A DNA stretch of 64,000 bases from Oligoflexia bacterium (GTDB taxonomy: Bacteria; Bdellovibrionota_G; JANQFH01). Below the pieces are notes generated by a model. The model was given only the letters and a program-made list of their open reading frames with translations, searched no databases and had not been told where the DNA came from. Positions 1-64,000 of this stretch are shown here, piece after piece (the first letter of the stretch is position 1; the number at the start of each line of letters is the position of its first letter). The translations under genes and the position numbers were made by a program. Where the stretch lies: contig JANQFH010000008.1 of NCBI GenBank assembly GCA_028277945.1, forward strand, positions 128,742 through 192,741. The letters are read 5' to 3'.

Positions 1-3000
1 ATAAACCAGCCTTTGGTCGCCAGAATGATCTTTATTCCGAGATCCTCAGCAGCAGATTCAAGCGTCTGCCGGTCTCGCTCGCCGCTTTTGAGCATTTGGT
101 AGAGAGCGCTTGGCTCAATGAGTTGCATGAACACTTCGCTCTCACGAGGATTCTCAGGACCCAAGGTGAAGCTCGGTTCAATTGGGGCAACTTCATCTGC
201 AGCCCAAAACTCTACTACTGCTGGATCAGGACTCTTTGGGCTTCGCCCCTGAATAAGCCGGTGCGCTTCGGGATAGCTACTACCGTATCCGTTTGCCCAC
301 TTTGGGTTAGCATAGGTGTCGTTGATCAGGCGGGTTAACTTTGTTGGATGCTCAATAGCAGCGATAACCGCTTGCCAGGTAGTGTTCCCCTCCGCTTCAA
401 GCTCGGTCTGTTTTTTCGCCCAGGCTGTTTCCACCGTATTGATCTCTGTAAAGCCAAGATGGTTGCGATAGTTTTCAAAGTTCTGTGTCACCATCATGGC
501 TGTGGCCGCATATTGAGTTATTTCATCGAGGAAATCTGCAAGCGGCGCATACGCTTCGCTCAGCAATTGTGGTGACTCCTGCTCAATCCCATCTTTTAAA
601 TCCCCGGCGGCTCGATGCTGTTTGACCTTTTCTAAGGTGTTGTAGACAAGATAGTAATCGTAGAGACCACGCATCTCCTTAAACTCCTTGGATAAGAGAA
701 ACGACGGAATGGCTGAACCGAGTGCCTCCATGACTCCTGCCTCTCCTTGCTCTTCAAGGATTTCTAGAGCACGCTCAAGATCTACTTCTAGTTCCGTGTC
801 CGCAGCCATCTCACGGATATGAAAGTAAAAGTAGTCGAAAAAGAGGGTGTTTATATAGTCTGTCAAAGTACCATCGAGCATCGCCTGCAAAAGATTGAGC
901 TTGAGCTCTTCGGTCTCTTGGGGATCGCCCCGGTCAAACTGCTTTTGGATTCCCAAAAATTCCAAGGCGGCATCCAGGCGGCCCATAAAATAGTCCGACC
1001 CTGGCAGATTATGCACAAGCTCTCTGTAGTCATTCATGGCATCGATACAGCCGTCTCTATAAGCGTCGTTGACAAGCAACGGCGTACCAACCCGGTAGTG
1101 GGCATAACCGAGGAGCGCTAAAGTGACTGCCAAGACAGTAAAACTGAGCAAACCTGCGGCAACCACGGAGCCTTCAAAGGCCAAGCCAAGCCCAGCTGCA
1201 CCCATGGCTTTCATCGCCGAAATATTAAGAAGCATGGGTATGCTCATGAAAGAGAGGGCGGTAAAACCAAGGTTCATTAGCATCGGCATGCTAAAATAAA
1301 TCTCACGGCGCACCTCCCACGCCAGCATGGATGCTTCCGTCTCGCGGCCGGTCTCACGCAGATAGTCGACCTCTTCCCAGAGTGGGTGGTTGAAGTGCAG
1401 AGTTGCCACGTGCAACGCCGTAAGCGTGATAAAGAGAGGTATACCAGAGCGAATGGCGGTTCCCGTGATAGCACCGAAGCGCTGTTTACCGCTCATGCCT
1501 GCTCCAGTTTGTGCTGCGGCTCGTGCGGCAGCCGTACGTCGTGCAGCCTCTTGCACGGCTCTATCTGCCGCGGCTCGAGCACTGCTACCTTTTGCCGCAT
1601 CTCGTAAGGCAGTGGCACGTGCCTGAGCAGCTTCGGCACGTGCTAAGGGATGGAGCCACTGTTTACTGAGAATACCAAAGTTGTCTTTGACCATTTTTGC
1701 CGTACCTGCGCCGATAAGGCCATCGGCGCTTTTAACTAAGGTCCAATCCGCCACCCGGTGGATGTAGAAAAAACCAGCAAGCGCAGCACCAAGCTCAAGC
1801 AGTCGCTCGCTGTGCACAAAGGTCTCCATAAAGCTCCTTGGCCCTTCGGTGCTCACACCAGAGAGTTTAAACATGGCGAGTAGTACGGCATCACTGAGAA
1901 TCTTGGCGCCAATAAAGTTGGTTGCTGTGGCAACATTGCGGCTTGGCGCCAGGATACGACCGGTACGCAGACAAAAGACATCAAGGCTCTTAAAGCCACC
2001 TTGACGTAGCAGCATTTCTACTGCCAAGGGTTGTTCAGGATGGTGCACAATAAACAGCAGCGGCCGTGCCCAAGCAGGAACCATGCGGACGTCGTAGAGG
2101 TTGCGCGCCGAGTTTGCTTGCCAAGTTGCGGCTGCGCGTGGATCTACTTTTTTAAGGTTGCTTGGCACCGAGCCAGCAGTGTCGGAGACGCGCTGTTCTG
2201 GCCCCATGACGTCTTGGACACGTGCCAGCCTCTCGATGCGCTCCATAGAGCTCGCATCAGAAAGCACCCTTGCCCACGCCTTGGCTTCAGCCCACGCCTC
2301 TCTTGCCTGCTGGGGGACAGAGGCAGGGGGCCTACCTCGAGATTCAATCTCGACTAAGTCGTTGCGCAGCATCTCAAGCCTTAGCTGCCCTTGGCTACCA
2401 AAGTAAGCATTGGGACTCCTGTTCAAAAGACCGCTTGCTAAGAGTCGATAGATCAAGCCATGGACTTCGAAGGAGACATAGCCAAAGATAGCAGCCGCTC
2501 GTCTGGAATTGTTCTCCAGGTTTTGCCACTCGGTGCTGTCCACCGATCTATGGCTCTCTATTGGTGGAGGCCCTGTTCTATGTCTCTCTATTTGTGGCGA
2601 CTCTGTTCTTGGATTGTCCGGATTATGATGGTTGGCTAGATCGACAATGCCCGTCAATGAACCTGTAAACAGAAGTTTCATGGGTCCGCGGGGTAGTAAC
2701 ACCCGTTTACCCTCTTCTTTTAAAGTTAAATCGCGGTACTCCTTCCAAAGCGTGCGTATCCTCTCCATCCGCTCGAACAAGGAACGCGGCATGATGTTTT
2801 TATCAAAGTGTTCTTGCGTAATCTGTTCGCTCTTTGCTTTTTCCTCCCCCAACAACTGCTTTAACTGCTTTGCCTTGCTGCGCAGGTCTTTGAGCAGTGC
2901 TTCCAGCTCGGTATTGATTTGGTTAAGCAAGCGTTGTTGACCGCTACTGAGCGATTCAAAGGGCACAGGCTCGCCATAACGGAAACTCCGTTCCACATGA

Positions 3001-3260
3001 AGACGGCTAGTACGCATCATGCCCGCCCGTGCCTTGATCCGCTTATACAGCGAACGCTTGCGGCTTTTAGGGCGAGGACTTGTCTCGGCAACAGCGCCAC
3101 GATCAGTTCCCACAGTAGCTGGGGCCTGTCTATCTTGCGCATTGGCGTGATTTGGTAGCAGTGTTGGTGGCAGTGCCATGAGCAGGGCAAGCGCGAGAGT
3201 GAGCAAATCGCCAGCCCTTAGTCTCTGCCAAATCCCTATGTACAGCAGTAAAGGTCGCAT
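1..3260 (-). CDS. Hypothetical large exported/membrane protein, partial: N-terminal ~1086 aa in window, C-terminus beyond window start. Not in the supplied ORF track because no stop codon occurs inside the window
   Basis: Manual translation of the minus strand. ATG at 3260 (in-frame stop upstream at 3351-3353). Signal-peptide-like N-terminus MRPLLLYIGIWQRLRAGDLLTLALALLMALPPTLLPNHANAQ. Frame checked codon-by-codon at 1080-1500, 2340-2460 and 3200-3353 and is open throughout. Hydrophobic membrane-like stretch near 1150-1330 (IPMLLNISAMKAMGAAGLGLAFEGSVVAAGLLSFTVLAVTLALLGYAHY). Internal 30-nt tandem repeat at 2520-2640. Confidence 0.55.
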   Translation of the reverse strand, partial: MRPLLLYIGIWQRLRAGDLLTLALALLMALPPTLLPNHANAQDRQAPATVGTDRGAVAETSPRPKSRKRSLYKRIKARAGMMRTSRLHVERSFRYGEPVPFESLSSGQQRLLNQINTELEALLKDLRSKAKQLKQLLGEEKAKSEQITQEHFDKNIMPRSLFERMERIRTLWKEYRDLTLKEEGKRVLLPRGPMKLLFTGSLTGIVDLANHHNPDNPRTESPQIERHRTGPPPIESHRSVDSTEWQNLENNSRRAAAIFGYVSFEVHGLIYRLLASGLLNRSPNAYFGSQGQLRLEMLRNDLVEIESRGRPPASVPQQAREAWAEAKAWARVLSDASSMERIERLARVQDVMGPEQRVSDTAGSVPSNLKKVDPRAAATWQANSARNLYDVRMVPAWARPLLFIVHHPEQPLAVEMLLRQGGFKSLDVFCLRTGRILAPSRNVATATNFIGAKILSDAVLLAMFKLSGVSTEGPRSFMETFVHSERLLELGAALAGFFYIHRVADWTLVKSADGLIGAGTAKMVKDNFGILSKQWLHPLARAEAAQARATALRDAAKGSSARAAADRAVQEAARRTAAARAAAQTGAGMSGKQRFGAITGTAIRSGIPLFITLTALHVATLHFNHPLWEEVDYLRETGRETEASMLAWEVRREIYFSMPMLMNLGFTALSFMSIPMLLNISAMKAMGAAGLGLAFEGSVVAAGLLSFTVLAVTLALLGYAHYRVGTPLLVNDAYRDGCIDAMNDYRELVHNLPGSDYFMGRLDAALEFLGIQKQFDRGDPQETEELKLNLLQAMLDGTLTDYINTLFFDYFYFHIREMAADTELEVDLERALEILEEQGEAGVMEALGSAIPSFLLSKEFKEMRGLYDYYLVYNTLEKVKQHRAAGDLKDGIEQESPQLLSEAYAPLADFLDEITQYAATAMMVTQNFENYRNHLGFTEINTVETAWAKKQTELEAEGNTTWQAVIAAIEHPTKLTRLINDTYANPKWANGYGSSYPEAHRLIQGRSPKSPDPAVVEFWAADEVAPIEPSFTLGPENPRESEVFMQLIEPSALYQMLKSGERDRQTLESAAEDLGIKIILATKGWF

Positions 3261-3375
3261 AACTTCCTGTATTCTCTTGGTTGTTTCTAACATCAGCTTG
3301 ATTGCAAGCCGCATACCAGGGTACAGTTGAATATAATCAATAATATTAGACTATTAGATTAATTTTTAAAGAGAT

Positions 3376-6300
3376 TTGCTAAAAAATGGGGCCGCTCTCG
3401 ACCCACTGCGACACCCAAGCCCCTTTAGCCGCTGGTTGACACAACGCGTCTTTGATGATAGGTCCGCTATTGCCCCATTTTTTTCGGAGTGGTCTATAAA
3501 TATAATGATATTAAATAGTTACATTAGAAGATGGTACCGCGTGCTGCTTTGCATAGGACTTCTAGCGGTCGCTCCACCCACCCAGCAAACCCAAGCCCAA
3601 ACCACGGACTCATCCACCTCCTCGCCGATAGAGAGACCGAAGCCCAATAACGACGAGGCGATGGCTGCTTTAGACGAGGTCATTGCCCTCTATGTCAGCT
3701 CGCTACGTGCCCGTGAGCTCGGCTCTCTTTACATGGTCTGGAGCCGGAGACAAGGAGTGGCGGATGCCACGGGAAACCCAGAGGCCAAGGGACTTGCTGC
3801 GCTAGCAGGCATGATGCATGGTCGGGCTCAGATCTTTGCGCAAGTGATTGCCATGCTTTGGGTTGCACCGCAAGAGCCACTGAATCGAGACTTCATTAAT
3901 GCAAGGCTTGAGTATTGGCTGAAGCTCTCTGGAATGCCTGTTGAGGAGGAATTCGACCCTATTGTCCATTTGCTTCAGATGGTCTTGAGCTCGACATTCG
4001 GCGAGCTAGCCATTGAGTTTAACACTTACCAAAAGTTGGTGGAGTCGTTAAATGGCATGGTACAGCAGGCATTGTCTCAGACGATTCACCTGCAAATTTT
4101 AGAGGAGGAGAGAAAACTTAAAGCGGATGCCAAGCTCATTGTTGCAGCGGAAGAAAGGGTTAACAAGGCAGCGGTAGAGTTGGAGAAAGCCGCAAACGCC
4201 GTGGAAAAAGGTCCAACCGCTCAGGCCGAACAAGTGCTCGGTCGCGCCGTGGGTGCTTTAGGAAAAGCTATGAGTGCTATTATGCAGGTCGTGGAATTTA
4301 GGCACACTGCCACAGCCTTGCCAGACGAGATGCATCCTGACTACGCTGACTCAGTGGCGGCTGTAGAGCGCGCTGTGGCTCCTTTGTTGGCAATGCACAC
4401 ACAACTTGAGACAGCTCAAAGTGATGCGCGATCCCTCCACGGCCTTGCTAAAGACCTTAAACAGAGCAAAGAGAATATCCGCGATGATAATGAAGCACAA
4501 ATTAGCCAAGCTGGGCTGAGAGGACACGGAACAGCTGCTCGCACAATGCAAGCAAGCCTTAGCGAAGGCGCTGCTAACCTAAAAGCTTACATTGAGGCGC
4601 TGGGGGAAGAGGGGGGAGCAGATCGCGAACTTCTTAAAGCGCGCTTGCGTGCGAGTAATGATCCAACGGTTCAATTTGCCATCGAGAATATGCGTTCGGT
4701 AGCGGATCATTTGGCAGCAGCTGTTGAGGTCTTTAATCCCGATGCAGACGTTGCTGTTGAAGAAACAGAGGGCGGCGACAGAAAGATTCAGCTGACGGGA
4801 GGAACCGTGTCTCTTGAAGATCTCGACAGGGGGCGTACGCACTTTCTGGAAGTAAATAAACTCTCAGTAGCCATGGAGGCGTTGGCCCAAGAAAGAATCG
4901 AATCTGGTACTGTGGATCCAAGGATACAAGAATTGCGAGCAGCTCTTGAGAGCGAAGGCGACGTACAATCGTTGGAGCAAATAAAAGCCGACTTCGAAGC
5001 CCTTTTTAGTATTGTTCGCGATCTTGCCATTGAATTGGCTGCACGTACTGGTGAGGATTCAGCGGTAGGAGCATTTCGCATGACGGGTGAAACTGTGGAA
5101 ACCGTCTACAGCCATATAGATGCTCCACAATACTCTGCTTATCGCTCTATGGAATTTCCCCTGTTTCGGCTCCACCTGACCATGGGGCCTATGAACTCGG
5201 TGCGAAGAGCTCTGGAGATTAGAAGAGAGCTGAGGCGCCTGGAGGCTTTTCTCGCAGATGAAGAAGCAACACTCCAACCTCTCTTTGCAGCCATCGAAAA
5301 AGCGCGCCAGAATATGGAAAGCGTGATGTCTCAGAGTCCGCGCGGTGATGTCCTAGCCACTCCAGTCTCGTGGTTTTCACCAGAAAGGTGCATTCAACAG
5401 ATGGGAGATACCCATGGTCTCTTTGTTGCCGGGCTCGTCGCTGGGGTTATGGATCCTACCAGTAGTACTGCGTCACGTGGCGAATGGTTGCCGACGCAGA
5501 TGCAAGGTTTTCTCTACTCAATAGGGAACTTTCTTCTTGAGGTGGCTGAGCAAATTCCCGAAGCTGAGAATATCTTTTTCAGTGCGGCCTCGGAACAACT
5601 TGCAGGCGACAGCCAAACATCACTTGCGCAGCTCTTTTGGAGGCACCTCCTCTTCCTTGTAAGACAGAGAGGAGAAAATGAAACAGCTGTACTGGCACGC
5701 ATTGCGCATTATGGCGGCGAGCCTGAACCTCTTGCGACTGACGAGCTTGCTGCCACCTATCATGCTGACTTGACTATCGCGCCCTACTATATGGAGCTAG
5801 TGGGGTATCCAGCCGATGACCCAGTCCAAATGGCCGCGCTCCCTCTCGAGGCTTATGAAAGTGCGCTAGAGTTGTGGGGGTTACTACTACCTATCCCGGA
5901 AACAGAGGCGTCACAAGCCTTTTTCCAGTTGCGCGATCCGCTAAGAGCTTGGGTCGAGGAGCAGTTCGCTATGGAGAGAGGCCGTGCCGAAGCAAGGGAG
6001 AGTTCAGAAACACCCTCCGCAACTCCTAGGGTGAACAGAGAAAGCCTTAGAGAGGCGGTGTTAAATTTGGTCACCTACCATGAAGTCTTACGCCAACGGA
6101 ACAATGAGGGATCTTTAGAAGACAAAACTGTACTAGAAGATCTGACGAATTTACTCGCTCTCTTCCTTTCAACAGCTCAAGGGCGCCCGTTAGCAATAAT
6201 GCACAGTGAAGTTCTACAGTCAGAGATCGCCGATGAGACAGATGCCAGGCTTGCACAAGCAGAAGCAGGGCGCCGCGTCATGGCAACCTTCGAACGTACA

Positions 6301-6477
6301 GGTTTAGCTACTCTCCTCAAAAACGGTGAGTTTAAGGCTTTGAAAGGTGCCACCAACGTCACCGACGCTATGGTTGCCGAATCCTTGCAAGTCCTTTGTG
6401 CCGCAACAGGGCGTAGTCGATCTCATCTAGCTTCTCTTACCAGTCGGGCCAGCGTTGTTCCCATTCGTCCACGCTAG
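3376..6477 (+). CDS. Large exported alpha-helical/coiled-coil protein (1033 aa by track; likely true start ATG 3505 giving signal peptide MILNSYIRRWYRVLLCIGLLAVAPPTQQ). C-terminal ~135 aa domain shared with the giant protein 14031-23738
   Basis: Long ORF. N-terminal hydrophobic signal-like segment. A/E/L/R-rich helical composition. C-terminus VTYHEVLRQR..LEDKTVLEDLTNLLALFLSTAQGRPL..AEAGRRV..IRPR aligns with the C-terminus of the 3235-aa protein. Confidence 0.7.
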   Translation: MLKNGAALDPLRHPSPFSRWLTQRVFDDRSAIAPFFSEWSINIMILNSYIRRWYRVLLCIGLLAVAPPTQQTQAQTTDSSTSSPIERPKPNNDEAMAALDEVIALYVSSLRARELGSLYMVWSRRQGVADATGNPEAKGLAALAGMMHGRAQIFAQVIAMLWVAPQEPLNRDFINARLEYWLKLSGMPVEEEFDPIVHLLQMVLSSTFGELAIEFNTYQKLVESLNGMVQQALSQTIHLQILEEERKLKADAKLIVAAEERVNKAAVELEKAANAVEKGPTAQAEQVLGRAVGALGKAMSAIMQVVEFRHTATALPDEMHPDYADSVAAVERAVAPLLAMHTQLETAQSDARSLHGLAKDLKQSKENIRDDNEAQISQAGLRGHGTAARTMQASLSEGAANLKAYIEALGEEGGADRELLKARLRASNDPTVQFAIENMRSVADHLAAAVEVFNPDADVAVEETEGGDRKIQLTGGTVSLEDLDRGRTHFLEVNKLSVAMEALAQERIESGTVDPRIQELRAALESEGDVQSLEQIKADFEALFSIVRDLAIELAARTGEDSAVGAFRMTGETVETVYSHIDAPQYSAYRSMEFPLFRLHLTMGPMNSVRRALEIRRELRRLEAFLADEEATLQPLFAAIEKARQNMESVMSQSPRGDVLATPVSWFSPERCIQQMGDTHGLFVAGLVAGVMDPTSSTASRGEWLPTQMQGFLYSIGNFLLEVAEQIPEAENIFFSAASEQLAGDSQTSLAQLFWRHLLFLVRQRGENETAVLARIAHYGGEPEPLATDELAATYHADLTIAPYYMELVGYPADDPVQMAALPLEAYESALELWGLLLPIPETEASQAFFQLRDPLRAWVEEQFAMERGRAEARESSETPSATPRVNRESLREAVLNLVTYHEVLRQRNNEGSLEDKTVLEDLTNLLALFLSTAQGRPLAIMHSEVLQSEIADETDARLAQAEAGRRVMATFERTGLATLLKNGEFKALKGATNVTDAMVAESLQVLCAATGRSRSHLASLTSRASVVPIRPR

Positions 6478-6731
6478 TGACCGATTGAGATATCTCGGGT
6501 CGATAGTCAGGAGTGCGGCTATTACCATTATATATATAGAATAGAGGCATGTTGGCGTTTACACATAGGGGCGGATGTTTATCAAATCCGTTACGCGGTT
6601 TGTCAAGAGCGGTAGCCGTAGGGAATGATTGAAATAATTGAGAAAAAATAAGTGCAACGATTTGTTGACGGCATGCCTCTGTCGTGGAATAACTCCTTGG
6701 CCCAAACACCGTTTTAAGAAAGGAAGATGAG

Positions 6732-7382
6732 ATGGATCGACTGACAAAGACCCTGAAGCCTGGCTCGTGGCTTCTGATGCAGCTGCTGGTTTTGGCCTGC
6801 TGTCTGTTGCTGGTATCAGCAGGTGCTAAACAGCTGCAAGCCGAGGATGCCGCTCAAATCAAGGTAGCGCAAGGTGAGCATCCAGGTACAGAGCACCCAG
6901 GCAGCGATGATGTGAAAGAAGACGAAGAAGACGAAGAGAAGAAGAAAAAGAAGAAAAAGAAAAAGCGTGAGCATCCAGGAGAGAAGAAGAAAGAACACCC
7001 GGGCAGCACTGCGACCAATTTTACCGCCAAAGATATCAAAACTGCGATGATGAACCACATTAAGGCCAAGACCAAAAACACCAATGGTGTCTTCCGCATC
7101 AAAGATGAGAAGGCCAACAAGACGCTCTTTCTCGAGTTTGTAAAGATCCACGATCCTGTGCGCAAGATTGCCGGTAAGGGTTACTTTGCCTGTACCGACT
7201 TTCATCCTGTGGGCGAAGATGCCACCAAGCTATACGATCTCGACTTTTGGCTGAACCCCAAAGACGGTCGTTTGCAGGTCACCAAGACCGCGATCCACAA
7301 GCATCCACACAGACAGGCATCCAAGTGGGTCAAGAAGGCGCGTTATACCTTCATTGATGATAAACCCGTAGAAATTAACTAA
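6732..7382 (+). CDS. Secreted low-complexity protein with four EHPG repeats and a poly-Lys/Glu tract. Stop overlaps the start of the transglutaminase-like gene by 2 nt (operon)
   Basis: Signal peptide LLMQLLVLACCLLLVSAGA. Repeat region GEHPGTEHPGSDDVKEDEEDEEKKKKKKKKKREHPGEKKKEHPGS. AGGAAG RBS upstream of ATG. Confidence 0.6.
   Translation: MDRLTKTLKPGSWLLMQLLVLACCLLLVSAGAKQLQAEDAAQIKVAQGEHPGTEHPGSDDVKEDEEDEEKKKKKKKKKREHPGEKKKEHPGSTATNFTAKDIKTAMMNHIKAKTKNTNGVFRIKDEKANKTLFLEFVKIHDPVRKIAGKGYFACTDFHPVGEDATKLYDLDFWLNPKDGRLQVTKTAIHKHPHRQASKWVKKARYTFIDDKPVEIN
6919..6975 (+). repeat. Simple trinucleotide (GAA/AAG)n tract encoding the E/K run of the EHPG protein
   Basis: gaagaagacgaagaagacgaagagaagaagaaaaagaagaaaaagaaaaagcgtgag read directly. 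Confidence 0.7.
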
Positions 7383-7384
7383 GC

Positions 7385-8443
7385 GTGATGCAGCCAAGAG
7401 AACTACTTAACATCAGTCACCGCCGGCAAGGTTTTATCCTTGCCGGCGTTCTCTTTGTCTCTCTGATTTTGCTGCCGGATCGCACAGCGGCAAAAATAGA
7501 GCCACTAAAGTACGAAGGTTCAGGCCGCAAGGTTGATTTTACCTACTTAGTGACCATCGAGTTGGATAAGGCCGCTAAGGCTCCTGTGGACATCTTTCTG
7601 CCGCTGGCATCCAGCAATGAAAAGCAAGAGGTGCTGCGACAGACCGTGCGGGCTAATGGCATTCCCGGAATCATCAAAACCGATGCTAAATATGGCAACA
7701 GGTTTTGGCACGGTCGTTTAGAAAAACCAGGAGGCACCTCCTCAATCCAGATCTCGGTGGACTACACGGTTAAACGCGATGTCTTTCGCCATCCACTGCA
7801 ACTCTCGGGCGTTAGTGCTAAAGTCTATAGTCGTGGCGAGTTAGCGCAGTGGCAGGCTTTTCTGGAACCCAACCGACTTACTCCCACCTCTGGGCCATTT
7901 ATTGATCGAGTTCGTAAAGATCTACCCCAGGGAGGCAAAACGCCTTTGGAGCGGGCGCGTATTATCTACGACTTTGTCATCGACAACATGACCTACAAAA
8001 AGACCGGCAAAGGCTGGGGTAATGGCTCTACTGAGTGGGCCTGTAGCAAAAAGTATGGCAACTGCACCGACTTTCACGCGCTGTTTATCTCCTTAGCGCG
8101 CGCTGAAGGCATTCCTGCGCGGTTTGGCATTGGCTTTCCCATACCCGAAGACAAGGCAGCAGGAAAGATTTCTGGCTACCACTGTTGGGTGGACTTCTAT
8201 CTTCCCAGTGCTGGCTGGTTTCCTATTGATGCGTCTGAGGCGTGGAAGAATCCAAAGCGGCGTGATCTCTACTTTGGTACGCAGCCGGCAGATCGAGTTG
8301 CCTTTACTGTGGGGCGGGACTTACGACTAGGCGATGCCCACAAGAGTGAGCCGCTAAACTACTTCATCTATCCGCACTTAGAGGTTGGTGGCAAACCGTA
8401 CGATCGTTGGCAAGCCTCCTTTGCCTTCAAGGATAAGACGTAG
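7385..8443 (+). CDS. Transglutaminase-like superfamily (Cys-His-Asp papain-like) protein with N-terminal signal/TM anchor
   Basis: Motifs KKYGNCTDFHALF (catalytic Cys context), GYHCWVDFYLP (His) and FPIDASE (Asp) typical of transglutaminase-like cysteine proteases. N-terminal hydrophobic segment FILAGVLFVSLILL. Confidence 0.8.
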   Translation: MMQPRELLNISHRRQGFILAGVLFVSLILLPDRTAAKIEPLKYEGSGRKVDFTYLVTIELDKAAKAPVDIFLPLASSNEKQEVLRQTVRANGIPGIIKTDAKYGNRFWHGRLEKPGGTSSIQISVDYTVKRDVFRHPLQLSGVSAKVYSRGELAQWQAFLEPNRLTPTSGPFIDRVRKDLPQGGKTPLERARIIYDFVIDNMTYKKTGKGWGNGSTEWACSKKYGNCTDFHALFISLARAEGIPARFGIGFPIPEDKAAGKISGYHCWVDFYLPSAGWFPIDASEAWKNPKRRDLYFGTQPADRVAFTVGRDLRLGDAHKSEPLNYFIYPHLEVGGKPYDRWQASFAFKDKT

Positions 8444-8459
8444 CAGAATTAGGTGGAAG

Positions 8460-11400
8460 TTATAACTCGCCAGCAAGCACTTGTGCGGCCGCGAGCATGG
8501 CAGCCTGAGTGTTAAAGGCAAAGCCATCCACTTTCGAGGCCGTAAAGTTACTACTGTTTTTAAAGTGGTCGACTAAGGCCTTGGCCTGATCGATTGTGCT
8601 CAGCGCTGGGTTATAAACCCCGTAGAGCTGGGCGGCACGATCAAGATAGAAATTCACTTTGGCAGGATTGGCGCGCAGGCCAAAGGCAGCAACAGAGCCT
8701 GTCTCCTCGTTTTCAGTGATGCTCGAGTGTACGGGCGGTTGTGCTGCCGCGGGGACGTAGCTGCCCTGGCAAGCTGCAGGAACAGAGCCTGTTCCCCCAT
8801 AAACCTCAAAGTAGTGAAAGTTGTCATACTGTTTGTTATCGGAAAAACCAAGTATGTAGTAGATCGAATTCTTAAAGGGGTCCCAACCTGAAGTCAGCAT
8901 GCCACGTGTTGCTTCGGCTACGACGTTAGCAGCGGCCGCCTCTTTGGCCGGATCTTTGAATTCCCAGAAGGACTGCCATAGTGCTGTGGTGGCAAGGTGA
9001 ACAAAGGCCTCTTCAAAGGCCTGGGTGTTCCACATCTTGGATAGATCAATACCATCAAAGGATTTGTTGATGGTGCCGCTGTTGATATAGCCACTACAGA
9101 CAGAGCGTCCCTTGTCTAACAACTCTGAGTAAACCTCAAACCACTGTTTATTGTCACTACGCCACTCGGGTGTGGCGAGACGATAGGCAGCGGCAGCGAC
9201 CTGCAGCATCCACGCATGCCCACGTCCATGACCAAAACCTTGGTTTGTATGATTGCCAGGTGCGGCGGTAATCGTTCCACCCTGTTGGATGGAGGCTAAT
9301 TCCACAGCGGGGTTGGAGAACTGCATCAGCTGCGATACCCGTCTCAATGCCGGCATCATAGAGACACCCTGGTTGTCCAAAGTCGAGGTGGTGTAGGGTG
9401 TGTAGTTGTAAGTACCAATCCTTAGGGCACCATCGAGGCCGATAATCAACTTGGCTAGCGAGTCGTTGGCGAGCCAGGCTAGGGGTAGGTATAGGCGGCT
9501 GTACCGCACAAAGTGCGCATCGTCCGTGGGATAATAGAGAGCGCCACAGCCGTAACAGGAGTCATGGCCGATCATCTTGACCTGGTATCCTGGAGCTTGT
9601 TGGCCAATAGACTTATAGGTTGGATGGCCAGTTTGGCCTAAGAGCGCTGCTACATAACCAAAGGGATCGTCCTTCGGCCCCGTTGAATAACCAGAAGCGG
9701 GAATGGCAGGCGAGGGCCAGTTCTGATCCCAAGGTCCATTCCAGAAATTATAATAGGTCTGAAAAATGGCCCCGCTTGCTGCTTGGATATACTGAAACTC
9801 TTTAGGATCAAAGGGGTCGCCATTGGCAAGAAAGAGCGCCTGGGGTTGTCGATCGGTATGCATAAAGAACTGGAGTTTCAGCCAATTGATACCGTCACTC
9901 CATGCACTCTGTGCTGTACCCGTACCCTCGAGCATGTGGATGTTCTTGCCCCCTGTGGTACCACCACCCATTCCACCAAGCGGATGTGCGGTTCCCATGG
10001 ATTTGTTGTGGACATCCAATGCGGTATCGATGCTGCCGCTCTCGCGTACCTGCTTGAGGGCGTTGAAGTCGCTGGAGAGTTTGTTGCGAATACCCTGGGC
10101 GCCAATAAAATCAATATTGGGTAGTAGTTGGTTTTGTGGAAAGTAACGCGCCGTCAGCGGATTCCACCAGGAGAAGTAGCGATCTCCCTCTGAGTTGGTG
10201 CCCGGTTGTACAAAGGCCAACCCCTCTTCATCCAAGAGCTCTTTAGCTCGGGCGATAGCTGCAGGGTTGTCAGGAACCAAGGCTAAGCGTTCCAATCTCA
10301 TGGCGCGTGGTCCAAAGAGATGCAGTTCATTCGCGGTATCAACGGTAAAAAACTGCGAATCGCTACTGTTGATCTCGCGAAATAAAAAGTGCAAATCAGT
10401 GTTGGTGGGGCAGGGCAGAGAGAAACTCGCATCACAGTAGTCTTGCCAAAAGGGATGCGGTGCCCATTGGACTAAGCGCCAACCTAGCGGCACCTCAATG
10501 CCGAGCGCCTTAAAATAGGTGTAGCCGTTGGGCTTGATGTCAGAGCCGTGATCGGCAAGCATGGTAAGGCCGCCAGGCAGGTTCTTACCCACCGGACCGT
10601 TGTTAAGCATCAAATCGAGAAAAATCACCTCCTGGTCACTCATGGTCGAGATAGCGGCGTGCACCCCAACAAGATGATCATAGTCTCCAGAGCCCGATGC
10701 CGTAGTGGGTTCCATGGTACCGTAAGTGAGCGCGGTTGATTTAACCGGTCCAAAGCGTTCCGCCTTGGTGCTTCCGGTTCCGGCAAAAAGATCGAGCAGG
10801 TGTATACGATCTTGATGGTCGGCGGCAACGATGTTCAGCGCTGCCCCACTATCCAGCAAACCGCGTATACTGCCAGGCAGATTGTTCGGTTGTTGCAAAA
10901 GCTCCCTGGCACTCGCTCCTGCAGGAGGTTTTGGATAGGTCGCCTTTCCTATGAAAACACCATACTCCACCATGCCCTCGGCATCGGCGGCCATGCTGTT
11001 AGGGACCTCAGCCATCACCTCAACCACATCTGCGCCTGCGGCAGGATTGGCAAAGCGGCTGACGATTTCGGTTTGTAGCGGTATGGAATTGCCTTCGCCA
11101 TCTTTAGTGGCAAAAGGCGTTTCAATGGCGTTTTCGAGATTGTTGCTGGGAAAGACTCCAGGTATCAAGGGCAGGGTGGCGCGCAAGATAAAGCTGGTTG
11201 CCGAGCTGTCGGGCTTCTTGAGTTTGAGTTTGGCTATATCGAGACCAGCAGGAAGATCTATGGAGAAGTCACCGCCAGAAGAGCCGCTATCGTTTTCAGA
11301 ACCACCACCTCCGCCACCATCTGAAGAGGCTGCCGTGCCCAGATCTTGGTTGTCGACCTCCTCGCCACTGTTGCCATTGAGGACGCTACCAAAACATCCC

Positions 11401-11471
11401 GAGAGGCTAAGCAAGGCCAGGGCTAAGAGAAGCGTATATATATAATGTTTACGCCGTTGAAGCAGGCGCAT
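8460..11471 (-). CDS. Large lipoprotein (about 1000 aa from ATG 11471; track gives 11522), unknown function, Gly-rich linker after lipobox. Paralog of 61027-63780
   Basis: Lipobox LLLALALLSLSGCFGS. GGGGGGSENDSGSSGG linker. Strong RBS AAAGGGGGGA 7 nt before ATG at 11471. Collinear similarity to the 63780 gene (FILRATLPL/FILHGTLPL, LFSWWNPLTARY/LFSWWHKASARF, RLDLRINNGP/FLDLMLNNGP). Confidence 0.7.
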   Translation of the reverse strand: MRLLQRRKHYIYTLLLALALLSLSGCFGSVLNGNSGEEVDNQDLGTAASSDGGGGGGSENDSGSSGGDFSIDLPAGLDIAKLKLKKPDSSATSFILRATLPLIPGVFPSNNLENAIETPFATKDGEGNSIPLQTEIVSRFANPAAGADVVEVMAEVPNSMAADAEGMVEYGVFIGKATYPKPPAGASARELLQQPNNLPGSIRGLLDSGAALNIVAADHQDRIHLLDLFAGTGSTKAERFGPVKSTALTYGTMEPTTASGSGDYDHLVGVHAAISTMSDQEVIFLDLMLNNGPVGKNLPGGLTMLADHGSDIKPNGYTYFKALGIEVPLGWRLVQWAPHPFWQDYCDASFSLPCPTNTDLHFLFREINSSDSQFFTVDTANELHLFGPRAMRLERLALVPDNPAAIARAKELLDEEGLAFVQPGTNSEGDRYFSWWNPLTARYFPQNQLLPNIDFIGAQGIRNKLSSDFNALKQVRESGSIDTALDVHNKSMGTAHPLGGMGGGTTGGKNIHMLEGTGTAQSAWSDGINWLKLQFFMHTDRQPQALFLANGDPFDPKEFQYIQAASGAIFQTYYNFWNGPWDQNWPSPAIPASGYSTGPKDDPFGYVAALLGQTGHPTYKSIGQQAPGYQVKMIGHDSCYGCGALYYPTDDAHFVRYSRLYLPLAWLANDSLAKLIIGLDGALRIGTYNYTPYTTSTLDNQGVSMMPALRRVSQLMQFSNPAVELASIQQGGTITAAPGNHTNQGFGHGRGHAWMLQVAAAAYRLATPEWRSDNKQWFEVYSELLDKGRSVCSGYINSGTINKSFDGIDLSKMWNTQAFEEAFVHLATTALWQSFWEFKDPAKEAAAANVVAEATRGMLTSGWDPFKNSIYYILGFSDNKQYDNFHYFEVYGGTGSVPAACQGSYVPAAAQPPVHSSITENEETGSVAAFGLRANPAKVNFYLDRAAQLYGVYNPALSTIDQAKALVDHFKNSSNFTASKVDGFAFNTQAAMLAAAQVLAGEL

Positions 11472-11567
11472 GTGAATCCCCCCTTTACGCTGCCTATAAA
11501 GCAAAGCTGGTGCCAAAAGCAATTTTAGTAATATTAGATAGTTAGAACTTTAGAGGCGAAGCCCTCT

Positions 11568-11614
11568 ATTCGAAAGTCAAACAGTGAGTATTTTCTGGCG
11601 TAGTGCTTTCGAAT
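11568..11614. promoter_or_regulatory. 9-10 bp inverted repeat (ATTCGAAAGT ... GCTTTCGAAT) spaced about 29 bp apart, in the 212-bp divergent promoter region between the 8460-11471 and 11735-14002 genes. Candidate operator
   Basis: Read directly from sequence; lies in the only sizeable intergenic region between two divergently transcribed lipoprotein genes. Confidence 0.3.
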
Positions 11615-11734
11615 TGAGAGAGAACTTTTGTTTTCACATGAAAATTCAACTCTCTGTTTATACGTGGGTTTTTACCTAGGCAGATGGCCCAGGATTTGCA
11701 TTCCAAGCGTGAGGAAGGGAGTTAACCCGGCTAC

Positions 11735-14002
11735 ATGAAGAAGCTTTTTACCAGCAGCAAAAATGGGTGGGCCGGCAAGCTCGTTACCCTGGTCTTATCT
11801 GTGGTCCTACTGTTTGTGCTGGCAAGCTGTAACACCTCCATCCATGGAACTGATAGCAGTGCCGACAGCACCGACGAAAATGCTGCCGGCTCCCTTAGTG
11901 ACGAGCTCGGTGACGACAGCGGTGGCGACAGCGGTGGCGGTGTTGATCTCATTAACGCCATACTGAACCCAGCAGACTACAATGCCTTAGAATTGATTGA
12001 GTATGATGCCTACGTTTATCCAGGCGAGCACGGCAAGATCGTTGCCGCAGCTACGGGCATCGACCTTGAGGGTTTGTCCTTGACTGTCTTCTTTGTGGAT
12101 GCCGCAGCCATTGACCCGACAAATCCGCTCGAGATGTTTCCGCAGGCTTATGCCAAAGATGATCTAGTTGAAAATCCCGGTAGTGAGCTTGGGGCTCCCC
12201 CAGGAGCGGGGTCCTACAATTTCATGGCGCCGCTCACCACGCCAGTTCCAACCAAATTTATTGTCTTTGCTGGGCTGAAAGTTGACAACAAGGCCTACGT
12301 CACTCAACAGCCCTTTGAAATCAACGTGATTGCGGCGTCCTCTAACCCCACCATAAAACCCAAGGCTGGTTTTGATGGTATCAACGGTTTTGATGGACCC
12401 ACGCCGCCACCCCCGCCGTTTGGTTCGGGTCCAGGTGCAAATGCCAAGGCGATTGCACGGTTTTTCTCGGTAAACAAGCGTACCCTGTATGAAGAGATCG
12501 CCATTGGCGTGATTGCTTACCACATCAACGGTATCGATCGTGTTGAGTTTGCCGTTGAGGGCGGTAAGTGGGAGACGGTAACACAACCCTCGACCAACCC
12601 AGACACTGGGATTAAAAACGAATACTGGGTCAAAGTGAATCCGGACGATTTTCCAGATGGACCTCCTGATGGTGTGTCGCTTGCAACCAAAGAGGGCTAT
12701 GAGATTCGTGCCATTGCTTATCCAAAGAACGCCGGTGAGCCGCGTCTGCTCTCACTCTACTTTAGTACCAATGCAAAAGGGACGCTACCCGAGACCAAGG
12801 TTTGGGTCGATGTGAATGGTGACGACAGCTCTGGCGATGGCACGGCTAGCAAACCAGTGAGAACCATTGCCCGTGCAGCGCAGCTAGCGCAAGAGACACA
12901 AGGCAGCGTTGATGGGGCAACTGCTTATCTCAATCCAGGAACCTACGACTTTGGTCCACCCAAAAGTGGCGTCGCTCCCATTAATAAACGTCGCTGGTTT
13001 ACCATTAGCGCCGCCCCAGGGGTTGACCGCTCACAAGCGATCTTGCAGCAGGGCAGCGATGATACCGGTCTCAAAATCAGGTTGGTGAAGCTAGAAAATC
13101 TAACCTTAACCTCGCCGCTAAAAACAAAAAAACAGGCCTCACCCGCACCGCTCAAAGAGTCCTCTATTTATTTAGAAGGCGTGCGTGCGAAGGGTCCAGA
13201 CCAACAAAAAGAGGCTTCGTTTTGGTTTGGTTCAGACTGGACCGGTCGTTTCGCTGTCAACACAGAGACGAGCGATGCCAAGTACTGCATCGGCGCCACT
13301 GGCGCCACCCTGATTGCTTTTTGCTACTGTCATGAAATTGGCAGCGATGTTTTTAACAACGTCGGGACCTTAGTCAACAACCTAGTCATCAATATCCAAA
13401 AACTCGTTGGAGCTGTACCACCCTGGCATCCCGATTCGATTCAGTATGGTATCAACTCATTTGGGGATGCCAATGCGATTGCACAGGGGAACACAGTTTT
13501 AAATGGCGATGATGCGCAGGGACCCTTTGTTAAGCTCAGCGATTCGAAGAATCCGCTTGAAAATATTGTGTATGCTAACAACGTCTTTGAAACAGGTGTC
13601 TCCGGCAAGGTTGAGCCGGCGAAATTGAACCACATACTGTTTATCAACAATAGCATTGATAAGAGCTCCCTCATTTGGCGTAATCCAAAGGAGGACTCGG
13701 AAAACGTCATGTACCATGGTAATATTTCAAATTTCAAGGTGTATCCTGCCACGGTTAGCGTTGATGAAGCGTGGTTTAAATGGAACCACTTTTTAGGCTC
13801 TGAAACCTACGGTGATTACTTTACCACGGGTGATCCGGGCTACATCGATCCTGCCAACGATAACTACGGCCTTCTGCCCACCTCACCCAACAAAGACGTG
13901 AACATCAGCCCGCTCTTTCCGATTCTCGTACCCATGGATGGCCTTGGCGTTGATCGTGCCACCACCTCAGGCCCCACTTCCAGCAAGGGTGCCCGCGAGT
14001 AA
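11735..14002 (+). CDS. Lipoprotein with probable right-handed parallel beta-helix (pectate-lyase fold) domain
   Basis: Lipobox VLLFVLASCNTS. Motif VNGDDSSGDGTASKPVRTIARAAQLAQETQGSVDGATAYLNPGTYDF resembles the N-terminal cap/first turns of beta-helix proteins. Repetitive N/G/V-rich C-terminal part. Confidence 0.5.
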   Translation: MKKLFTSSKNGWAGKLVTLVLSVVLLFVLASCNTSIHGTDSSADSTDENAAGSLSDELGDDSGGDSGGGVDLINAILNPADYNALELIEYDAYVYPGEHGKIVAAATGIDLEGLSLTVFFVDAAAIDPTNPLEMFPQAYAKDDLVENPGSELGAPPGAGSYNFMAPLTTPVPTKFIVFAGLKVDNKAYVTQQPFEINVIAASSNPTIKPKAGFDGINGFDGPTPPPPPFGSGPGANAKAIARFFSVNKRTLYEEIAIGVIAYHINGIDRVEFAVEGGKWETVTQPSTNPDTGIKNEYWVKVNPDDFPDGPPDGVSLATKEGYEIRAIAYPKNAGEPRLLSLYFSTNAKGTLPETKVWVDVNGDDSSGDGTASKPVRTIARAAQLAQETQGSVDGATAYLNPGTYDFGPPKSGVAPINKRRWFTISAAPGVDRSQAILQQGSDDTGLKIRLVKLENLTLTSPLKTKKQASPAPLKESSIYLEGVRAKGPDQQKEASFWFGSDWTGRFAVNTETSDAKYCIGATGATLIAFCYCHEIGSDVFNNVGTLVNNLVINIQKLVGAVPPWHPDSIQYGINSFGDANAIAQGNTVLNGDDAQGPFVKLSDSKNPLENIVYANNVFETGVSGKVEPAKLNHILFINNSIDKSSLIWRNPKEDSENVMYHGNISNFKVYPATVSVDEAWFKWNHFLGSETYGDYFTTGDPGYIDPANDNYGLLPTSPNKDVNISPLFPILVPMDGLGVDRATTSGPTSSKGARE

Positions 14003-14030
14003 GGGTATTTCGTCCAAGATATCAATTGGT

Positions 14031-17000
14031 TTAGCGGACCCGAATAGAAACAGCTTGAGCGCGTTGCACGATGGAAGTTAAAGCACTTGGATTGAACGTG
14101 GTTAATTTACCAACGACTTGCATGGCTGGACCGATCTGATTATCGCGAATCCCTGCTGCAGGGAGGTGAGCAGTAAATTGACCACTGCTGAGAAGCTGCT
14201 GCAGTCGGGTTTGGGAGTAGTCTCGTGCTATCTGCCGTCCCGCCTCTGCGCGGCCAAGCCTCCCTTCTAGCGGTTCTGGTTCCTCGTCTAGGGGATGAGC
14301 GTACTGCATTACCAAAGGACGTCCTTGATCTGTTGAAAAGAAGAGAGCAAGTAAACGGGTGAGATCTCTCAACAGAGCTGCATCTTCTAGAGTTCCATCT
14401 GCCTTGCGTTGCCATAAGACTTTATGGTAGGTGACCAAAATTGCCGTTGCCTCTTCAACAGCTTGTTGATTGGCGCGTATTTGTTGGATCCTTGCCTGTA
14501 GTTGCTGCGCATGCCTGAGAGCAGACGTTCTCGGGTTCAAGCGGGGATTTCGATCGCTTCGAAAGTGATCAACAATCTGCCTTGCCAGCTGCTCGAGCCA
14601 CAGTAGTTCCGGCAACTCGATAGTGTCGACCGGTTGCAATGACTCGCCTCCTCTTTGTTGGCTTTGATAAAATTCTCCTAGTTGATCTAGTACGAACCCA
14701 TGGACGTCTCTGCTGTCTTGGCCGTGGTTCCACAACTGCAAGAATTCAGCAACAGTGTCGGCGTCAAATAGGTCCACATGGTTGGCTACCAGGTAATAGG
14801 TAAAGAGGCTGCTAACCTGCACTTCTGAAATAGCGTGTTTAAGGCCGTGTTGGAACAGAGAAAAGCTACCTCCTGTCGACGGGTCGTCAAAATGTATCAT
14901 GGCATAGAGATCGCTAAGCGCCCCAGCACGGCTGCGGGCATCCGGTGCCTCCAGCGCAACGAGAAAGATGGCATCGAGGATTTCCGCCACCGTTGACCAT
15001 TCCGAATAGGAACGCAACTTCATGGCAATGGCACTGTAAGCATTACCGGGGTTTATCGTCGTGTTTGGCGTTGCGGCTCGTTGGGCGCTGTGTCGTTCAT
15101 AGACGCCGCTGAGAACACGCATACCAATCTCACGCTGCTGCTCTAAGGGGGAGTGGCGGGCGAGCAGTCGTGCGGCACTGATTGCCGCTAGCGGCGGTTC
15201 GTCGGCACCTTGGGACAAATCAGTCCAATGGAGAAGAGCCGCAGTGAGCTGTGACCATGCACTGTCGCTATCATCCGTACCGAGCGAAAAAATCAGCGTC
15301 TCCAGAGCTAAAGCTGTTAGACGAGAATCGCCTGATTGCCGGACGAAGTTGGCAAGTGGGTTACGCCCGTGTTGTGCCAGCTCCCGGAGGTGCCTGCTCG
15401 CGCTGTCTCGATATTCAACATCTGGATCACCCCAGGCATGCTTTAAGTATGTCTGCAAATAATCCGACTGAGCCTCTCCAGCATCGGGAGGGTTCACAAA
15501 AATCTTATCAGGAAGGGAGACGAACACATCACAACGTCTTCGTGACGCGTCCCAGGCAGCGCTCCGTTGTGTGGGAGTCACATGTTTGCTATAGGGAGGT
15601 ACCGTGGTAATTCCATATCGCAGCCATCCTATATCTCTTTTGGTTGGCGGTGCTCGCAGTCCAGTGGTATGACTACCTAAAGGTAATTGGAGTTGGCTAC
15701 CCAGTCGTGTCCTTGCCTCAGCATTGACGCTCTCTAGCACTTGCACCGCCTCCTGCTGGTTTGCCTCACCTGGTGGACGGCCGGCAAAGAAGGTAGTGAT
15801 GTGATAGGCAGCCAATTTGGCGGTGTCACTCAGCGAAGCAAACAGGCGTGCTGCTAAACCTTCCGTGACAAACAGCGGTGTTGCCTGCGTGCGCAGTAGC
15901 TCCAGGTAGCTCGGCTGTTCGGTTGGCGAGCTTTGGCAGCGTTGGACAATCTGCTGCAATGCGAGCAACCAATGGGTGATTTCCGGCCTAAGACTACTGT
16001 AACGAACGTCATCAGCGGCAATGGATGCGAGCAGATCTACGTGTAAATTTTCTCTGTCTATTCTATCTAGCTCGGCAGTTGCCGATTGTCTGGCTTCAGT
16101 ATCACCCGGCGCAAGTGCCAAACCTTGTAGTACTAACCAGATGCGCATAGCACTGCCATAGTCTCCACGATCATAGCTTGCTTGCATGGCTTCATAGCCG
16201 ACGCGCTCTGTAGCTAAGAGAGAGGCCAGTCCATTAGTAACGCGTGCGCGTATGTTGCTAAGATAAATTTGAAAGAGAGAATCCATGGTGTCATCAGCAA
16301 AGGTTCCTCTGGCTGCGATCCACTCTCCGGGTTCAAAACCCAGCTCTTTGAGCCACTCCCTAGAGAAGGCGAGGTTCCAGAGCAGTTGTAACGCGTTGGG
16401 GGAATCCGCGGATTGCCGTTCTATAATGGTAATAAGGCTCTCCGTGACGGTCGCATAGGCCATCTGCACGGATTCGCAGCCATTCAGTTCCCAAAAGAAC
16501 AGGGCGCGGGTTATTTCGAGCCGTTCTATGGCCCAGTCATACGCCGGATCGGCCACACGTTGAGCTAGAGTCAAGGCAAGCTGTCTATAGGATGCAACCT
16601 GCGGGTGGTTGCTTAATTTAAGCAGCGCTTGCATGGCATCGTCGGTACGTAACGACCGTAACGCCCCTTGGCGATGTGCGCTATTGGTGTCGTGGGTTGC
16701 TGTCTCCAAAGTCTGCCAAAGCCAATCATCGGGAGTCTTGGCATTACGCTCACTTTCCTGTTGACGGTTACCACCACCACCCCACGGTAGAATAGTGTGG
16801 CCACCGCGGCTAGGATGGCGCGGCGGATCCAAGTTGGCACGCAGCCCAGGATCATGCCCGGTTGGCCGCATACCGACACGCTCCATGGCGGCTTGAATGT
16901 CTGTTTCAAAGGCTACCAACCCTCTGATGTTTTCTGTGAACGGCGGCGGGCCATCTGGCAGTTGCACGCATCTATTAGCAGTGTCCAGCAGTTGTCGGGC

Positions 17001-20000
17001 GAGCCGACGTATTAACGGGCTAGCTGAGTTGGCGTGGCGATCCAGAGAACCACTGTTGGCAAGCGCTTGCACCATCAAACTAGCGGGACTGACTATGGCT
17101 TGCGGCTCAAGGCGTTCGTCACGCAAGCTGCGATCCAACGCTAAGAGAGCGAGGGCACGATCCCAAACCGACACATCTTCGCCACGCAGATGATGAGCTG
17201 CTTGACGGCTTTCCACCATCTCTTCTGCTTGGGCCTGAGACACCACGCTACCCACGTTCACGGCGCGCTCGCAGAGATAGTGCAGCTGTTGCGCAGCACG
17301 CATACGAACATCCTCAGGCAGGTCAGGATCGACAATGGCTAGGTTGAGAAGCATCATCCAACGCAACCAGTCTTCATGGGCGTGCGGCTCCTGCCGCTCT
17401 CGAGTTTCTAGATCGGTTAATATCCTATCGTCTAGAATCAGCAGCACCACATTGACGCCCAATGTAGCGTAAGCCAGACGCTGCAACCCATCTTGATTTC
17501 CAGGTCTTGCTGCCATGTGTTCAGAAGGTGTTAACTTATGATTCACTAGGGGGAGCTCCGTGGTCTCTTCCCGCGGGGCTAATGGTGATGTTGATCTAGC
17601 CTGTTCATCCCCGCTCATAGCCTGAAGCAGGCGTTGAGCCTCCATGAGCATTGGGGACAGATTAACCTCGCCTCCCCCATCTGCCAGTGCAGCATGGCCA
17701 CTTCTACGCAGGATCCTTACTAACAGCGACTGTAATTCTTCAATGCAAAAAACAACTGATTCTAAATACTCTTTAGGTTCTATGCCTTGAGCGTCTTTAC
17801 GGACTACGCGCATGGTTGGGGTCATAGATTCGAGTTGCATCCAAGCACGTAGGAAGACCATGCTGTTGTTGGCGCGTACAAATAGCGCTTCACGTGTAGG
17901 GTCCTGCAAACGACCAGCGGTTGTAAAAAGAATATCAATGAGTTCTAGGTCAGACATCAATTTCATGGCGATTTCTCTTAGTGATATTGAATGTTGGTTG
18001 GGTGGTTCTCCAGTAGTTAAAGCTTCCGCGAGTACAGCAAGCATACGACTGCCCTCTGGAAACGAGAGTGCCATTAGCTCCGCGTGGAGAGCAGGATCTG
18101 AGGTTCCTGCTCTGGCATCTGTTTGGGGTGGTTCCAGTTCATCCAATACATCAGCAAGAAATGCACGAAAACCCTCACCGTCGCGCCAGGTAGCAAGGGC
18201 CTCCTCTAAACGGCTGGCTGCTTCAGCATGCTGTCCAGACCCAGCAATTGCCGCCCGGAAATTTGCCACTGCCTCAAGCAACCTCACGGTTGTTTCCCGA
18301 TCGTATGGAGAGGTGAGCATGCCCGCAAACCGTTCTCCACGGAAAAATCCGGCATAGATCGGTAATAACTCTGCGTGCAGTTCAACATCGTAAAACCAGG
18401 CGAGGTTGAGGATATCTAGGGCAAGTTGCACGTAATCTCCTGGTGCCTCTGCCTTGACCAAAGAGCCGATCCGGGCAAAACTGCCGGTTCGCGAGAGACG
18501 TGCCAAAGTTGCCTCACGCACAGAGAGTCCACTGCCTCGCACTAGGGCATCATCACCATTCGATAGGGCTGCGTGAATAAGCGTCAGCACGGCTTCTGCT
18601 AATTTAGGATTTTCCTCTAGCAGCGTAGTTTCTATCGCTAGCAAAGGACCAGGGGAGAGCAAATCAACCAACTCCTCGGCCACAACCTGCCCTCCATGGA
18701 TCCAAGTGGTTAAGAGCTCAACCATTGCAGTTGCAATTTCTAAATCCTCTGCCGACGGTTGTTGTGTTGCTGTAGGTGCAGCCAAGCATCTCTGTAAAAA
18801 TTGGCGCATAGGCCAGAGTGCTGCGTTTGCGCCTTCAGCGTAACGCCAGGTCCTATCTTCGGAAAAATAGAATGCACGCATCGCCTCCAAGCGCTGCGCT
18901 GTTGGGAGGCTTTCATCTAACATTGTTGCAAACCAGAGAGCAGTCTGCTGTTGCGGATGTGCCGTACCGGGATCTGGATTAAGACGGTGTTTGGTCAGGT
19001 AGCGAATCTCTGTTGGCGGGAAATAGTTGTCGAGAAAAGTTTGACAGTTAGTTCTCACCGCGCCATCGTAGATCTCTACACCGTCCAGAGCCAACCTGAG
19101 AGCGAGCAGGCGTAATAATCGATTCTTGTCAGGCGTATTCCAGGTTGTAAACCGGCCGCCGCTACGGATCGACTCCGAAAAAATGCCATGCGCTTGTTCG
19201 GTAGCTACATGTGAAACATCTGGGTTCAAGAGCGCGTAGCGTAGTACTAAGAGAAATCCAACGAGCTCTCTGGTCTCGCCTGCCGGCGCTTTTGCACTAC
19301 CGCTGTAGCTTTCGGTAAGGCGGTAACTTGTAGTCAGCACTCTTTCTACTACCAATCCGAACTCTTGACGATCAAGTGCTCCTGAGTCTGGTTTAAGAAA
19401 AACGCTCTCCAATGGAATGTTGCGTTCAAAAGCTTCAAAGATAGTCTGCAAGCCTACACGGTAAGAGAAGCTGCCAGACTCGCTCATCGCTAAGCTTATG
19501 AGCAGCTCATAAAAAAGCTCTGGGTTCTCCTGCCAAGCGTCTTCGCCACGGCCAAGGAGCTGTTGTGCTTCTACGACCAAATTGTGCAAGCTTGGCTTTT
19601 GGGACTCCGCACCATTACGAATCTGGTTTTGGCTTACGGCAGCGGCTTCCCGCTGAAACCAAATCATGTCGGTTATGTCATGACCGGTATCACCGCGCGC
19701 TTCAGCAACGGCTAAAAACATGGTGCGGGCGCGTTGCTGTTGCCGCGCATCCACACCCACAACGTTGCCCCTGTAGATGGCGATTAAGCAATGTCTCGCG
19801 GCATCGGCTAGCTCTCCATCAGAGCTTTGGGCGAGGTGTTCTAAGAGTGAGGGGCCGCTCGGTTCAGCATCGGTATAAGGCGCTAACAGCCTCGAGGCTA
19901 GTCCGTGGATACTTGTTACTGACACATCTGTACTGGGCCCATCCGTTTCAGACGTAGCCCTCTCTACCGCAGGTGAGTAGGACCAGAGAATCGCCTCAAG

Positions 20001-23000
20001 GACGAGGCGCAGCAGTTGCGGATCGTCGTAGCGTCGCAACACTTCGGTCCATAACGCCGGCTCCGCTTTCTGGTAGGTGTCAGCAAGATGGCGTACTAAG
20101 TTGCTTTCACTGCTGTTGTGGTGGTGTGCTAGCAGTTGCAAACAGCGACGCAGCGCCGTCTCATGCCGGTCTCGATAGGCCTCTTCAAAGAGAGCGAAGA
20201 GATCGGTGACAATGGTCTCAGCTGCTATAGGGGGCTCAGCATCCTGACCACCGACAGCCAAGACCTCAACAACGGTTAGAACTGCCAAGCGGTAGCGCCA
20301 CAACAGTGCGTGGGGTTGTTGTAATGCCTCTCTAAAGGTGACTTGTCGTTGAAAGGGTAGGGCGGCCACGAGATCCGTCCAGCGATCATAATTGTCAGGC
20401 TGTGTGCGCAAGCTCTGCCAAAGATCGTGTAGCTGCGTAGGTGATGGGTGCAGCCCTTGTAACCTCCTATCAACGTTTGCTACATCATCATCTGGACTAT
20501 CCGCATGAAAGGCCTCAGCTCGAGCGTTCAGCTCTTGCAGATTGCGGTAACGCTCTCTAAGCGAGCGGCTCTCATCCAGCACCCCTTCCCAGAGAGTTGC
20601 TGCATCAACACTCGCCCTTGCTCTTCCGCTCCCCCAAAAGTCTAACGCTCCTCTGCGTTGCTGGTTTGCGCCTACCGGGGTCAAACCCCGACGCTGACGT
20701 GGATCGGCTGGCGCTGGCTGCAAACCAAAGTCGTCCATCTGCTGGGCGACCGTAGCGTGCAGCTCAGCATGCGGATTTGCAGACCAGCCATTCGGCGGTG
20801 CAGACCAACGATGCACAGCGTGTAAAAGAATGGTGATGAGCTCACGAATGAGTGGATTTTCCGCATTAGAGTGGCGATTTAAGGTGCCTCTTCCTATGAG
20901 CTCAAAGACTAGTCTGGCTTGAGCTGTCAGCCGCGGATCACCTGGTGGCGAGTTACGAAAGCCCTCCACCAATCCCAACAGTGCCAAAGCTTGGTCCCAA
21001 GTGGACTCAGCCTCACCAATCTCAGTTAGAACACGCCGCATTGCGTGTGGGTCTCGAGCCTCAGGACCGTTCATCTGCGTGAGGTTCACCTGGCCGTTTC
21101 TGACCATGTCACAGGCGTGTTGCAGCAGAGCTGCGGCGGTTTCTCGTATAGGCGTCTCGGCTTCGCCCATCCCATTGAGAGTTACTGCTGCTGTTAGCCA
21201 ATCACCCGCAAGTATCGGAGTTCCATGGAGATGTGCCTCTAGCAGTCGCCTTATTGATGGCTGCTGCTCAAGCTGCAGCTGGAGAGTCTGAACCGTCCAG
21301 TTAAAAACATGTTCAGCACGGAAGTCGCTACCATCCGTTGCTGCGACAAACTCATCTACTCTTGCCAAAAAGTCCGTGGCAGACCATTGCGCCACCAGGG
21401 CACTGCGTACTGAGCGGGTACTATCGCCACTTGGCGTTTCCATAACAAGGCTAGCATCATGGTAGCGTCCTATAGTGTGAATAAGATCGAGCGCTGCATC
21501 GGCAGCCTCGAGATGACCACCCTGCACCGCGTGCGAGAATAGTCGCAAAATAGGTCCGGGGCTGACGATCTCAGTAACATGCTCTGGTGCATAAAATCCA
21601 TGTGCCGCCCAGCTACGTAACAAGTGTAATTGTTCTGTAGCCAGCGGCCAATGCATGGCCGCACGAGAGCCGCCACTCTCCAGCGCATCACAGCTGTCGG
21701 CAAGTTGGGCAATGAAGAGATCTCCGTAGTGCTGTACCAGATTGATGTAAGCAACAGCAATTTCCAGCTGTCTAAAATTGTAAGCTCCCTGAAGGGACCT
21801 CAATCTTCTTAGTGCTTCACGACGCTCGGCTACGGGAAGGATAGTATCAAGGGCCTGGCGTAACAGCTGTTCGGTCTCTGCAACCATCGGTCCCACACCG
21901 TCAACGTAGCTAAGATCCACTGGAGGTGTGTAGCCACGCAGCAACGGTGCTCCTACTCTTTGCAACGGTTCAGAGCCACCTCCACTAGCATCACTCGCTG
22001 CCACAGCTTGTTCTAAGCCATGGTGGGTGAGCATACGTACTAGGGGATGGTTATGTTGCAAGAGTGTTGCGATTCTGCCTTCACTTAAGGCAGAGTCATA
22101 GGACCGCTGCATCTCATTAGCACTGTTTGGATCAAGAACGTCGTCAACCAAACCACAACGATAAAACAAAAGTGCCGTAGCAAGATCTTGTACACTCTCT
22201 CCTTCAAGCAAAGCGCTCCGAAATCGACCATCCGTCACATAAGCGTTGGCATTAAACTTTCCCTCCACCGTAGCCGCCACCACCTCAAGACGACCAAGCT
22301 CGTCTGTGTTGAGCAACCGCTGTACCACGTCCAAAGCGAGCTCAAAGTCCGGTGCTGCGGAATCGGTAGCTGCAAGCTCCATAAGCAGCTTGCCATACTG
22401 GTCCAGTGCATACGGATCTTGTCCTCCGTGCATGGCATGAATCTCCGTAGCGTTCTGGCGCAGCGGGCTCGCCTCACTCCATAGGCTAAGCTCTGTTGCT
22501 GGCTCCGACTGTGGAGGAGCTCCCTCCACTGCGTAGATGGCTGCTTGCGCCCGGGCGCGCATGTTGAGGTCTCCATGTCTTAGAAGATTTTCTAGAAACC
22601 CACGAAAAGGCGTATCGGGGTTAGAACTATAGCGTGCTGCATAGGCAGTTTGTAACCAACCGCTCCTCAGCAGAAAGTCTTGACGCTGGTCTGCTAGGTT
22701 AGCGATCTCCGGCGGCCCATGCCGTGTGCCTAATGCGCCTAAGCCGTACAGGGTCTGCAGCGCCATATCGGCCAACGGGGTGTCACGGGAGTGCTGCGCT
22801 ATTGCCACCAATTCCCCTTGTGGATATTTGCTAGTTGGCTCCAGGAGTGTTGCAGCAATATCGATAAAAGGCTGACGAACTTCAGCGGGATCTCTACTAT
22901 CAGAAGAATCTCTCCTAAATACCACCCGCGTCAGCGTGTCATCCCACATCGCCTCCTGGTACCAACACCAACGGAACAACCCCAGAAGCTCCTCGCGCAC

Positions 23001-23738
23001 TAAAGCCTCTCTGTTTGTTCGCCACATCCGCTCCCAGCTGCCGGATTCAACGAGTTCTTGGTAAATGAACAAGAGAGGATAGTGGGAGCGGGAGTTTTGT
23101 GGAGCGCGCCTCTGCCCCAGCACGCCTAATAGCGTGCGTACGGCGCCTTGGTGGCGCTGCCCTGCCGCAACTTGCAGCACTTCCCCGAGACGCCGCAGGG
23201 CATCTGCTTCACCAAATACATTGGGCGATAATTCCTCACGGGCTAATCTTTCTAAACTATTTACCACTGCCAACATCAGACGCCACTGCGCGGCCGGTCT
23301 TCGCGTAACAAACGGCGACGTGCCAAAGAAATCAGCGATGGTAATTCGACCTCGAAGCAATGCGTGCAGATCTTGTTCGAATGTTTGCAGACTGGTGTCC
23401 TCGACGCGCAAAGGAGTGATCAGGTCCGCCAGCCAATTAGCTCTGCTGCCTATATGGAAACGTGTTCTTGCTGCTTCTAGATTGGTGGTCCCCACCCGTT
23501 CTCGGTGGAAGTCGGTGATCAGCGAGTCAACAAAGCCCTCTAAGGCTATGGCGCGCTCATCCGGTGGCAGGTTTGCATCAATCACCTGCTGCCAGAGGCG
23601 TTCACGTTCAGCTTGTGCAGTCTGCGCACCTGACTGCGCTTGCGCGGCAGGGCTGAATAGGAGTCCGGCAAGCAAGGCTAGCAGTGGCAACAAGCGTCGT
23701 CTGCCGGGCCAATCTCGATTACGTTGGTAAGCTGTCAT
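14031..23738 (-). CDS. Giant 3235-aa exported alpha-helical repeat (HEAT/ARM-like) protein with internal large-scale duplications and a conserved C-terminal domain shared with 3376-6477
   Basis: Single 9.7-kb ORF. N-terminal signal peptide LLPLLALLAGLLFSPAAQAQ. Internal repeats, e.g. STWDQALALLGLVEGFRNSPPGDPRLTAQARLVFELIGRGTLNRHSNAENPLIRELITILLHAV versus VSVWDRALALLALDRSLRDERLEPQAIVSPASLMVQALANSGSLDRHANSASPLIRRLARQLL. C-terminus ..VTYHKVLWQR..LEDAALLRDLTRLLALFFSTDQGRPL..AEAGRQI..IRVR. Confidence 0.75.
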   Translation of the reverse strand: MTAYQRNRDWPGRRRLLPLLALLAGLLFSPAAQAQSGAQTAQAERERLWQQVIDANLPPDERAIALEGFVDSLITDFHRERVGTTNLEAARTRFHIGSRANWLADLITPLRVEDTSLQTFEQDLHALLRGRITIADFFGTSPFVTRRPAAQWRLMLAVVNSLERLAREELSPNVFGEADALRRLGEVLQVAAGQRHQGAVRTLLGVLGQRRAPQNSRSHYPLLFIYQELVESGSWERMWRTNREALVREELLGLFRWCWYQEAMWDDTLTRVVFRRDSSDSRDPAEVRQPFIDIAATLLEPTSKYPQGELVAIAQHSRDTPLADMALQTLYGLGALGTRHGPPEIANLADQRQDFLLRSGWLQTAYAARYSSNPDTPFRGFLENLLRHGDLNMRARAQAAIYAVEGAPPQSEPATELSLWSEASPLRQNATEIHAMHGGQDPYALDQYGKLLMELAATDSAAPDFELALDVVQRLLNTDELGRLEVVAATVEGKFNANAYVTDGRFRSALLEGESVQDLATALLFYRCGLVDDVLDPNSANEMQRSYDSALSEGRIATLLQHNHPLVRMLTHHGLEQAVAASDASGGGSEPLQRVGAPLLRGYTPPVDLSYVDGVGPMVAETEQLLRQALDTILPVAERREALRRLRSLQGAYNFRQLEIAVAYINLVQHYGDLFIAQLADSCDALESGGSRAAMHWPLATEQLHLLRSWAAHGFYAPEHVTEIVSPGPILRLFSHAVQGGHLEAADAALDLIHTIGRYHDASLVMETPSGDSTRSVRSALVAQWSATDFLARVDEFVAATDGSDFRAEHVFNWTVQTLQLQLEQQPSIRRLLEAHLHGTPILAGDWLTAAVTLNGMGEAETPIRETAAALLQHACDMVRNGQVNLTQMNGPEARDPHAMRRVLTEIGEAESTWDQALALLGLVEGFRNSPPGDPRLTAQARLVFELIGRGTLNRHSNAENPLIRELITILLHAVHRWSAPPNGWSANPHAELHATVAQQMDDFGLQPAPADPRQRRGLTPVGANQQRRGALDFWGSGRARASVDAATLWEGVLDESRSLRERYRNLQELNARAEAFHADSPDDDVANVDRRLQGLHPSPTQLHDLWQSLRTQPDNYDRWTDLVAALPFQRQVTFREALQQPHALLWRYRLAVLTVVEVLAVGGQDAEPPIAAETIVTDLFALFEEAYRDRHETALRRCLQLLAHHHNSSESNLVRHLADTYQKAEPALWTEVLRRYDDPQLLRLVLEAILWSYSPAVERATSETDGPSTDVSVTSIHGLASRLLAPYTDAEPSGPSLLEHLAQSSDGELADAARHCLIAIYRGNVVGVDARQQQRARTMFLAVAEARGDTGHDITDMIWFQREAAAVSQNQIRNGAESQKPSLHNLVVEAQQLLGRGEDAWQENPELFYELLISLAMSESGSFSYRVGLQTIFEAFERNIPLESVFLKPDSGALDRQEFGLVVERVLTTSYRLTESYSGSAKAPAGETRELVGFLLVLRYALLNPDVSHVATEQAHGIFSESIRSGGRFTTWNTPDKNRLLRLLALRLALDGVEIYDGAVRTNCQTFLDNYFPPTEIRYLTKHRLNPDPGTAHPQQQTALWFATMLDESLPTAQRLEAMRAFYFSEDRTWRYAEGANAALWPMRQFLQRCLAAPTATQQPSAEDLEIATAMVELLTTWIHGGQVVAEELVDLLSPGPLLAIETTLLEENPKLAEAVLTLIHAALSNGDDALVRGSGLSVREATLARLSRTGSFARIGSLVKAEAPGDYVQLALDILNLAWFYDVELHAELLPIYAGFFRGERFAGMLTSPYDRETTVRLLEAVANFRAAIAGSGQHAEAASRLEEALATWRDGEGFRAFLADVLDELEPPQTDARAGTSDPALHAELMALSFPEGSRMLAVLAEALTTGEPPNQHSISLREIAMKLMSDLELIDILFTTAGRLQDPTREALFVRANNSMVFLRAWMQLESMTPTMRVVRKDAQGIEPKEYLESVVFCIEELQSLLVRILRRSGHAALADGGGEVNLSPMLMEAQRLLQAMSGDEQARSTSPLAPREETTELPLVNHKLTPSEHMAARPGNQDGLQRLAYATLGVNVVLLILDDRILTDLETRERQEPHAHEDWLRWMMLLNLAIVDPDLPEDVRMRAAQQLHYLCERAVNVGSVVSQAQAEEMVESRQAAHHLRGEDVSVWDRALALLALDRSLRDERLEPQAIVSPASLMVQALANSGSLDRHANSASPLIRRLARQLLDTANRCVQLPDGPPPFTENIRGLVAFETDIQAAMERVGMRPTGHDPGLRANLDPPRHPSRGGHTILPWGGGGNRQQESERNAKTPDDWLWQTLETATHDTNSAHRQGALRSLRTDDAMQALLKLSNHPQVASYRQLALTLAQRVADPAYDWAIERLEITRALFFWELNGCESVQMAYATVTESLITIIERQSADSPNALQLLWNLAFSREWLKELGFEPGEWIAARGTFADDTMDSLFQIYLSNIRARVTNGLASLLATERVGYEAMQASYDRGDYGSAMRIWLVLQGLALAPGDTEARQSATAELDRIDRENLHVDLLASIAADDVRYSSLRPEITHWLLALQQIVQRCQSSPTEQPSYLELLRTQATPLFVTEGLAARLFASLSDTAKLAAYHITTFFAGRPPGEANQQEAVQVLESVNAEARTRLGSQLQLPLGSHTTGLRAPPTKRDIGWLRYGITTVPPYSKHVTPTQRSAAWDASRRRCDVFVSLPDKIFVNPPDAGEAQSDYLQTYLKHAWGDPDVEYRDSASRHLRELAQHGRNPLANFVRQSGDSRLTALALETLIFSLGTDDSDSAWSQLTAALLHWTDLSQGADEPPLAAISAARLLARHSPLEQQREIGMRVLSGVYERHSAQRAATPNTTINPGNAYSAIAMKLRSYSEWSTVAEILDAIFLVALEAPDARSRAGALSDLYAMIHFDDPSTGGSFSLFQHGLKHAISEVQVSSLFTYYLVANHVDLFDADTVAEFLQLWNHGQDSRDVHGFVLDQLGEFYQSQQRGGESLQPVDTIELPELLWLEQLARQIVDHFRSDRNPRLNPRTSALRHAQQLQARIQQIRANQQAVEEATAILVTYHKVLWQRKADGTLEDAALLRDLTRLLALFFSTDQGRPLVMQYAHPLDEEPEPLEGRLGRAEAGRQIARDYSQTRLQQLLSSGQFTAHLPAAGIRDNQIGPAMQVVGKLTTFNPSALTSIVQRAQAVSIRVR

Positions 23739-23918
23739 AATCTAAGCTGTTTTCTCTAATGCACCAACCGGTGAGATTGCAACCGCCATACCAACCTTAC
23801 GTTTATAACAGGTTGATAATAGTGGATTTTTCCATTCTTGTTGGACTCAATTGTGGGCAAAGTGAGACATTCTGTCCCCTGACTGGGTCTACGGCTTCTC
23901 AGAGGCAATGGTGTATTA

Positions 23919-25133
23919 TTAGTGCTGCGGCCATTCGTTTATGAGAAGCGTTTGCTCTAAACCCACCTTGTTGGCTAATTCAGCATCAAGATCGAGGATA
24001 TCGACGACAGTTAGGTCAAGCCAATGTTTCTCTCTTGGAGAGATTTTGTAGAGAATTTCCAGCAGCAGCGGCAGTTCATAGGCAAAGGCGTTGCGGTATT
24101 CTCGAAAGCCATTGGTATAACAAAAGCGTACCACTCGATCTGTTTTGTCCGCATCGGTGGCATCTTCTTTCGGTTTCTCTAGTTTGGAAAACCCCTCTTG
24201 TGCGAGTTTGATGTGACACGCCCTGCCTCTTTCTATGTACCACTCTATTTTCCTCTTGATCACATTTACGACTCGTTCACGTAGCGTAACTGGAAGTGCG
24301 TGCGCCCGTGCCACTACCCAGCTCAACTGGGTAACCGAGGGCAGCTCAGCAGAGTAGAACTCTATGGTGTGGTGGCGAATGGTTTGGGTAAGCTCTAACT
24401 CTGCCTGTAGGTAAGCCTCTTGCTCTTCGTCTATAAGTGCTAGTGTGACCATTGTCGTAGATCGGCTGCCATTTGCAAAGTTACTATTATCGAAGCTTGC
24501 AGCGCTGAGCTCGAGAGGTGCCGCGTACACCAGATGTTTATGACCTTCTTCATTCTCGAAACGTGGGTTGACAATAGAAGGGCCTCCTTGCAACTCACCG
24601 TTAGGCAGAACATCGGTAAGGGGTGGAACGGCTATCTTTTTGTCTCCATCTTTTTTTTCGTAATCGCTGACAATGAAAACCGCAGAGAGGGGCCTCTTCG
24701 CGCCATAGACAAAGAGCTCCGTAAGGTCGACGATTTTAACCGGTACAGTTTTCCAAGACTCAAAGAGCATATCCCATCGTTGTCGGCGATAGGCATAGAA
24801 ATCTTTTTTCAATAGCGGCTGTGGTTTGCTTAAATCTTTGATAGAGCAAGGTTCCAGGCAATCATGGGGTCCCAAAAAGGCGATGTCCACCTTCATAGGT
24901 TTTTTACCATCTCCAAGTAGGAGAGCTGGATGGTCAAATACGGCCAACTCTCGTAGCGCTGCGGTGTACTCAGGAACGGCTAATGTGAGAGTGCCATTCT
25001 CCTCATCACTCTTAATCGTGTAGGTTTGGAGTTGTGCGGTGGCAGTTGCAGAGCCTGTCCATGCCACCAGGAGTATTGCAAAAATGATCCATCTTCTCGG
25101 CCAGTTAGGCTGTGTGGCTCTGTGGTGTGGCAT
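23919..25133 (-). CDS. Hypothetical exported protein (404 aa)
   Basis: ORF with N-terminal signal peptide WIIFAILLVAWTGSATATAQ; no recognisable catalytic motif. Confidence 0.5.
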   Translation of the reverse strand: MPHHRATQPNWPRRWIIFAILLVAWTGSATATAQLQTYTIKSDEENGTLTLAVPEYTAALRELAVFDHPALLLGDGKKPMKVDIAFLGPHDCLEPCSIKDLSKPQPLLKKDFYAYRRQRWDMLFESWKTVPVKIVDLTELFVYGAKRPLSAVFIVSDYEKKDGDKKIAVPPLTDVLPNGELQGGPSIVNPRFENEEGHKHLVYAAPLELSAASFDNSNFANGSRSTTMVTLALIDEEQEAYLQAELELTQTIRHHTIEFYSAELPSVTQLSWVVARAHALPVTLRERVVNVIKRKIEWYIERGRACHIKLAQEGFSKLEKPKEDATDADKTDRVVRFCYTNGFREYRNAFAYELPLLLEILYKISPREKHWLDLTVVDILDLDAELANKVGLEQTLLINEWPQH

Positions 25134-25462
25134 GGCTGGTCGGTGCCATATAAGCGCAAATAATGCACAACGTCAATCATTATTCAATCTAAGCCAATTT
25201 GAACACGGCACTGCCTCTTCAGATCCGTCTGCAACAAAGCAGCTGATCTCGGCTCTAGAGTCTGACTACATCATTGATGCTGAGGTTGTTGCCGATGCTA
25301 TTCAGCGTGGAAAGACCTTCCAGGCTTTAGATAAAAGCACGTTGATAAAGATTAATTTCTACTAAAAAGCTTGATGTTGGCTATCTTGAGAAAACCGCCG
25401 ATTTATTAGGGGTTGCAGGTCTGTTTCAGGAGTTCTCTCGGCAAGTCAAGAGCTAGACACTC

Positions 25463-26203
25463 TTAGCGGACAATGGTATCCATTCCCAAATAACGGCCAT
25501 CTTTATTGCTATACCATCGACGCACCTTTGGTAGGCGGATTTTTCCAACGAGTGCCTCTTCATGTAGGATTACGTACTCTCCATCCTTATCTACTTCGTC
25601 TTTATAGTAACGGTAGCCTATAAGTGCATGATCTGTCGGATCAAAATAGAAGTACCAGGTGTGATCACCTACCTCTTTATCATAGGTAACTCGTAGTTCT
25701 AGTGCCTCTCGGTTATTGAAGTCGGTCTTAACCAGCTTCTCGGCAAACCGTGCCCCTTCATCCAAGAGCTTCATAGGCATGCCGTAGAGGTAGAGATAGT
25801 AGTTGCGTAGCCAAAGGGCGCGGTCTCTTTTGAGGTAGTACTGCTTAGCTTCTGCCGCGGTGAATGTTACCGAACCATCCAGAAGGGTTTTAACGTTTTG
25901 TCCATCAATGTGGATCTCTATTTTGCGTCCGTCGCGCTCGGTGGTAAGTTCAAAAGTACCACGGCGATTATTAATGATGATAGAGGTAAACCGAGCGGCT
26001 TTCTGGGGACGCGACTCTTCAAGCTTGAAACTAAAGACACCTTGCTTCCAGACTGCTTGCGGATCATGATGGTCGATGGTTTTTGTTACTAACTTTTGCG
26101 GCGACAGAGGTTGAGTAACGCGCCAGCAGGACATACCGATAATAACTGCGGCTGGCATCATGATCGCGGCCACTATTTTGCTTATCTGACGTTGTAAATC
26201 CAT
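25463..26203 (-). CDS. Hypothetical exported/membrane-anchored protein (246 aa)
   Basis: ORF with N-terminal hydrophobic segment IVAAIMMPAAVIIGMSCW. Confidence 0.5.
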   Translation of the reverse strand: MDLQRQISKIVAAIMMPAAVIIGMSCWRVTQPLSPQKLVTKTIDHHDPQAVWKQGVFSFKLEESRPQKAARFTSIIINNRRGTFELTTERDGRKIEIHIDGQNVKTLLDGSVTFTAAEAKQYYLKRDRALWLRNYYLYLYGMPMKLLDEGARFAEKLVKTDFNNREALELRVTYDKEVGDHTWYFYFDPTDHALIGYRYYKDEVDKDGEYVILHEEALVGKIRLPKVRRWYSNKDGRYLGMDTIVR

Positions 26204-26369
26204 GCTCTAATGAGGTCTTTGAGCCAGTTTGGCCTGTAAAGATTCATTTTTCAATGGGTTTTCACAAAAGACTATCTTATTAACTCGCTTTGATTATTTC
26301 GTACAACTCCGTCTACTTGACAGATCAATCGCCGATTTGTTAGTAGTTGTAGTTGAGGATTGACACATC

Positions 26370-27782
26370 GTGGCATATCAACGCTTTTACCTTAGTGTTT
26401 CTCTACTGTTATCGACACTGCTCTTGTTGCCTTCCTATCCTCCTACAGCCAAGGCGCAGGAAAAAGCGCTCTACACCATTACAACGGATCCAGGCCTACT
26501 CGCTTTTGCACAAGAGTGTCTTGCCCTCCTCGACAATCTGAAGAGCACCGGCCCGCGACAGGACCGTGAAGATCCACATCTTATAGAGGACATTCAGCGA
26601 GTGGTACGTCTGCAGGCAGTGCGTCGGGTCTTTCGTGAGTATGTGGACGAGGGCAGGGAGGTGGTGTTTCCTTTTGAAAAGGTTCCCACGATTACTGAAC
26701 TCATCACCACCGGTAACTTAGAGATTGGCTGGATTGAAGGAGCAGCACCTGAGATCGGTGGCAAGATCCACGAGGTCGAGCCAGGCCACTACGTTCTTGG
26801 TATTGGGAGCAATCATCGAGAATATCTACAGGAGTATCGTCGTTCTCGAGCAGTTTGCGGCACGGTTTTACATGAGCTAACTCACCTTGGTCAGTACTTA
26901 CGCGGCAAGATGATCGGAGAAGTTAGTGACGATGCGCCTTTGAGTGACGAGTTGGCTGGCAGCTGGGAGCGACAGGCCTATGGTATTGAGACCCGTTTCT
27001 ATCGCTTTTACGGCATGGAACGTGATCAGACATCAAGTATGCACGTACTGATGATTACCGACACCTGGGATCGTTTTCGTTGGCAAGAAGAGAGTCAGCA
27101 TTGGAATAATCGCTGTCGTGGCAGCCTTGCTGTTCTTGATCCAGTCACAGACAGCTGTGATCAGTTGCAATTAGTCACTGATGACGAACAAGATGCAACG
27201 GAAACCTTAGTACAATTCATTGAGACACTTACCGAGCGTCTTCGGCAAGTTCATCACGGCCTCGTACAAGAGACGGTTCCCCCACTACAAACGGCCTTCT
27301 TGATCGTTGAAAGGGTTGGGCCAAAGATACAAGCAGTAGTCAACCGTGTAGCTGAAAAGGAGCTTACTGAAGAGGAGGAGCGAGCCCTTAGAGAGCTTGC
27401 TAATCTCTTTAATGGGGAGGTGCTTAAGGAAGCAAGGCGTAGGCTTACCCCCATCTACAGATGTGATGTTGTCAAACGTAATCTCTTTAAACGCCTTGAT
27501 GGCTGGGCAAAAAAAGATACCAATGCCGTGCGAGTTGCGCTGCTACGAACGGCCCTTGAGCACGCTGCAAGGTTGCGGATTAGCTGCACAGAGCAGGAGG
27601 TCGATAGGCCTCGTGCAGAAGATCTCTTTGAGCTAGAACCTCCCGAAGCCAAGGCCAGAAACGGCGTGCTTTATATCCGTGTACCCGTCTTTGCTGATTT
27701 AACCGATACCGAGCTCGACGAAGCAATCATCTTGGTAGCAAAGAGAGTCGAAGCTCTCAATCTCGTAACAAGACCCCAGTAG
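26370..27782 (+). CDS. Hypothetical exported protein (470 aa) carrying an HExxH motif (VLHELTHLGQ): candidate zinc metallopeptidase
   Basis: Signal peptide LLLSTLLLLPSYPPTAKAQ. Single HELTH motif; no further zincin signatures verified. Confidence 0.45.
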   Translation: MAYQRFYLSVSLLLSTLLLLPSYPPTAKAQEKALYTITTDPGLLAFAQECLALLDNLKSTGPRQDREDPHLIEDIQRVVRLQAVRRVFREYVDEGREVVFPFEKVPTITELITTGNLEIGWIEGAAPEIGGKIHEVEPGHYVLGIGSNHREYLQEYRRSRAVCGTVLHELTHLGQYLRGKMIGEVSDDAPLSDELAGSWERQAYGIETRFYRFYGMERDQTSSMHVLMITDTWDRFRWQEESQHWNNRCRGSLAVLDPVTDSCDQLQLVTDDEQDATETLVQFIETLTERLRQVHHGLVQETVPPLQTAFLIVERVGPKIQAVVNRVAEKELTEEEERALRELANLFNGEVLKEARRRLTPIYRCDVVKRNLFKRLDGWAKKDTNAVRVALLRTALEHAARLRISCTEQEVDRPRAEDLFELEPPEAKARNGVLYIRVPVFADLTDTELDEAIILVAKRVEALNLVTRPQ

Positions 27783-27943
27783 ATAGCAGATTGCCAACGC
27801 GTTGGAATTGGATCAGGGTTATAATACCTTGAAATTTAAGGAGAAAGCTTTCCAAAGAAGGCTATTGACATACTGCATCGAAAATAATAGATTGCGTCAA
27901 TCACAGTTGACGTATCGCATAAAAAGCAAGCGTCAGCTCTAGG

Positions 27944-28177
27944 GTGAGAGACAACACACTTTACAAAAGACATCCGGAGGAAACAACCATGTCAAAGCAA
28001 CCTCAACACCCATCCCATCCATTCTCCATGCATTGGCGAGTGCTGCTGGCTCTGCTAAGTTGTCTTGGCTTCGCATCGTTTGCCTCGGCAGCTGATGTAG
28101 GAAATACCTATGACCAGGTAGATACGTTTCCTAGTACTGAGGAAGCCACGGCACAGTATAGGCTAACAACAGAGTAA
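27944..28177 (+). CDS. Small secreted protein (likely start at MSKQ, 27989)
   Basis: Signal peptide VLLALLSCLGFASFASAADV. Short ORF in an intergenic gap, same strand as downstream gene. Confidence 0.35.
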   Translation: MRDNTLYKRHPEETTMSKQPQHPSHPFSMHWRVLLALLSCLGFASFASAADVGNTYDQVDTFPSTEEATAQYRLTTE

Positions 28178-28189
28178 GCGCGACGCTTT

Positions 28190-30199
28190 TTGTTAAAGCA
28201 TAAATTTATGTCGAGCAGCCGACAGACATGGAATCCAGTGATATTCAGCAGTGCCTGTAGACTAAAGAGAAATCCTATCTACAGAGTAAGGCACGCATTG
28301 CCGTTGTGGCTATGGGTAGTCTACCTTTTGTTCGCCTCATCAACGCCTCTGTTCGGCCAACTCGAAAAAAGACAGTCCTATGGTGACCTGACATACCTAG
28401 TTGCCCAACGAACAACGGTCTTGTCGGATAGAGACGCAGAAGGCCCGGCGATGACAGGGGCAAGAAGAGAGAGTGCTTGGCAGCTGGGTGATCTTAGCAA
28501 GGAAAATGCCGAACCAGGCATTGTCGTAAGAGTTTATGAAGCCTTGCAAGCTGCCCTATCACAAGATGCAGATGCCGAGGTGCGGGCTACGGCAGCACGC
28601 TCATTAGGAAAGCTTGCTGGCATGCTTGCGTTTGCGGCGCAAGACAACTTAGAGCAAGAGGACAATGTCGCTCTTTCCAACAGAGTGAGTATAGGTGCCA
28701 AGATCGTCAACGATGCACTCTTGCCAGCTCTGGCTAGCGAGGAGAACGAGCGTGTTAGGGTGGCAATCATCGACGCTCTTGCTCATAGTGGATCGATGCT
28801 GTGGCTCTTAGATGAGCAGACTTCTTACAAAGGCACGCGTGAGAGAGTTGTTGTACTGTTGCGCAGCGGGCTTTTAGCAAGTACGATTCCTAACAGCCTG
28901 AGGCAAGCAGCTGCAAGAGCGCTGGGTGAAATTGGTTCAATAGCTGCGTTGCCAGCGTTGTTTAACGTCATTGAAAATCCTGGTGAGGATCCGCAACTCC
29001 GCTATCATGCGGGTTCGGCCATTGGAGATACTGTCGTTCACTATTTTCAAAGACAGGAAGATTTCAAAGCCCAAATACCGGACTTACTAGGAGACATTGA
29101 AATTGAGATTCCAGGATCAAAAAGTTTGCCACTACTGCTTGAAAGACTTATGTATATCGCCCTCGATGCTTACCTTGGTGATGCACAGGCGCCGCTGCAC
29201 TCCTTTGCGCGCATTGTGCAAACAACTCCAGACCTGCCTTATGGTAATTCGCAGGAAGATTTCGATACTACGGTTTGGAATGCCGTTGATGATCTATTGA
29301 AAAGAGTCGAGGAGAAGGTCAACGCTGTATGCGAAGCACTGCCCAATGAAGAGCCATCGCCAAGGCGTTTTTTGCACATTGACTTTGGCGAAGCTGCAGA
29401 GACCCTCGGCATAGCTGCTGCTAAAGTTTTAGACCGAAGTGTGCTCTACATTGGCTACCTTAAACATTTAGACCCTAAAGAACGCGACTTTTATACGCAT
29501 TTAGACCCTTTCGAACCTCCAGAGCCGGAGTTCGGCAGCATAGGACGGTTTGATGATGGTCCTCTACCAGGAGTAGAGGAATTGCGAGCCATCCATGGAC
29601 GACTCCATGTAGACATTGTAAAGGTGCAAGGGCTAATGAAGAGAGAAGGGCTTGCAGTCCATGCAGGAGGGAAAACACTTGGAATGCCAGGTTCTGCACC
29701 CTACCCACGGCAAGCCACGGCAGACCTTCAAGTTGAATTCTTATCAGAGAAAATCTCCGACATAGCCGCTGTGGGAGGCATACAAAATACCCGTGAGTAT
29801 CAGATTTTCCAAAGATTGCAGCAGAGTCTGTCAGAGATGGCTTTGATCTATCCAGATTCAGAGGTGCGCGCACGGGCTCTGCGTGGATTAGGGCACCTTC
29901 GGGGGTATGCACTTTCCTCTGAAACGACCGAGCTTTTGCTAACTGCGGTGGAGGGTGATGGATTAGATCCACAACTCATGGGCACTACCTCAAGAACACG
30001 AAAAGAGAGAGAGGCAGCGCTTTGGGCTCTAGAGCAGATAATGAGCCACCCTTGGGCTTCCAGAACCACGTTAGTTGCACCCACATTAGAGAGGCTTGCC
30101 CGACTAAGGCAACAATTAGGCCCTACCGAAACGTATCTGTCTGCAGGAATACAAGAGATCGTCCAACCAGTTCGGGACACTTACTTGTTAATTCACTAA
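28190..30199 (+). CDS. PBS-lyase/HEAT-repeat protein (669 aa) with N-terminal signal/TM segment
   Basis: Repeated HEAT-like units DAEVRATAARSLGKLAG, NERVRVAIIDALAHSG, LRQAAARALGEIGSIAALPALFNVIENPGEDPQLRYHAGSAIGD, SEVRARALRGLGHLRG. Confidence 0.65.
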   Translation: MLKHKFMSSSRQTWNPVIFSSACRLKRNPIYRVRHALPLWLWVVYLLFASSTPLFGQLEKRQSYGDLTYLVAQRTTVLSDRDAEGPAMTGARRESAWQLGDLSKENAEPGIVVRVYEALQAALSQDADAEVRATAARSLGKLAGMLAFAAQDNLEQEDNVALSNRVSIGAKIVNDALLPALASEENERVRVAIIDALAHSGSMLWLLDEQTSYKGTRERVVVLLRSGLLASTIPNSLRQAAARALGEIGSIAALPALFNVIENPGEDPQLRYHAGSAIGDTVVHYFQRQEDFKAQIPDLLGDIEIEIPGSKSLPLLLERLMYIALDAYLGDAQAPLHSFARIVQTTPDLPYGNSQEDFDTTVWNAVDDLLKRVEEKVNAVCEALPNEEPSPRRFLHIDFGEAAETLGIAAAKVLDRSVLYIGYLKHLDPKERDFYTHLDPFEPPEPEFGSIGRFDDGPLPGVEELRAIHGRLHVDIVKVQGLMKREGLAVHAGGKTLGMPGSAPYPRQATADLQVEFLSEKISDIAAVGGIQNTREYQIFQRLQQSLSEMALIYPDSEVRARALRGLGHLRGYALSSETTELLLTAVEGDGLDPQLMGTTSRTRKEREAALWALEQIMSHPWASRTTLVAPTLERLARLRQQLGPTETYLSAGIQEIVQPVRDTYLLIH

Positions 30200-30247
30200 T
30201 ACCCATTGTATAATTATGTAGAGTCTTTATCCTCCAGGTGAATCTAC

Positions 30248-31939
30248 ATGCGCCTCTCAAAGATTTTTCCCATCAGCTTATACTTGCTTGTTATTGTCAG
30301 CTCGGGTGGACTGCTACTTGCCCAAGACGCTCCAGATGACCTAGCAAGGCTCTACAAGCTTGCCAGGAGTGCATTTAAGAGTGAGGAGTACGATCGTGCC
30401 TTTGAGTTGTTTCAAAAACTAGAGCGACAGATTAGCAAAAATCCAGAGATAGCAGATCCTGTTGCTACCGTTGATATTACATCAGCCCTTGGATACCTGT
30501 ATTACACTAAGGGAGAGCTTGAAACCGCTTCAGAAAAAGCAAGTCGAGCAATGGAGCTTATCGCCCCTTTGTTAAAGGAAAATCCTGAAGACCCACAATT
30601 ACAAAGGTTTTCTCATTCAATTCACTGGACTCTGGCTTTGATTTCCTTTGACCAAGTGAATTATCGGTCTGCCTACAAAGCGCTTACTGAGATGGCAAAA
30701 CTCGAGCAGGTAAACCCCGACCTAGTGATTGATCGAACATCGATTGCATCGTTGGCTATCCATCCTTGGAACAAAAATCATCCTGCCGTGAAAATCATTT
30801 TGGATTGTCTTAACGACGCCGTGAGCTATCTGGATAAGGATGAAGATTTGCTAGAAACCACCCGGTATTTTGTAGAAGCGGTCTCATCGGAGGAACTTTG
30901 GATCGGGGCGGCGATTAGCCGGGATGTACAAGCCGGAGCAGCCATTAGCGGTCGGCCAGTACAGTTTCTAGACCCTTCCACTTCTGACACTGTAACCACA
31001 CACTTTGTTTCGCTTTTTCCGGAAGTTTTGAATCTGCTAGTTGAGACCTATGGTGAGAATGTTTTTTCTGACGAATCTGCTGCTGAGTATGATGGTACTC
31101 CTGTCTGCTCTCCAGACATTAAAGTGAATGCTCGCTTGATTATGGCTTTGGTTCATGAAGCGCAACATTTTAGAGATATCCCAGACTATATGGATGACGA
31201 ACACAAGTTCTCTGGGAACTTCTTTGAGTTTGAAGAGAGGGGCCGACATGCCGGTGCTCTTACTCTGTCACGTCTCTTTAACGACTCAAGAGAAGCCAGT
31301 GACTATTTAGGTTATATCTCTTGGTCTGACTATATTGATCTCAGTTTATTGGAATCCGGCAGTCTTTTTGCCGCAAATAACATTACTGCTAATATGGGCT
31401 TTGTTGGTGATTATCATCGAACCAGTGTAAGCAGCGCACTGCTTGCCCCTTCAAAAGGTCGGCCACTGGAAGAGGTTACGGCATTACTTGCACAAGCTGA
31501 TGAGCGCAAATTAGAAGAAGCAGAGATCCAACGTTTGCATGAAAGCATAGGAAAGGTTTCCTCTATTGGCTCTAGTTTGCTTGAGGAAGCACAACGCACA
31601 GAGCTCTTAGAAGAGGGGCAAGGTGGTTTTGCGGTGGGCAAGGAATTGGGCTTTAATAATAGCTCGTTGTGGTGGTTCATGCGTATCGTCGCCTATCGCA
31701 AAATTTTAGAGCAAGAGGGATTTGATGTTGATGGCCCTAGTCTCGCAAAACTTGGTGGGCTAGCAGCAGACGCCAAACGTTCATTGGAAGGAACTCTAAA
31801 AGATGCAAAACAAGCTGTTGACGTTGCCGTGCCAGTAATTAATGATCAAACCGAGCCAAGCCGAAAACGCTACATTGACACTGTAGAACGGTTAAAACGC
31901 GAGTGGGATGCCAAAAGCGACACAACGACAGGTAAATAG
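30248..31939 (+). CDS. Hypothetical exported protein (563 aa) with an HExxH motif (LVHEAQHF)
   Basis: Signal peptide ISLYLLVIVSSGGLLLAQDA; HEAQH motif; otherwise unassigned. Confidence 0.5.
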   Translation: MRLSKIFPISLYLLVIVSSGGLLLAQDAPDDLARLYKLARSAFKSEEYDRAFELFQKLERQISKNPEIADPVATVDITSALGYLYYTKGELETASEKASRAMELIAPLLKENPEDPQLQRFSHSIHWTLALISFDQVNYRSAYKALTEMAKLEQVNPDLVIDRTSIASLAIHPWNKNHPAVKIILDCLNDAVSYLDKDEDLLETTRYFVEAVSSEELWIGAAISRDVQAGAAISGRPVQFLDPSTSDTVTTHFVSLFPEVLNLLVETYGENVFSDESAAEYDGTPVCSPDIKVNARLIMALVHEAQHFRDIPDYMDDEHKFSGNFFEFEERGRHAGALTLSRLFNDSREASDYLGYISWSDYIDLSLLESGSLFAANNITANMGFVGDYHRTSVSSALLAPSKGRPLEEVTALLAQADERKLEEAEIQRLHESIGKVSSIGSSLLEEAQRTELLEEGQGGFAVGKELGFNNSSLWWFMRIVAYRKILEQEGFDVDGPSLAKLGGLAADAKRSLEGTLKDAKQAVDVAVPVINDQTEPSRKRYIDTVERLKREWDAKSDTTTGK

Positions 31940-31994
31940 CGCAAAAGCTTCGATCTAATGGGGTAGAGGAAAACCTATACCGAAAATTTACTAC

Positions 31995-32915
31995 GTGTCC
32001 TATTTATATCGATTGAAGCTGAGCCTGAGTCTCTTTTTGATTGCCTGCCTGTTTGCAACCAACAGTTTTTGCTCTCCATTTGCTATAGACGATCCAGAAC
32101 GTCAGCGGAGCCTTTTCTATCCGCAGTTTGCCTCTATTTTGTTGCCAGGATTTGGGCAATGGATGGAAGGGCAGTATGGGGCGGGAGCAGCGTACAGTGG
32201 CTGGGCTCTATCCGGTATAGGGCTCACTCTTGCCCTTGACTCCAATCCAATTGAAGCCTTCAGTTTTTCCGCTATCAATGAAACTGAGGAGAGAAAACGT
32301 TTTGTAGTTCTTGGCTCGTTGATGCAACTGCACTCTGGGTTTCTTAGTAGTTATCACAGTTTTCGATCTGCTGTACGCAGCCGAGGAGACGAGTTCGACT
32401 TTCTTAAAGTAGAGGAGACGCCTCTTCAGTTACTAGCGGCACCTTTCAAGTTCACATTTCTACGCCGGCGTACAACGGCAATACCACTTATGCTCCCCCT
32501 GCTGGTTTTGTCATTAGCAGAGACTACTATAGGAGATGAGTTTTCTTTAACAGGCTCAGAACTATTTCTAGCTGGAGCGTTTTCTATGCATGCCGGCGTT
32601 GCTGAAGAAGCGGCTTTTCGTGGCTGGCTTATGCCGTTGCTTTATCATTCGACCGACAGTAAATTTTGGAGTAATACGCTGACCGCGGCAATCTTTGCAG
32701 CTGGCCACATTCCGAGTGCCAAGATACCCATTGGCCAATTCTTGACGGGTTGGTACTGGGGTTGGCTCACTCAGAGAAACCAGTGGAGTCTGTCGGAGTC
32801 CATTTTCATTCATTTTTGGTGGGACGCCTTATTGTTGATCACAGCCTTTGCTATCAATGAAGACTTGGCAGTTGGTAATGGCATCAGAATTAACCTGTTG
32901 CAGCTTCACTTCTAG
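31995..32915 (+). CDS. CPBP family (CAAX protease / Abi-type) intramembrane metalloprotease
   Basis: Multi-TM ORF with the three CPBP signatures EEAAFRGWLMP (EExxxR), FAAGHIPS (FxxxH) and HFWWDALL (HxxxD). Confidence 0.8.
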   Translation: MSYLYRLKLSLSLFLIACLFATNSFCSPFAIDDPERQRSLFYPQFASILLPGFGQWMEGQYGAGAAYSGWALSGIGLTLALDSNPIEAFSFSAINETEERKRFVVLGSLMQLHSGFLSSYHSFRSAVRSRGDEFDFLKVEETPLQLLAAPFKFTFLRRRTTAIPLMLPLLVLSLAETTIGDEFSLTGSELFLAGAFSMHAGVAEEAAFRGWLMPLLYHSTDSKFWSNTLTAAIFAAGHIPSAKIPIGQFLTGWYWGWLTQRNQWSLSESIFIHFWWDALLLITAFAINEDLAVGNGIRINLLQLHF

Positions 32916-32921
32916 TAAATT

Positions 32922-34061
32922 CTAAACAAGACTCTCTTCGTTGCAAAGCTTCCAAAATGGGATAGTTCGAATTCCACTCTTCACTGACCCACGATCAAGT
33001 TGACGACGATGTGTGCAATAGACACGCGGTATCTTAAGTAGCTCCCGGATACGCATTAAGTGGGAGGTCTCTCTTTTGTCGGAAAGTTTACATTCAACGG
33101 CAAACAGAGGCTTCTTTTTTTCAAGCACAATAAAGTCAAGCTCACGGCCGTCTCGGTCTCGAAAGTAGCGAAGTTCTGTACGGTAGCCTGCCGTATCTTG
33201 ACGGTAATGACAATACTTCAACAAATGACAAGCTACCATGTTTTCAAAACGTGTCCCTTCATCCTCGACTTGGGCCCAATCCCAAAGATAGAGCTTTGGC
33301 GTCTTTTTGATCGCACGAAGCTTTGAGGTGTGAAGTGGTAGAACCAAAAAAGACACGTAGATTCGCCCAAGAATATCAAGCCATCGTTTTATAGTGGCAT
33401 GACTCTTTTCCAGATCTTCCGCTAAACTATTGATAGATAGAGGTGATCCCACTCGTTCAGGTATTACATCAACGAGAAGTTCAAGCATCGATAAATCACT
33501 CACATTCTCAAGAGCGCTCACCTCTTCCTGAATCACACGTGTGATTCTCTCAGCACCCCAGCGACGATAAAACCTCTCGTCGGCCTTTAAGAATGGCTCT
33601 GGAAAGCCACCATATTTCAGCAGTTGGTCAACTGCCTTTGAGTCGCCAATTTCTGGAAGTGAAAGAGGATGAAGGCGATAGTAGTGATAGCGTCCTACAA
33701 GTGAATCGCCGCCTCTTCGATAGTAGTCCAAACGAGCCGAGCCCGTAACAAGACATTGACGACTTGGATAGAACTGGTCGTAAAAGCCTTTTACCAGCCG
33801 CCTCCAATGTCGGTACTTATGCACTTCATCTAAAACAATGCGCGATGGTGAGGCTGGAATCTGATCACGCCGAATCATTTGTCGGTGCAGAGGAATGTCC
33901 CAATTGAGGTAACCTTCATTCTCTTTGGTTGGTGGTGAGAGTAGTGATATTGCGAGAGTTGTCTTGCCAACCTGTCGTGGTCCACCAACGAGGACCAGCT
34001 TTTCTTTTAGGTCTCGCTGGATGTGCGCGGTCAAGTATCTTCTGGCAATTTTCATGTACAC
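32922..34061 (-). CDS. AAA+ family ATPase of the DUF4143 type
   Basis: Walker A LVGGPRQVGKTTLAISLL close to N-terminus; length and C-terminal DUF4143-like region; low-GC, mobile-element-associated family. Confidence 0.75.
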   Translation of the reverse strand: MYMKIARRYLTAHIQRDLKEKLVLVGGPRQVGKTTLAISLLSPPTKENEGYLNWDIPLHRQMIRRDQIPASPSRIVLDEVHKYRHWRRLVKGFYDQFYPSRQCLVTGSARLDYYRRGGDSLVGRYHYYRLHPLSLPEIGDSKAVDQLLKYGGFPEPFLKADERFYRRWGAERITRVIQEEVSALENVSDLSMLELLVDVIPERVGSPLSINSLAEDLEKSHATIKRWLDILGRIYVSFLVLPLHTSKLRAIKKTPKLYLWDWAQVEDEGTRFENMVACHLLKYCHYRQDTAGYRTELRYFRDRDGRELDFIVLEKKKPLFAVECKLSDKRETSHLMRIRELLKIPRVYCTHRRQLDRGSVKSGIRTIPFWKLCNEESLV

Positions 34062-34171
34062 ATTAGAATAGCCGCGGCAATTTTAAAATACAATTGAAAA
34101 AAGCCTAGATCATAATTACTTGATATTATTTAATTTTGCTGTGATTTCCTTCACCTTGCTGGCATAAGGAA

Positions 34172-34423
34172 GTGTTTCATGCAATCGATCGACTTAAATA
34201 TGAGGCCGAACAACTTGAGCATACTGTGACTTCGTTGGCTTTAGCTTGGAATCTCTACCATCCTTCCATAGCCGCTACGATAAAAGGTCCTAAAAGGGCA
34301 GAACACCTCGATGCAGTCAAGCGGGCGGTTAACAAACCACTAGATGAATTGCAATGGCAAAGCCTAAACGTTCTTTTTTCCGAGTGTATGCCAGACTTTG
34401 ATCTAAACAGGCTTCGTGGTTGA
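34172..34423 (+). pseudogene. C-terminal fragment of an aldo/keto reductase gene (gene remnant)
   Basis: 83-aa ORF whose product LALAWNLYHPSIAATIKGPKRAEHLDAVKRAVNKPLDELQWQSL matches only the C-terminal ~60 aa pattern (LA[WL]..P.V...I.G....E.L..N......L..E) of AKRs. No N-terminal TIM-barrel part is present. Confidence 0.45.
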
Positions 34424-34434
34424 GGCTCCAATTG

Positions 34435-34800
34435 TCACAAAAACTTTACCGCCGGCTTGAACCCGCCCCAAATCATACGCTTACTATCAAATGGTAGTTT
34501 TTTTTGCAGCATTGCTTTTTTAAGTCTTGGATCCTTTTGCACCTTCTTATTTATAGCATCCCGACTCGCCTTTGATTTGTATGTGATATAGGAGAAAAAT
34601 ACCACTTCACCTTTTTTTAGCTTTACTGCTTGAGGAAAAGAGGTCCATTTGCCTTTTTTGACGTCATCGGCAATACATTCGAAAACACTCAGAGCCCCAT
34701 GCTCCATCCAAACTCTTCCGCATAGCCTCGCCAATTTTTTGTAGTCATTTACTTTTCTTCTAGGTACAGCTATAAGAAACCCATCAACATAACCAGCCAT
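34435..34800 (-). CDS. DUF1428 (YbaA-like) family protein
   Basis: MAGYVDGFLIAVPRRKVNDYKKLA..HGALSVFECIADDV..GEVVFFSYITYKSKASRDAINKKVQKDPRL matches the conserved YbaA/DUF1428 pattern along full length (121 aa). Confidence 0.75.
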   Translation of the reverse strand: MAGYVDGFLIAVPRRKVNDYKKLARLCGRVWMEHGALSVFECIADDVKKGKWTSFPQAVKLKKGEVVFFSYITYKSKASRDAINKKVQKDPRLKKAMLQKKLPFDSKRMIWGGFKPAVKFL

Positions 34801-34864
34801 TTTCGTTCTCCCTTAAAATGTAAAATTAAATTATCAAACCCCGCTAATCTTCTTATCATAGTGA

Positions 34865-35149
34865 TGGAGGTGGCTTGAACCCACCTAACAAGAGACTCCC
34901 GCCGCCGGAAAAGCGAAGGTGCGATTCACTCGCGCCTGAGCGCGGGGTCTGGGGGCATCGACGAGGCGTTGAATCTATAATAAATACGAGAAGCGACCCT
35001 ACAGCCGAGGAGGGCCCCCAGCTAAAATGGAGGCGGCGGGAGTACCGTTCCCACTACGCGGGAACGTTCTCCTAAGGAATGGTTCATTGTAAGCGCCTCC
35101 AGTAAAGCATTGCTTCGCAATACTTTACTGGAGGCGGCGGGAATCGAAC
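34865..35149. repeat. Cluster of tmRNA 3'-end-derived att-core copies: tRNA-like TGGAGGTGGCTTGAACCCACC (34865-34885), inverted partial copy GACTCCCGCCGCC (34894-34906), TGGAGGCGGCGGGAGT (35028-35043), and the attL copy TGGAGGCGGCGGGAATCGAAC (35129-35149)
   Basis: Direct comparison with the ssrA 3' end TGGTGGAGGCGGCGGGAGTCGAACCCGCG at 44823-44851. Extended imperfect hairpin CCTCCAGTAAAGCATTGC-TTC-GCAATACTTTACTGGAGG at 35096-35135. Confidence 0.6.
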
Positions 35150-35247
35150 AGACGATTTAACCTATTGGTATTGCTGTTTCTACAATCAACTTTCGATGGA
35201 TGATGCCCCCATAGTTGCCCCCTGACCTGTTGGTTATAACTATGAGG

Positions 35248-35457
35248 TTATTTGCCGGAAACTGTGCGTCCAACACGATGATGGTTTAACGGTATCGTGA
35301 GTTTAGACGTACCAACTTGCTTGGCTATACTTGAATCTTCGGCCGTGCTCTCAATGATGTAGGGACTTGGGTTCTGTGTTACCCAAGCATTAGATAAACC
35401 CTTAGCTGAGGTTTGCTGTTTCTGAGCAGGGTCTTTTCTTTTTTGAGAATCTTTCAT
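35248..35457 (-). CDS. Small hypothetical protein (69 aa) at island edge
   Basis: ORF only; Lys/Gln-rich, no motif. Confidence 0.3.
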   Translation of the reverse strand: MKDSQKRKDPAQKQQTSAKGLSNAWVTQNPSPYIIESTAEDSSIAKQVGTSKLTIPLNHHRVGRTVSGK

Positions 35458-35516
35458 AGTTACTTCAACCTATAATTATAACAAATATCTCAATGAGTTA
35501 TCAAGGTCAAGTTCTG

Positions 35517-36620
35517 TCAGGACGACTTCTCCCATTGTGCATAGGTCTTCGGTGTACCTACAATGTAATCTAAGTCTGGTTTTCTTGCTGCGTAGACCTT
35601 ACCTCGGCTCACAAACTGTGAGGAATAACGGGTACTTTCAACAACGGCCTGAATAAGTTCAAAGTCCTGTGGAACACACTGTTGCGTTGCAATCTGATTA
35701 TTGCAGTAATTTTGCCAAAATTGCAGCAACAATTGCTGCGGCATATTCGAGGGTACATTCACCGTTGGCGGAGCCCCAATAAGAAATGCGTTGCTCGGAT
35801 CAGCCAAACAGACGCCAAGGGGGTCGAAAGGAATCCTCATCTCCATTTGGCTTTCAAGGTCTAAATAGACTTGCCAAAGCAGCTCGTCCAAGGTTTTGTC
35901 ATTTTTGGCAATCTTCAACCCCAAGTCTCTTGCTTCTTTGGGAGACACTGCATGGCCGTGACTAAAAAAACTTCTATTCAATTTTTCAGCAATTGCATCT
36001 GCTTTAGTCGCATCAGCCCCTGTCATATGCATCTTTAACAGGCGCTTTGCCATAGTTACTGATTGTCCTGATGATCGTTTTGATGCACCCAAGACTGTTG
36101 GTTTCACTTCCTTTACCAGATGCTCAAATAGCTGAGCCAAATAGGATTGTTCCGAAAGCTTGCCTTCCTCCTCAAGAAATTTTGCGAAGGCGACTATATC
36201 TTCGTAGGAAAACCCTTGCTGACCTTCCTTTGTCGTAACTGTAATTTGGGGGTCAACCGGCCCTAAACAAGCCATAGGATGCATATAGATCTCATCTGCT
36301 CCAAGCGCTATCAATGTAGCCGCACTAAACGCATAATGGGGCACCAAAACTCCTATTTTTCCTTTGGTTCCTATCTTTTCCCGAATCAGGGACATAATTC
36401 GCCATGATGCCAGCCCGTCTCCACCAGTACTGTTAATAACAATATCCAGGTCGTCAGAGTTTTTGGGAAGAACATTCAACTGGTCGATAAATTCCCTAAC
36501 TGCATCAGCAGCGATTTGGCCTGGAGCATTTCTTCGTCCGCTGGTTGCATATGTGATGAGCGGTCTTTTCCGATGAGTTTCTATCTTCTCGTAAATCTTT
36601 TTTCGTTCTGTCAACGCCAT
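35517..36620 (-). CDS. ClpP/SppA-fold (crotonase-like, S14/S49 / SDH-family-like) serine peptidase, 367 aa, island cargo
   Basis: DLDIVINSTGGDGLASWRIMSLIRE (INSxGG oxyanion/nucleophile-elbow region of ClpP/SppA) and catalytic-Ser-like context HYAFSAATLIALGADEIYMHPMACLGPV; about 150-aa C-terminal extension. Confidence 0.6.
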   Translation of the reverse strand: MALTERKKIYEKIETHRKRPLITYATSGRRNAPGQIAADAVREFIDQLNVLPKNSDDLDIVINSTGGDGLASWRIMSLIREKIGTKGKIGVLVPHYAFSAATLIALGADEIYMHPMACLGPVDPQITVTTKEGQQGFSYEDIVAFAKFLEEEGKLSEQSYLAQLFEHLVKEVKPTVLGASKRSSGQSVTMAKRLLKMHMTGADATKADAIAEKLNRSFFSHGHAVSPKEARDLGLKIAKNDKTLDELLWQVYLDLESQMEMRIPFDPLGVCLADPSNAFLIGAPPTVNVPSNMPQQLLLQFWQNYCNNQIATQQCVPQDFELIQAVVESTRYSSQFVSRGKVYAARKPDLDYIVGTPKTYAQWEKSS

Positions 36621-36789
36621 GATATCAACATTTCCTCTTGAGGCTTCTCTTAGCCGATTAGTGAACCAAAGACCTCCAAAAATAGGTTAGATTAGTATGT
36701 TTGACAAGAGGCCTGTCTAATTTAGTCAAGTAGGCTGATACATGTAGAATAACAAAGAGTTATCTATTCTGCACTATCCAATAGTCTAT

Positions 36790-37596
36790 TCATTTTCCGT
36801 TAGGTGAATTTTGCCTAGCTTTGTCAAGCAAGTTGGCCAACATACTTAGAAATCCTATGCACTGTAACGCATTTTCTGGCGTATCTGGATCAAGTGTATG
36901 TGCTCTGGGGTTTCTGAACGCTAAAACTGCACCTTCAAATAAGTGCATGATTCCTTCCTGTTCATCTTGATCTGATTGATCTTTCGCTTCATTGAAAGCA
37001 AGCACGGGTTTATTTTTTGAGAATACAGTCCTCATTAAGGGGGCACCATCAAGATCATGCCGCCTTGACTTTTCTTTGACATAGTTGACTAAGGCTAAGC
37101 AAGCATCTAACACTGCATTGCGATAATGGCCATTACGAAACAAATCGGCTGAAACAGCGGAGATACGGGGGTGTAGTTCGAGACCTTCAAAAGTTATACG
37201 GGCTCGTATAGTAGGATCAGAGTCGGCATCTTCAAGATTCTCCTTAAGGTCGTTTATCAGTCCTTCCAATAACTTGACTGTTTGTGGAATGCCATTTGTG
37301 AATCTTCGTTGAATTTCGGATTGAGTCATCATCATATGCATTGGCCCGTGCCAAATCTGATGATGCTGGTTATCTTGATACTGACGAGACTGTGTTCCAT
37401 AAATTCCTTGGATTGTCGAGACAATTTGTCTTTCAATGTTGGTCACCGCCTGATCATCTGGCCGTATATTTTGTGGGTCTAGCGCTTTTACGTCAGCGAT
37501 TCGTCGTCTTAGCTTTTTGATTCCTTTCTTGATTTGGTCGGCTGTAAGCTGTTGATTTTCAGGTTCAGGATGTTGGTATGATCTTGTTGGATGCAT
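36790..37596 (-). CDS. Candidate HEPN-domain protein (TIGR02391/Hypoth_Ymh-like, Abi-associated) with C-terminal Rx4H motif
   Basis: C-terminal AVLAFRNPRAHTLDPDTPENALQCIGFLSMLANLL contains R-N-P-R-A-H (Rx4H), the HEPN RNase signature; helical protein of 268 aa; island cargo next to XRE regulator. Confidence 0.5.
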   Translation of the reverse strand: MHPTRSYQHPEPENQQLTADQIKKGIKKLRRRIADVKALDPQNIRPDDQAVTNIERQIVSTIQGIYGTQSRQYQDNQHHQIWHGPMHMMMTQSEIQRRFTNGIPQTVKLLEGLINDLKENLEDADSDPTIRARITFEGLELHPRISAVSADLFRNGHYRNAVLDACLALVNYVKEKSRRHDLDGAPLMRTVFSKNKPVLAFNEAKDQSDQDEQEGIMHLFEGAVLAFRNPRAHTLDPDTPENALQCIGFLSMLANLLDKARQNSPNGK

Positions 37597-37654
37597 TTAT
37601 AAAGCACCTTTCTAAGTGTTATCTTGAACCCATAGACGCAGGCTTACAGACTTA

Positions 37655-37933
37655 CTACCTAAACAGTGTCTTGGGATCAATACCAGAAGCTTTACATATG
37701 CGCCAAATAGTCATGAGGGTAGGGTTGCCTTCGCCTTTCTTAATTCGAGCAACATAGCGAGGATCTAGCCCAGCAAGCATCTGTTTTCTTTGGCTCATTC
37801 CAGCCTTTTGCAACGCATCAATAAGGTTTTTGCGAAACCGCTTGGAAAAGGTTGCATATGCTTCTTTATAAGCCATAGCCGACTTATAAATAGCCATGCA
37901 ATATCTGCCTATGGTATAATAGACCATAGGCAC
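37655..37933 (-). CDS. XRE-family helix-turn-helix transcriptional regulator (likely start at MAIYKS, 37897)
   Basis: QRKQMLAGLDPRYVARIKKGEGNPTLMTIWRICKASGIDPKTLF is a typical XRE/Cro-type HTH. Confidence 0.7.
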   Translation of the reverse strand: MPMVYYTIGRYCMAIYKSAMAYKEAYATFSKRFRKNLIDALQKAGMSQRKQMLAGLDPRYVARIKKGEGNPTLMTIWRICKASGIDPKTLFR

Positions 37934-37965
37934 CCCTAGAGATTTTCCAGAGCCGGAGGTAGCTT

Positions 37966-38388
37966 TTGTTCAAGTTTCAGCTCATCGCACTACTGCTCTT
38001 TCCGCTTATTGCTTCCTCAGGGGAGACAGCGGTTGTTCCTAAACATAAGCCGTCGGCTTACAAATTTGTTGTCTTGAACTACCGAGTTATTGATGGGGAT
38101 ACCATCGATGCAACCGTTGACCTCGGTTTTCATATCACCAAGACGGATCGTTTTCGCTTTCTTGGTATGGATGCCCCTGAGATAAACCACGAAAAGACTC
38201 GTCAAGCCGGCCAAAAGGCAAAGCAATTCGTCATCAAAAAATTAGCAACAGCAAAAGTGATTGAAATTGAGACTTTCAAACAGGGTAAATTTGGCCGGTA
38301 CTTAGCTACTATCTGGCTAGATCAAAACTACAACAAATCACTTAACCAACTGCTGTTAGATAGAAACTTGGCAATCCCCGTGAAGTAG
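37966..38388 (+). CDS. Secreted staphylococcal-nuclease-like (SNase/thermonuclease) protein
   Basis: Signal peptide LIALLLFPLIASSGE. VIDGDTIDATVDLGFH...RFRFLGMDAPEINH...GRYLATIWLD matches the SNase OB-fold active-site region (R..G.DAPE). Confidence 0.7.
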   Translation: MFKFQLIALLLFPLIASSGETAVVPKHKPSAYKFVVLNYRVIDGDTIDATVDLGFHITKTDRFRFLGMDAPEINHEKTRQAGQKAKQFVIKKLATAKVIEIETFKQGKFGRYLATIWLDQNYNKSLNQLLLDRNLAIPVK

Positions 38389-38402
38389 GAGTAGGAAATT
38401 AT

Positions 38403-39065
38403 ATGGATAATAGTCACAGGCAAAACGTAATGATATTAAAATTAATTTTGTCTTTTGTCGGGCTCGCCGTGATGTTTGCCTGCTGTTCGGTTTACTGCAA
38501 TAGGCCAGCACAGAAAGCTGAGGACAAGAAAGTCATGAAAGAGCATCACAAAAGATTGAAGGAGGGCGGCAATAAACAGCAGAACCTCAAAAAAGGGGAA
38601 GCGCGTCGAAATGCGCCCAAAAGAGAGATTTCTAAGACTGGGGGGCCGTATTTTCCTGGCTTGAATGCCTCTGACATCTATCTCAATCTGAAAAAACGTG
38701 GTTTCGATTGTGTTGGTCCTAAATCCAGCAAAATCGGTGTTTCCTGGTACTGCCAGGACGAAAGGTTTTCAACTCGTAGTTGGAGTGTAACAATTCGTGG
38801 AGAAGGATACTCGCAACTAACATTTGTCACAGCGACGAGCCTCAATTATGGGAAGGGGTCATCTGATGAGATAGCACGGGAGTTTCTTGGCTTTGTAGCT
38901 TCGTTGCCCTATGAAGGTGCAGAACCAGCTAAGGCAAAGGCGTGGGTACTGAGAAATGTTGGAAAGAGAAATGTCTCCTACCGCATTGGAGCGGCAAGAT
39001 TCGAACTTTCTTCAAACGCGAGAGCGCGGATTTTGGACATCTCGGTTGTCTCAGATTCTAAATAG
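38403..39065 (+). CDS. Membrane-anchored/lipoprotein-like hypothetical protein (220 aa)
   Basis: N-terminal hydrophobic segment ILKLILSFVGLAVMFACCS followed by Lys-rich region; no motif. Confidence 0.4.
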   Translation: MDNSHRQNVMILKLILSFVGLAVMFACCSVYCNRPAQKAEDKKVMKEHHKRLKEGGNKQQNLKKGEARRNAPKREISKTGGPYFPGLNASDIYLNLKKRGFDCVGPKSSKIGVSWYCQDERFSTRSWSVTIRGEGYSQLTFVTATSLNYGKGSSDEIAREFLGFVASLPYEGAEPAKAKAWVLRNVGKRNVSYRIGAARFELSSNARARILDISVVSDSK

Positions 39066-39073
39066 CAGTTGCA

Positions 39074-39619
39074 TCAATCCAAATCCTCTTCGGTAAATTG
39101 TCGTTGGGAAGAATTGAGGCAAGACGTTTCGAGCTGGACTCTTGATCTCCAAAACTTGATAAGCGAGTCGTAGATAAACTTTTCATGCTCTTGATTAGGC
39201 AAAATGAACTCACATTGAAAATCCATTTCTAGTCGAAACGCCTTCGCAAGAGGTTCGGCCTGGGTTAGCATTTTATCTGGTTCAACACCGATTTTTTTGC
39301 AGAAGCGGCGAAACCCACTCTGGACAGCTATAAGTGTTCCGAATGCCTCTGTTATCTCTCCAAACGCATCCTCGGTAAACACTGCTAGGGTATAGCGATG
39401 ATATGCCTCCCACCAGAATAGATTCACAATCATGCAAAGCTCGCGGCAGATATTAAAATAACCGAAGAACTCCATGTCGCGAGCTAGATATGCCCTCTTA
39501 GGGCACGTACTAAAGAGTTTCGTGATTTCCTCATTGTCTTTCCGAAAACTACTGTCCAAAACCAGTAAGAATCTCTCCCATACGGTTATGTTTTCGTAGT
39601 GCCGAGTGACGCCTTTCAT
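39074..39619 (-). CDS. Hypothetical island protein (181 aa), translationally coupled to upstream gene (ATGA overlap)
   Basis: ORF; 4-nt overlap with 39616-39933. Confidence 0.45.
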   Translation of the reverse strand: MKGVTRHYENITVWERFLLVLDSSFRKDNEEITKLFSTCPKRAYLARDMEFFGYFNICRELCMIVNLFWWEAYHRYTLAVFTEDAFGEITEAFGTLIAVQSGFRRFCKKIGVEPDKMLTQAEPLAKAFRLEMDFQCEFILPNQEHEKFIYDSLIKFWRSRVQLETSCLNSSQRQFTEEDLD

Positions 39620-39933
39620 TTTGCTCCATTCCTTTGGCTCAAAATTTCTTCAAGCGCCTCAACCCTGCCAACTATCTGTACAGCCTCAACCGCTCGAAGA
39701 GCGATGCCGGCAAGATAACCAATAGTACGTGCTCGCGCTATTGTTTCCACTTTAGGATCAGATTTTACCGTTTGGACCTGCTCTTCAATTAGTAATAAGA
39801 CGTCCCTAGCCGTTTGAAGCCGAAAAGAAGAAGGTATCTGGGTTTGACACGGGGTTTGACTACTTCCAGCGCGTTGCAGCTGCTTGTATTCGCGCTGATA
39901 GTTCCTGCTTTTCTCTGGGTCTTTGTAGGGCAT
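39616..39933 (-). CDS. Hypothetical island protein (105 aa) immediately downstream of primase gene
   Basis: ORF starting 3 nt after the primase stop. Confidence 0.4.
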   Translation of the reverse strand: MPYKDPEKSRNYQREYKQLQRAGSSQTPCQTQIPSSFRLQTARDVLLLIEEQVQTVKSDPKVETIARARTIGYLAGIALRAVEAVQIVGRVEALEEILSQRNGAK

Positions 39934-39936
39934 GGG

Positions 39937-42444
39937 TCAGCTTTCCATATTAGATCCAAGGTTTTCTAATGTTCCGCTAGTTGGCGGAAAATGGGAAAGA
40001 TGGGAAACTTGATGCCATTCTCCAAATACTTGTTTCTCTTTTTTCCCTTTTTCCGGCAACTTTAAGAGCAAGGGACTAACACGATAAATGGTGGTCGGTT
40101 TTCGGGTAGCCACTCTTTTTGGCTTACTGATTAAGTTGCGATCACTTAGAATCTTTAGTGCACACGTCAAATGTTCCGACTTTCCAAATTTTCTATGGCG
40201 CATGGCTGAGGTAAGCTGCGTGCGAGTAAATGAGGGCTTTCCTTGTGCCATAATCCATTGGAAGATCTCTTTTGCATTTTCGACTGTTTGATCTGCTCCC
40301 ATCAAGCCATAGGCTGCAATCATATGCTCTGTGAGCAGAGCAGCTATTGTTAGGGCCTTTGCCATTGTCTCTCCAGAAATAACGAGCTGCTCTTGGTCAT
40401 AATTCCCAACATGCAAAATTCCCGCTAGACGAAGAGCAAACCCACATATTTTCCCGCCACTACCCAGACAAGGTGCTAGCCTGCCATCTGGTCGAAGCTG
40501 AGTTTCTATTTTCGCTTGAAATTCACGCCATTCTTGAAGAGCTTCAGGTGAAAGAGTTAGAACATGGCGTCGATCTTGGTCTTCTTTGGGCAATGACGGA
40601 AGGTCTAGCAGCATTTTAATCTTTTGGTGGTAAGCTTGCCGAGCTTCCAAAGGAACCGGCGGCTTATCATGAGTGCGATATCCGAGTTTACTTTTTGGTA
40701 TGACAAAGAGAAAACGTTCTAACATTCCATTGCCAGTAAAGGCCTTTTTAGATCTCATATTTTGGATAATGACGGGCTGCACAGTCAAAACAATCGTGAG
40801 AAAAGGTGTTATGTCAAAATTACGGTCTTTACGTCGAATCCTTACGTGTCCACCATCGATTCCCTTCAACAAAATATCTACGTTTGCCGAACCCCCGGTG
40901 TAAAGGCCGCTCATGGTCTCGACAATGCCTCCCTCATCTGAAAATATAGCGAAATGCCCTCCTTGCTCATAAACGCTATTAGCAAGCGCCTCAGGCGTTG
41001 TATCGTTAGAGAATAGCTGTGGCAGGGCTTGGGGTTCAATTAAAGATATCTCTTCCTCGGCGATTTTGTTGATTAGTTCTCGTTGTTTTGAAGCATCTTT
41101 TTCCCGTGCGGCCTTAGCCCTTAGGGATTCGATAATTTTCTCTTGGCTTTTTCGTTCCGAGCGCTGCCGTTTGATTTCGGCCTCTAAAGTTTGTGCTTGT
41201 TCACGTTCCCAGCTTATGAGTGGTTCCGTACAGTTATTAAAGACCTGTGTTTTATTATTTGCTGGGGGGAGAGCAATAAGTGTGTAAATATTAAGGGACT
41301 CACGCCAACCATCCTTCGGACTGACGACAAAGTGTTTTGCTGCCGCAGCCGATACCGTGCCAAGAACGCACATTACAGCCAGAGCCTCAGGGACTTCTGT
41401 GGACGTAGCAAGTGCCGCGGCAAATTTTCCGAGCACACCTGGCAAAAGGTCCGCTGGAATATCTGGTGTCTCGATCTCCTCAAAGAGGATCGGATCGTCC
41501 CACAGGCCGGAATCATCCTTTCGTGGGGTTGAGAACTTGATCCATTCCGACGGTACGGCGTGTAAATGATGCTTGATAGCATCAAGCAATCTTTCTTGTA
41601 TTTTTGCCCGCATCGGATGATCGTCTAATGAGGTCAACTCGTTCCAGTCAGTAAGTTCGGGTTGCTGTTTTAGCCAGTCGCAAACGTCCCCTTTTTCAGG
41701 CAACCCAGGCAGGCGAACTACTTTCATCACTGGTGCTGGTTTGCAATCCTGTATGATCCGCCAAACCTTTTTGATATAGCCTTCTCCCGCTTTGTCATTA
41801 TCTGGGGCGAGGTATATAAGGCTGACACCTTCCAACTCCTTCCAGTTAGTAAGATGGGCGCTACTCGCACCAAATAAACTTGTTACACACTGAAGACCGA
41901 GCCCTGCAAAAGCTGCTTGCTTTTTCTGCCCTTCAACCACGACAATAGCGTCATTCTTGTCTGTAAGAGTATCGAGTCCAATGAGGGGGTAACCGTTCTT
42001 TTTCATCTCCTGTGGTATGCCGGGCAAGAAACTTTTTCCGTTGGACCGGTAAAAGGGAATGTCCTCTTTGGGCTTGCCATTTCTGCCGGGAGCAAACCGT
42101 CTGATTTCGCCGATCACTTGACCGGTCTTATCCCGGTGTTCCCAAACAAAAATAGGGTTAGCCATTTTGCTATTCCAAGCTCCAAGTGCCAGTGCGGCCT
42201 CCTTGAAAGATTGCTGGTGCCGCTTCATTTGAAAACTAAGCACGTCGCCGCCACGCGCCCCGCACGCCATGCAACGATAACAACCGATACTAAGGTGTAC
42301 TCGCAGGGATGGTTTGTGATCGTCGTGGAAGGGGCAAATAGCCGATCTCCACTCACCGTTGCCAATCAACTTGAGGCCCTGAGCGTGGTAATAATCCGCA
42401 GGGTTTGGAAGGCGATCACGTGCAAAGCCGAATTGAGTCATTCG
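39937..42444 (-). CDS. Phage/plasmid (P4-type) DNA primase: N-terminal CHC2 zinc finger + Toprim domain + large C-terminal DUF3987-like domain (likely start MTQFGF at 42444; track start 42495 overlaps alpA)
   Basis: CPFHDDHKPSLRVHLSIGCYRCMACGARGGDV (CHC2 zinc finger). IVVVEGQKKQAAFAGLGLQCV...YLAPDNDKAGEG (Toprim E/DxD). Long C-terminal domain. Confidence 0.8.
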   Translation of the reverse strand, partial: RMTQFGFARDRLPNPADYYHAQGLKLIGNGEWRSAICPFHDDHKPSLRVHLSIGCYRCMACGARGGDVLSFQMKRHQQSFKEAALALGAWNSKMANPIFVWEHRDKTGQVIGEIRRFAPGRNGKPKEDIPFYRSNGKSFLPGIPQEMKKNGYPLIGLDTLTDKNDAIVVVEGQKKQAAFAGLGLQCVTSLFGASSAHLTNWKELEGVSLIYLAPDNDKAGEGYIKKVWRIIQDCKPAPVMKVVRLPGLPEKGDVCDWLKQQPELTDWNELTSLDDHPMRAKIQERLLDAIKHHLHAVPSEWIKFSTPRKDDSGLWDDPILFEEIETPDIPADLLPGVLGKFAAALATSTEVPEALAVMCVLGTVSAAAAKHFVVSPKDGWRESLNIYTLIALPPANNKTQVFNNCTEPLISWEREQAQTLEAEIKRQRSERKSQEKIIESLRAKAAREKDASKQRELINKIAEEEISLIEPQALPQLFSNDTTPEALANSVYEQGGHFAIFSDEGGIVETMSGLYTGGSANVDILLKGIDGGHVRIRRKDRNFDITPFLTIVLTVQPVIIQNMRSKKAFTGNGMLERFLFVIPKSKLGYRTHDKPPVPLEARQAYHQKIKMLLDLPSLPKEDQDRRHVLTLSPEALQEWREFQAKIETQLRPDGRLAPCLGSGGKICGFALRLAGILHVGNYDQEQLVISGETMAKALTIAALLTEHMIAAYGLMGADQTVENAKEIFQWIMAQGKPSFTRTQLTSAMRHRKFGKSEHLTCALKILSDRNLISKPKRVATRKPTTIYRVSPLLLKLPEKGKKEKQVFGEWHQVSHLSHFPPTSGTLENLGSNMES

Positions 42445-42446
42445 TT

Positions 42447-42650
42447 TTACCTTTTTGGGCCCTTTTGTGATTGTGTTATGCGCTCGGTGATCCAATGGTC
42501 AACTTCACTGGAGATCCATGCAACGGACCGTGATCCAAGCCGAACAGGTTTTGGAAAATCGCCGTCGGCTATCTTTTCATAGAGTGAGGACCGAGGAAGG
42601 CCAGTTAGGGCCTCGACTACTCGTCGGCGAAGCAGTTTTTTTGTATCCAT
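42447..42650 (-). CDS. alpA: AlpA-family phage regulatory protein / excisionase-like MerR-type HTH
   Basis: LLRRRVVEALTGLPRSSLYEKIADGDFPKPVRLGSRSVAWISSEVDHWI is the canonical AlpA/Xis pattern. Confidence 0.8.
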   Translation of the reverse strand: MDTKKLLRRRVVEALTGLPRSSLYEKIADGDFPKPVRLGSRSVAWISSEVDHWITERITQSQKGPKR

Positions 42651-42753
42651 TGTTTTCTCCAGTGACAGATATATTCAGATAATTACGGAAGCCTTCGGAA
42701 ACTTCAACAGTTCAGGGAAGGAGAAACCACCCGAAGAAAAATAGGACTGGTGT

Positions 42754-43422
42754 CTACTTGAAATCTAAGTGTTTTTTTCTAAATGACGGGGTGTTGGCTG
42801 GTAGTGTTTTGTTGATTCGATTCTTGATTTGATTTGGCGAAAGCAAAAATTTTCGGAATTTAGGAGGGTAAAAACTCTCTATCGCCTTTAACGCCTCGGC
42901 AGTTAACGAGAACGCTTTATCAGCGTATCTCCTGATCCCATCCATATCCATTTCCTCATTGATGACATCGGTAATCTTTTTGAGCATTATAGTAAAACCA
43001 CCAACATCGGTGAATTTACGTTTCCCTTTTGGGAGAGTCTTGTTGTCAGAAGAAAATTTTGTATAATCCAGTCTCGTTTCATAAAGATAACTAAAAATCT
43101 TTTCCGCCTGCCTCCAATCCTCGACAGAAAAGGGCTGTGGATCAGCTTGCCTCATAGCGCAAAACGCTATGATTTTTTTTAGTTCACGGTCTGTTACGTC
43201 AAAACCAAGCCTGTCTTTTACGATGGAAGAGGAGTACAAATCGGCATATTTTAACGTTAGCTTATGCAGGTCTATGCTCAGAATTTTTGCAATTGACCGC
43301 AATGTTTTGGGTTTTAGAGAAGATAGTCTTTCATTTTGATGAAACAGTTTCACATAACCATCTTCACGCTCTTTCCGAAATTGAGCTTTTGTGTACTTAA
43401 ATCTATAGGAGAAATCAGTCAT
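42754..43422 (-). CDS. Hypothetical island protein (222 aa), start overlaps integrase stop by 4 nt
   Basis: ORF, Lys-rich, no motif recognised; translationally coupled to int. Confidence 0.45.
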   Translation of the reverse strand: MTDFSYRFKYTKAQFRKEREDGYVKLFHQNERLSSLKPKTLRSIAKILSIDLHKLTLKYADLYSSSIVKDRLGFDVTDRELKKIIAFCAMRQADPQPFSVEDWRQAEKIFSYLYETRLDYTKFSSDNKTLPKGKRKFTDVGGFTIMLKKITDVINEEMDMDGIRRYADKAFSLTAEALKAIESFYPPKFRKFLLSPNQIKNRINKTLPANTPSFRKKHLDFK

Positions 43423-44579
43423 ATTTTTTGGATGTTGCTTAGGCTAGCCATACTTTGCAGAGAAATCACTTGGGCCCCTCTCTTCAAATTATCAAGATAG
43501 TCAGCCCATTGCTGCATCATTTTTCTTCGCTCGACGAGGTGAGCGGTGCGGTTATAGGCTCGTCCGTTGGGATCGCGGACAGCATGGGCCAGTTGGTGTT
43601 CGATGAAGTCAGGGCGGACGCCTAAGATTTCATCCAGCATGGTGCGCGCCATGGCGCGAAAGCCGTGGCCGCTCATTTGGTCTTTGGTGTAGCCCATGCG
43701 TCTCAGGGCGGCCAGAACAGCATTATTGCTCATCGGCCTGGTGTTGGTACGCATGCTGGGGAAAACATAGCGGCCATCACCGGTCACCTGGTGAATCTCG
43801 CGCAGAACTGCAAGAGCTTGCCTTGATAGGGGAACCAGATGCGGTTCGCGCATCTTCATGCGTTCGGCTGGGATATTCCATTCAGCGTGGTCAAAGTCGA
43901 TCTCTTGCCACTGTGCTTTGCGAAGTTCACCAGGCCGGACAAACACCAAGGGAGCTAGGCGCAACGCGTACTTCGTCACAATAAAACCTTCGTAGTCGTC
44001 AATGGCACGTAGTAGCCCGCCAACATCGTTAGGGCTGGTGATTGCAGCTAAATGTTGTTTTTTGACTGCTGGTAAGGCACCACGCAAGTCATTGGAGATA
44101 TCTCGCTCAGCACGACCTGTTGCAACGGCATAACGAAAAACCTGTCCGCAGTTTTGCAAGACCCGATGGGCGGTTTCTATGGCTCCACGTTCTTCAATGC
44201 GACGAAGCGCTGTTAGCAGTTGAGGTGGTTTGATGTCGGCAATAGGGTGTTTACCGATCCAAGGTAAGATATCCTTTTCAAGTCGCTGCAAGATCCTGTG
44301 GCCATGGCCTTGGGACCAGTTATGAGAATTTTTGGCAAGCCATTCTCGCACCACCACTTCAAAACTATTAGCTACTTTCTGTGCTCTTGCTGCTTTAAAG
44401 GCTTTGCGGTGTTCGCTAGGGTCCACATCATCGGCGAGCAACTTCCTAGCTTGAGTATGACGTTCCCTGGCATCTTTTAGGCTCACGTCGGGATAGACAC
44501 CGAGAGACAACCGCTTTTCTTTGCCATCAAAGCGGTATTTGAAGCGCCACCACTTGCCACCGGTTGGAGCTACCTCCAA
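43419..44579 (-). CDS. int: Tyrosine site-specific integrase (P4-type)
   Basis: N-terminal arm-binding region (WRFKYRFDGKEKRLSLGVYPDVSLKDARE); catalytic region HGFRAMARTMLDE...IEHQLAH...AYNR with R..H..R..Y arrangement; located next to the ssrA 3' end. Confidence 0.9.
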   Translation of the reverse strand: MEVAPTGGKWWRFKYRFDGKEKRLSLGVYPDVSLKDARERHTQARKLLADDVDPSEHRKAFKAARAQKVANSFEVVVREWLAKNSHNWSQGHGHRILQRLEKDILPWIGKHPIADIKPPQLLTALRRIEERGAIETAHRVLQNCGQVFRYAVATGRAERDISNDLRGALPAVKKQHLAAITSPNDVGGLLRAIDDYEGFIVTKYALRLAPLVFVRPGELRKAQWQEIDFDHAEWNIPAERMKMREPHLVPLSRQALAVLREIHQVTGDGRYVFPSMRTNTRPMSNNAVLAALRRMGYTKDQMSGHGFRAMARTMLDEILGVRPDFIEHQLAHAVRDPNGRAYNRTAHLVERRKMMQQWADYLDNLKRGAQVISLQSMASLSNIQKI

Positions 44580-44822
44580 ATAGAGGCCACCGCCATCGAA
44601 GAGACGGTAGATCTTCTCACCAGGTTTGGCGTTTCTTATTTTTACATCGGTTAACGGAATGGGGGCAACTCCTATTTGTTAAGCTTGAGTGCTCCCCATA
44701 GTTGCCCCAATTGAGAACCGGATGTCAATGGAAAGTTTCGGACCTTCTTGGACTAAATAGTTATCAAAATTAAGTGGTTAAAGACGTTTTCGGACTTTCT
44801 CGGACACTATCGGACTAGTAAA

Positions 44823-45176
44823 TGGTGGAGGCGGCGGGAGTCGAACCCGCGTCCGAAAGTCTCTTGGAGACAGGCAGCTACATGTTTAGCGCGTGATTTA
44901 AGTCTCGCACCTTAAAGCTCCCACGAGCAGGATCTTAAAATGCCAGCCCATCAAAAGTCTCATTGCTAACGTGATTGGCGCCGCTAGCAACCAGCCTGCT
45001 AGTTTTGCGCCCCAGCCCCTGTAGCAGGCGTCGGAGGTGAGACGTGGCTGTCAATTAAGCAGCCAATGCATAGTTGTCAGTGCCAACTATGTTTTTTCCA
45101 TCCGTTTTACGAGCAGACGGAACCCTCGACATGCTCCTGAATCCTTGATGACCCCCGTCGAGACCACATCGCCCCC
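44823..45176 (-). ncRNA. ssrA: tmRNA (transfer-messenger RNA), about 354 nt
   Basis: 5' end GGGGGCGAUGUGGUCUCGACGGGGG and 3' tRNA-like end GGACGCGGGUUCGACUCCCGCCGCCUCCACCA. Internal tag reading frame ...GGC ACU GAC AAC UAU GCA UUG GCU GCU UAA (predicted tag ending DNYALAA). Adjacent to smpB. Confidence 0.9.
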
Positions 45177-45258
45177 TTGTCCTGGGTTATTCATCACGGC
45201 AACGTGCTGCTTATCGTGAATTATAACCGTTACGAGTGTTATCAAGCAATCCGCTTAG

Positions 45259-45735
45259 CTATTTTCGTCGCTTCTCCTTGGCCTTTCTGAGCTCCTTTCG
45301 CGATGCCTCGCGATCGATGACATCCCGTTTATCATACTTTCTCTTGCCAATGGCAAGGGCGATCTCCACCTTGGCCTTACCATGATCGTTGAAGTAAAGC
45401 TTTAAGGGAATCAAGGTAAAGCCACGCTCATCAACCTTGCTCTTGAGACGGCGGATCTCCTCCTTTTTCAGTAGCAGCTTGCGTCGTCGCAGCGGCTCAT
45501 GGTTGTAGCGATTGCCTTGGGCAAAAGGGGAGATGTGTACGTGGTAGAGATAGGCCTCGCCGTTTTCTATGCTGACATAACCATCGCCGAGGTTGGCGCG
45601 GCCGAGCCGCAGCGACTTTACCTCAGTGCCCTGAAGCACCAGGCCCGCCTCCATGGTGCGCTCAATTTGATAGTTGCGGCGGGCACGTCTATTTTGACAG
45701 ACTAACTGCATGGGCTTAAGGTTCTTTAATAGCAA
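45259..45735 (-). CDS. smpB: SsrA-binding protein SmpB
   Basis: 158 aa. RRARRNYQIE..LVLQGTEVKSLR..YLYHVHISPF..LLLKKEEIRRL..LIPLKLYFNDHGKAKVEIALAIGKRKYDKR matches SmpB throughout. Confidence 0.9.
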   Translation of the reverse strand: MLLKNLKPMQLVCQNRRARRNYQIERTMEAGLVLQGTEVKSLRLGRANLGDGYVSIENGEAYLYHVHISPFAQGNRYNHEPLRRRKLLLKKEEIRRLKSKVDERGFTLIPLKLYFNDHGKAKVEIALAIGKRKYDKRDVIDREASRKELRKAKEKRRK

Positions 45736-47518
45736 ACTTCTTGATCTTACTCACCAAAGTACGACGGGGTACTTTGAGTAGCTGTGCTGCCTTGGTCTGG
45801 TTCCATCCCGTCTTTTGCAACGCCTGGAGAATGATCTGCCTCTCAAAGTTTTGCACCAGAGTTTTCATCTCACCCATTATCGTGGCATCGCCGCCAAGAT
45901 GGGGTTGTGGTTTGGGGGTGGCTGAACCTGCTGTGGGCAAGTGGAGGTTCTCTGGAAAGATGGTCTTGCCGGTGGTGATGACCACAGCGCGCTCTACACA
46001 GTTTTGTAGTTCACGAACATTGCCTGGCCAGCTGTACTGTGCCAGCAATTCTTTCGCAGCTGCAGCGAACTTCAGCTCAGGTTTTTGGTAGGCTTCACGG
46101 TAGTGATCAAGAAAGAACTCTGCAAAATGGGAGATCTCGTTGAGGCGTTCGCGTAGCGGCGGGATCTCCACGAGCATACCGTTGAGACGGAAGTAGAGAT
46201 CCTCACGAAATAGCCCCTTATCAACAAGCTGCTTAAGGTTCTTATTCGTCGCACAGATCACGCGGATATGCACGGCAATTTCTTCAACAGCGCCCACGCG
46301 GCGAACGACGTTTTCCTGCAAAACACGCAGCAGCTTAGCCTGTAATGAGTTTGGTAGCTCGCTGATCTCATCGAGAAAGAGGCTGCCACCGTGGCACGCC
46401 TGGATAATGCCAACCTTTGCCGTGCTCGCGCCAGTAAAGGCACCCTTTTCATGGCCAAAGAGCTCGCTCTCCAACAGCGCCTCTTGGAAGGCACCACAGT
46501 TAATCGCCATAAACGGACCGTCGACAAATTTACTCTGTTGGTGAATGGTCTGTGCCACCAACTCCTTTCCCGTGCCGGTCTCGCCTTGGATCACCACTGA
46601 GATCGGCGTTGGCGCAATCTGCATCACGGTTTTATAGACCGCTCGCATCTTGTGGCTGTGGAGAAGGATCTTCTCCTGAATAAACGAAGGGTGGGACCGC
46701 TGCGCGCTACTAGCACCGTAAGAGCTGCCGCTCTTACCCGAGAGGCCCTTGAGCTCCATCCATATGGGTTGCCGACTTCTCTCTATCAGCTGGTCACGGC
46801 TGTTGCCATCGTTAGGATAGGTTGCCAACCCTACTTTGAGGCTGTGGCGTATGTTGAGATGCTTCATCAACTTGTGGATAAAGCGTCGAGCCGCCTCAGA
46901 CGAAGTCTCCGGCAGTAAGAGTTCGAGATCCCGCTGTCCGTAAGTGGCGAGCAAGTCCATCATGCGTAACTTTTCAAGAACTTTACGGGTGATGCTGGCC
47001 ATATCGGTCTGCTGATCGCTAATGTGCAGCATAACAATGGTGAGGTTGCGCTGGTAACGATAGGCGCGGTCGATCTCTTCATCGACACGATAGAGAAAGA
47101 GGTCGTGGTTGGGAATGTTGTGCAGGCCAGATAGGGGGTTGTGCTTGTCGACCATGGTCAGACGCAGGGTGGTGAGGCCAAGTGAGACTTCATTACCATC
47201 TGCCAACAGCGCCTTTTTGATCAACTTGCCACCGATAAAGGTGCCATTGGTAGAGTCAAGATCACGCAGGACAATCGATGCGTTGGTGACTTTGAGTTGC
47301 AGATGGGTCCGGGAGATCTGCTCATCGTTGATTTGAACGTCACACTCTTGCGTCCGGCCAATGGTTATGCTGCCGGGGTAAATTGAGAAGGCTTGGCCTC
47401 GGTCGGGCCCGGCAGTGACGGTGAAAAAACCCACAGGTGTCCGCTGCAGCGCAGGTTTTGCTGCCTCAGCGCCGGCTGAGCCTTTGGACTTACGGAAGGT
47501 GCTCTCCTGTTTGGCCAT
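45716..47518 (-). CDS. Sigma-54-dependent transcriptional activator with N-terminal FHA domain and C-terminal Fis-type HTH
   Basis: FHA: GSITIGRTQECDVQINDEQISRTHLQL..STNGTFI. AAA+ sigma54-interaction domain: GETGTGKELVAQTIH, GAFTGA, LDEISELP. C-terminal HTH QTKAAQLLKVPRRTLVSKIKKF. Confidence 0.85.
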   Translation of the reverse strand: MAKQESTFRKSKGSAGAEAAKPALQRTPVGFFTVTAGPDRGQAFSIYPGSITIGRTQECDVQINDEQISRTHLQLKVTNASIVLRDLDSTNGTFIGGKLIKKALLADGNEVSLGLTTLRLTMVDKHNPLSGLHNIPNHDLFLYRVDEEIDRAYRYQRNLTIVMLHISDQQTDMASITRKVLEKLRMMDLLATYGQRDLELLLPETSSEAARRFIHKLMKHLNIRHSLKVGLATYPNDGNSRDQLIERSRQPIWMELKGLSGKSGSSYGASSAQRSHPSFIQEKILLHSHKMRAVYKTVMQIAPTPISVVIQGETGTGKELVAQTIHQQSKFVDGPFMAINCGAFQEALLESELFGHEKGAFTGASTAKVGIIQACHGGSLFLDEISELPNSLQAKLLRVLQENVVRRVGAVEEIAVHIRVICATNKNLKQLVDKGLFREDLYFRLNGMLVEIPPLRERLNEISHFAEFFLDHYREAYQKPELKFAAAAKELLAQYSWPGNVRELQNCVERAVVITTGKTIFPENLHLPTAGSATPKPQPHLGGDATIMGEMKTLVQNFERQIILQALQKTGWNQTKAAQLLKVPRRTLVSKIKKFAIKEP

Positions 47519-47558
47519 AGCGGGTTCCTACTATTGTACCAACTGCAGCAGTTTAAGG

Positions 47559-48812
47559 CTAAGGGGCGACGGTAAAGGAGAAACCCTGCTCCTCTAGAGC
47601 GATCATGAGTTGGCTGACGTGGTCTGGGCCGCGTGTCTCCACGGTGAGGTGGCACTGCGCACTGCCAATGGGTGTCCTGCTGAAGATCCGGTCGTGGTTT
47701 ACCTGCAGGATGTTGGCGCGATGTTGGGCGCAGAGATGAGCGAGCTGCTCCAAAGCACCTGGACGATCTGAGAGCAGGATCTTCAGACGTGAGAGGCGGC
47801 CGCTCTTGAGTAAGCCGCGGTCAATGATGCGGGAGAGTAGGTTTATATCAATATTACCACTGGTTAGGATGGCGACGAGACGCTTGCCAACAAACCGCTG
47901 GCGGTGCTCCAACAGTGCGGCCACAGATGCAGCAGCAGGGATTTCTGAGAGCATCTTGCCCTGCTCAAGAAGATGTAAAATGGCCATGTTAAGGCTCTCA
48001 TCCGTGACCGTAACGAGGTCATCAACATGCGTTGGAATGGTCTCTTTGGCGATGCTGCAGAGGGTGTCAAGTTGGTCATCCTGCAATAGCGTTGGGTCGT
48101 AGACATAGCCGGTTTTGTGATGATGGCTACCCTTGAAAAAGGCAAAAACCCTACTGCTGTGTTGCGGTTCAACGCCAATGATCTTGGTATCTGGGTAGAT
48201 CGATTTGAAGGCAACGGCCACTGCGCTGATGAGCGCTCCCGTGGTTACCGGACACAAGAGGATATCCACAGGCTCGCTTTGGAGTTGATCGCTGATCTCA
48301 AAGCCGATGCTGCCGTAGCCGGTGATCACCTGCCTATCCTCAGAAGGGTGGAGGAAGGGAATGCCTCGTGCCTGAGCGATCTTCTCCGCCTCTTGCAATG
48401 CCTCGTTGATATCGCTGCCCTGAAGAATGACATCGGCACCAAAGGCGTGAATGCTGTGTACACGTTGTAATGGCGTGGTAATCGGCAAGACCACAGAGAC
48501 AGGTATCTCTAAGTTTGCTCCGTGTCGTGCAGCTGCAAAGGCGCTGTTGGTATTAGGAGCCACTAGAACGCCTTCTTTGCGGCTGCGCTTGTCGAGGTTC
48601 AGGAGTGCGTGCAGCAGGCCACGGTCGCGAAAGGTACCAGAAGGTTGAAAGTTCTCTAATTTGAGCAGGACCTCAGCATTGAGGAGTTCACTGAGAAAGG
48701 CTGCTGGGTAGAGGGGTGTGATAGGCAGGTGGGGCGCAAGCAACTCCTTTGCTGTCCGAATAGCCTCAGCAGTTATGTGGCGGCAGGCTGCTGGCATGGA
48801 CAGAGACCCCAC
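47559..48812 (-). CDS. Threonine dehydratase (IlvA)-like protein with single C-terminal ACT-like domain, but PLP-binding Lys replaced by Arg and glycine loop degenerate (probable pseudoenzyme/regulator)
   Basis: Aligns to IlvA fold-type II PLP enzymes. Canonical S-F-K-x-R-G is TFRDRG here. Tetra-Gly PLP-phosphate loop reads CPVTTGAL. C-terminal ACT-like region LKILLSDRPGALEQLAHLCAQHRANILQV. Confidence 0.65.
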   Translation of the reverse strand: MGSLSMPAACRHITAEAIRTAKELLAPHLPITPLYPAAFLSELLNAEVLLKLENFQPSGTFRDRGLLHALLNLDKRSRKEGVLVAPNTNSAFAAARHGANLEIPVSVVLPITTPLQRVHSIHAFGADVILQGSDINEALQEAEKIAQARGIPFLHPSEDRQVITGYGSIGFEISDQLQSEPVDILLCPVTTGALISAVAVAFKSIYPDTKIIGVEPQHSSRVFAFFKGSHHHKTGYVYDPTLLQDDQLDTLCSIAKETIPTHVDDLVTVTDESLNMAILHLLEQGKMLSEIPAAASVAALLEHRQRFVGKRLVAILTSGNIDINLLSRIIDRGLLKSGRLSRLKILLSDRPGALEQLAHLCAQHRANILQVNHDRIFSRTPIGSAQCHLTVETRGPDHVSQLMIALEEQGFSFTVAP

Positions 48813-48976
48813 GCAATACGGTTTGCCCCCCCTTCTTCTCGGCCCTTATCTAACACAAAGGCAAAGATAACACAACCGTGTTAACCGATCGGTGATTTTT
48901 AATGTTTTAATATTGGTAGGTTATGTAATGAGCTGACCGATCGTTTGGTTGGTGTGGTTGGCGATCGAAACGATGT

Positions 48977-49681
48977 TTAAACCGCCTTGCTCCTCGTTCG
49001 GGGAGCCAGTTTAAACTGGGCCAATTTTTTTCGCAGGGTGTTGCGGTTGATCCCCAACACTTTGGCCCCTTGGACCTGGTTCCAGTTGCTCTTATCCAAA
49101 ACCATCTTGAGCAGTGGCCGCTCCAGCCGCGGCATGATCAATTGGTGGAGGTTGTCTAATGTGGTGACATCGAGTCTACGCAGCACATGTAGGAGCTTCT
49201 CTTCCACAAGTTCTTCCAACGAGAGGCTTGCCACCACATCTTTGGCTGCCCGCTGTTGTTCTGCTTTGCAGATTAGGCAGCTAAGTTGACCTTTATTGAC
49301 TGGTTTGAGTATGTAGTCGTGAACAACCGCCTTCTTCAAGTAAGGCGAGATTTGCTGCAACTGTGTTGACTGCAGCAAGATAGCGCGAAAACTACTTTGT
49401 GGTAGTGAGGCGTTACCGCCGTTGCTGAAATAGTTAAGATGGTGATAGTCGAAGACAACACAGTGGGGTTTTCTTTTCTTTGCCCACTTTACCGCCTCGT
49501 GATGGTCGGCTGTGTGTAAGAGATGATATCCTTGAGAGCTTAAGTAGTTGCGAATGTTTGCAGGAAAAACGTGACGACTAGCACATATAAAATACTTGGT
49601 TGCCAAGAAAAACCTCTTAAGGGCTGAAAGCGCTATTTTTCCTACTGCATTTTTTTTAGGGTTGCAATGAGAAATTAACAC
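48977..49681 (-). CDS. Fis-family transcriptional regulator with atypical receiver-like N-terminal domain
   Basis: C-terminal Fis HTH LDKSNWNQVQGAKVLGINRNTLRKKLAQF; N-terminal region lacks the canonical acidic DD pocket. Confidence 0.5.
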   Translation of the reverse strand: MLISHCNPKKNAVGKIALSALKRFFLATKYFICASRHVFPANIRNYLSSQGYHLLHTADHHEAVKWAKKRKPHCVVFDYHHLNYFSNGGNASLPQSSFRAILLQSTQLQQISPYLKKAVVHDYILKPVNKGQLSCLICKAEQQRAAKDVVASLSLEELVEEKLLHVLRRLDVTTLDNLHQLIMPRLERPLLKMVLDKSNWNQVQGAKVLGINRNTLRKKLAQFKLAPRTRSKAV

Positions 49682-49727
49682 TATTTTAATATTTTTTTAT
49701 ATAACGAAAATTTTTTGAACTTTAGCT

Positions 49728-50714
49728 ATGCGAACGGTAATTTTATCCACAGTAATTTTTCTTTGTTTTTATCTGTATGCCTGTGTCAGTAAGCACAATA
49801 CAGAACCACACAAGCAAGATGAGCTAACCGAAGTCGAACAGCTACAACTTGAGCTTGCAGCCATGCACTTTGACAACGGCGATTATGCACTAGCACGTAA
49901 AGAGTACATCCGTTTGATTCTTAACGATGACAGTGTTCAGTTAGGCGAACTAGCACAGTACATGATTGGTGAGAGCTACTATAGAGAGCAAGATTGTCCA
50001 CTGGCCGAGCGTTACTTCTTGCAGTATATCGTGCGTTACCCTACGGGTTACAAACGAGCCGAGAGCGAGGTGCGGCTGCAACAGTGCCAAGAGCAACGTG
50101 CTGAAGCTGAGCGTGTTTGGACCACGGCAAAGCTACGTCGGCTGCCGCAGAAGCGCGTGAAAAGACGACAGCCACGCCAACATATGTGGGGTAAGCCGTT
50201 TCGGACGACCTGGTATTGGGTTGTCGATGAAGCCGACTATGCCAGGAAGCATCTGGTGCCACTGCTTACGCCTACCGGCAGGGTTATCAAAAGGGTGCCA
50301 CGCCGTTTTTTGCGTCGTCTGCATGTTGAAGGTACCGGCCGGCTGCGCGATGGTCGTGTTGTCAACTGGGCAGCGCCTAAACGTTATGTCGTTGTTGATC
50401 GTAGTGCGCCGTTTGGATTAGGAGCGCAGGGCAGGGCGCTCATTCCGTTTCGGAGTGTGGCGGTCGATCGCAACTTAATTCCATTAGGTACGGTCTTCTA
50501 CATCAAAGAGTTTGATGGCGTTGCACTGCCCACGGGAAGGCAGCACGATGGTTGTTTTGTTGCCGCGGATGTCGGTAGTGCAGTGCGAGATCGTCATGTC
50601 GATCTGTTTGCGCCAGCCTATGAACAAGCACTGGCCGTCATGCAACAGGTGCCAGAGTGGGTCACTTTGCGTTCACCGGCAGCGCACTGTCGTCGCAGTT
50701 ACAGCATCCACTAA
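49728..50714 (+). CDS. Periplasmic TPR-containing protein with C-terminal 3D (MltA-like) domain
   Basis: Signal peptide; TPR-like YALARKEYIRLILNDD..GESYYREQDCPLAERYFLQYIVRYP; C-terminal 3D-domain signature FVAADVGSAVRDRHVDLFA. Confidence 0.55.
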   Translation: MRTVILSTVIFLCFYLYACVSKHNTEPHKQDELTEVEQLQLELAAMHFDNGDYALARKEYIRLILNDDSVQLGELAQYMIGESYYREQDCPLAERYFLQYIVRYPTGYKRAESEVRLQQCQEQRAEAERVWTTAKLRRLPQKRVKRRQPRQHMWGKPFRTTWYWVVDEADYARKHLVPLLTPTGRVIKRVPRRFLRRLHVEGTGRLRDGRVVNWAAPKRYVVVDRSAPFGLGAQGRALIPFRSVAVDRNLIPLGTVFYIKEFDGVALPTGRQHDGCFVAADVGSAVRDRHVDLFAPAYEQALAVMQQVPEWVTLRSPAAHCRRSYSIH

Positions 50715-51187
50715 GCGTGTTGAACAGCAGCCTCGCAAGAGCACTGTCCCATGTTCAAGTTGATACCGCAGTTTGGGCAGAGGCCTTTACAGTCTTGGCG
50801 GCAATGAAAGATCATCGGCAAGCTTAGAACCAGCTGATCGCGGACGACTTCGGCGAGGTCAATCTGATCGCCGTGGTAGGCCAACAACCCGTCGTCTTCT
50901 TCATCGATCATTGTCCGCGGCATACAGGTCACAGAGAGCGCCTGCTGCAACGGATAAGAAAACGTCTCCAGACAACGGTCACAGGTCGGCTGTAGTGCCA
51001 GTTCGAAGTTGCCTTTAAGGTGCACATGTTCCCGTTGTTTTTCGACAGAGAGCTTTACTTGAATCGCTGTCTGCATGGCTTGCTGTAAGCGATCATTGCT
51101 GCCAAAGCTCTGGCGCAATTTTTGCGCGTCGAGAGAGAAGTCAAGCTCGAGCCCGTCAATGGGAATGGTGCTGATTTTGAGCTTCAT
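50711..51187 (-). CDS. yceD: YceD/DUF177 family protein (23S rRNA accumulation protein); likely start MKLKIST at 51187 (track 51430 overlaps leuS)
   Basis: C-terminal CRQDCKGLCPNCGINLNMGQCSC cysteine cluster typical of DUF177; size about 159 aa from internal ATG. Confidence 0.7.
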   Translation of the reverse strand: MKLKISTIPIDGLELDFSLDAQKLRQSFGSNDRLQQAMQTAIQVKLSVEKQREHVHLKGNFELALQPTCDRCLETFSYPLQQALSVTCMPRTMIDEEDDGLLAYHGDQIDLAEVVRDQLVLSLPMIFHCRQDCKGLCPNCGINLNMGQCSCEAAVQHA

Positions 51188-51268
51188 GGTCTCCTTAACT
51201 AGCGCTACATTCGTCCGAATGTCAATCCGTTGGCTGCTTGACAGCCTGCGGGGGAGGCGAGAAGATGA

Positions 51269-53653
51269 GTGAGATTTATGGGTTATCCGTTTCAGCAGCT
51301 TGAGGCCAAGTGGCAAGCGGCGTGGGCCAAGGCGGATGTTTTTGCCGCGCAAGCGATAAGTAACAAACCAAAATACTACGTGCTGGATATGTTTCCCTAT
51401 CCCAGTGCTGCCGGCTTGCACGTCGGTCATGCCGAGGGTTACACGGCTACCGACATTGTCAGTCGCTACAAACGCGCCCAGGGTTTCAACGTCTTACATC
51501 CCATCGGCTGGGACGCCTTTGGCCTACCAGCCGAGCAGTACGCCATTGAGACCGGTATCCATCCTGAGGAGACCACCAACAAGGCAATTGCCAATTTCCG
51601 TAAACAGATGCAGCAGCTTGGGTTTAGCTATGATTGGTCGCGCGAGGTATCCACCTGCGATCCCAACTACTACCGCTGGACCCAGGCAATCTTCCTGCAA
51701 CTCTACAAGCGCGGCCTTGCCTATGAGAAAGAGGTGGCGGTGAACTGGTGCCCCGCCCTAAAGACTGTGCTGGCGAACGAAGAGGTTGTCGATGGCAAAT
51801 CCGAGCGCGGTTCTCATCCCGTTGAGCGTCGTCCCATGCGCCAGTGGATGCTTAAAATCACCGCCTATGCCGAGCGTCTGCTGCAAGATCTCGATAAACT
51901 GCACTGGCCCCAGCGCACCATCGATGCGCAGCGCCACTGGATTGGTAAGTCAACCGGGCTCCAGGTCGATTTTCCCATGGTCGGTAAGCAGCAGCCGCTG
52001 ACCATCTTCACCACCCGGCCAGATACCATTTTTGGTGCCACTTTTATGGTGTTGGCGCCCGAGCATCCCTTGGTGGATGAGATCACGACAACAGCTAAAC
52101 AGGGTGAGGTCAACGCCTACCAAAAGGCGGTGGCTGCGCGGTCCGATCTTGAGCGTCAGGCGAGCACCAAGAAAAGCGGTGTCTTTACCGGTGGCTACGT
52201 TATCAACCCAGCCAATCAAGCCAAGCTGCCAGTCTGGGTAGCAGACTACGTGCTCATGGACTACGGCACCGGTGCGATCATGGCAGTACCTGGCCACGAT
52301 GAGCGTGATTTTGAGTTTGCCACTCAGTTCAACCTGCCCATTGAGAAGGTCATTGAAGATGGCAAGGCCATCAACTCCGATCTACTCAACGGTCTCGATA
52401 TGGAAGCGGCTATCGAAAAGATCAACGCGCATTTACTGGCGCAAGGGGTGGCCCAAGAAAAAGTGCTCTACAAGCTGCGCGACTGGATCTTTTCGCGGCA
52501 ACGTTATTGGGGCGAGCCCTTTCCGCTCATCCATTTTCCGCAGGCGGGTATTCAGGCAGTGCCAGAAAATGAGCTGCCCGTGCTGCTGCCCGAAGTTGCG
52601 AGCTTTGCCCCAAGTGCCGATGGCCAACCGCCGCTATCGCGTGCTCCGGAGAAGTGGCGCAAAGTTAAACACCCGCAGCAATCAGAGACCGGCGAGCGCG
52701 AGACCAACACCATGCCCGGTTATGCCGGTAGTGCCTGGTACTTTCTCCGTTATACCGATCCACACAACAGCACGGAACCCTTCTCCTTTGCCGCACAAAA
52801 GTACTGGATGCCGGTGGATCTCTACATTGGTGGTGCTGAGCATACGGTGGGTCATCTGCTCTATGCGCGGTTTTGGCAAAAGGTTCTCTTTGATGCGGGT
52901 TGGGTCTCACATGAGGAGCCGTTTAAGCGGCTGGTACACCAGGGCATGATTCTTGGCGAAGATGGCGAAAAGATGAGCAAGTCGCGTGGCAATACCATCA
53001 ATCCCGATGCTGTGGTGGCGCAGTATGGTGCCGATACCCTGCGGCTCTACGAGATGTTTATGGGCCCGCTTGAGCGGGATAAGCCTTGGTCTAAAAAGGG
53101 AATAACCGGAGTCCACAAGTTTCTAAACCGGCTCTGGAACCTGCTGCACGATAACAGCGGCAACTTCCAGGTTGATGCCCAACCACCCGACAGCCAACTG
53201 ACCCAGCTCATGCATCAGACCATTGCTAAAGTCGGCCGTGACATCGAAGCGCTCAGCTTCAACACCGCCATCAGTCAGATGATGATTCTTGTTAACGAGC
53301 TGGTCAAACGCGATCAACGCCCACGCCCAGCCATTAAAACTCTGGTGCAGTGTCTGGCGCCATTTGCACCGCACTTTGCCGAGGAAATTTGGCAGCGCTT
53401 GGGTGAGAAGGGTTTTGTTGCCATAGCAGCGTGGCCGCAGTTTGATCCCGAGCTGGCCAAAGCGGCAACTACTAATGTAGCTGTGCAGGTGCAGGGCAAG
53501 ACGCGTGGTACTGTAGAGGTAGAGGCTGACTCTGAGCAGGCTGTGGTCGAGGCTGCAGCCCAAAATCTGGCTGCAGTCAAGCGTGCTATGGCCGAGGGGC
53601 CGATAAAGAAGACCATTTTTGTCAAAAACCGCATCATCAACTTCATCTTTTAG
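51269..53653 (+). CDS. leuS: Leucyl-tRNA synthetase (likely start at second Met, 51278)
   Basis: KPKYYVLDMFPYPSAAGLHVGHAEGYTATDIVSRYKRAQGFNVLHPIGWDAFGLPAE (HIGH-type motif region) and KMSKSRGN (KMSKS) with LeuS-specific editing-domain arrangement. Confidence 0.95.
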   Translation: MRFMGYPFQQLEAKWQAAWAKADVFAAQAISNKPKYYVLDMFPYPSAAGLHVGHAEGYTATDIVSRYKRAQGFNVLHPIGWDAFGLPAEQYAIETGIHPEETTNKAIANFRKQMQQLGFSYDWSREVSTCDPNYYRWTQAIFLQLYKRGLAYEKEVAVNWCPALKTVLANEEVVDGKSERGSHPVERRPMRQWMLKITAYAERLLQDLDKLHWPQRTIDAQRHWIGKSTGLQVDFPMVGKQQPLTIFTTRPDTIFGATFMVLAPEHPLVDEITTTAKQGEVNAYQKAVAARSDLERQASTKKSGVFTGGYVINPANQAKLPVWVADYVLMDYGTGAIMAVPGHDERDFEFATQFNLPIEKVIEDGKAINSDLLNGLDMEAAIEKINAHLLAQGVAQEKVLYKLRDWIFSRQRYWGEPFPLIHFPQAGIQAVPENELPVLLPEVASFAPSADGQPPLSRAPEKWRKVKHPQQSETGERETNTMPGYAGSAWYFLRYTDPHNSTEPFSFAAQKYWMPVDLYIGGAEHTVGHLLYARFWQKVLFDAGWVSHEEPFKRLVHQGMILGEDGEKMSKSRGNTINPDAVVAQYGADTLRLYEMFMGPLERDKPWSKKGITGVHKFLNRLWNLLHDNSGNFQVDAQPPDSQLTQLMHQTIAKVGRDIEALSFNTAISQMMILVNELVKRDQRPRPAIKTLVQCLAPFAPHFAEEIWQRLGEKGFVAIAAWPQFDPELAKAATTNVAVQVQGKTRGTVEVEADSEQAVVEAAAQNLAAVKRAMAEGPIKKTIFVKNRIINFIF

Positions 53654-53654
53654 T

Positions 53655-54665
53655 ATGGATTTCAAGAAGTTTCAGCAGCAGTTGAGTTCCACCTCGCAAC
53701 TACCGGGGTTGATTCTCCTGGAAACCCAAGAGGGTTACATTGCCGCGGAAGTGTTTAAAGCACTGCGAAATCATCTCTCAGACTGTGATGAAGAGCGCTT
53801 CTACGCTACAGAACTCGGCAAAAGTGCTGCCAGCACCCTCATTGCCAGCCTCAAGACCCTGCCGATGTTTACACAACGTAAGCTGGTGATTTTGCGACAG
53901 GCTGAGGCCTTGGATAGTCAGTCGGAACAAATGATGGTACAATACTTTAAGTGCGAGGAGGAGCCTGCAGAAGCCCATCTGCTACTGCACTACGCAAAAA
54001 TCCGCGCTAATGCCAAGCTCAAAAAGTTGGCCGAAAGCCAGGGGTGGTACATCCGCGCTCAATTAGAGCGACGACCGGAGTTTGCGGCGTGGGTCAAGCA
54101 GATTGCTGCAGATAAAGGGCTGCAGCTGAGAGCTGATGTGGTGCGCTTTCTCATGGAGTATGTCCCTATGGACCTCACCCTGATGGAGCGCGAGCTAGAG
54201 AAGCTAGCTCTCTTTGCCAGCGAGCGTGGTAGCATCGATCTCAAGGCGGTATCCGAGCTGGTCTGTGCTACCAACGTTGAGTCGATCTTCAAGCTGACCG
54301 ATGCCATTGGTGAGCAGCGTCTCACCACCGCCCTCAAGCTGCTGCGCAAGATGCTCGCCCAAGGAGAGTCGCCGCAGATGCTGTTGGCCATGATTGGCCG
54401 GCATATGCGCCAACTCTACCGCGCGAAGATGGTGGCCGATCAACGCATTTCGCGCCAGCTCGTGGCAGAGGGGTTGGAGACACACTCACCCTTTGTTATT
54501 GAGAAGGCATCGCGCCAGGCGCGTCGTTTTAGGCTGCCAGACCTACGTCGGGCCATGCAACGCCTGTACGAGGTCGACCGCCAGCTAAAGTCAACTGGTT
54601 TTGCTGCCGATATCTTGTTGGAACGCCTCGTTTATGATCTTGCCGCCAATCAAGGAGAATCGTGA
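53655..54665 (+). CDS. holA: DNA polymerase III delta subunit-like (HolA); ATG 2 nt after leuS stop
   Basis: About 337 aa helical protein immediately downstream of leuS (conserved leuS-holA neighbourhood), AAA+-like lid architecture; weak direct motif evidence. Confidence 0.6.
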   Translation: MDFKKFQQQLSSTSQLPGLILLETQEGYIAAEVFKALRNHLSDCDEERFYATELGKSAASTLIASLKTLPMFTQRKLVILRQAEALDSQSEQMMVQYFKCEEEPAEAHLLLHYAKIRANAKLKKLAESQGWYIRAQLERRPEFAAWVKQIAADKGLQLRADVVRFLMEYVPMDLTLMERELEKLALFASERGSIDLKAVSELVCATNVESIFKLTDAIGEQRLTTALKLLRKMLAQGESPQMLLAMIGRHMRQLYRAKMVADQRISRQLVAEGLETHSPFVIEKASRQARRFRLPDLRRAMQRLYEVDRQLKSTGFAADILLERLVYDLAANQGES

Positions 54666-54668
54666 GCC

Positions 54669-55970
54669 GTGGGCGCTGATTCTGATCCAAAAAAGCTGTT
54701 GATTGATGAGACAACCGGTCTACCTACCTTTCTCCATATTATGGAGGAGCTCGAGGAGATCCTCACCAAGAACCACTCGCTTGGTATGCTCTACGTCGAT
54801 CTTAGCTGCCTAAATCGCATTGAAGAGAAGTTTGGTACCTACGCCTACGAGCAGATCGTCCGCAGTATCAGCGAGATCATCCAATCCATGCGCGGCAACA
54901 TCATCCGCACCAACGATCTGATCGCGCTCAGTGGCGTGGGCACGGCCTCACCCATGATCTTTCTCTCGGAGCGGCGTACAGAAAAGGTCGACAGCTTTTT
55001 GACTCGGGAAAACGTTGAGGAGGTCAGCGATCGCGTCCAAGACTTCCTCTTCTCCAAGATCTTCTACCTGGTCTATCCTTATATAAAGGAGCGACCCAAG
55101 ATCAGCGTTGGCTTTTCCTTTATTGTCAACAACCCGCTGATTGCGCCGCGACGACTGATCTACGGACTCATTGAAGAAGCAAAACACATTGCCAAGCTGC
55201 AGCGCTCGCGTCTTGAGATCAAAAACAAAGAGCGGCTGCAGACGATCATCCTGCACGAAGACATTCAAACGCTCTACCAGCCCATCATCAACCTCGATAC
55301 CTTTGAGATCATTGGCTATGAGGCGCTCAGCCGCGGCCCTTTAAACAGCGAGTATGAAACGCCGGTGATGCTCTTTGCACTGGCACAGGAGACCGGCCTG
55401 GTTTTTGAGCTCGATCGCCTCTGCCGCAAGCGCGCCTTTGAAAACGCTCGCAGTCTCGATAGCGACAAGATGATCTTCATCAACACGCTGCCAACCACCA
55501 TTCACGATCCAGACTTTCGCGGTAAGTATCTGCGTGAGTTTCTCAAAGACCTTAACATCAAACCGGAAAACATCGTCTTTGAAGTAACGGAAAACGCCGC
55601 CATTGAGAACTACGCACTGTTTCGTGAGGCCGTGGAGTACTACACCAATATGGGCATCTCCATCGCCATTGATGATACCGGCACCGGCTACTCCACCCTC
55701 GAGTCGATCATTGAGATCAAGCCGCACTACTTGAAGTTTGATATTGCCATGGTGAAGAACATCGATAAGAGTGTGCTCAAACGGGAGCTGCTCAAGGCGC
55801 TTATTAATGTGGCAAATCATATCAACGCCACCGTGATTGCCGAGGGTGTGGAGACCCAGGGAGAGCTCAATGCGCTTCGTCAGCTCGGCGTCAAGGTCGG
55901 CCAAGGGTTTTTGTTTGCCCGCCCCGGTCCTGCCTTTCCCAAAGTAGAGCCCCAGTTTAGACAGACTTGA
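54669..55970 (+). CDS. Degenerate-GGDEF / EAL domain protein (c-di-GMP phosphodiesterase-like), GTG start
   Basis: EAL domain: YQPIINLDTFEIIGYEALSRGP, ..DDTGTGYS.., KFD..K, EGVET. N-terminal GGDEF-like region lacks the GG(D/E)EF motif (reads SGVGT). Confidence 0.75.
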   Translation: MGADSDPKKLLIDETTGLPTFLHIMEELEEILTKNHSLGMLYVDLSCLNRIEEKFGTYAYEQIVRSISEIIQSMRGNIIRTNDLIALSGVGTASPMIFLSERRTEKVDSFLTRENVEEVSDRVQDFLFSKIFYLVYPYIKERPKISVGFSFIVNNPLIAPRRLIYGLIEEAKHIAKLQRSRLEIKNKERLQTIILHEDIQTLYQPIINLDTFEIIGYEALSRGPLNSEYETPVMLFALAQETGLVFELDRLCRKRAFENARSLDSDKMIFINTLPTTIHDPDFRGKYLREFLKDLNIKPENIVFEVTENAAIENYALFREAVEYYTNMGISIAIDDTGTGYSTLESIIEIKPHYLKFDIAMVKNIDKSVLKRELLKALINVANHINATVIAEGVETQGELNALRQLGVKVGQGFLFARPGPAFPKVEPQFRQT

Positions 55971-56011
55971 TTGACCAATCCACTTTGTCTCGCCATAATC
56001 CCTCTCGGTTT

Positions 56012-56836
56012 ATGGCCATCATTACTATTATAATTGTTGCGCTGCTGGGAATGGGTAGTTCACTGCCGTCGTTGGCAGGCCAGCCCCAAGTCACCCAGGT
56101 GGGTGAGTCGCTCACCTTAGCACCGGATGGCTCCCTACCCACGGCCTTTCAAATCGATGCCACGGCTGCTGTTCTCAACAGTAGCGAGAGCGGCATTGCC
56201 CTGCTCAACCGCCTCAGCTTTAGCTACGCCTTTCCCTTTTACCATCCCGACCCAACCTATAGTCTGCACGCGCGGCTCTTCTTGGGTGGGCGGCTCTCGG
56301 ATCTCAACACCGACTACGCCCCTGGTAATTTGCAGTTTGGTGGTAAGTGGCGGCTGCTGCGCAACCAGCGCCACCGCTTTACCGTGGGCATGGACTTCAC
56401 CCTGCCCACCGGCCAGAGTGAGGCCGCCATAGGTATCTCTACCCCTGAGCTGGTGGGCTACTTTGAAGAGGCCTTTGGTTTTGAGCCGGCCTTCTACTAT
56501 GCCTACAGCCGCGGCCCGTTCGCGCTTGCCATGCACACCGGAGTGGATCTGCTACTGCTTGCCGATGCCACGCCGCCCTTCAACACTGCCGAGCTCTTTT
56601 TAGATCATGGCGGTGGCTTTGCCTTTCGTATAGAGCGCTCCCTGACGCTTACCGCCGAGACCACCGGCATCACCACGCTTACCTCCGGTGCCAACACCGA
56701 TCTCTGGGTCGGCCCGGGGCTCATCTGGGAGGGCGCAAGCTTGCGTCTCAAAGCCATGGCGGCCTTCACCCTGCTCGGTGATGCCGAGGCCGTGCTGCAC
56801 CCGCTGTTTCGGCTGGGGATCGACTACTTCCTCTAA
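56012..56836 (+). CDS. Putative outer-membrane beta-barrel protein (signal peptide, alternating amphipathic strands, C-terminal aromatic)
   Basis: Start at ATG 56012 gives signal peptide MAIITIIIVALLGMGSSLPSLAGQ; Gly/Tyr/Phe-rich alternating pattern; ends ..GIDYFL. Confidence 0.4.
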   Translation: MAIITIIIVALLGMGSSLPSLAGQPQVTQVGESLTLAPDGSLPTAFQIDATAAVLNSSESGIALLNRLSFSYAFPFYHPDPTYSLHARLFLGGRLSDLNTDYAPGNLQFGGKWRLLRNQRHRFTVGMDFTLPTGQSEAAIGISTPELVGYFEEAFGFEPAFYYAYSRGPFALAMHTGVDLLLLADATPPFNTAELFLDHGGGFAFRIERSLTLTAETTGITTLTSGANTDLWVGPGLIWEGASLRLKAMAAFTLLGDAEAVLHPLFRLGIDYFL

Positions 56837-56869
56837 TTGCCGCAATGTGGTATAGGTGCTGGCTAATCA

Positions 56870-59800
56870 TTGAGATTGCCAGCAGCTATGAGACTTCAAC
56901 CCGGGAATATCGCGATGCCCCCGCGACTCATCGGATTTATCCTTTTATTTTCAATAGTTCCAAGTACGACGTGGGCTGAGGAACCTTCTCTTGGTTCAAG
57001 CGCAACTTTTAATCAAGCCATTCGGCTTTACACGACCTCCGGTATTCCTGATGCAGGCGAGCAACTTAGACAATTACTGCCAGATATGAGAAGCAAAGCA
57101 GACTTTATTGATCACTGTCGTGACAGCCATAATCGACAGGCGGGTAAAGCGTTGTTTCAGATGGCTGTTACCGATCCCTCCAAAACAATTACCAGCCAGG
57201 CAGCGCGAGCAGCGGCTGCTAGGGTGTATATCGATTTTGTAAACGCATGGAACAAGGCTGGGGGAGGTGAGGAACGTCAACGACTTAAACAGGAAGCAAA
57301 GCACGGAATGCAGATGCTATTTAAAGGCCTCGAGCTCCAAACTGCACAAGAAAAGCATGGCGTTATTGAGAGAGTGAGAGTGAAAGCGCTTACTGCTGTA
57401 TCAGCGGTAGGTAAGGATGATCCCATACGAGTGAGAGTCACCCGAGCTCGGCTTTTCCTATCCGCCACAGTCAGTATGGCTGCCGTCGTTGGTAGAGAAA
57501 GTGTTTACCCACACTGGTTGAATGGAGATTACAGAAGGCAACTTCATTATATCGATGAGTTGCGATTCGCGGGTTCCCATGTTCTACTCAAGAAAATAAT
57601 CCAAAGTGACAGCTCTACCATCGTAATTGAACAGGCGCTGCGTGCCTATTGTGCGTATGCAGCAACAAAGGTACATTTCGTCGTCCTTCAATATAGTGCT
57701 CCAGAAGGCCAAAGCGTCAACGATTTTCAGAGAGCACTTGAAAAAGTCATGGGTAATTTGCAACGTACTATAGCGAGAGCAGATGACCGCTTAAAAATGT
57801 TGCAATCCTCACAGCCTGGAGATAGACGGCCCATCGGGATCGGTTCAGAACAACGAGCTTTTTATAGTCAGCTACTAGCGAGCATACAAAGTGCGACCAG
57901 CAGCAAGACCTTTAATTTGCCGCATGGATTAGCGGAATTCCTATTTAAACCAGTATTTCCTGATCCTAGAGTTGAAGTACGAAGCAGTCGTAACACTCCC
58001 ACCAAACCCGGTAGACGTCCGCCACCAGGAGGCAATGGCAATAACAACGGCGGCTACCTAGCTCTCCCCATTCCGAGTGCTCAATCTATGAATCGTGTCG
58101 GGCGTGCAGCTCGAGCGGCCGGCGCTGGTTTAGCGGGTATTGGTGTTGAGGCTGGGACAACGTTTCTGCCCGCAAAGCTTCTCTCGAAAATTTATCCAGC
58201 CATATTCAGCATGGATTTTGAGGAGCTTAACGATTATCTCAGCAGCGGCGAGCTTTTTACCGAGCTACCGCATGTCTTTTTCTTTTCCCTTGGTGCGGGT
58301 TTTGGCAGCAAGTCTGTTGATATGATTCTTGGTGAAAAGCTTCTAACCAGCCAGGCAAAAACTCCAGCAGCTCTGAGAGGCAGGCGTTGGCTGCTTGGCA
58401 TGGGTAGGTCTCGCGCCGTGCCGCTCTCTCATCTCTTGCTTAAGCACCAAGCGGGCTTTGTTGCCGGTACAGCCGCGGCTCTCGCAGTCCCGTCTGTATG
58501 GAACAGAGGCAGACTTCCTAGAGACTTGGTTCCCCAAGTCGCTATAGCAACCGCCACCTTTTCTCCCATCCATTTTGCGGTTACGGGAACGAGTCGTTCT
58601 GCTGTGGGAGCACACTCCTATAGACGGGCGATCAAAGCGGGTAAATCCAGCAGGGTGGCTGCCAGATATGCAGGGATGGTAGCACGAGGAATCTCAACAC
58701 CCACCCCTATGGGCGCATTTCTCAGAATTTTGGAGTTGAGCTTCTCCCTCTATTTTTCCGAGGCGTTTGTTGAACCCTTGCTAGAGCCACGCGCCTTGCG
58801 TGCCATGGCTGCTGTAGCCATGGGTCAAATTCTTAGCCGCATTGGCAGGACCCTGATGCGTGAAGAACCCATTGACGATACCGCCTATGCATCTCAGCTT
58901 ACAGAATTCTACTTAGGGCTGCTCGCCTATGTACGGCATGTTTCCATGTCAGATCTCACAGAGCAGCTTGAGGAACTTGATGATCAGTCTCGCGACCTCT
59001 ACCGAGATAGCCCTGATACCCTGCTGTTGGCACCCGGCATGTACGTGCTTGCTGCTGGTGCTGATGCCAAACAGTTTGAACTTGAAAAGATGGCTATTGA
59101 GCGACAGATTGCCCAGCTGGAAGCTAGTCGTCAGTATGACCCGATGTTGGTACGCTTTGCTGCAGAGATTTCCGCCATTCGGCCAACGCTTGCTGAGGTA
59201 GCCTTGAAAACAACTACGGAGGTTGAAGCCATAAAAGATGACTACCTCTCTCAGCTCACCGCCGAAATATTCACCGCTACCAGCATGGCGATGCTATCCC
59301 GTGCACCCATGCAAGATTTGCGTTGGCTCATAGCCATGTCCAGCAAAGGTGAAGTTTCTTTGCTTGATCGCAGTGACGCCCTGGATGCCAAGGCTCTCAT
59401 TGCCGCTGCCAGTCAGCTCGGCCCCTACCTTCGCGGCGTGATGATGCCAGAGAAGAACCTACCTTACCTGCGCCAGTATTACGGAGTACTTGCCGCAGCC
59501 GCCGTGGCCATGGCCTATCCCTATCAGCAAGATGAAGCTGTTGACATAATCCCAGAGTTGGACTTAACCACAAGTGCCTTTACCTTGCCCTTTGGTTTAG
59601 AGCACCCACTTGGGCACCCCGAGTTTCTACAAGAATTCTCAGCCTGGCAAGAGCAGAGAGATCAACCGGAGTTCAATTTAGCAAACCTATCCTTGCCACC
59701 ACTTCCTATTGAAACCCAGATCTCTGAACCTGAGCTGTTTGTAAAGACCGCCTCGTTGGTGGAGCCCGCAGGACAACGACCCATGGCTCTGCATGAGTCC

Positions 59801-60229
59801 CATGGCTACGAACCCTCTGAGGAAGAAGGGCTGCTGCTCTCCGAGCTACTGCGTATGTCGCAGCAGCGGCTGATAGAAAATCTGCTTGCAGATACCAACC
59901 CGCACCATCAATTAGAGCGAGACCGGCTCTTAGACAAGCTCATCCTTTTTGATCCGCAAGATCCTGTTGTCTTAGAGCTGTTGGCGGAACAGGTGGGCGA
60001 CAACTCAGAAGGCATCGATTATTCTTCAGCAAACATTGTCTCCATAGTAGACCTAGAAGCGAGACGCGAACGCTCTCTTAAAGTCAGCGCCTTTATCCAC
60101 CATTTTAAACAGCTCGATCGTGCAGCCAACTCCCTCTTACTCAGAGACCTCGGCACGTTCACCGTCTTGCACGCGCGTATGCAAGAAGTCACCACCTTCC
60201 TCCTCGACTACCTCGGTGATACGAGCTAG
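56870..60229 (+). CDS. Large hypothetical exported protein (1119 aa)
   Basis: Long ORF with N-terminal signal peptide PPRLIGFILLFSIVPSTTWAEEP; alpha-helical composition; no motif assigned. Confidence 0.55.
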   Translation: MRLPAAMRLQPGNIAMPPRLIGFILLFSIVPSTTWAEEPSLGSSATFNQAIRLYTTSGIPDAGEQLRQLLPDMRSKADFIDHCRDSHNRQAGKALFQMAVTDPSKTITSQAARAAAARVYIDFVNAWNKAGGGEERQRLKQEAKHGMQMLFKGLELQTAQEKHGVIERVRVKALTAVSAVGKDDPIRVRVTRARLFLSATVSMAAVVGRESVYPHWLNGDYRRQLHYIDELRFAGSHVLLKKIIQSDSSTIVIEQALRAYCAYAATKVHFVVLQYSAPEGQSVNDFQRALEKVMGNLQRTIARADDRLKMLQSSQPGDRRPIGIGSEQRAFYSQLLASIQSATSSKTFNLPHGLAEFLFKPVFPDPRVEVRSSRNTPTKPGRRPPPGGNGNNNGGYLALPIPSAQSMNRVGRAARAAGAGLAGIGVEAGTTFLPAKLLSKIYPAIFSMDFEELNDYLSSGELFTELPHVFFFSLGAGFGSKSVDMILGEKLLTSQAKTPAALRGRRWLLGMGRSRAVPLSHLLLKHQAGFVAGTAAALAVPSVWNRGRLPRDLVPQVAIATATFSPIHFAVTGTSRSAVGAHSYRRAIKAGKSSRVAARYAGMVARGISTPTPMGAFLRILELSFSLYFSEAFVEPLLEPRALRAMAAVAMGQILSRIGRTLMREEPIDDTAYASQLTEFYLGLLAYVRHVSMSDLTEQLEELDDQSRDLYRDSPDTLLLAPGMYVLAAGADAKQFELEKMAIERQIAQLEASRQYDPMLVRFAAEISAIRPTLAEVALKTTTEVEAIKDDYLSQLTAEIFTATSMAMLSRAPMQDLRWLIAMSSKGEVSLLDRSDALDAKALIAAASQLGPYLRGVMMPEKNLPYLRQYYGVLAAAAVAMAYPYQQDEAVDIIPELDLTTSAFTLPFGLEHPLGHPEFLQEFSAWQEQRDQPEFNLANLSLPPLPIETQISEPELFVKTASLVEPAGQRPMALHESHGYEPSEEEGLLLSELLRMSQQRLIENLLADTNPHHQLERDRLLDKLILFDPQDPVVLELLAEQVGDNSEGIDYSSANIVSIVDLEARRERSLKVSAFIHHFKQLDRAANSLLLRDLGTFTVLHARMQEVTTFLLDYLGDTS

Positions 60230-60308
60230 ATAGTCTCCAAACTCTACTGCAGTCTTGACATCTATCCGCAACTAAGGCATAATCTTACTAGTAAGAAAGG
60301 AGCTCCTG

Positions 60309-60575
60309 ATGTCAGCAAAGCTTGCGACAACCCGGATGTCATCAAAAGGGCAAGTTGTAATTCCTGAGAGCATACGTGAGAAACTGGGGTTACACGAAGG
60401 CGCACAGTTCGTGGTTGTCGGTAAGGGAGACGCGGTTATCTTGAAAGCCATAGCGCCTCCTGCCATGGATCAATTTGAAGCACTTCTCAAGGAAGCTAGG
60501 CGCAGGGCGAGAAGAGCAGGACTCAAAAAGTCGGACGTCAAAGAGGCGATATCGAAGGCACGGAAGCGTCGATGA
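60309..60575 (+). CDS. AbrB/MazE/SpoVT-family antitoxin
   Basis: SSKGQVVIPESIREKLGLHEGAQFVV (SpoVT/AbrB swapped-hairpin motif); stop overlaps start of PIN gene (ATGA). Confidence 0.7.
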   Translation: MSAKLATTRMSSKGQVVIPESIREKLGLHEGAQFVVVGKGDAVILKAIAPPAMDQFEALLKEARRRARRAGLKKSDVKEAISKARKRR

Positions 60576-60979
60576 GAGTGGTGCTTGACACCAACGTGTT
60601 GGTGTCTGGTATTTTCTGGAGCGGACCTCCGTACGATATTCTTAAATCTTGGCAGGCTGGAAAGTTCACTCTTCTCATCTCTCCAGATATTCTAGACGAG
60701 TACCGTCGGGTAAGTACAGAGCTTGGAAAGAAATTTCCGAGGGTTGAGCTTGATTCAATTCTCGATTTCGTTACCTATAAAGCCCATATTTGTACACCAC
60801 CCCTTTTAACCTTGCAGGTTTGTGAAGATCGAGATGATGACAAGTTCATTGCTTGTGCACTTGCTGGCAAGGCAAAGTGTCTTGTATCTGGGGATCTGAA
60901 GCTGTTGAGTATCGGTAGTTATCAAGGGCTGGAGATCCTAAAACCAAAAGCCTTTGTAGGGCGCTATCTTTCAGGATGA
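60572..60979 (+). CDS. PIN-domain toxin (VapC-like, TIGR00305-type)
   Basis: MRVVLDTNVLVSGIF (PIN N-terminal Asp motif), downstream acidic residues (DEY.., DDKFIACAL); 135 aa; coupled to AbrB-type antitoxin. Confidence 0.75.
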   Translation: MRVVLDTNVLVSGIFWSGPPYDILKSWQAGKFTLLISPDILDEYRRVSTELGKKFPRVELDSILDFVTYKAHICTPPLLTLQVCEDRDDDKFIACALAGKAKCLVSGDLKLLSIGSYQGLEILKPKAFVGRYLSG

Positions 60980-61026
60980 GGTTGAACGTTTTTGACAATA
61001 ATGTGGTTGCTAGAAAAGTATAGTCC

Positions 61027-63780
61027 TCAGGGCTGTTCCAAACTGCCAATGATGGCGGCGCGCATGTGCGTCTCTGTATAACCATCTTGTTTAAACCTGG
61101 CGAGCACAGTGGCGGCGAGTTCATGTAAGGGCAGGGAGGCAAGGTCTCCTGGAGCACCGACCATCTCACCGGCGCGTTGGAAGAAGAATTTATCCCCGGT
61201 AATTGCGTAACCCCAGGCAAAGGTAGGCCAGGAGTAATCGGCAAAGACGCCGCCTAGCTGTGGCCAATCTACGGTACCGCCAGGGCCGGTGGGTGGTTGC
61301 GAACAATAGGGTGGCGGCGGACCAAAGAGGCTCTGCTGAAACGCCCAAAAAGGCTTGTTGCTGCCTATGTCGTTGAGACCCTGCTGGTTGGCAGGGCCGT
61401 TTTCGCTTGCGTTCCAAAGGTAGGGTTGCATCATGGCCAAGGCGTTACCAATAATAATAGCTCTCACCTGATCGGTAAGTTCCGCATCACGACCACGGTA
61501 GACGGTCTCACCCACACCGCGCAGGGCATTTTGTAGGATTTGCTCTTCAAATATCTGTGTGCCTTCATACTCACCATCGACAATCTTACTGGTGAGCTGC
61601 CGCTTCCACATGCCACTGCAAGTCGACTGTCCGTCAGAAAAGATATCGACCATCTTCTCAAACCATGGGTATACCTCATCACGCCAACTATCCGGCGCTA
61701 GAGCGTAGTAACTTGCCATGGTATCGATGGCCCAGCCATCATCACGGCCAGTACTAAAACCAATGCGGTTGCCTTGCAGGGTGGAGAGATCTTCAGGGAG
61801 TGGGTCAAACGGACTCAGCTCATAGACCTCCTTGGCTAGGTTGACGATGGTCTTGGCAGCCGGGCTCTCAGATTGCAACAACGTTGGATGGCTGGATATC
61901 TCCCTGACCGACATATAAATAATGTTAGCGGCCCGCCACAGATCATCCTTGGCCAGCGAGTCATTGCCAATCCACACCAGCGCCTTGGCACTGCGTGACC
62001 AGCGGATGAAATGTTGCAGATCCCAGGGGGCAAAGGGCAGCAGGTAGTTGGCATAAGTGGGTTTAAAACCTGCAGCCGTGATGGCTGCCTCATGCGGGTT
62101 AGGCGCTTCACTGTCACCAAAGGGCGCATCCGCTCCTGCATCCATCTCAAATTTGAAGGGGAGGTATTGCGGCGTCTTTGTTGCTGGCAGTGTCCAGTGG
62201 CTGCGTTTTATTGGTGTGCCGTCCTCATTGAAGTAGGCTTGCTGTTGGCGATCGTTGTGCGCCCGGTGCTCCAACATCAACAAACGGTAACCGGCGTTGA
62301 TAGCAGCAGCCAACACATCGGATCCGGTAAAGTACTCGATCCAGCCGCTCCCACTCACCCCACCGTAGTGGGCGCCGGCAGGATGGAACGCCCCCAACAC
62401 GGGAAACTCAAACGGCAGGGTATCAAAGGCACTCATGTGCCCCTTCTCAAGGTTGTTTATATAATCGTTAAAGCCGCCATCTTTGTTGAGGATCTCGTTG
62501 ATGGCCGCCTCCCCACCAATGTTCTCCAGCGAGGCAATCACATGGCTCTGTGCCAGAAAACGTGCTGACGCCTTATGCCACCATGAAAAGAGCTTCGTGC
62601 CTGCTTCGTTAACGCCATCGGTGGCAAAAGCTAATCCCGCACGGGCAACAATTCTTTGCGCCGTGGCGCTTTGGCCCACCGGGTAGATGCCAAGACGGCG
62701 GTGGAACTGCGCTCGATGCGGAAAGAGGTGCATATCACCGGCTTTATGTTGCAGTTTTATCAGCGTACTGCCATCCCAATAGTCGTAGTCATCGTGGTTA
62801 CGGATTTGATCCACCAACCGACCATTACGAAAGAAAGGGTCTTGCACGTGTTGGCCTACCGCCCAACCAGATACCAGCGGCTCGACATCCAAATATCTTA
62901 GATAAACATTGCCCAATGGCTTAATGCCTGCGGCGGTATCCAAGTTTGTCGGGCCGTTGTTGATACGCAAATCCAAACGCATGACCTCTTCACCGGCAAA
63001 GCTGCTTAGGTAAGCGTGCACACCAAAGAGATGCGGCATCTCGCCACCATTAGCATAACTCTTACCGGCACCCGGATTGCCGGCAAGGGGTCGCATGGTA
63101 CAGTAGGTGCGCACCGTAACCTGGTTCTCCCCAAACTTGAGCAGATCAGCCTGATCCGCACCATCGAGCAGATCACAATGATAGCGGTTGCCATAAAAAT
63201 CCTCGGCATGCATCTCCAGGGGTTTTGACTGCGAGAGAAAATCCACCACGTTCGTTGGCAAAGAGTTCACCTGTTTAAGCAGGTTGCTCGCACTCATGCC
63301 CGCAGGTGGCGCTGTGTTGGGCTCATGGTAGTGGATGATGACATCGTATTGGATGCGCTCACCAGCAGTCGCTGTTGCCGGTCGCTTAACGCGAGCGATC
63401 AACTCAACAACCTCAGCCCACTCTGGCAGGGCAAAGCGGCTGGTGATTTCCGTTTGTGCGGGTATCACCTCGCCATCGCTATCGACAATGCCAAAGGCCT
63501 CTTGGCCATCCGGTCGCGGGTAGAGGCCAAAGGGTAGCGGCAGAGTACCGTGAAGAATAAACTCAGCGCTATTTGGCGCGTCCAATTGCAGTCTGCCAAT
63601 AACCGTACCAGGCTCTAAGTTAAGCAGATTGCTCGATAGCTCATCCTCATCATCCACCAAGGTGTTGGTGATAGAGGCCTCATCCCCATCGGCACTACCA
63701 AGGATATCGTTGCCAGTGCAGGCGGTGATTAAGCTGAGTAGGAGAAGCAGGCTAAGTAGTGTCAGTGGTTGTTGGTTCAT
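61027..63780 (-). CDS. Large lipoprotein, paralog of 8460-11471 (likely start MNQQPLTLLSLLLLLSLITAC at 63780; track start 63813)
   Basis: Lipobox LSLITAC; collinear similarity with the 8460-11471 product across most of the length. Confidence 0.7.
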   Translation of the reverse strand: MNQQPLTLLSLLLLLSLITACTGNDILGSADGDEASITNTLVDDEDELSSNLLNLEPGTVIGRLQLDAPNSAEFILHGTLPLPFGLYPRPDGQEAFGIVDSDGEVIPAQTEITSRFALPEWAEVVELIARVKRPATATAGERIQYDVIIHYHEPNTAPPAGMSASNLLKQVNSLPTNVVDFLSQSKPLEMHAEDFYGNRYHCDLLDGADQADLLKFGENQVTVRTYCTMRPLAGNPGAGKSYANGGEMPHLFGVHAYLSSFAGEEVMRLDLRINNGPTNLDTAAGIKPLGNVYLRYLDVEPLVSGWAVGQHVQDPFFRNGRLVDQIRNHDDYDYWDGSTLIKLQHKAGDMHLFPHRAQFHRRLGIYPVGQSATAQRIVARAGLAFATDGVNEAGTKLFSWWHKASARFLAQSHVIASLENIGGEAAINEILNKDGGFNDYINNLEKGHMSAFDTLPFEFPVLGAFHPAGAHYGGVSGSGWIEYFTGSDVLAAAINAGYRLLMLEHRAHNDRQQQAYFNEDGTPIKRSHWTLPATKTPQYLPFKFEMDAGADAPFGDSEAPNPHEAAITAAGFKPTYANYLLPFAPWDLQHFIRWSRSAKALVWIGNDSLAKDDLWRAANIIYMSVREISSHPTLLQSESPAAKTIVNLAKEVYELSPFDPLPEDLSTLQGNRIGFSTGRDDGWAIDTMASYYALAPDSWRDEVYPWFEKMVDIFSDGQSTCSGMWKRQLTSKIVDGEYEGTQIFEEQILQNALRGVGETVYRGRDAELTDQVRAIIIGNALAMMQPYLWNASENGPANQQGLNDIGSNKPFWAFQQSLFGPPPPYCSQPPTGPGGTVDWPQLGGVFADYSWPTFAWGYAITGDKFFFQRAGEMVGAPGDLASLPLHELAATVLARFKQDGYTETHMRAAIIGSLEQP

Positions 63781-64000
63781 AGCTGAGAAATTCCTGAAGT
63801 GGTCCTGTAACATAGTCGCTTACCTGCTGGGCAGCGCGGCCGACAAAAAAACGCTCCTCCCAATTTTGCTGCTGCAGCTGCTGCAGCTGTGGCGCCAGAG
63901 CGTCTTCCTGTTTAAGACGCTCGAGCAGATCATTACCCTTACCATGCACCACTTGCTCAAACGCCGCCATGGAGTGCTGGCGCATGGTTTCATGCAACTG
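63752..64000 (-). CDS. C-terminal end of an unidentified gene entering from beyond the window (partial); its stop overlaps the lipoprotein start
   Basis: Open frame from position 64000 down to TAG at 63752-63754 (..QLQQLQQQNWEERFFVGRAAQQVSDYVTGPLQEFLSYEPTTTDTT*). Confidence 0.35.
   Translation of the reverse strand, partial: QLHETMRQHSMAAFEQVVHGKGNDLLERLKQEDALAPQLQQLQQQNWEERFFVGRAAQQVSDYVTGPLQEFLSYEPTTTDTT

What the first reader, a model, noticed from the sequence alone, without database searches (positions are those of the whole stretch)
35517..37596. Island cargo: candidate HEPN (Rx4H) protein plus ClpP/SppA-fold serine peptidase, flanked by an XRE regulator and a secreted SNase. Possible novel defence or helper-interference module
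Within the satellite-like element, the region between the primase block and attL carries, on one strand, an XRE HTH gene, a 268-aa helical protein and a 367-aa ClpP/SppA-fold peptidase. The 268-aa protein ends FRNPRAHTLD..LQCIGFLSMLANLL, an Rx4H motif characteristic of HEPN RNases and of the TIGR02391/Hypoth_Ymh Abi-associated family. The peptidase shows the INSTGGDG region and an AFSAATLIALGA catalytic-Ser context, plus an extra ~150-aa C-terminal domain. On the opposite strand sit a secreted SNase-like nuclease and a membrane-anchored protein. The HEPN-plus-ClpP-fold combination is not one of the defence architectures I can name. In satellites this position typically holds anti-phage or helper-manipulation genes. 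A ClpP-like protease could alternatively act in capsid maturation hijacking.
Basis: partly seen in the sequence, partly recalled or inferred. Interest (0 to 1): 0.75.

Follow-up and report, generated by a model that had tools for sequence, protein, structure and literature searches.

The report
Two unrelated cargo modules, not one
The HEPN gene and the ClpP-like protease gene on this tmRNA-inserted island are neighbours by chance; the protease's true conserved partner is an overlooked 69-residue protein just downstream, and together they form an uncharacterised mobile two-gene cassette.

Summary
There is a 268-aa Hypoth_Ymh/TIGR02391 HEPN protein with an invariant Rx4H, a 367-aa SDH-type ClpP-fold serine protease, an XRE gene and a secreted SNase. 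All lie at the attL end of a 9.7-kb int–AlpA–primase island inserted in the tmRNA gene.

The proposed HEPN-plus-protease system is not supported. None of 43 other distinct protease loci carries the HEPN next to the protease, and none of 86 HEPN loci carries the protease.

The HEPN is a stand-alone gene. Three of its five distinct homolog contexts lie beside restriction or Abi genes.

The protease is almost always followed by a small hydrophilic protein, here at 35248-35457(-). These partners share only a short core motif, [GST]-P-[YF]-x4-[ST], present in 34 of 44 loci against 1.2% of control ORFs (p = 7e-49). No other neighbour is conserved. The cassette occurs across many phyla, often near tRNA or tmRNA genes, on a plasmid, and in accessory regions of phages. 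It never occupies the head-protease position.

No literature or defence database describes it. My best guess, by inference only, is a toxin-antitoxin or abortive-infection module in which the small protein restrains the protease.

The parts
35129..35149 (.). attL: direct repeat of the tmRNA 3' end, marking the distal island boundary
   Evidence: 20 of 21 bases identical to 44826-44846.
35248..35457 (-). 69-aa hydrophilic small protein with the core motif NPSPYIIESTAED; the conserved partner of the protease
   Evidence: A same-strand downstream small ORF with [GST]P[YF]x4[ST] occurs in 34 of 44 distinct protease loci against 24 of 1948 control ORFs (Fisher p = 7e-49). It is a called gene in the source record. 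The same arrangement appears in a curated plasmid record.
35475..35504 (-). Promoter-like site (TTGATA-18-TATAAT with TG) in the 60-nt gap before the small ORF
   Evidence: This is the best consensus match in the region, 11 of 12. It is a consensus match only and its function is not shown.
35517..36620 (-). 367-aa SDH-type ClpP-fold serine protease with a helical middle region and a C-terminal beta domain
   Evidence: PF01972 at E 1e-19. Invariant S99, D123, D141, H198 and H221. AlphaFold model pLDDT 85. Foldseek hits to SppA, 1510-N and ClpP. The family has 632 representatives at E<=1e-30.
36790..37596 (-). 268-aa stand-alone Hypoth_Ymh/TIGR02391 HEPN protein: a helical N-terminal half plus a C-terminal HEPN domain with Rx4H (R228..H233)
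   Evidence: PF09509 at E 3.4e-31 and TIGR02391 at 82 bits. PADLOC hits Aga_HEPN 1e-15, PD-Lambda-3_B 1e-10 and PDC-S35 1e-6. Invariant Rx4H and DEQEG. Homologs occur alone, and three of five contexts lie beside R-M or Abi genes.
37655..37933 (-). XRE-family HTH gene, probably an island or cargo regulator; not a conserved partner of either cargo gene
   Evidence: PF01381 at E 2.8e-6. phmmer gives 0 hits in 86 HEPN loci and 2 weak hits near 43 protease loci.
37966..38388 (+). Secreted SNase-like nuclease
   Evidence: PF00565 at E 7.6e-10 and phrog_452 endonuclease at E 3e-30. The N-terminus is hydrophobic.
38403..39065 (+). 220-aa protein with an N-terminal hydrophobic segment and no family match
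39937..42495 (-). Primase (CHC2 zinc finger, Toprim) fused to DUF3987; the island's replication module
   Evidence: DUF3987 at E 5e-88 and Zn_ribbon_DnaG at E 5e-13.
42447..42650 (-). AlpA-like excisionase or regulator
   Evidence: phrog_2790 at E 1.5e-11. PF05930 is recorded for this gene in the source record.
43419..44579 (-). Tyrosine integrase
   Evidence: NF007246 at E 8e-75. Arm-DNA-bind_3 and Phage_integrase are recorded in the source record.
44823..45176 (-). tmRNA gene (ssrA), the integration target; its 3' end (44826-44846) is attR
   Evidence: ARAGORN and the repeat.

Best explanation
The cargo end of a 9.7-kb tmRNA-integrated int-AlpA-primase island carries two independent accessory modules that merely sit side by side.

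Module 1 is a stand-alone Ymh-family HEPN protein. I infer that it is a latent RNase of the abortive-infection type, with the helical N-terminal half acting as sensor or regulator and the Rx4H domain as effector.

Module 2 is a self-contained two-gene cassette. It consists of a cytoplasmic SDH-type ClpP-fold serine protease with a family-specific C-terminal domain, followed by a small, hydrophilic, probably disordered protein. The only conserved feature of that protein is a ~12-15-residue motif, roughly phi-Y-R-[ST]-[ST]-P-[YF]-E-[FY]-[DE]-x-T.

My proposed mechanism for Module 2 is inference only. The small protein would bind the protease through this motif as a pseudo-substrate or bait and keep it harmless. 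When the partner is lost (for example when host gene expression is shut off, or the element is lost) or displaced, the protease would be free to cleave host or phage proteins. That would make the cassette a toxin-antitoxin, addiction or abortive-infection module.

Shown: the gene pairings, the motif, the fold and the mobility. Inferred: the binding, the toxicity and any defence role.
For: Independence of the two genes.
- The HEPN is next to the protease in 0 of 43 other distinct protease loci.
- The protease is absent from 86 HEPN loci.
- A 169-nt spacer with a promoter-like site separates the two genes.

The cassette.
- The downstream small ORF carries the motif in 34 of 44 loci against 1.2% of control ORFs, p = 7e-49. 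Most exceptions carry variant motifs.
- A curated plasmid record shows the same pair.
- No other neighbour is conserved, and the flanking genes are heterogeneous.
- The family spans Acidobacteriota, Planctomycetota, Spirochaetota, Patescibacteria, Chloroflexota and DPANN archaea.
- A tRNA or tmRNA gene lies within 1.5 kb in 8 of 39 loci. Integrases, resolvases and primases occur nearby.
- In phage contigs the cassette lies beside Schlafen/AlbA, methylase-Mrr and PLD nuclease genes.
- The catalytic Ser and the Asp and His candidates are invariant.
- The small proteins have no TM-like segment, a median GRAVY of -0.26, and diverge much faster than the protease (21% against 43% median identity).
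- The partner type changes when the protease's C-terminal region changes, and many relatives keep only profile positions 1-275.
- A strong promoter-like site lies directly before the small ORF.

The HEPN.
- The profile matches are strong and the Rx4H pair is invariant.
- It hits PADLOC defence models.
- Homologs lie beside GmrSD and type I R-M, beside Abi_alpha, type IIG R-M and DUF4145, and beside Schlafen and PDDEXK genes.
Against: There is no experimental or structural evidence that the small protein binds the protease.

The protease has no hit in PADLOC, and I found no literature on it.

Defence genes make up only a minority of the cassette's neighbours, and many neighbours are housekeeping genes.

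Which way the partnership runs is undetermined: the small protein could be an inhibitor, a substrate or an activator.

For the HEPN, fold comparison does not separate HEPN structures from generic four-helix bundles. Two of five homolog contexts are neutral.
Confidence: 0.55

Rival explanations
1. HEPN and protease work together as a single two-gene defence system. For example, the protease would activate or license the HEPN RNase by cleavage.
For: The two genes are adjacent, on the same strand, and in the cargo region of a mobile island. Protease-activated effectors exist in other immune systems (general knowledge).
Against: Co-occurrence is 0 of 43 from the protease side and 0 of 86 from the HEPN side. 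Each gene belongs to its own full-length family with other contexts. A 169-nt spacer with a promoter-like site lies between them. The protease has a different, near-universal partner.
Confidence: 0.04
2. The small protein is the protease's dedicated substrate. Either it is a precursor processed at or near the conserved motif into an active peptide (a signal or a toxin), or it is a small toxin that the protease continuously degrades, making the protease the antitoxin as in a type VI-like system.
For: The genes are strictly linked and the small protein has a conserved linear motif in a variable background. ClpP-fold relatives bind extended peptides and cleave partners encoded in the same operon: the 1510-N protease cleaves stomatin, and SppA processes its own C-terminus. 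These are the top structural matches.
Against: The small proteins have no signal peptide or TM segment, so export is unsupported and they do not look like membrane toxins. No transporter or modification enzyme is conserved nearby. No cleavage site can be defined from sequence.
Confidence: 0.2
3. The protease is a life-cycle regulator of mobile elements, analogous to ImmA/ImmR: an anti-repressor protease that cleaves an XRE-type repressor. The small protein would modulate it.
For: An XRE gene lies upstream in the window, in the P0065 loci and weakly in L010 and L060. The cassette is frequently located in integrative elements and prophages.
Against: The XRE is not a conserved neighbour: 2 weak hits in 43 loci, and no conserved neighbour cluster was found. 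Many cassettes have no recognisable mobile-element genes beside them. The protease fold is unrelated to the ImmA metalloprotease.
Confidence: 0.1
4. The protease is a prohead or capsid-maturation protease used for helper-capsid hijacking.
For: There are weak matches to head-maturation protease profiles over about 75 residues around the catalytic Ser (phrog_94 at 1.9e-10; NF045542 at 42 bits).
Against: The scores are far below the curated cutoff (42 against 120 bits). In phage contigs the gene is never in the portal-protease-scaffold-capsid position. It lies upstream of terminase, divergent from the packaging genes, or between Q and holin. Most copies are in non-viral contexts, including a plasmid and archaeal genomes. 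The island has no capsid genes.
Confidence: 0.03

Closest known systems
Hypoth_Ymh / TIGR02391 family of HEPN domains (Anantharaman et al. 2013, PMC3710099)
   Same: There is a strong profile match and an invariant Rx4H motif. The family occurs as solo genes and near R-M systems, as that paper describes for the Ymh family.
   Different: This ~265-aa subfamily has its own conserved helical N-terminal half (residues 1-135), which has no Pfam assignment. No member has been tested experimentally as far as I could find.
PD-Lambda-3 (two-gene defence system: PD-(D/E)XK nuclease plus the B protein) and PADLOC candidate PDC-S35
   Same: The C-terminal half matches PD-Lambda-3_B (E 1e-10, similar overall length). 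The N-terminal half matches PDC-S35 (E 1e-6).
   Different: No PD-(D/E)XK partner is adjacent, and none of the ten island and flanking proteins scanned hit a PD-Lambda-3_A model. Each match covers only half of the protein.
SDH-type ClpP-fold serine proteases (Pfam PF01972; NCBIfam NF047768)
   Same: The Pfam match is above the gathering score. Ser, then Asp, then His are invariant in that order. The fold is ClpP-like.
   Different: The score is only 83 bits against the 250-bit equivalog cutoff. This protein has an added helical region and a C-terminal beta domain, and it is obligately paired with a small motif-bearing protein.
SppA (S49) and the NfeD/1510-N stomatin-specific protease
   Same: These are the best structural matches. 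They are self-compartmentalising ClpP-fold serine proteases that bind extended peptides. 1510-N cleaves a partner encoded in the same operon.
   Different: Those enzymes use a Ser-Lys dyad and are membrane-associated. Here no conserved Lys lies at the equivalent spacing, there is no TM segment, and the partner is a small soluble protein. Sequence identity is 14-20%.
Toxin-first type II toxin-antitoxin and abortive-infection cassettes
   Same: It is a compact two-gene cassette with sporadic distribution across phyla, located in islands, prophages and plasmids. The small partner evolves fast and is probably disordered. A possible separate promoter precedes the small gene.
   Different: No known TA toxin is a ClpP-fold protease, to my knowledge. 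The small protein has no DNA-binding domain. Neither toxicity nor neutralisation has been shown.

Membership tests
HEPN superfamily, Hypoth_Ymh/TIGR02391 family | Profile match above the curated cutoffs | tested here: met
   PF09509 at 108 bits against a cutoff of 25. TIGR02391 at 82 bits against 39.45.
HEPN superfamily, Hypoth_Ymh/TIGR02391 family | Conserved Rx4-6H catalytic motif | tested here: met
   R228 and H233 are invariant in 33 homologs.
HEPN superfamily, Hypoth_Ymh/TIGR02391 family | Four-helix up-down bundle (HEPN fold) | tested here: inconclusive
HEPN superfamily, Hypoth_Ymh/TIGR02391 family | RNase activity | not testable with these tools
   This needs biochemistry.
PD-Lambda-3 defence system | B-type protein together with an adjacent PD-(D/E)XK nuclease (A) | tested here: not met
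   The B model matches only residues 136-262 (E 1e-10). None of the ten island and flanking proteins scanned hit an A model. The system composition is taken from PMC10952713.
SDH-type ClpP-fold serine protease (PF01972) | Profile match above the gathering score | tested here: met
   71 bits against a cutoff of 31.3, but only residues 49-127 aligned.
SDH-type ClpP-fold serine protease (PF01972) | Ser, Asp and His conserved in that order | tested here: met
   S99, D123/D141 and H198/H221 are invariant in 35 homologs. Which Asp and which His are catalytic was not determined.
SDH-type ClpP-fold serine protease (PF01972) | ClpP/crotonase-like fold | tested here: met
   Foldseek probability 1.0 to SppA, 1510-N and ClpP.
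NCBIfam NF047768 Clp_like_SDH (equivalog) | Score above the equivalog cutoff | tested here: not met
   83 bits against a cutoff of 250. This is a distinct subfamily.
Phage head-maturation (prohead) protease | Encoded in the head module next to portal, scaffold and capsid genes, with a profile match | tested here: not met
   NF045542 at 42 bits against 120. The positions in phage contigs and in a lambdoid element are accessory or moron sites.
   0 of 43 other protease loci and 0 of 86 HEPN loci.
Toxin-antitoxin / abortive-infection cassette (protease plus small protein) | Conserved bicistronic pairing and mobile, sporadic distribution | tested here: met
Toxin-antitoxin / abortive-infection cassette (protease plus small protein) | Toxicity of one component neutralised by the other; phage protection | not testable with these tools
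   This needs expression and phage-challenge experiments.
ImmA/ImmR-type anti-repressor pair | Conserved adjacency of the protease to an XRE repressor | tested here: not met
   2 weak XRE hits in 43 loci.
Phage satellite (PICI / P4-like) | Integrase, excisionase or regulator, and primase-replicase core | tested here: met
Phage satellite (PICI / P4-like) | Genes for capsid redirection, packaging or helper interference | tested here: inconclusive
   None was recognised by Pfam, PHROGs or NCBIfam. Four island proteins (105, 181, 220 and 222 aa) have no match.

The most novel reading that the evidence does not exclude
The SDH-type ClpP-fold protease plus the 'SPY-motif' small protein is a previously unrecognised class of mobile toxin-antitoxin or abortive-infection system. 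It is spread across bacteria, archaea, plasmids and phages. A dedicated, ATPase-independent ClpP-fold protease would be held in check by a disordered pseudo-substrate partner and released on infection or element loss. The swappable C-terminal domain and the co-varying partner would set specificity.
Probability: 0.3. Interest if true: 0.7.

Novelty: new variant of a known kind. Interest (0 to 1): 0.45.

Why it matters
The headline idea, a HEPN-ClpP defence architecture, should be dropped. That saves effort on a pairing that exists only in this genome.

What remains is a concrete, testable lead. A compact protease-plus-small-protein cassette has about 630 family representatives at 50% identity (E<=1e-30). 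It is found in many bacterial phyla and some archaea, on plasmids, in prophages and in tRNA- or tmRNA-linked islands. It is absent from PADLOC and from the literature I could search.

If it is a TA or abortive-infection module, it would add a ClpP-fold protease to the known effector repertoire. It would also give a simple system for studying how a short linear motif controls a self-compartmentalising protease.

The HEPN gene adds one more untested member to a family that keeps turning up in defence islands.

Tried and rejected
1. Co-folding the protease with its small partner, using 24 locus-paired fused sequences (alignment A3).
2. Foldseek of the HEPN model against the PDB gave nothing significant. 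Profile searches of both families against PDB sequences also gave nothing.
3. jackhmmer on the small proteins found nothing beyond the seed itself. They can only be aligned by anchoring on the motif.
4. A search for a third conserved gene around the protease found none, by BLAST clustering within 5 kb either side. The same search around the HEPN recovered only repeated copies of the same strain's locus and antisense artefacts.
5. Natural protease-small-protein fusions: none among 120 homologs.
6. I asked whether the 9,894-bp Logan contig was an excised circle. It is simply colinear with the window.
7. Five literature searches (PF01972/SDH protease; ClpP-like with defence or TA terms; S49 with satellites; TIGR02391/PDC-S35) returned nothing relevant beyond the 2013 HEPN survey.
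8. The prohead-protease reading was rejected on gene position and sub-threshold scores.
9. The ImmA/ImmR-like reading was rejected because the XRE is not a conserved neighbour.
Full report
**1. What is in the sequence**

- ORF 36790-37596(-) encodes 268 aa. Residues 140-256 match Pfam Hypoth_Ymh (PF09509, E 3.4e-31, 108 bits against a cutoff of 25) and TIGR02391 (82 bits against 39).
- ORF 35517-36620(-) encodes 367 aa and matches the SDH-type ClpP-like protease family PF01972 (E 1e-19, 71 bits against 31).
- The upstream XRE gene (PF01381) and the divergent SNase (PF00565, hydrophobic N-terminus) are also real.

The element is well defined.
- A tmRNA gene lies at 44823-45176(-).
- Its 3' end (44826-44846) is repeated, 20 of 21 bases identical, at 35129-35149.
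- This bounds a 9.7-kb island carrying an integrase, a 222-aa unknown, an AlpA-like gene, a primase-DUF3987 gene, two small unknowns, and then the cargo.

It is a called gene in the source record.

**2. Are the HEPN and the protease a pair? No.**

The protease belongs to a full-length family of about 365 aa. The word-indexed search found 526 hits. The exhaustive profile search found 632 representatives at E<=1e-30.

I fetched 80 genomic loci for this family, plus loci from exact look-ups. I then searched all six-frame ORFs with an HMM built from 120 homologs of the 268-aa HEPN protein.
- Among 44 distinct full-length protease loci, only the window has the HEPN next door.
- One locus has a partial hit 7.6 kb away.

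I also ran the reciprocal test. I fetched 80 metagenomic loci for the HEPN family, plus 6 from look-ups.
- The protease HMM hits none of the 86 loci.
- Thirty-nine of them have at least 1.5 kb of downstream sequence.

In the window the two genes are separated by 169 nt that contains a promoter-like site. The XRE gene is not a conserved partner of either gene.

**3. What the protease is really paired with**

Every context I inspected showed a small same-strand ORF immediately downstream of the protease.

Systematically, 35 of 44 distinct loci have such an ORF (56-100 aa) containing P-[YF]-x4-[ST], against 4.9% of 1,948 control small ORFs from the same loci. With the stricter pattern [GST]-P-[YF]-x4-[ST], the figures are 34 of 44 against 1.2%, Fisher p = 7e-49.

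Most of the exceptions carry variants:
- SPH in place of SPY or SPF;
- TPFEFEVV;
- an ORF too short for my ORF caller;
- in two Rhodothermales loci, tandem SPYEKFFPPY repeats.

Anchoring on the proline gives a core of roughly phi-Y-R-[ST]-[ST]-P-[YF]-E-[FY]-[DE]-x-T-[AGS]-E. In the window it reads NPSPYIIESTAED.

Outside the motif the proteins cannot be aligned.
- Their median pairwise identity is 21%, against 43% for the proteases.
- They are hydrophilic (median GRAVY -0.26) and have no TM-like segment.

A curated plasmid record from Candidatus Chlorohelix shows the same arrangement: a 367-aa protease followed by a 74-aa CDS containing GPFRFSTT.

No other neighbour is conserved, and no natural fusions exist among 120 homologs.

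The partner tracks the protease's C-terminal region.
- Distant relatives below 120 bits lack the partner.
- A Methanoplasma/Lentisphaerae clade, whose protease diverges after about residue 270, has a different conserved 59-aa downstream ORF.
- Many database relatives match only profile positions 1-275.
- The C-terminal ~90 residues therefore look like a swappable module that co-varies with the partner. This last step is inference from few cases.

**4. The protease itself**

- S99 (in AFSAAT), D123, D141, H198 and H221 are invariant in 35 homologs. That fits the Ser-Asp-His order that names the SDH family.
- The AlphaFold model (pLDDT 85, pTM 0.81) has a ClpP-fold core at residues 1-138, a helical region at 139-310 and a beta domain at 318-365.
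- Foldseek's best matches are B. subtilis SppA, the archaeal 1510-N stomatin-specific protease and ClpP. TM-scores normalised to the query are only about 0.35, because just the N-terminal part aligns.
- No solved structure is detectable by sequence.
- The protein scores 83 bits against the 250-bit cutoff of the NCBIfam SDH equivalog, so it is a distinct subfamily.
- Head-maturation protease profiles match only about 75 residues around the catalytic Ser, well below cutoff.

**5. Where the cassette lives**

The family occurs in Acidobacteriota, Planctomycetota, Spirochaetota, Gemmatimonadota, Rhodothermales, Myxococcota, Patescibacteria, Chloroflexota and DPANN archaea.

The two nearest genes on each side (140 proteins) are heterogeneous.
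- The commonest families are integrases (4 members) and DNA methylases (3).
- BamHI, RloB/AbiLii, a PLD nuclease, a resolvase, a transposase and a tail protein each occur once.
- Ordinary housekeeping genes are also present.

A tRNA or tmRNA gene lies within about 1.5 kb in 8 of 39 loci. My rough estimate for random placement is around 5%, so this points to island edges, as in the window.

In viral contigs the cassette sits in accessory positions, never after the portal where a prohead protease belongs:
- beside Schlafen/AlbA and a methylase-Mrr fusion;
- beside an ATPase and a PLD nuclease;
- divergent from terminase and portal;
- upstream of a putative terminase and a Mu-type portal.

A distant relative in a 43.7-kb E. 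coli lambdoid element lies alone, on the opposite strand, between antiterminator Q and the holin. That is the classic moron site.

The protease has no PADLOC hit. Five literature searches found nothing on this family in any conflict context.

**6. The HEPN protein**

- The family is about 265 aa long, with 1,132 hits.
- R228 and H233 (the Rx4H pair), a DEQEG loop and H157-Y158 are invariant.
- PADLOC models match in halves. Aga_HEPN and PD-Lambda-3_B match the C-terminal half. The single-gene candidate PDC-S35 matches the N-terminal half.
- PD-Lambda-3 pairs its B protein with a PD-(D/E)XK nuclease. No such gene is present here.
- The AlphaFold model is all-alpha (pLDDT 88).

Homologs occur alone. 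Three of five distinct contexts are defence-like:
- GmrSD plus a type I R-M system;
- Abi_alpha, an integrase, a type IIG methylase, a recombinase and DUF4145;
- Schlafen/AlbA plus PDDEXK_4.

The other two contexts are neutral. This agrees with the 2013 HEPN survey, which lists Ymh as solo genes or fusions in R-M neighbourhoods.

**7. Most likely mechanism**

These points are shown:
- there are two independent cargo modules;
- the protease keeps its catalytic residues and has a ClpP fold;
- the protease has an obligate small partner with a short linear motif;
- the cassette is mobile and sporadically distributed.

These points are inferred.
- The small protein docks on the protease through the motif and restrains it, as a pseudo-substrate or bait.
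- Loss or displacement of the fast-evolving, probably unstable partner frees the protease to cleave host or phage proteins.
- That would give addiction or abortive-infection behaviour.

The best promoter-like site in the region (11 of 12, with TG) lies immediately before the small ORF. It would fit separate, higher expression of an antitoxin-like partner, but it is only a consensus match.

I put about 0.3 on this specific mechanism and about 0.9 on the independence of the two modules.

The rival explanations are:
- the small protein is a substrate or precursor, or a toxin that the protease degrades (0.2);
- the protease is an ImmA-like life-cycle regulator (0.1);
- the HEPN and protease form one joint system (0.04);
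- the protease is a prohead protease (0.03).

**8. Novelty and verdict**

The HEPN is a new member of a known, untested family. The HEPN-plus-protease architecture is a coincidence of cargo packing.

The protease-plus-small-protein cassette appears undescribed, and it is the part worth following up. As a kind it most resembles toxin-first TA or Abi cassettes, but with a new effector fold. I therefore rate the whole as a new variant of a known kind, with interest 0.45.

The 'satellite' label for the island is unproven. It has the int-AlpA-primase core but no recognisable capsid or packaging genes.

Noticed in passing
window 34865-34885 and 35028-35048: Two further degenerate copies (71% identity) of the tmRNA 3'-end repeat lie just outside attL. 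The second is embedded in a stretch resembling a tmRNA T-arm and acceptor end. They look like scars of earlier integrations at ssrA.
   Followed up: partly
window 32922-34061 (-): An AAA_14 + DUF4143 ATPase lies just outside the island. It matches the PADLOC single-gene defence candidate PDC-S01 (E 5e-49), so the ssrA-downstream region may be a broader variable or defence hotspot. GC is lower from about 24 to 45 kb.
   Followed up: no
window 34172-34423 (+): An 83-aa ORF matches only the C-terminal end of aldo/keto reductases (profile positions 224-286 of 291). It is probably a truncated gene remnant beside the att scars.
   Followed up: no
window 14031-23738 (-): A giant 3,235-aa ORF lies upstream of the low-GC region. 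I did not examine it.
   Followed up: no
window 28190-32915 (+): A same-strand run of three genes in the low-GC flank: a HEAT-repeat protein (669 aa), a TPR-like protein (563 aa) and an Rce1-like/CPBP intramembrane protease (306 aa).
   Followed up: no
L028 9250-9620 and L029 9260-9620 (Rhodothermales): Downstream of the protease there is no single small ORF with one motif. Instead the sequence encodes tandem repeats of SPYEKFFPPY(H/Q)P..., that is, several motif copies in a row.
   Followed up: partly
L054, L055, L056 (Lentisphaerae, Methanoplasma): Protease relatives that diverge after about residue 270 are followed by a different conserved 59-60-aa ORF (MTYIQGTSYSSASESVSY...KLEYALRKHKRGLELLSQ). 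This suggests the partner co-varies with the protease's C-terminal module.
   Followed up: partly
L210 4992-5987 (E. coli plasmid NZ_CP081794): A distant relative of the protease (28.7% identity, residues 5-267, annotated 'serine protease') sits alone on the opposite strand between antiterminator Q and the holin of a lambdoid element. That is a classic moron position.
   Followed up: partly
window 38403-39065 (+), 39074-39619 (-), 39616-39933 (-), 42754-43422 (-): Four island proteins (220, 181, 105 and 222 aa) have no match in Pfam, PHROGs, NCBIfam or PADLOC. Any satellite-type helper-interference function would have to reside here.
   Followed up: no
L209 7465-11445 (Ca. Chlorohelix plasmid): Immediately downstream of the protease-small-protein pair lies a 1,326-aa gene annotated 'AAA domain-containing protein', on the same strand. 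I did not see this arrangement in other loci.
   Followed up: no

What the first reader, a model, noticed from the sequence alone, without database searches (positions are those of the whole stretch)
47559..48812. Threonine-dehydratase-like protein lacking the PLP lysine (K->R) and the tetra-glycine loop: likely pseudoenzyme
The protein aligns with biosynthetic/short-form IlvA (fold-type II PLP enzymes with one ACT-like domain). The invariant Schiff-base lysine of the SFKxRG motif is arginine here (QPSGTFRDRG, residue about 62, nt about 48627-48629). The GGGG phosphate-binding loop is TTGA, and the SAGNHAQG region is degenerate. Without the lysine it cannot form the internal aldimine. It is probably a non-catalytic ligand-binding or regulatory protein, positioned between a sigma54/FHA activator and a Fis-type regulator.
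Basis: partly seen in the sequence, partly recalled or inferred. Interest (0 to 1): 0.6.

Follow-up and report, generated by a model that had tools for sequence, protein, structure and literature searches.

The report
Catalytically dead IlvA relative in Bdellovibrionota
This gene encodes a threonine-deaminase look-alike that has lost the lysine and loops needed to hold its vitamin-B6 cofactor but keeps its regulatory domain intact, so it is a rare, lineage-specific "dead enzyme" whose present job is unknown.

Summary
ORF 47559-48812 (-), 417 aa, is a full-length short-form IlvA homologue (PALP plus one ACT-like domain). Arg62 (codon CGC) replaces the Schiff-base lysine, TTGA replaces GGGG, and PNTNSAFA replaces SAGNHAQG. 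All 264 alignable homologues keep the lysine. An independent assembly has the same codon.

The gene is the positional orthologue of a catalytically intact ilvA. In 5 of 6 related Bdellovibrionota genomes, that ilvA lies just upstream of the orthologous FHA / degenerate-GGDEF / sigma-54 activator. The regulatory neighbourhood therefore predates the loss of catalysis and is not evidence of a new regulatory role.

Only one other member of the dead clade exists in the public data searched, a 1-kb metagenome fragment. Between the two, the catalytic domain is 34% identical and the linker plus ACT domain 74%. Relative-rate tests show acceleration only in the catalytic domain. The query keeps 26 of 47 conserved catalytic-domain positions and 11 of 11 in linker plus ACT. 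Both ORFs are intact despite saturated synonymous divergence.

Best reading: a maintained pseudoenzyme whose selected part is the ACT-like domain and the fold. A decaying relic is the main rival. Ligand, partner and expression are untested. Interest is moderate to low.

The parts
47559..48812 (-). Full ORF of the IlvA-derived pseudoenzyme (417 aa from GTG; alternative ATG start at 48797 gives 412 aa)
47862..48731 (-). PALP (fold-type II PLP) domain, residues 28-317. It keeps only 26 of 47 family-conserved positions and evolves faster than in canonical IlvA.
48627..48629 (-). Codon CGC = Arg62 in place of the Schiff-base lysine (FK.RG becomes FRDRG)
48534..48560 (-). Residues 85-93, APNTNSAFA, in place of ASAGNHAQG (S86P, A87N, G88T, H90S, Q92F; Asn89 kept)
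48234..48245 (-). Residues 190-193, TTGA, in place of the GGGG phosphate-binding loop
47562..47858 (-). Linker plus ACT-like regulatory domain, residues 319-417. All 11 of 11 family-conserved positions are kept (including the DRPG loop), and it is 74% identical to the only other clade member.
47519..47558 (-). 40-bp spacer to the next gene on the same strand. No terminator-like site lies in it, so co-transcription is possible.
45716..47518 (-). FHA / degenerate-GGDEF / sigma-54 AAA+ / HTH_8 enhancer-binding protein. In related genomes its orthologues lie next to intact ilvA.
48977..49681 (-). 234-aa HTH_8 (Fis-type) protein with a weak receiver-like N-terminal part. It belongs to the 3D-YceD-LeuS synteny block.

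Best explanation
The gene encodes a catalytically dead descendant of the short-form threonine ammonia-lyase IlvA (PALP domain plus one ACT-like domain) of Bdellovibrionota. It is the positional orthologue of an intact ilvA that, in related genomes, lies just upstream of the same FHA / degenerate-GGDEF / sigma-54 activator.

In this lineage the PLP site was dismantled: K62R, S86P, G88T, H90S, Q92F, Q166Y, G190T, G191T, G193A, G197A, A243L, G245D and G318S. The protein therefore cannot form the internal aldimine, and it lacks the lysine that serves as the general base for beta-elimination. That last point rests on established fold-type II PLP chemistry.

The protein is nonetheless kept. The fold, the open reading frame and above all the linker plus ACT-like domain remain under purifying selection. 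The most likely function is non-catalytic: small-molecule binding (probably an amino acid) and/or partner binding or oligomerisation through the ACT-like domain. Loss of an intervening gene has left it 40 bp upstream of the sigma-54 activator, so the two are probably co-transcribed.

Shown here: loss of the catalytic motifs, positional orthology, domain-specific rate asymmetry, and an intact ORF in two lineages. Inferred: catalytic inactivity, ligand or partner binding, and the operon.
For: Motif losses against solved structures and 250-268 homologues. The query keeps 37 of 58 columns that are at least 90% conserved, against a canonical mean of 55.5. All 21 losses fall in the PALP domain, and 11 of 11 are kept in linker plus ACT. 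The score against the TIGR01127 equivalog is 310.2, below the 378.75 cut-off, whereas the positional orthologues score 403-435.

In 5 of 6 related genomes an intact IlvA lies 1-2 kb upstream of the orthologous regulator, which is 41-42% identical with the same architecture. Nothing else is syntenic with the window.

The only clade relative (L001/P0002) also lacks GGGG (ARSG) and EGAGA (DMNGT). It shares the derived Y166, L243 and FFKG, so the loss predates the split of the two lineages. Query versus L001: PALP identity 0.34 and ACT identity 0.74; dN 0.66 versus 0.20, a ratio of 3.3 against 1.1-1.3 in canonical pairs; PALP pN 0.44 is below a saturated pS of 0.75.

Tajima relative-rate tests show the query accelerated in PALP in 11 of 12 comparisons (p < 0.05) and in ACT in none. 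The AF2 model has pLDDT 92 and pTM 0.88 with a beta-alpha-beta-beta-alpha-beta ACT domain, and the best fold matches are IlvA and TdcB. The same sequence appears in an independent assembly.
Against: Only two members were found among about 15 billion proteins, a 1.84-billion-representative exhaustive search and a metagenome DNA scan. Selection is therefore inferred from a single pair with saturated dS. The second member is a fragment that lacks the lysine region, so K-to-R is seen in one sequence only.

Related lineages have lost the gene entirely (L028, L070), so it is dispensable in the group. No ligand, partner or expression data exist. The short-form IlvA of S. aureus does not bind isoleucine (PMC12224302), so an ACT-like fold does not guarantee a ligand. 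The high AF2 confidence partly reflects an alignment made of canonical enzymes.
Confidence: 0.6

Rival explanations
1. Decaying relic. An ilvA that became useless in an amino-acid-outsourcing predatory lineage is drifting toward loss, and the protein has no function.
For: The clade is extremely rare. Related genomes have already deleted the gene. The PALP domain is accelerated, and residues 231-250 are predicted with low confidence. Bdellovibrionota typically lose the pathways for costly amino acids (PMC11988736).
Against: The ORF is full length with no frameshift or stop in two lineages whose synonymous sites are saturated. PALP pN (0.44) is well below pS (0.75). The ACT domain is as conserved as in working enzymes (11 of 11 positions, no rate acceleration). 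Derived residues Y166, L243 and FFKG are shared and conserved.
Confidence: 0.25
2. Non-catalytic regulatory subunit or sensor working with a specific partner. The partner would be either a canonical IlvA paralogue (as a hetero-oligomer) or the adjacent FHA/sigma-54 activator, coupling amino-acid status to sigma-54 transcription.
For: The IlvA/activator gene pair is the only synteny that survives between the window and the related genomes, and here the two genes are 40 bp apart on the same strand. There is a precedent for a fold-type II PLP pseudoenzyme acting as an allosteric activator: plant TSB-like (PMC12727527). The ACT ligand loop (DRPG) is intact.
Against: In relatives the pair is separated by an opposite-strand gene and the IlvA there is a normal enzyme, so the adjacency may simply be residual synteny. 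No sigma-54 promoter-like site lies near the gene. No paralogue is visible in the window. No interaction data exist.
Confidence: 0.15
3. Still an enzyme with altered chemistry. For example, PLP is held non-covalently or through a relocated lysine (K227 of the clade-specific FFKG motif), or another cofactor or substrate is used.
For: Asn89, the ring-nitrogen Ser/Thr position (T317/S318) and one Gly of the phosphate loop remain. The Thr residues in TTGA could still hydrogen-bond a phosphate. K227 is conserved in both clade members.
Against: 21 of 47 conserved catalytic-domain positions are lost, including nearly every PLP and substrate contact. The two clade members differ from each other at the former phosphate loop (TTGA versus ARSG), which is not the pattern of a conserved new site. 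From general knowledge, no active fold-type II enzyme without the Schiff-base lysine is known.
Confidence: 0.05
4. Sequencing or assembly artefact at the lysine codon.
For: None found.
Against: CGC differs from AAR at three positions. About 20 other conserved positions are changed as well. An independent Logan assembly is identical over 5.35 kb.
Confidence: 0.01

Closest known systems
Short-form biosynthetic threonine ammonia-lyase IlvA (one ACT-like domain; NCBIfam TIGR01127 ilvA_1Cterm / PRK07334; B. subtilis and S. aureus type)
   Same: The architecture matches end to end (model positions 1-380 of 380). The fold is the same (Foldseek top hits are IlvA 8y1j, 9d2q and 1tdj). The linker and ACT-like domain motifs are the same, and so is the genomic position relative to the FHA/sigma-54 regulator as in related Bdellovibrionota.
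   Different: It lacks the Schiff-base Lys, the GGGG loop, most of the SAGNHAQG loop and the ADG motif. It scores below both curated cut-offs. Its catalytic domain evolves about 3 times faster relative to the ACT domain.
Plant TSB-like pseudoenzyme (non-catalytic paralogue of tryptophan synthase beta, fold-type II PLP family; PMC12727527)
   Same: It is a fold-type II PLP enzyme descendant that lost catalysis yet is retained, acting through protein-protein allostery.
   Different: TSB-like became inactive through two point changes and has a demonstrated partner (TSA). Here the whole PLP site is dismantled, the source family is IlvA, the organism is a bacterium, and no partner is known.
MocR/GabR-type regulators (PLP-fold domain used as a sensor; PMC5320631)
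   Same: They illustrate a PLP-enzyme fold recruited for sensing rather than metabolism (abstract).
   Different: They are fold type I, fused to a GntR DNA-binding domain, and (from general knowledge) they retain the PLP lysine. The protein here is stand-alone, fold type II, and lacks the lysine.
Catabolic threonine dehydratase TdcB and serine racemase
   Same: Homologous catalytic domain (30% identity to TdcB, TM-score about 0.9 on the target).
   Different: Those lack the ACT-like domain and keep all PLP motifs.

Membership tests
Threonine ammonia-lyase, short form (TIGR01127 / PRK07334) | Full-length PALP domain followed by one ACT-like domain | tested here: met
   Pfam PALP 28-317. TIGR01127 aligned over 32-415 to model positions 1-380 of 380. 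The AF2 model shows a beta-alpha-beta-beta-alpha-beta C-terminal domain.
Threonine ammonia-lyase, short form (TIGR01127 / PRK07334) | Score at or above the curated equivalog cut-off | tested here: not met
   310.2 against 378.75 (TIGR01127) and 327.3 against 496 (PRK07334). As a control, the positional orthologues L029, L030 and L032 score 403-435 on TIGR01127 and pass.
Threonine ammonia-lyase, short form (TIGR01127 / PRK07334) | Schiff-base lysine in the (S/T)xFKxRG motif | tested here: not met
   Arg62 (CGC). 264 of 264 alignable homologues have K.
Threonine ammonia-lyase, short form (TIGR01127 / PRK07334) | Tetra-glycine PLP-phosphate loop | tested here: not met
   TTGA at 190-193. The canonical columns are 98-100% G.
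Threonine ammonia-lyase, short form (TIGR01127 / PRK07334) | SAGNHAQG substrate / PLP-O3' loop | tested here: not met
   PNTNSAFA. Only Asn89 and Ala91 are kept.
Threonine ammonia-lyase, short form (TIGR01127 / PRK07334) | PLP binding and Thr/Ser deaminase activity | not testable with these tools
   Needs purified protein.
ACT / ACT-like regulatory domain | Sequence match plus beta-alpha-beta-beta-alpha-beta fold with the beta1-alpha1 'D.PG.L' loop | tested here: met
   ACT_4 scores 26.6 bits, just under the 27-bit cut-off. However, the model gives E340-348, H353-363, E367-374, E384-392, H396-408, E412-415, and D349, P351, G352 and L354 are conserved. Ligand binding itself was not tested.
Pseudoenzyme (maintained non-catalytic homologue of an enzyme) | Homologous to an enzyme family but lacking residues essential for its chemistry | tested here: met
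Pseudoenzyme (maintained non-catalytic homologue of an enzyme) | Maintained by purifying selection after loss of catalysis | tested here: inconclusive
   The ORF is intact in two lineages. PALP pN 0.44 is below pS 0.75. The ACT domain is 11 of 11 conserved with no rate acceleration. However, there is only one pair, dS is saturated, and the second member is a fragment.
Pseudoenzyme (maintained non-catalytic homologue of an enzyme) | Expressed, with a demonstrable non-catalytic function | not testable with these tools
   No expression or interaction data are available.

The most novel reading that the evidence does not exclude
The IlvA/activator gene pair is an ancestral functional unit in Bdellovibrionota. 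In this lineage IlvA has been converted into a stand-alone, ACT-domain-based amino-acid sensor that is co-transcribed with, and controls, the FHA / degenerate-GGDEF / sigma-54 enhancer-binding protein. This would link prey-derived threonine or branched-chain amino-acid status to sigma-54-dependent transcription.
Probability: 0.1. Interest if true: 0.65.

Novelty: new variant of a known kind. Interest (0 to 1): 0.35.

Why it matters
If the protein is truly maintained, it would be a bacterial example of a PLP fold-type II enzyme (IlvA) turned into a non-catalytic protein while its allosteric domain is preserved. That would be a natural experiment separating the regulatory module of the classic allosteric enzyme from its chemistry. 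My literature searches found no IlvA-derived pseudoenzyme. In practical terms, automated annotation would probably call it threonine dehydratase (the related fragment P0002 carries that name in JGI). That would overstate the isoleucine or threonine metabolism of this poorly known Bdellovibrionota lineage. The impact is limited by the clade's extreme rarity and by the absence of any functional data.

Tried and rejected
1. Finding the source genome or orthologues in the species-level genome collection. The single-protein scan found nothing. The alignment scan returned only canonical Bdellovibrionales, Streptomyces and Halanaerobium IlvA, with no shared neighbours.

2. An exhaustive HMMER search of 1.84 billion representatives. 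Only the query itself and P0002 exceed 39% identity.

3. A metagenome DNA scan for the clade-conserved peptide TVETRGPDH. It gave 33 loci. None belongs to the dead clade: every IlvA-like hit that covers the lysine motif keeps K, and L064 (49% identity over the C-terminus) has the canonical EGAGA and SGGN.

4. Contexts of the closest LeuS relatives. The L069 contig ends inside the HTH_8 gene. L070 has HTH_8 directly next to SmpB, with no IlvA and no activator. L071 and L072 are not syntenic.

5. Promoter and terminator scans and a sigma-54 promoter pattern. Counts were at or below shuffle expectation around the gene, and no sigma-54-like site lies upstream of it.

6. dN/dS proper could not be used, because dS is saturated. 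I used the dN ratio between domains and relative-rate tests instead.

7. Checking isoleucine-site residues of the ACT domain was abandoned. The only relevant structural paper shows that a short-form IlvA lacks the isoleucine site.

Full report
**Observation**

The minus-strand ORF at 47559..48812 encodes 417 aa from GTG. Public gene calls use the ATG at 48797 and give 412 aa (P0001). Pfam finds a PALP domain (4.9e-57, residues 28-317) and a weak ACT_4 match (26.6 bits against a cut-off of 27, residues 342-407). The best NCBIfam models are the short-form threonine ammonia-lyases. PRK07334 scores 327.3 bits against a cut-off of 496. TIGR01127 scores 310.2 against 378.75, aligned over model positions 1-380 of 380. 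The architecture is therefore complete, but both scores are below the curated cut-offs.

HMMER alignments to solved IlvA and TdcB structures show three replacements:
- R62 of SGTFRDRG lies under the Schiff-base Lys of FK(I/E)RG.
- APNTNSAFA lies under ASAGNHAQG.
- PVTTGAL lies under PVGGGGL.

The Arg codon is CGC at 48627-48629. It differs from AAA/AAG at all three positions. A Logan assembly of run SRR20820740 is identical to the window over 5,354 bp that include the gene. A sequencing error is therefore excluded in practice.

**How unusual it is**

Of the 268 best homologues from two searches, 264 have Lys at this column and 3 have a gap there. The only Arg is the query and its own database copy. 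I defined 58 columns that are at least 90% conserved in 250 canonical short-form IlvA sequences. The query keeps 37 of them, against a canonical mean of 55.5 and a 5th percentile of 50. The only sequences as low are N-terminally incomplete ones.

All 21 losses are in the PALP domain, where 26 of 47 positions are kept. All 11 positions in the linker plus ACT-like domain are kept. The lost positions are K62R, S86P, A87N, G88T, H90S, Q92F, K117R, Q166Y, G190T, G191T, G193A, G197A, A243L, G245D, A292P, G293A and G318S, among others. These cover the PLP contacts and the SAGNH substrate loop as known for E. coli IlvA and for TdcB. The residue roles come from my own knowledge of the published structures. 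Asn89 is retained.

**Relatives of the dead form**

The word-indexed search of 5.8 billion clusters and the exhaustive HMMER search of 1.84 billion representatives gave the same result. Only one sequence other than the query's own copy exceeds 39% identity: P0002. P0002 is a C-terminal fragment on a 1,013-bp JGI contig (L001, metagenome 3300037465).

P0002 is 46-48% identical to the query and covers residues 95-417, so the lysine position is not visible. It also lacks GGGG (ARSG) and EGAGA (DMNGT). It shares the derived residues Y166, L243 and the FFKG motif with the query. Dismantling of the PLP site therefore predates the split of the two lineages.

A metagenome DNA scan for the clade-conserved peptide TVETRGPDH returned 33 loci. 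None belongs to the dead clade, and every IlvA-like hit that covers the lysine motif keeps K.

**Organism and origin of the gene**

All named best hits of the window's LeuS are Bdellovibrionota. The closest is 70% identical. The downstream gene at 45716-47518 (-) is a sigma-54 enhancer-binding protein with an FHA domain, a degenerate GGDEF-like domain, an AAA+ domain (GAFTGA present) and HTH_8. Orthologues with the same unusual architecture, 41-42% identical over 95% of the length, occur in Bdellovibrionales MAGs.

In 5 of the 6 such genomes examined (L029, L030/L031, L032/L033, L034, L035, but not L028), a PALP+ACT gene lies 1-2 kb upstream on the same strand. Usually an opposite-strand inositol-monophosphatase gene lies in between. 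These IlvA proteins have every canonical motif: FKERG, SAGNHAQA, GGGG, CGGN and EGAGA. They pass the TIGR01127 cut-off at 403-435 bits and are 33-35% identical to the query.

No other gene of those loci has a homologue in the window. A neighbour-joining tree places the query and L001 together on a long stem, next to the clade of these syntenic IlvA proteins (no bootstrap, so this is weak support). The window gene is therefore best read as the positional orthologue of an intact ilvA. Its adjacency to the FHA/sigma-54 regulator is ancestral. It is not a consequence of, or evidence for, a new regulatory role.

The upstream HTH_8 gene belongs to another block, HTH_8 - (x) - 3D - YceD - LeuS - holA - EAL, which is conserved in the closest LeuS relatives. 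In L070, HTH_8 is followed directly by SmpB, with no IlvA and no activator. In L069 the contig ends inside the HTH_8 gene.

**Is the gene maintained or decaying?**

Between the query and L001, identity is 0.34 in the PALP part and 0.74 in linker plus ACT. Canonical pairs with similar ACT identity (0.73-0.76) have PALP identity of 0.58-0.73. Nei-Gojobori estimates give dN of 0.66 (PALP) and 0.20 (ACT), a ratio of 3.3 compared with 1.1-1.3 in three canonical pairs. Synonymous sites are saturated (pS 0.62-0.75), so dN/dS itself is unreliable. Even so, PALP pN (0.44) is far below pS (0.75).

Tajima relative-rate tests against four canonical Bdellovibrionota IlvA proteins with three outgroups show an excess of query-specific changes in PALP. 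In 11 of 12 tests p < 0.05, for example 75 versus 27 changes. The ACT domain shows no excess in any test.

Both ORFs are uninterrupted and differ from each other by only two 2-residue indels. AlphaFold2 predicts the full IlvA fold with mean pLDDT 92 and pTM 0.88. Confidence is low only at residues 1-10 and about 231-250, the former ADG lid region. The best structural matches are IlvA (8y1j, 9d2q, 1tdj) and TdcB. This confidence partly reflects an alignment built from canonical enzymes.

Together these results favour a maintained protein whose catalytic domain is relaxed but still constrained as a fold, and whose ACT-like domain is fully constrained. The evidence rests on a single pair of sequences.

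**Mechanism**

Without Lys62 the internal aldimine cannot form, and the general base for beta-elimination is missing. This follows from established fold-type II PLP chemistry and is an inference, not an assay. The most likely function is non-catalytic and centred on the ACT-like domain, whose D-R-P-G beta1-alpha1 loop is intact. That function would be small-molecule binding and/or partner binding or oligomerisation.

The gene now lies 40 bp upstream of the activator, with no terminator-like site in the gap, so co-transcription is plausible. There are several caveats:
- A short-form IlvA (S. aureus) neither binds nor responds to isoleucine (PMC12224302).
- No sigma-54 promoter-like site is near the gene.
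- Relatives have lost the gene outright.
- Bdellovibrionota generally shed costly amino-acid pathways (PMC11988736), which keeps the relic hypothesis alive.

**Comparison with known systems and novelty**

The closest family is short-form IlvA, but the protein fails four defining features: the curated cut-off, the lysine, the GGGG loop and the SAGNH loop. The closest functional analogue is the plant TSB-like pseudoenzyme, a fold-type II PLP paralogue retained as an allosteric activator (PMC12727527). Three literature searches found no IlvA-derived pseudoenzyme.

I rate it a new variant of a known kind. It is real and cleanly documented, but it is rare, functionally uncharacterised, and not very surprising to a specialist, because dead enzyme homologues are common. 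Interest is 0.35.

Noticed in passing
window 44823-45176 (-), 43419-44579 (-), 35129-35149 and 44826-44846: A tmRNA gene (tag GTDNYALAA) is followed by a tyrosine integrase. A 21-nt direct repeat of the tmRNA 3' end (20 of 21 identical) lies 9.7 kb away. This looks like an integrative element of about 9.7 kb inserted at ssrA, carrying a DUF3987/CHC2 primase-like gene at 39937-42495. Low G+C (0.43-0.48) continues back to about 24 kb, which may mean a second, older island.
   Followed up: partly
window 45716-47518 (-): The sigma-54 activator carries a GGDEF-like domain whose signature is degenerate (YGQRDL instead of GGDEF). The same degeneracy is conserved in all eight orthologues (Y/F-G-K/Q-Y/F-E/Q-L). 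In relatives, PilZ-domain genes lie just downstream, and the window has an EAL gene at 54669-55970. A c-di-GMP link is possible.
   Followed up: partly
window 48977-49681 (-): The 234-aa HTH_8 protein has only a faint receiver-domain match (21 bits, below the cut-off). The usual N-terminal acidic pair appears to be absent in it and in its L069 orthologue, as judged by eye. It is possibly a pseudo-receiver. If so, three consecutive genes carry degenerate catalytic or phospho-acceptor modules.
   Followed up: no
window 11500-11515 (-) and 11685-11700 (+): A perfect sigma-54 promoter consensus (TGGCACCAGCTTTGCT) and a one-mismatch site (TGGCCCAGGATTTGCA) face away from each other. They lie between two large genes with no Pfam match (8460-11522 on the minus strand, 11735-14002 on the plus strand). 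These are candidate targets of a sigma-54 activator.
   Followed up: no
window 14031-23738 (-): A 3,235-aa ORF that I did not analyse. Several other ORFs of about 750-1,100 aa (3376-6477, 8460-11522, 11735-14002, 56870-60229, 61027-63813) have no Pfam match at 1e-5.
   Followed up: no
L070 5501-6460: A related Bdellovibrionota contig carries two tandem SmpB genes. One is 67% identical to the window's SmpB and the other is a divergent 42% copy.
   Followed up: no
L028 2316-3458: In the one related genome that lacks ilvA upstream of the FHA/sigma-54 regulator, a Ser/Thr protein kinase gene lies in the same neighbourhood. This may be relevant to how the FHA domain is controlled.
   Followed up: no
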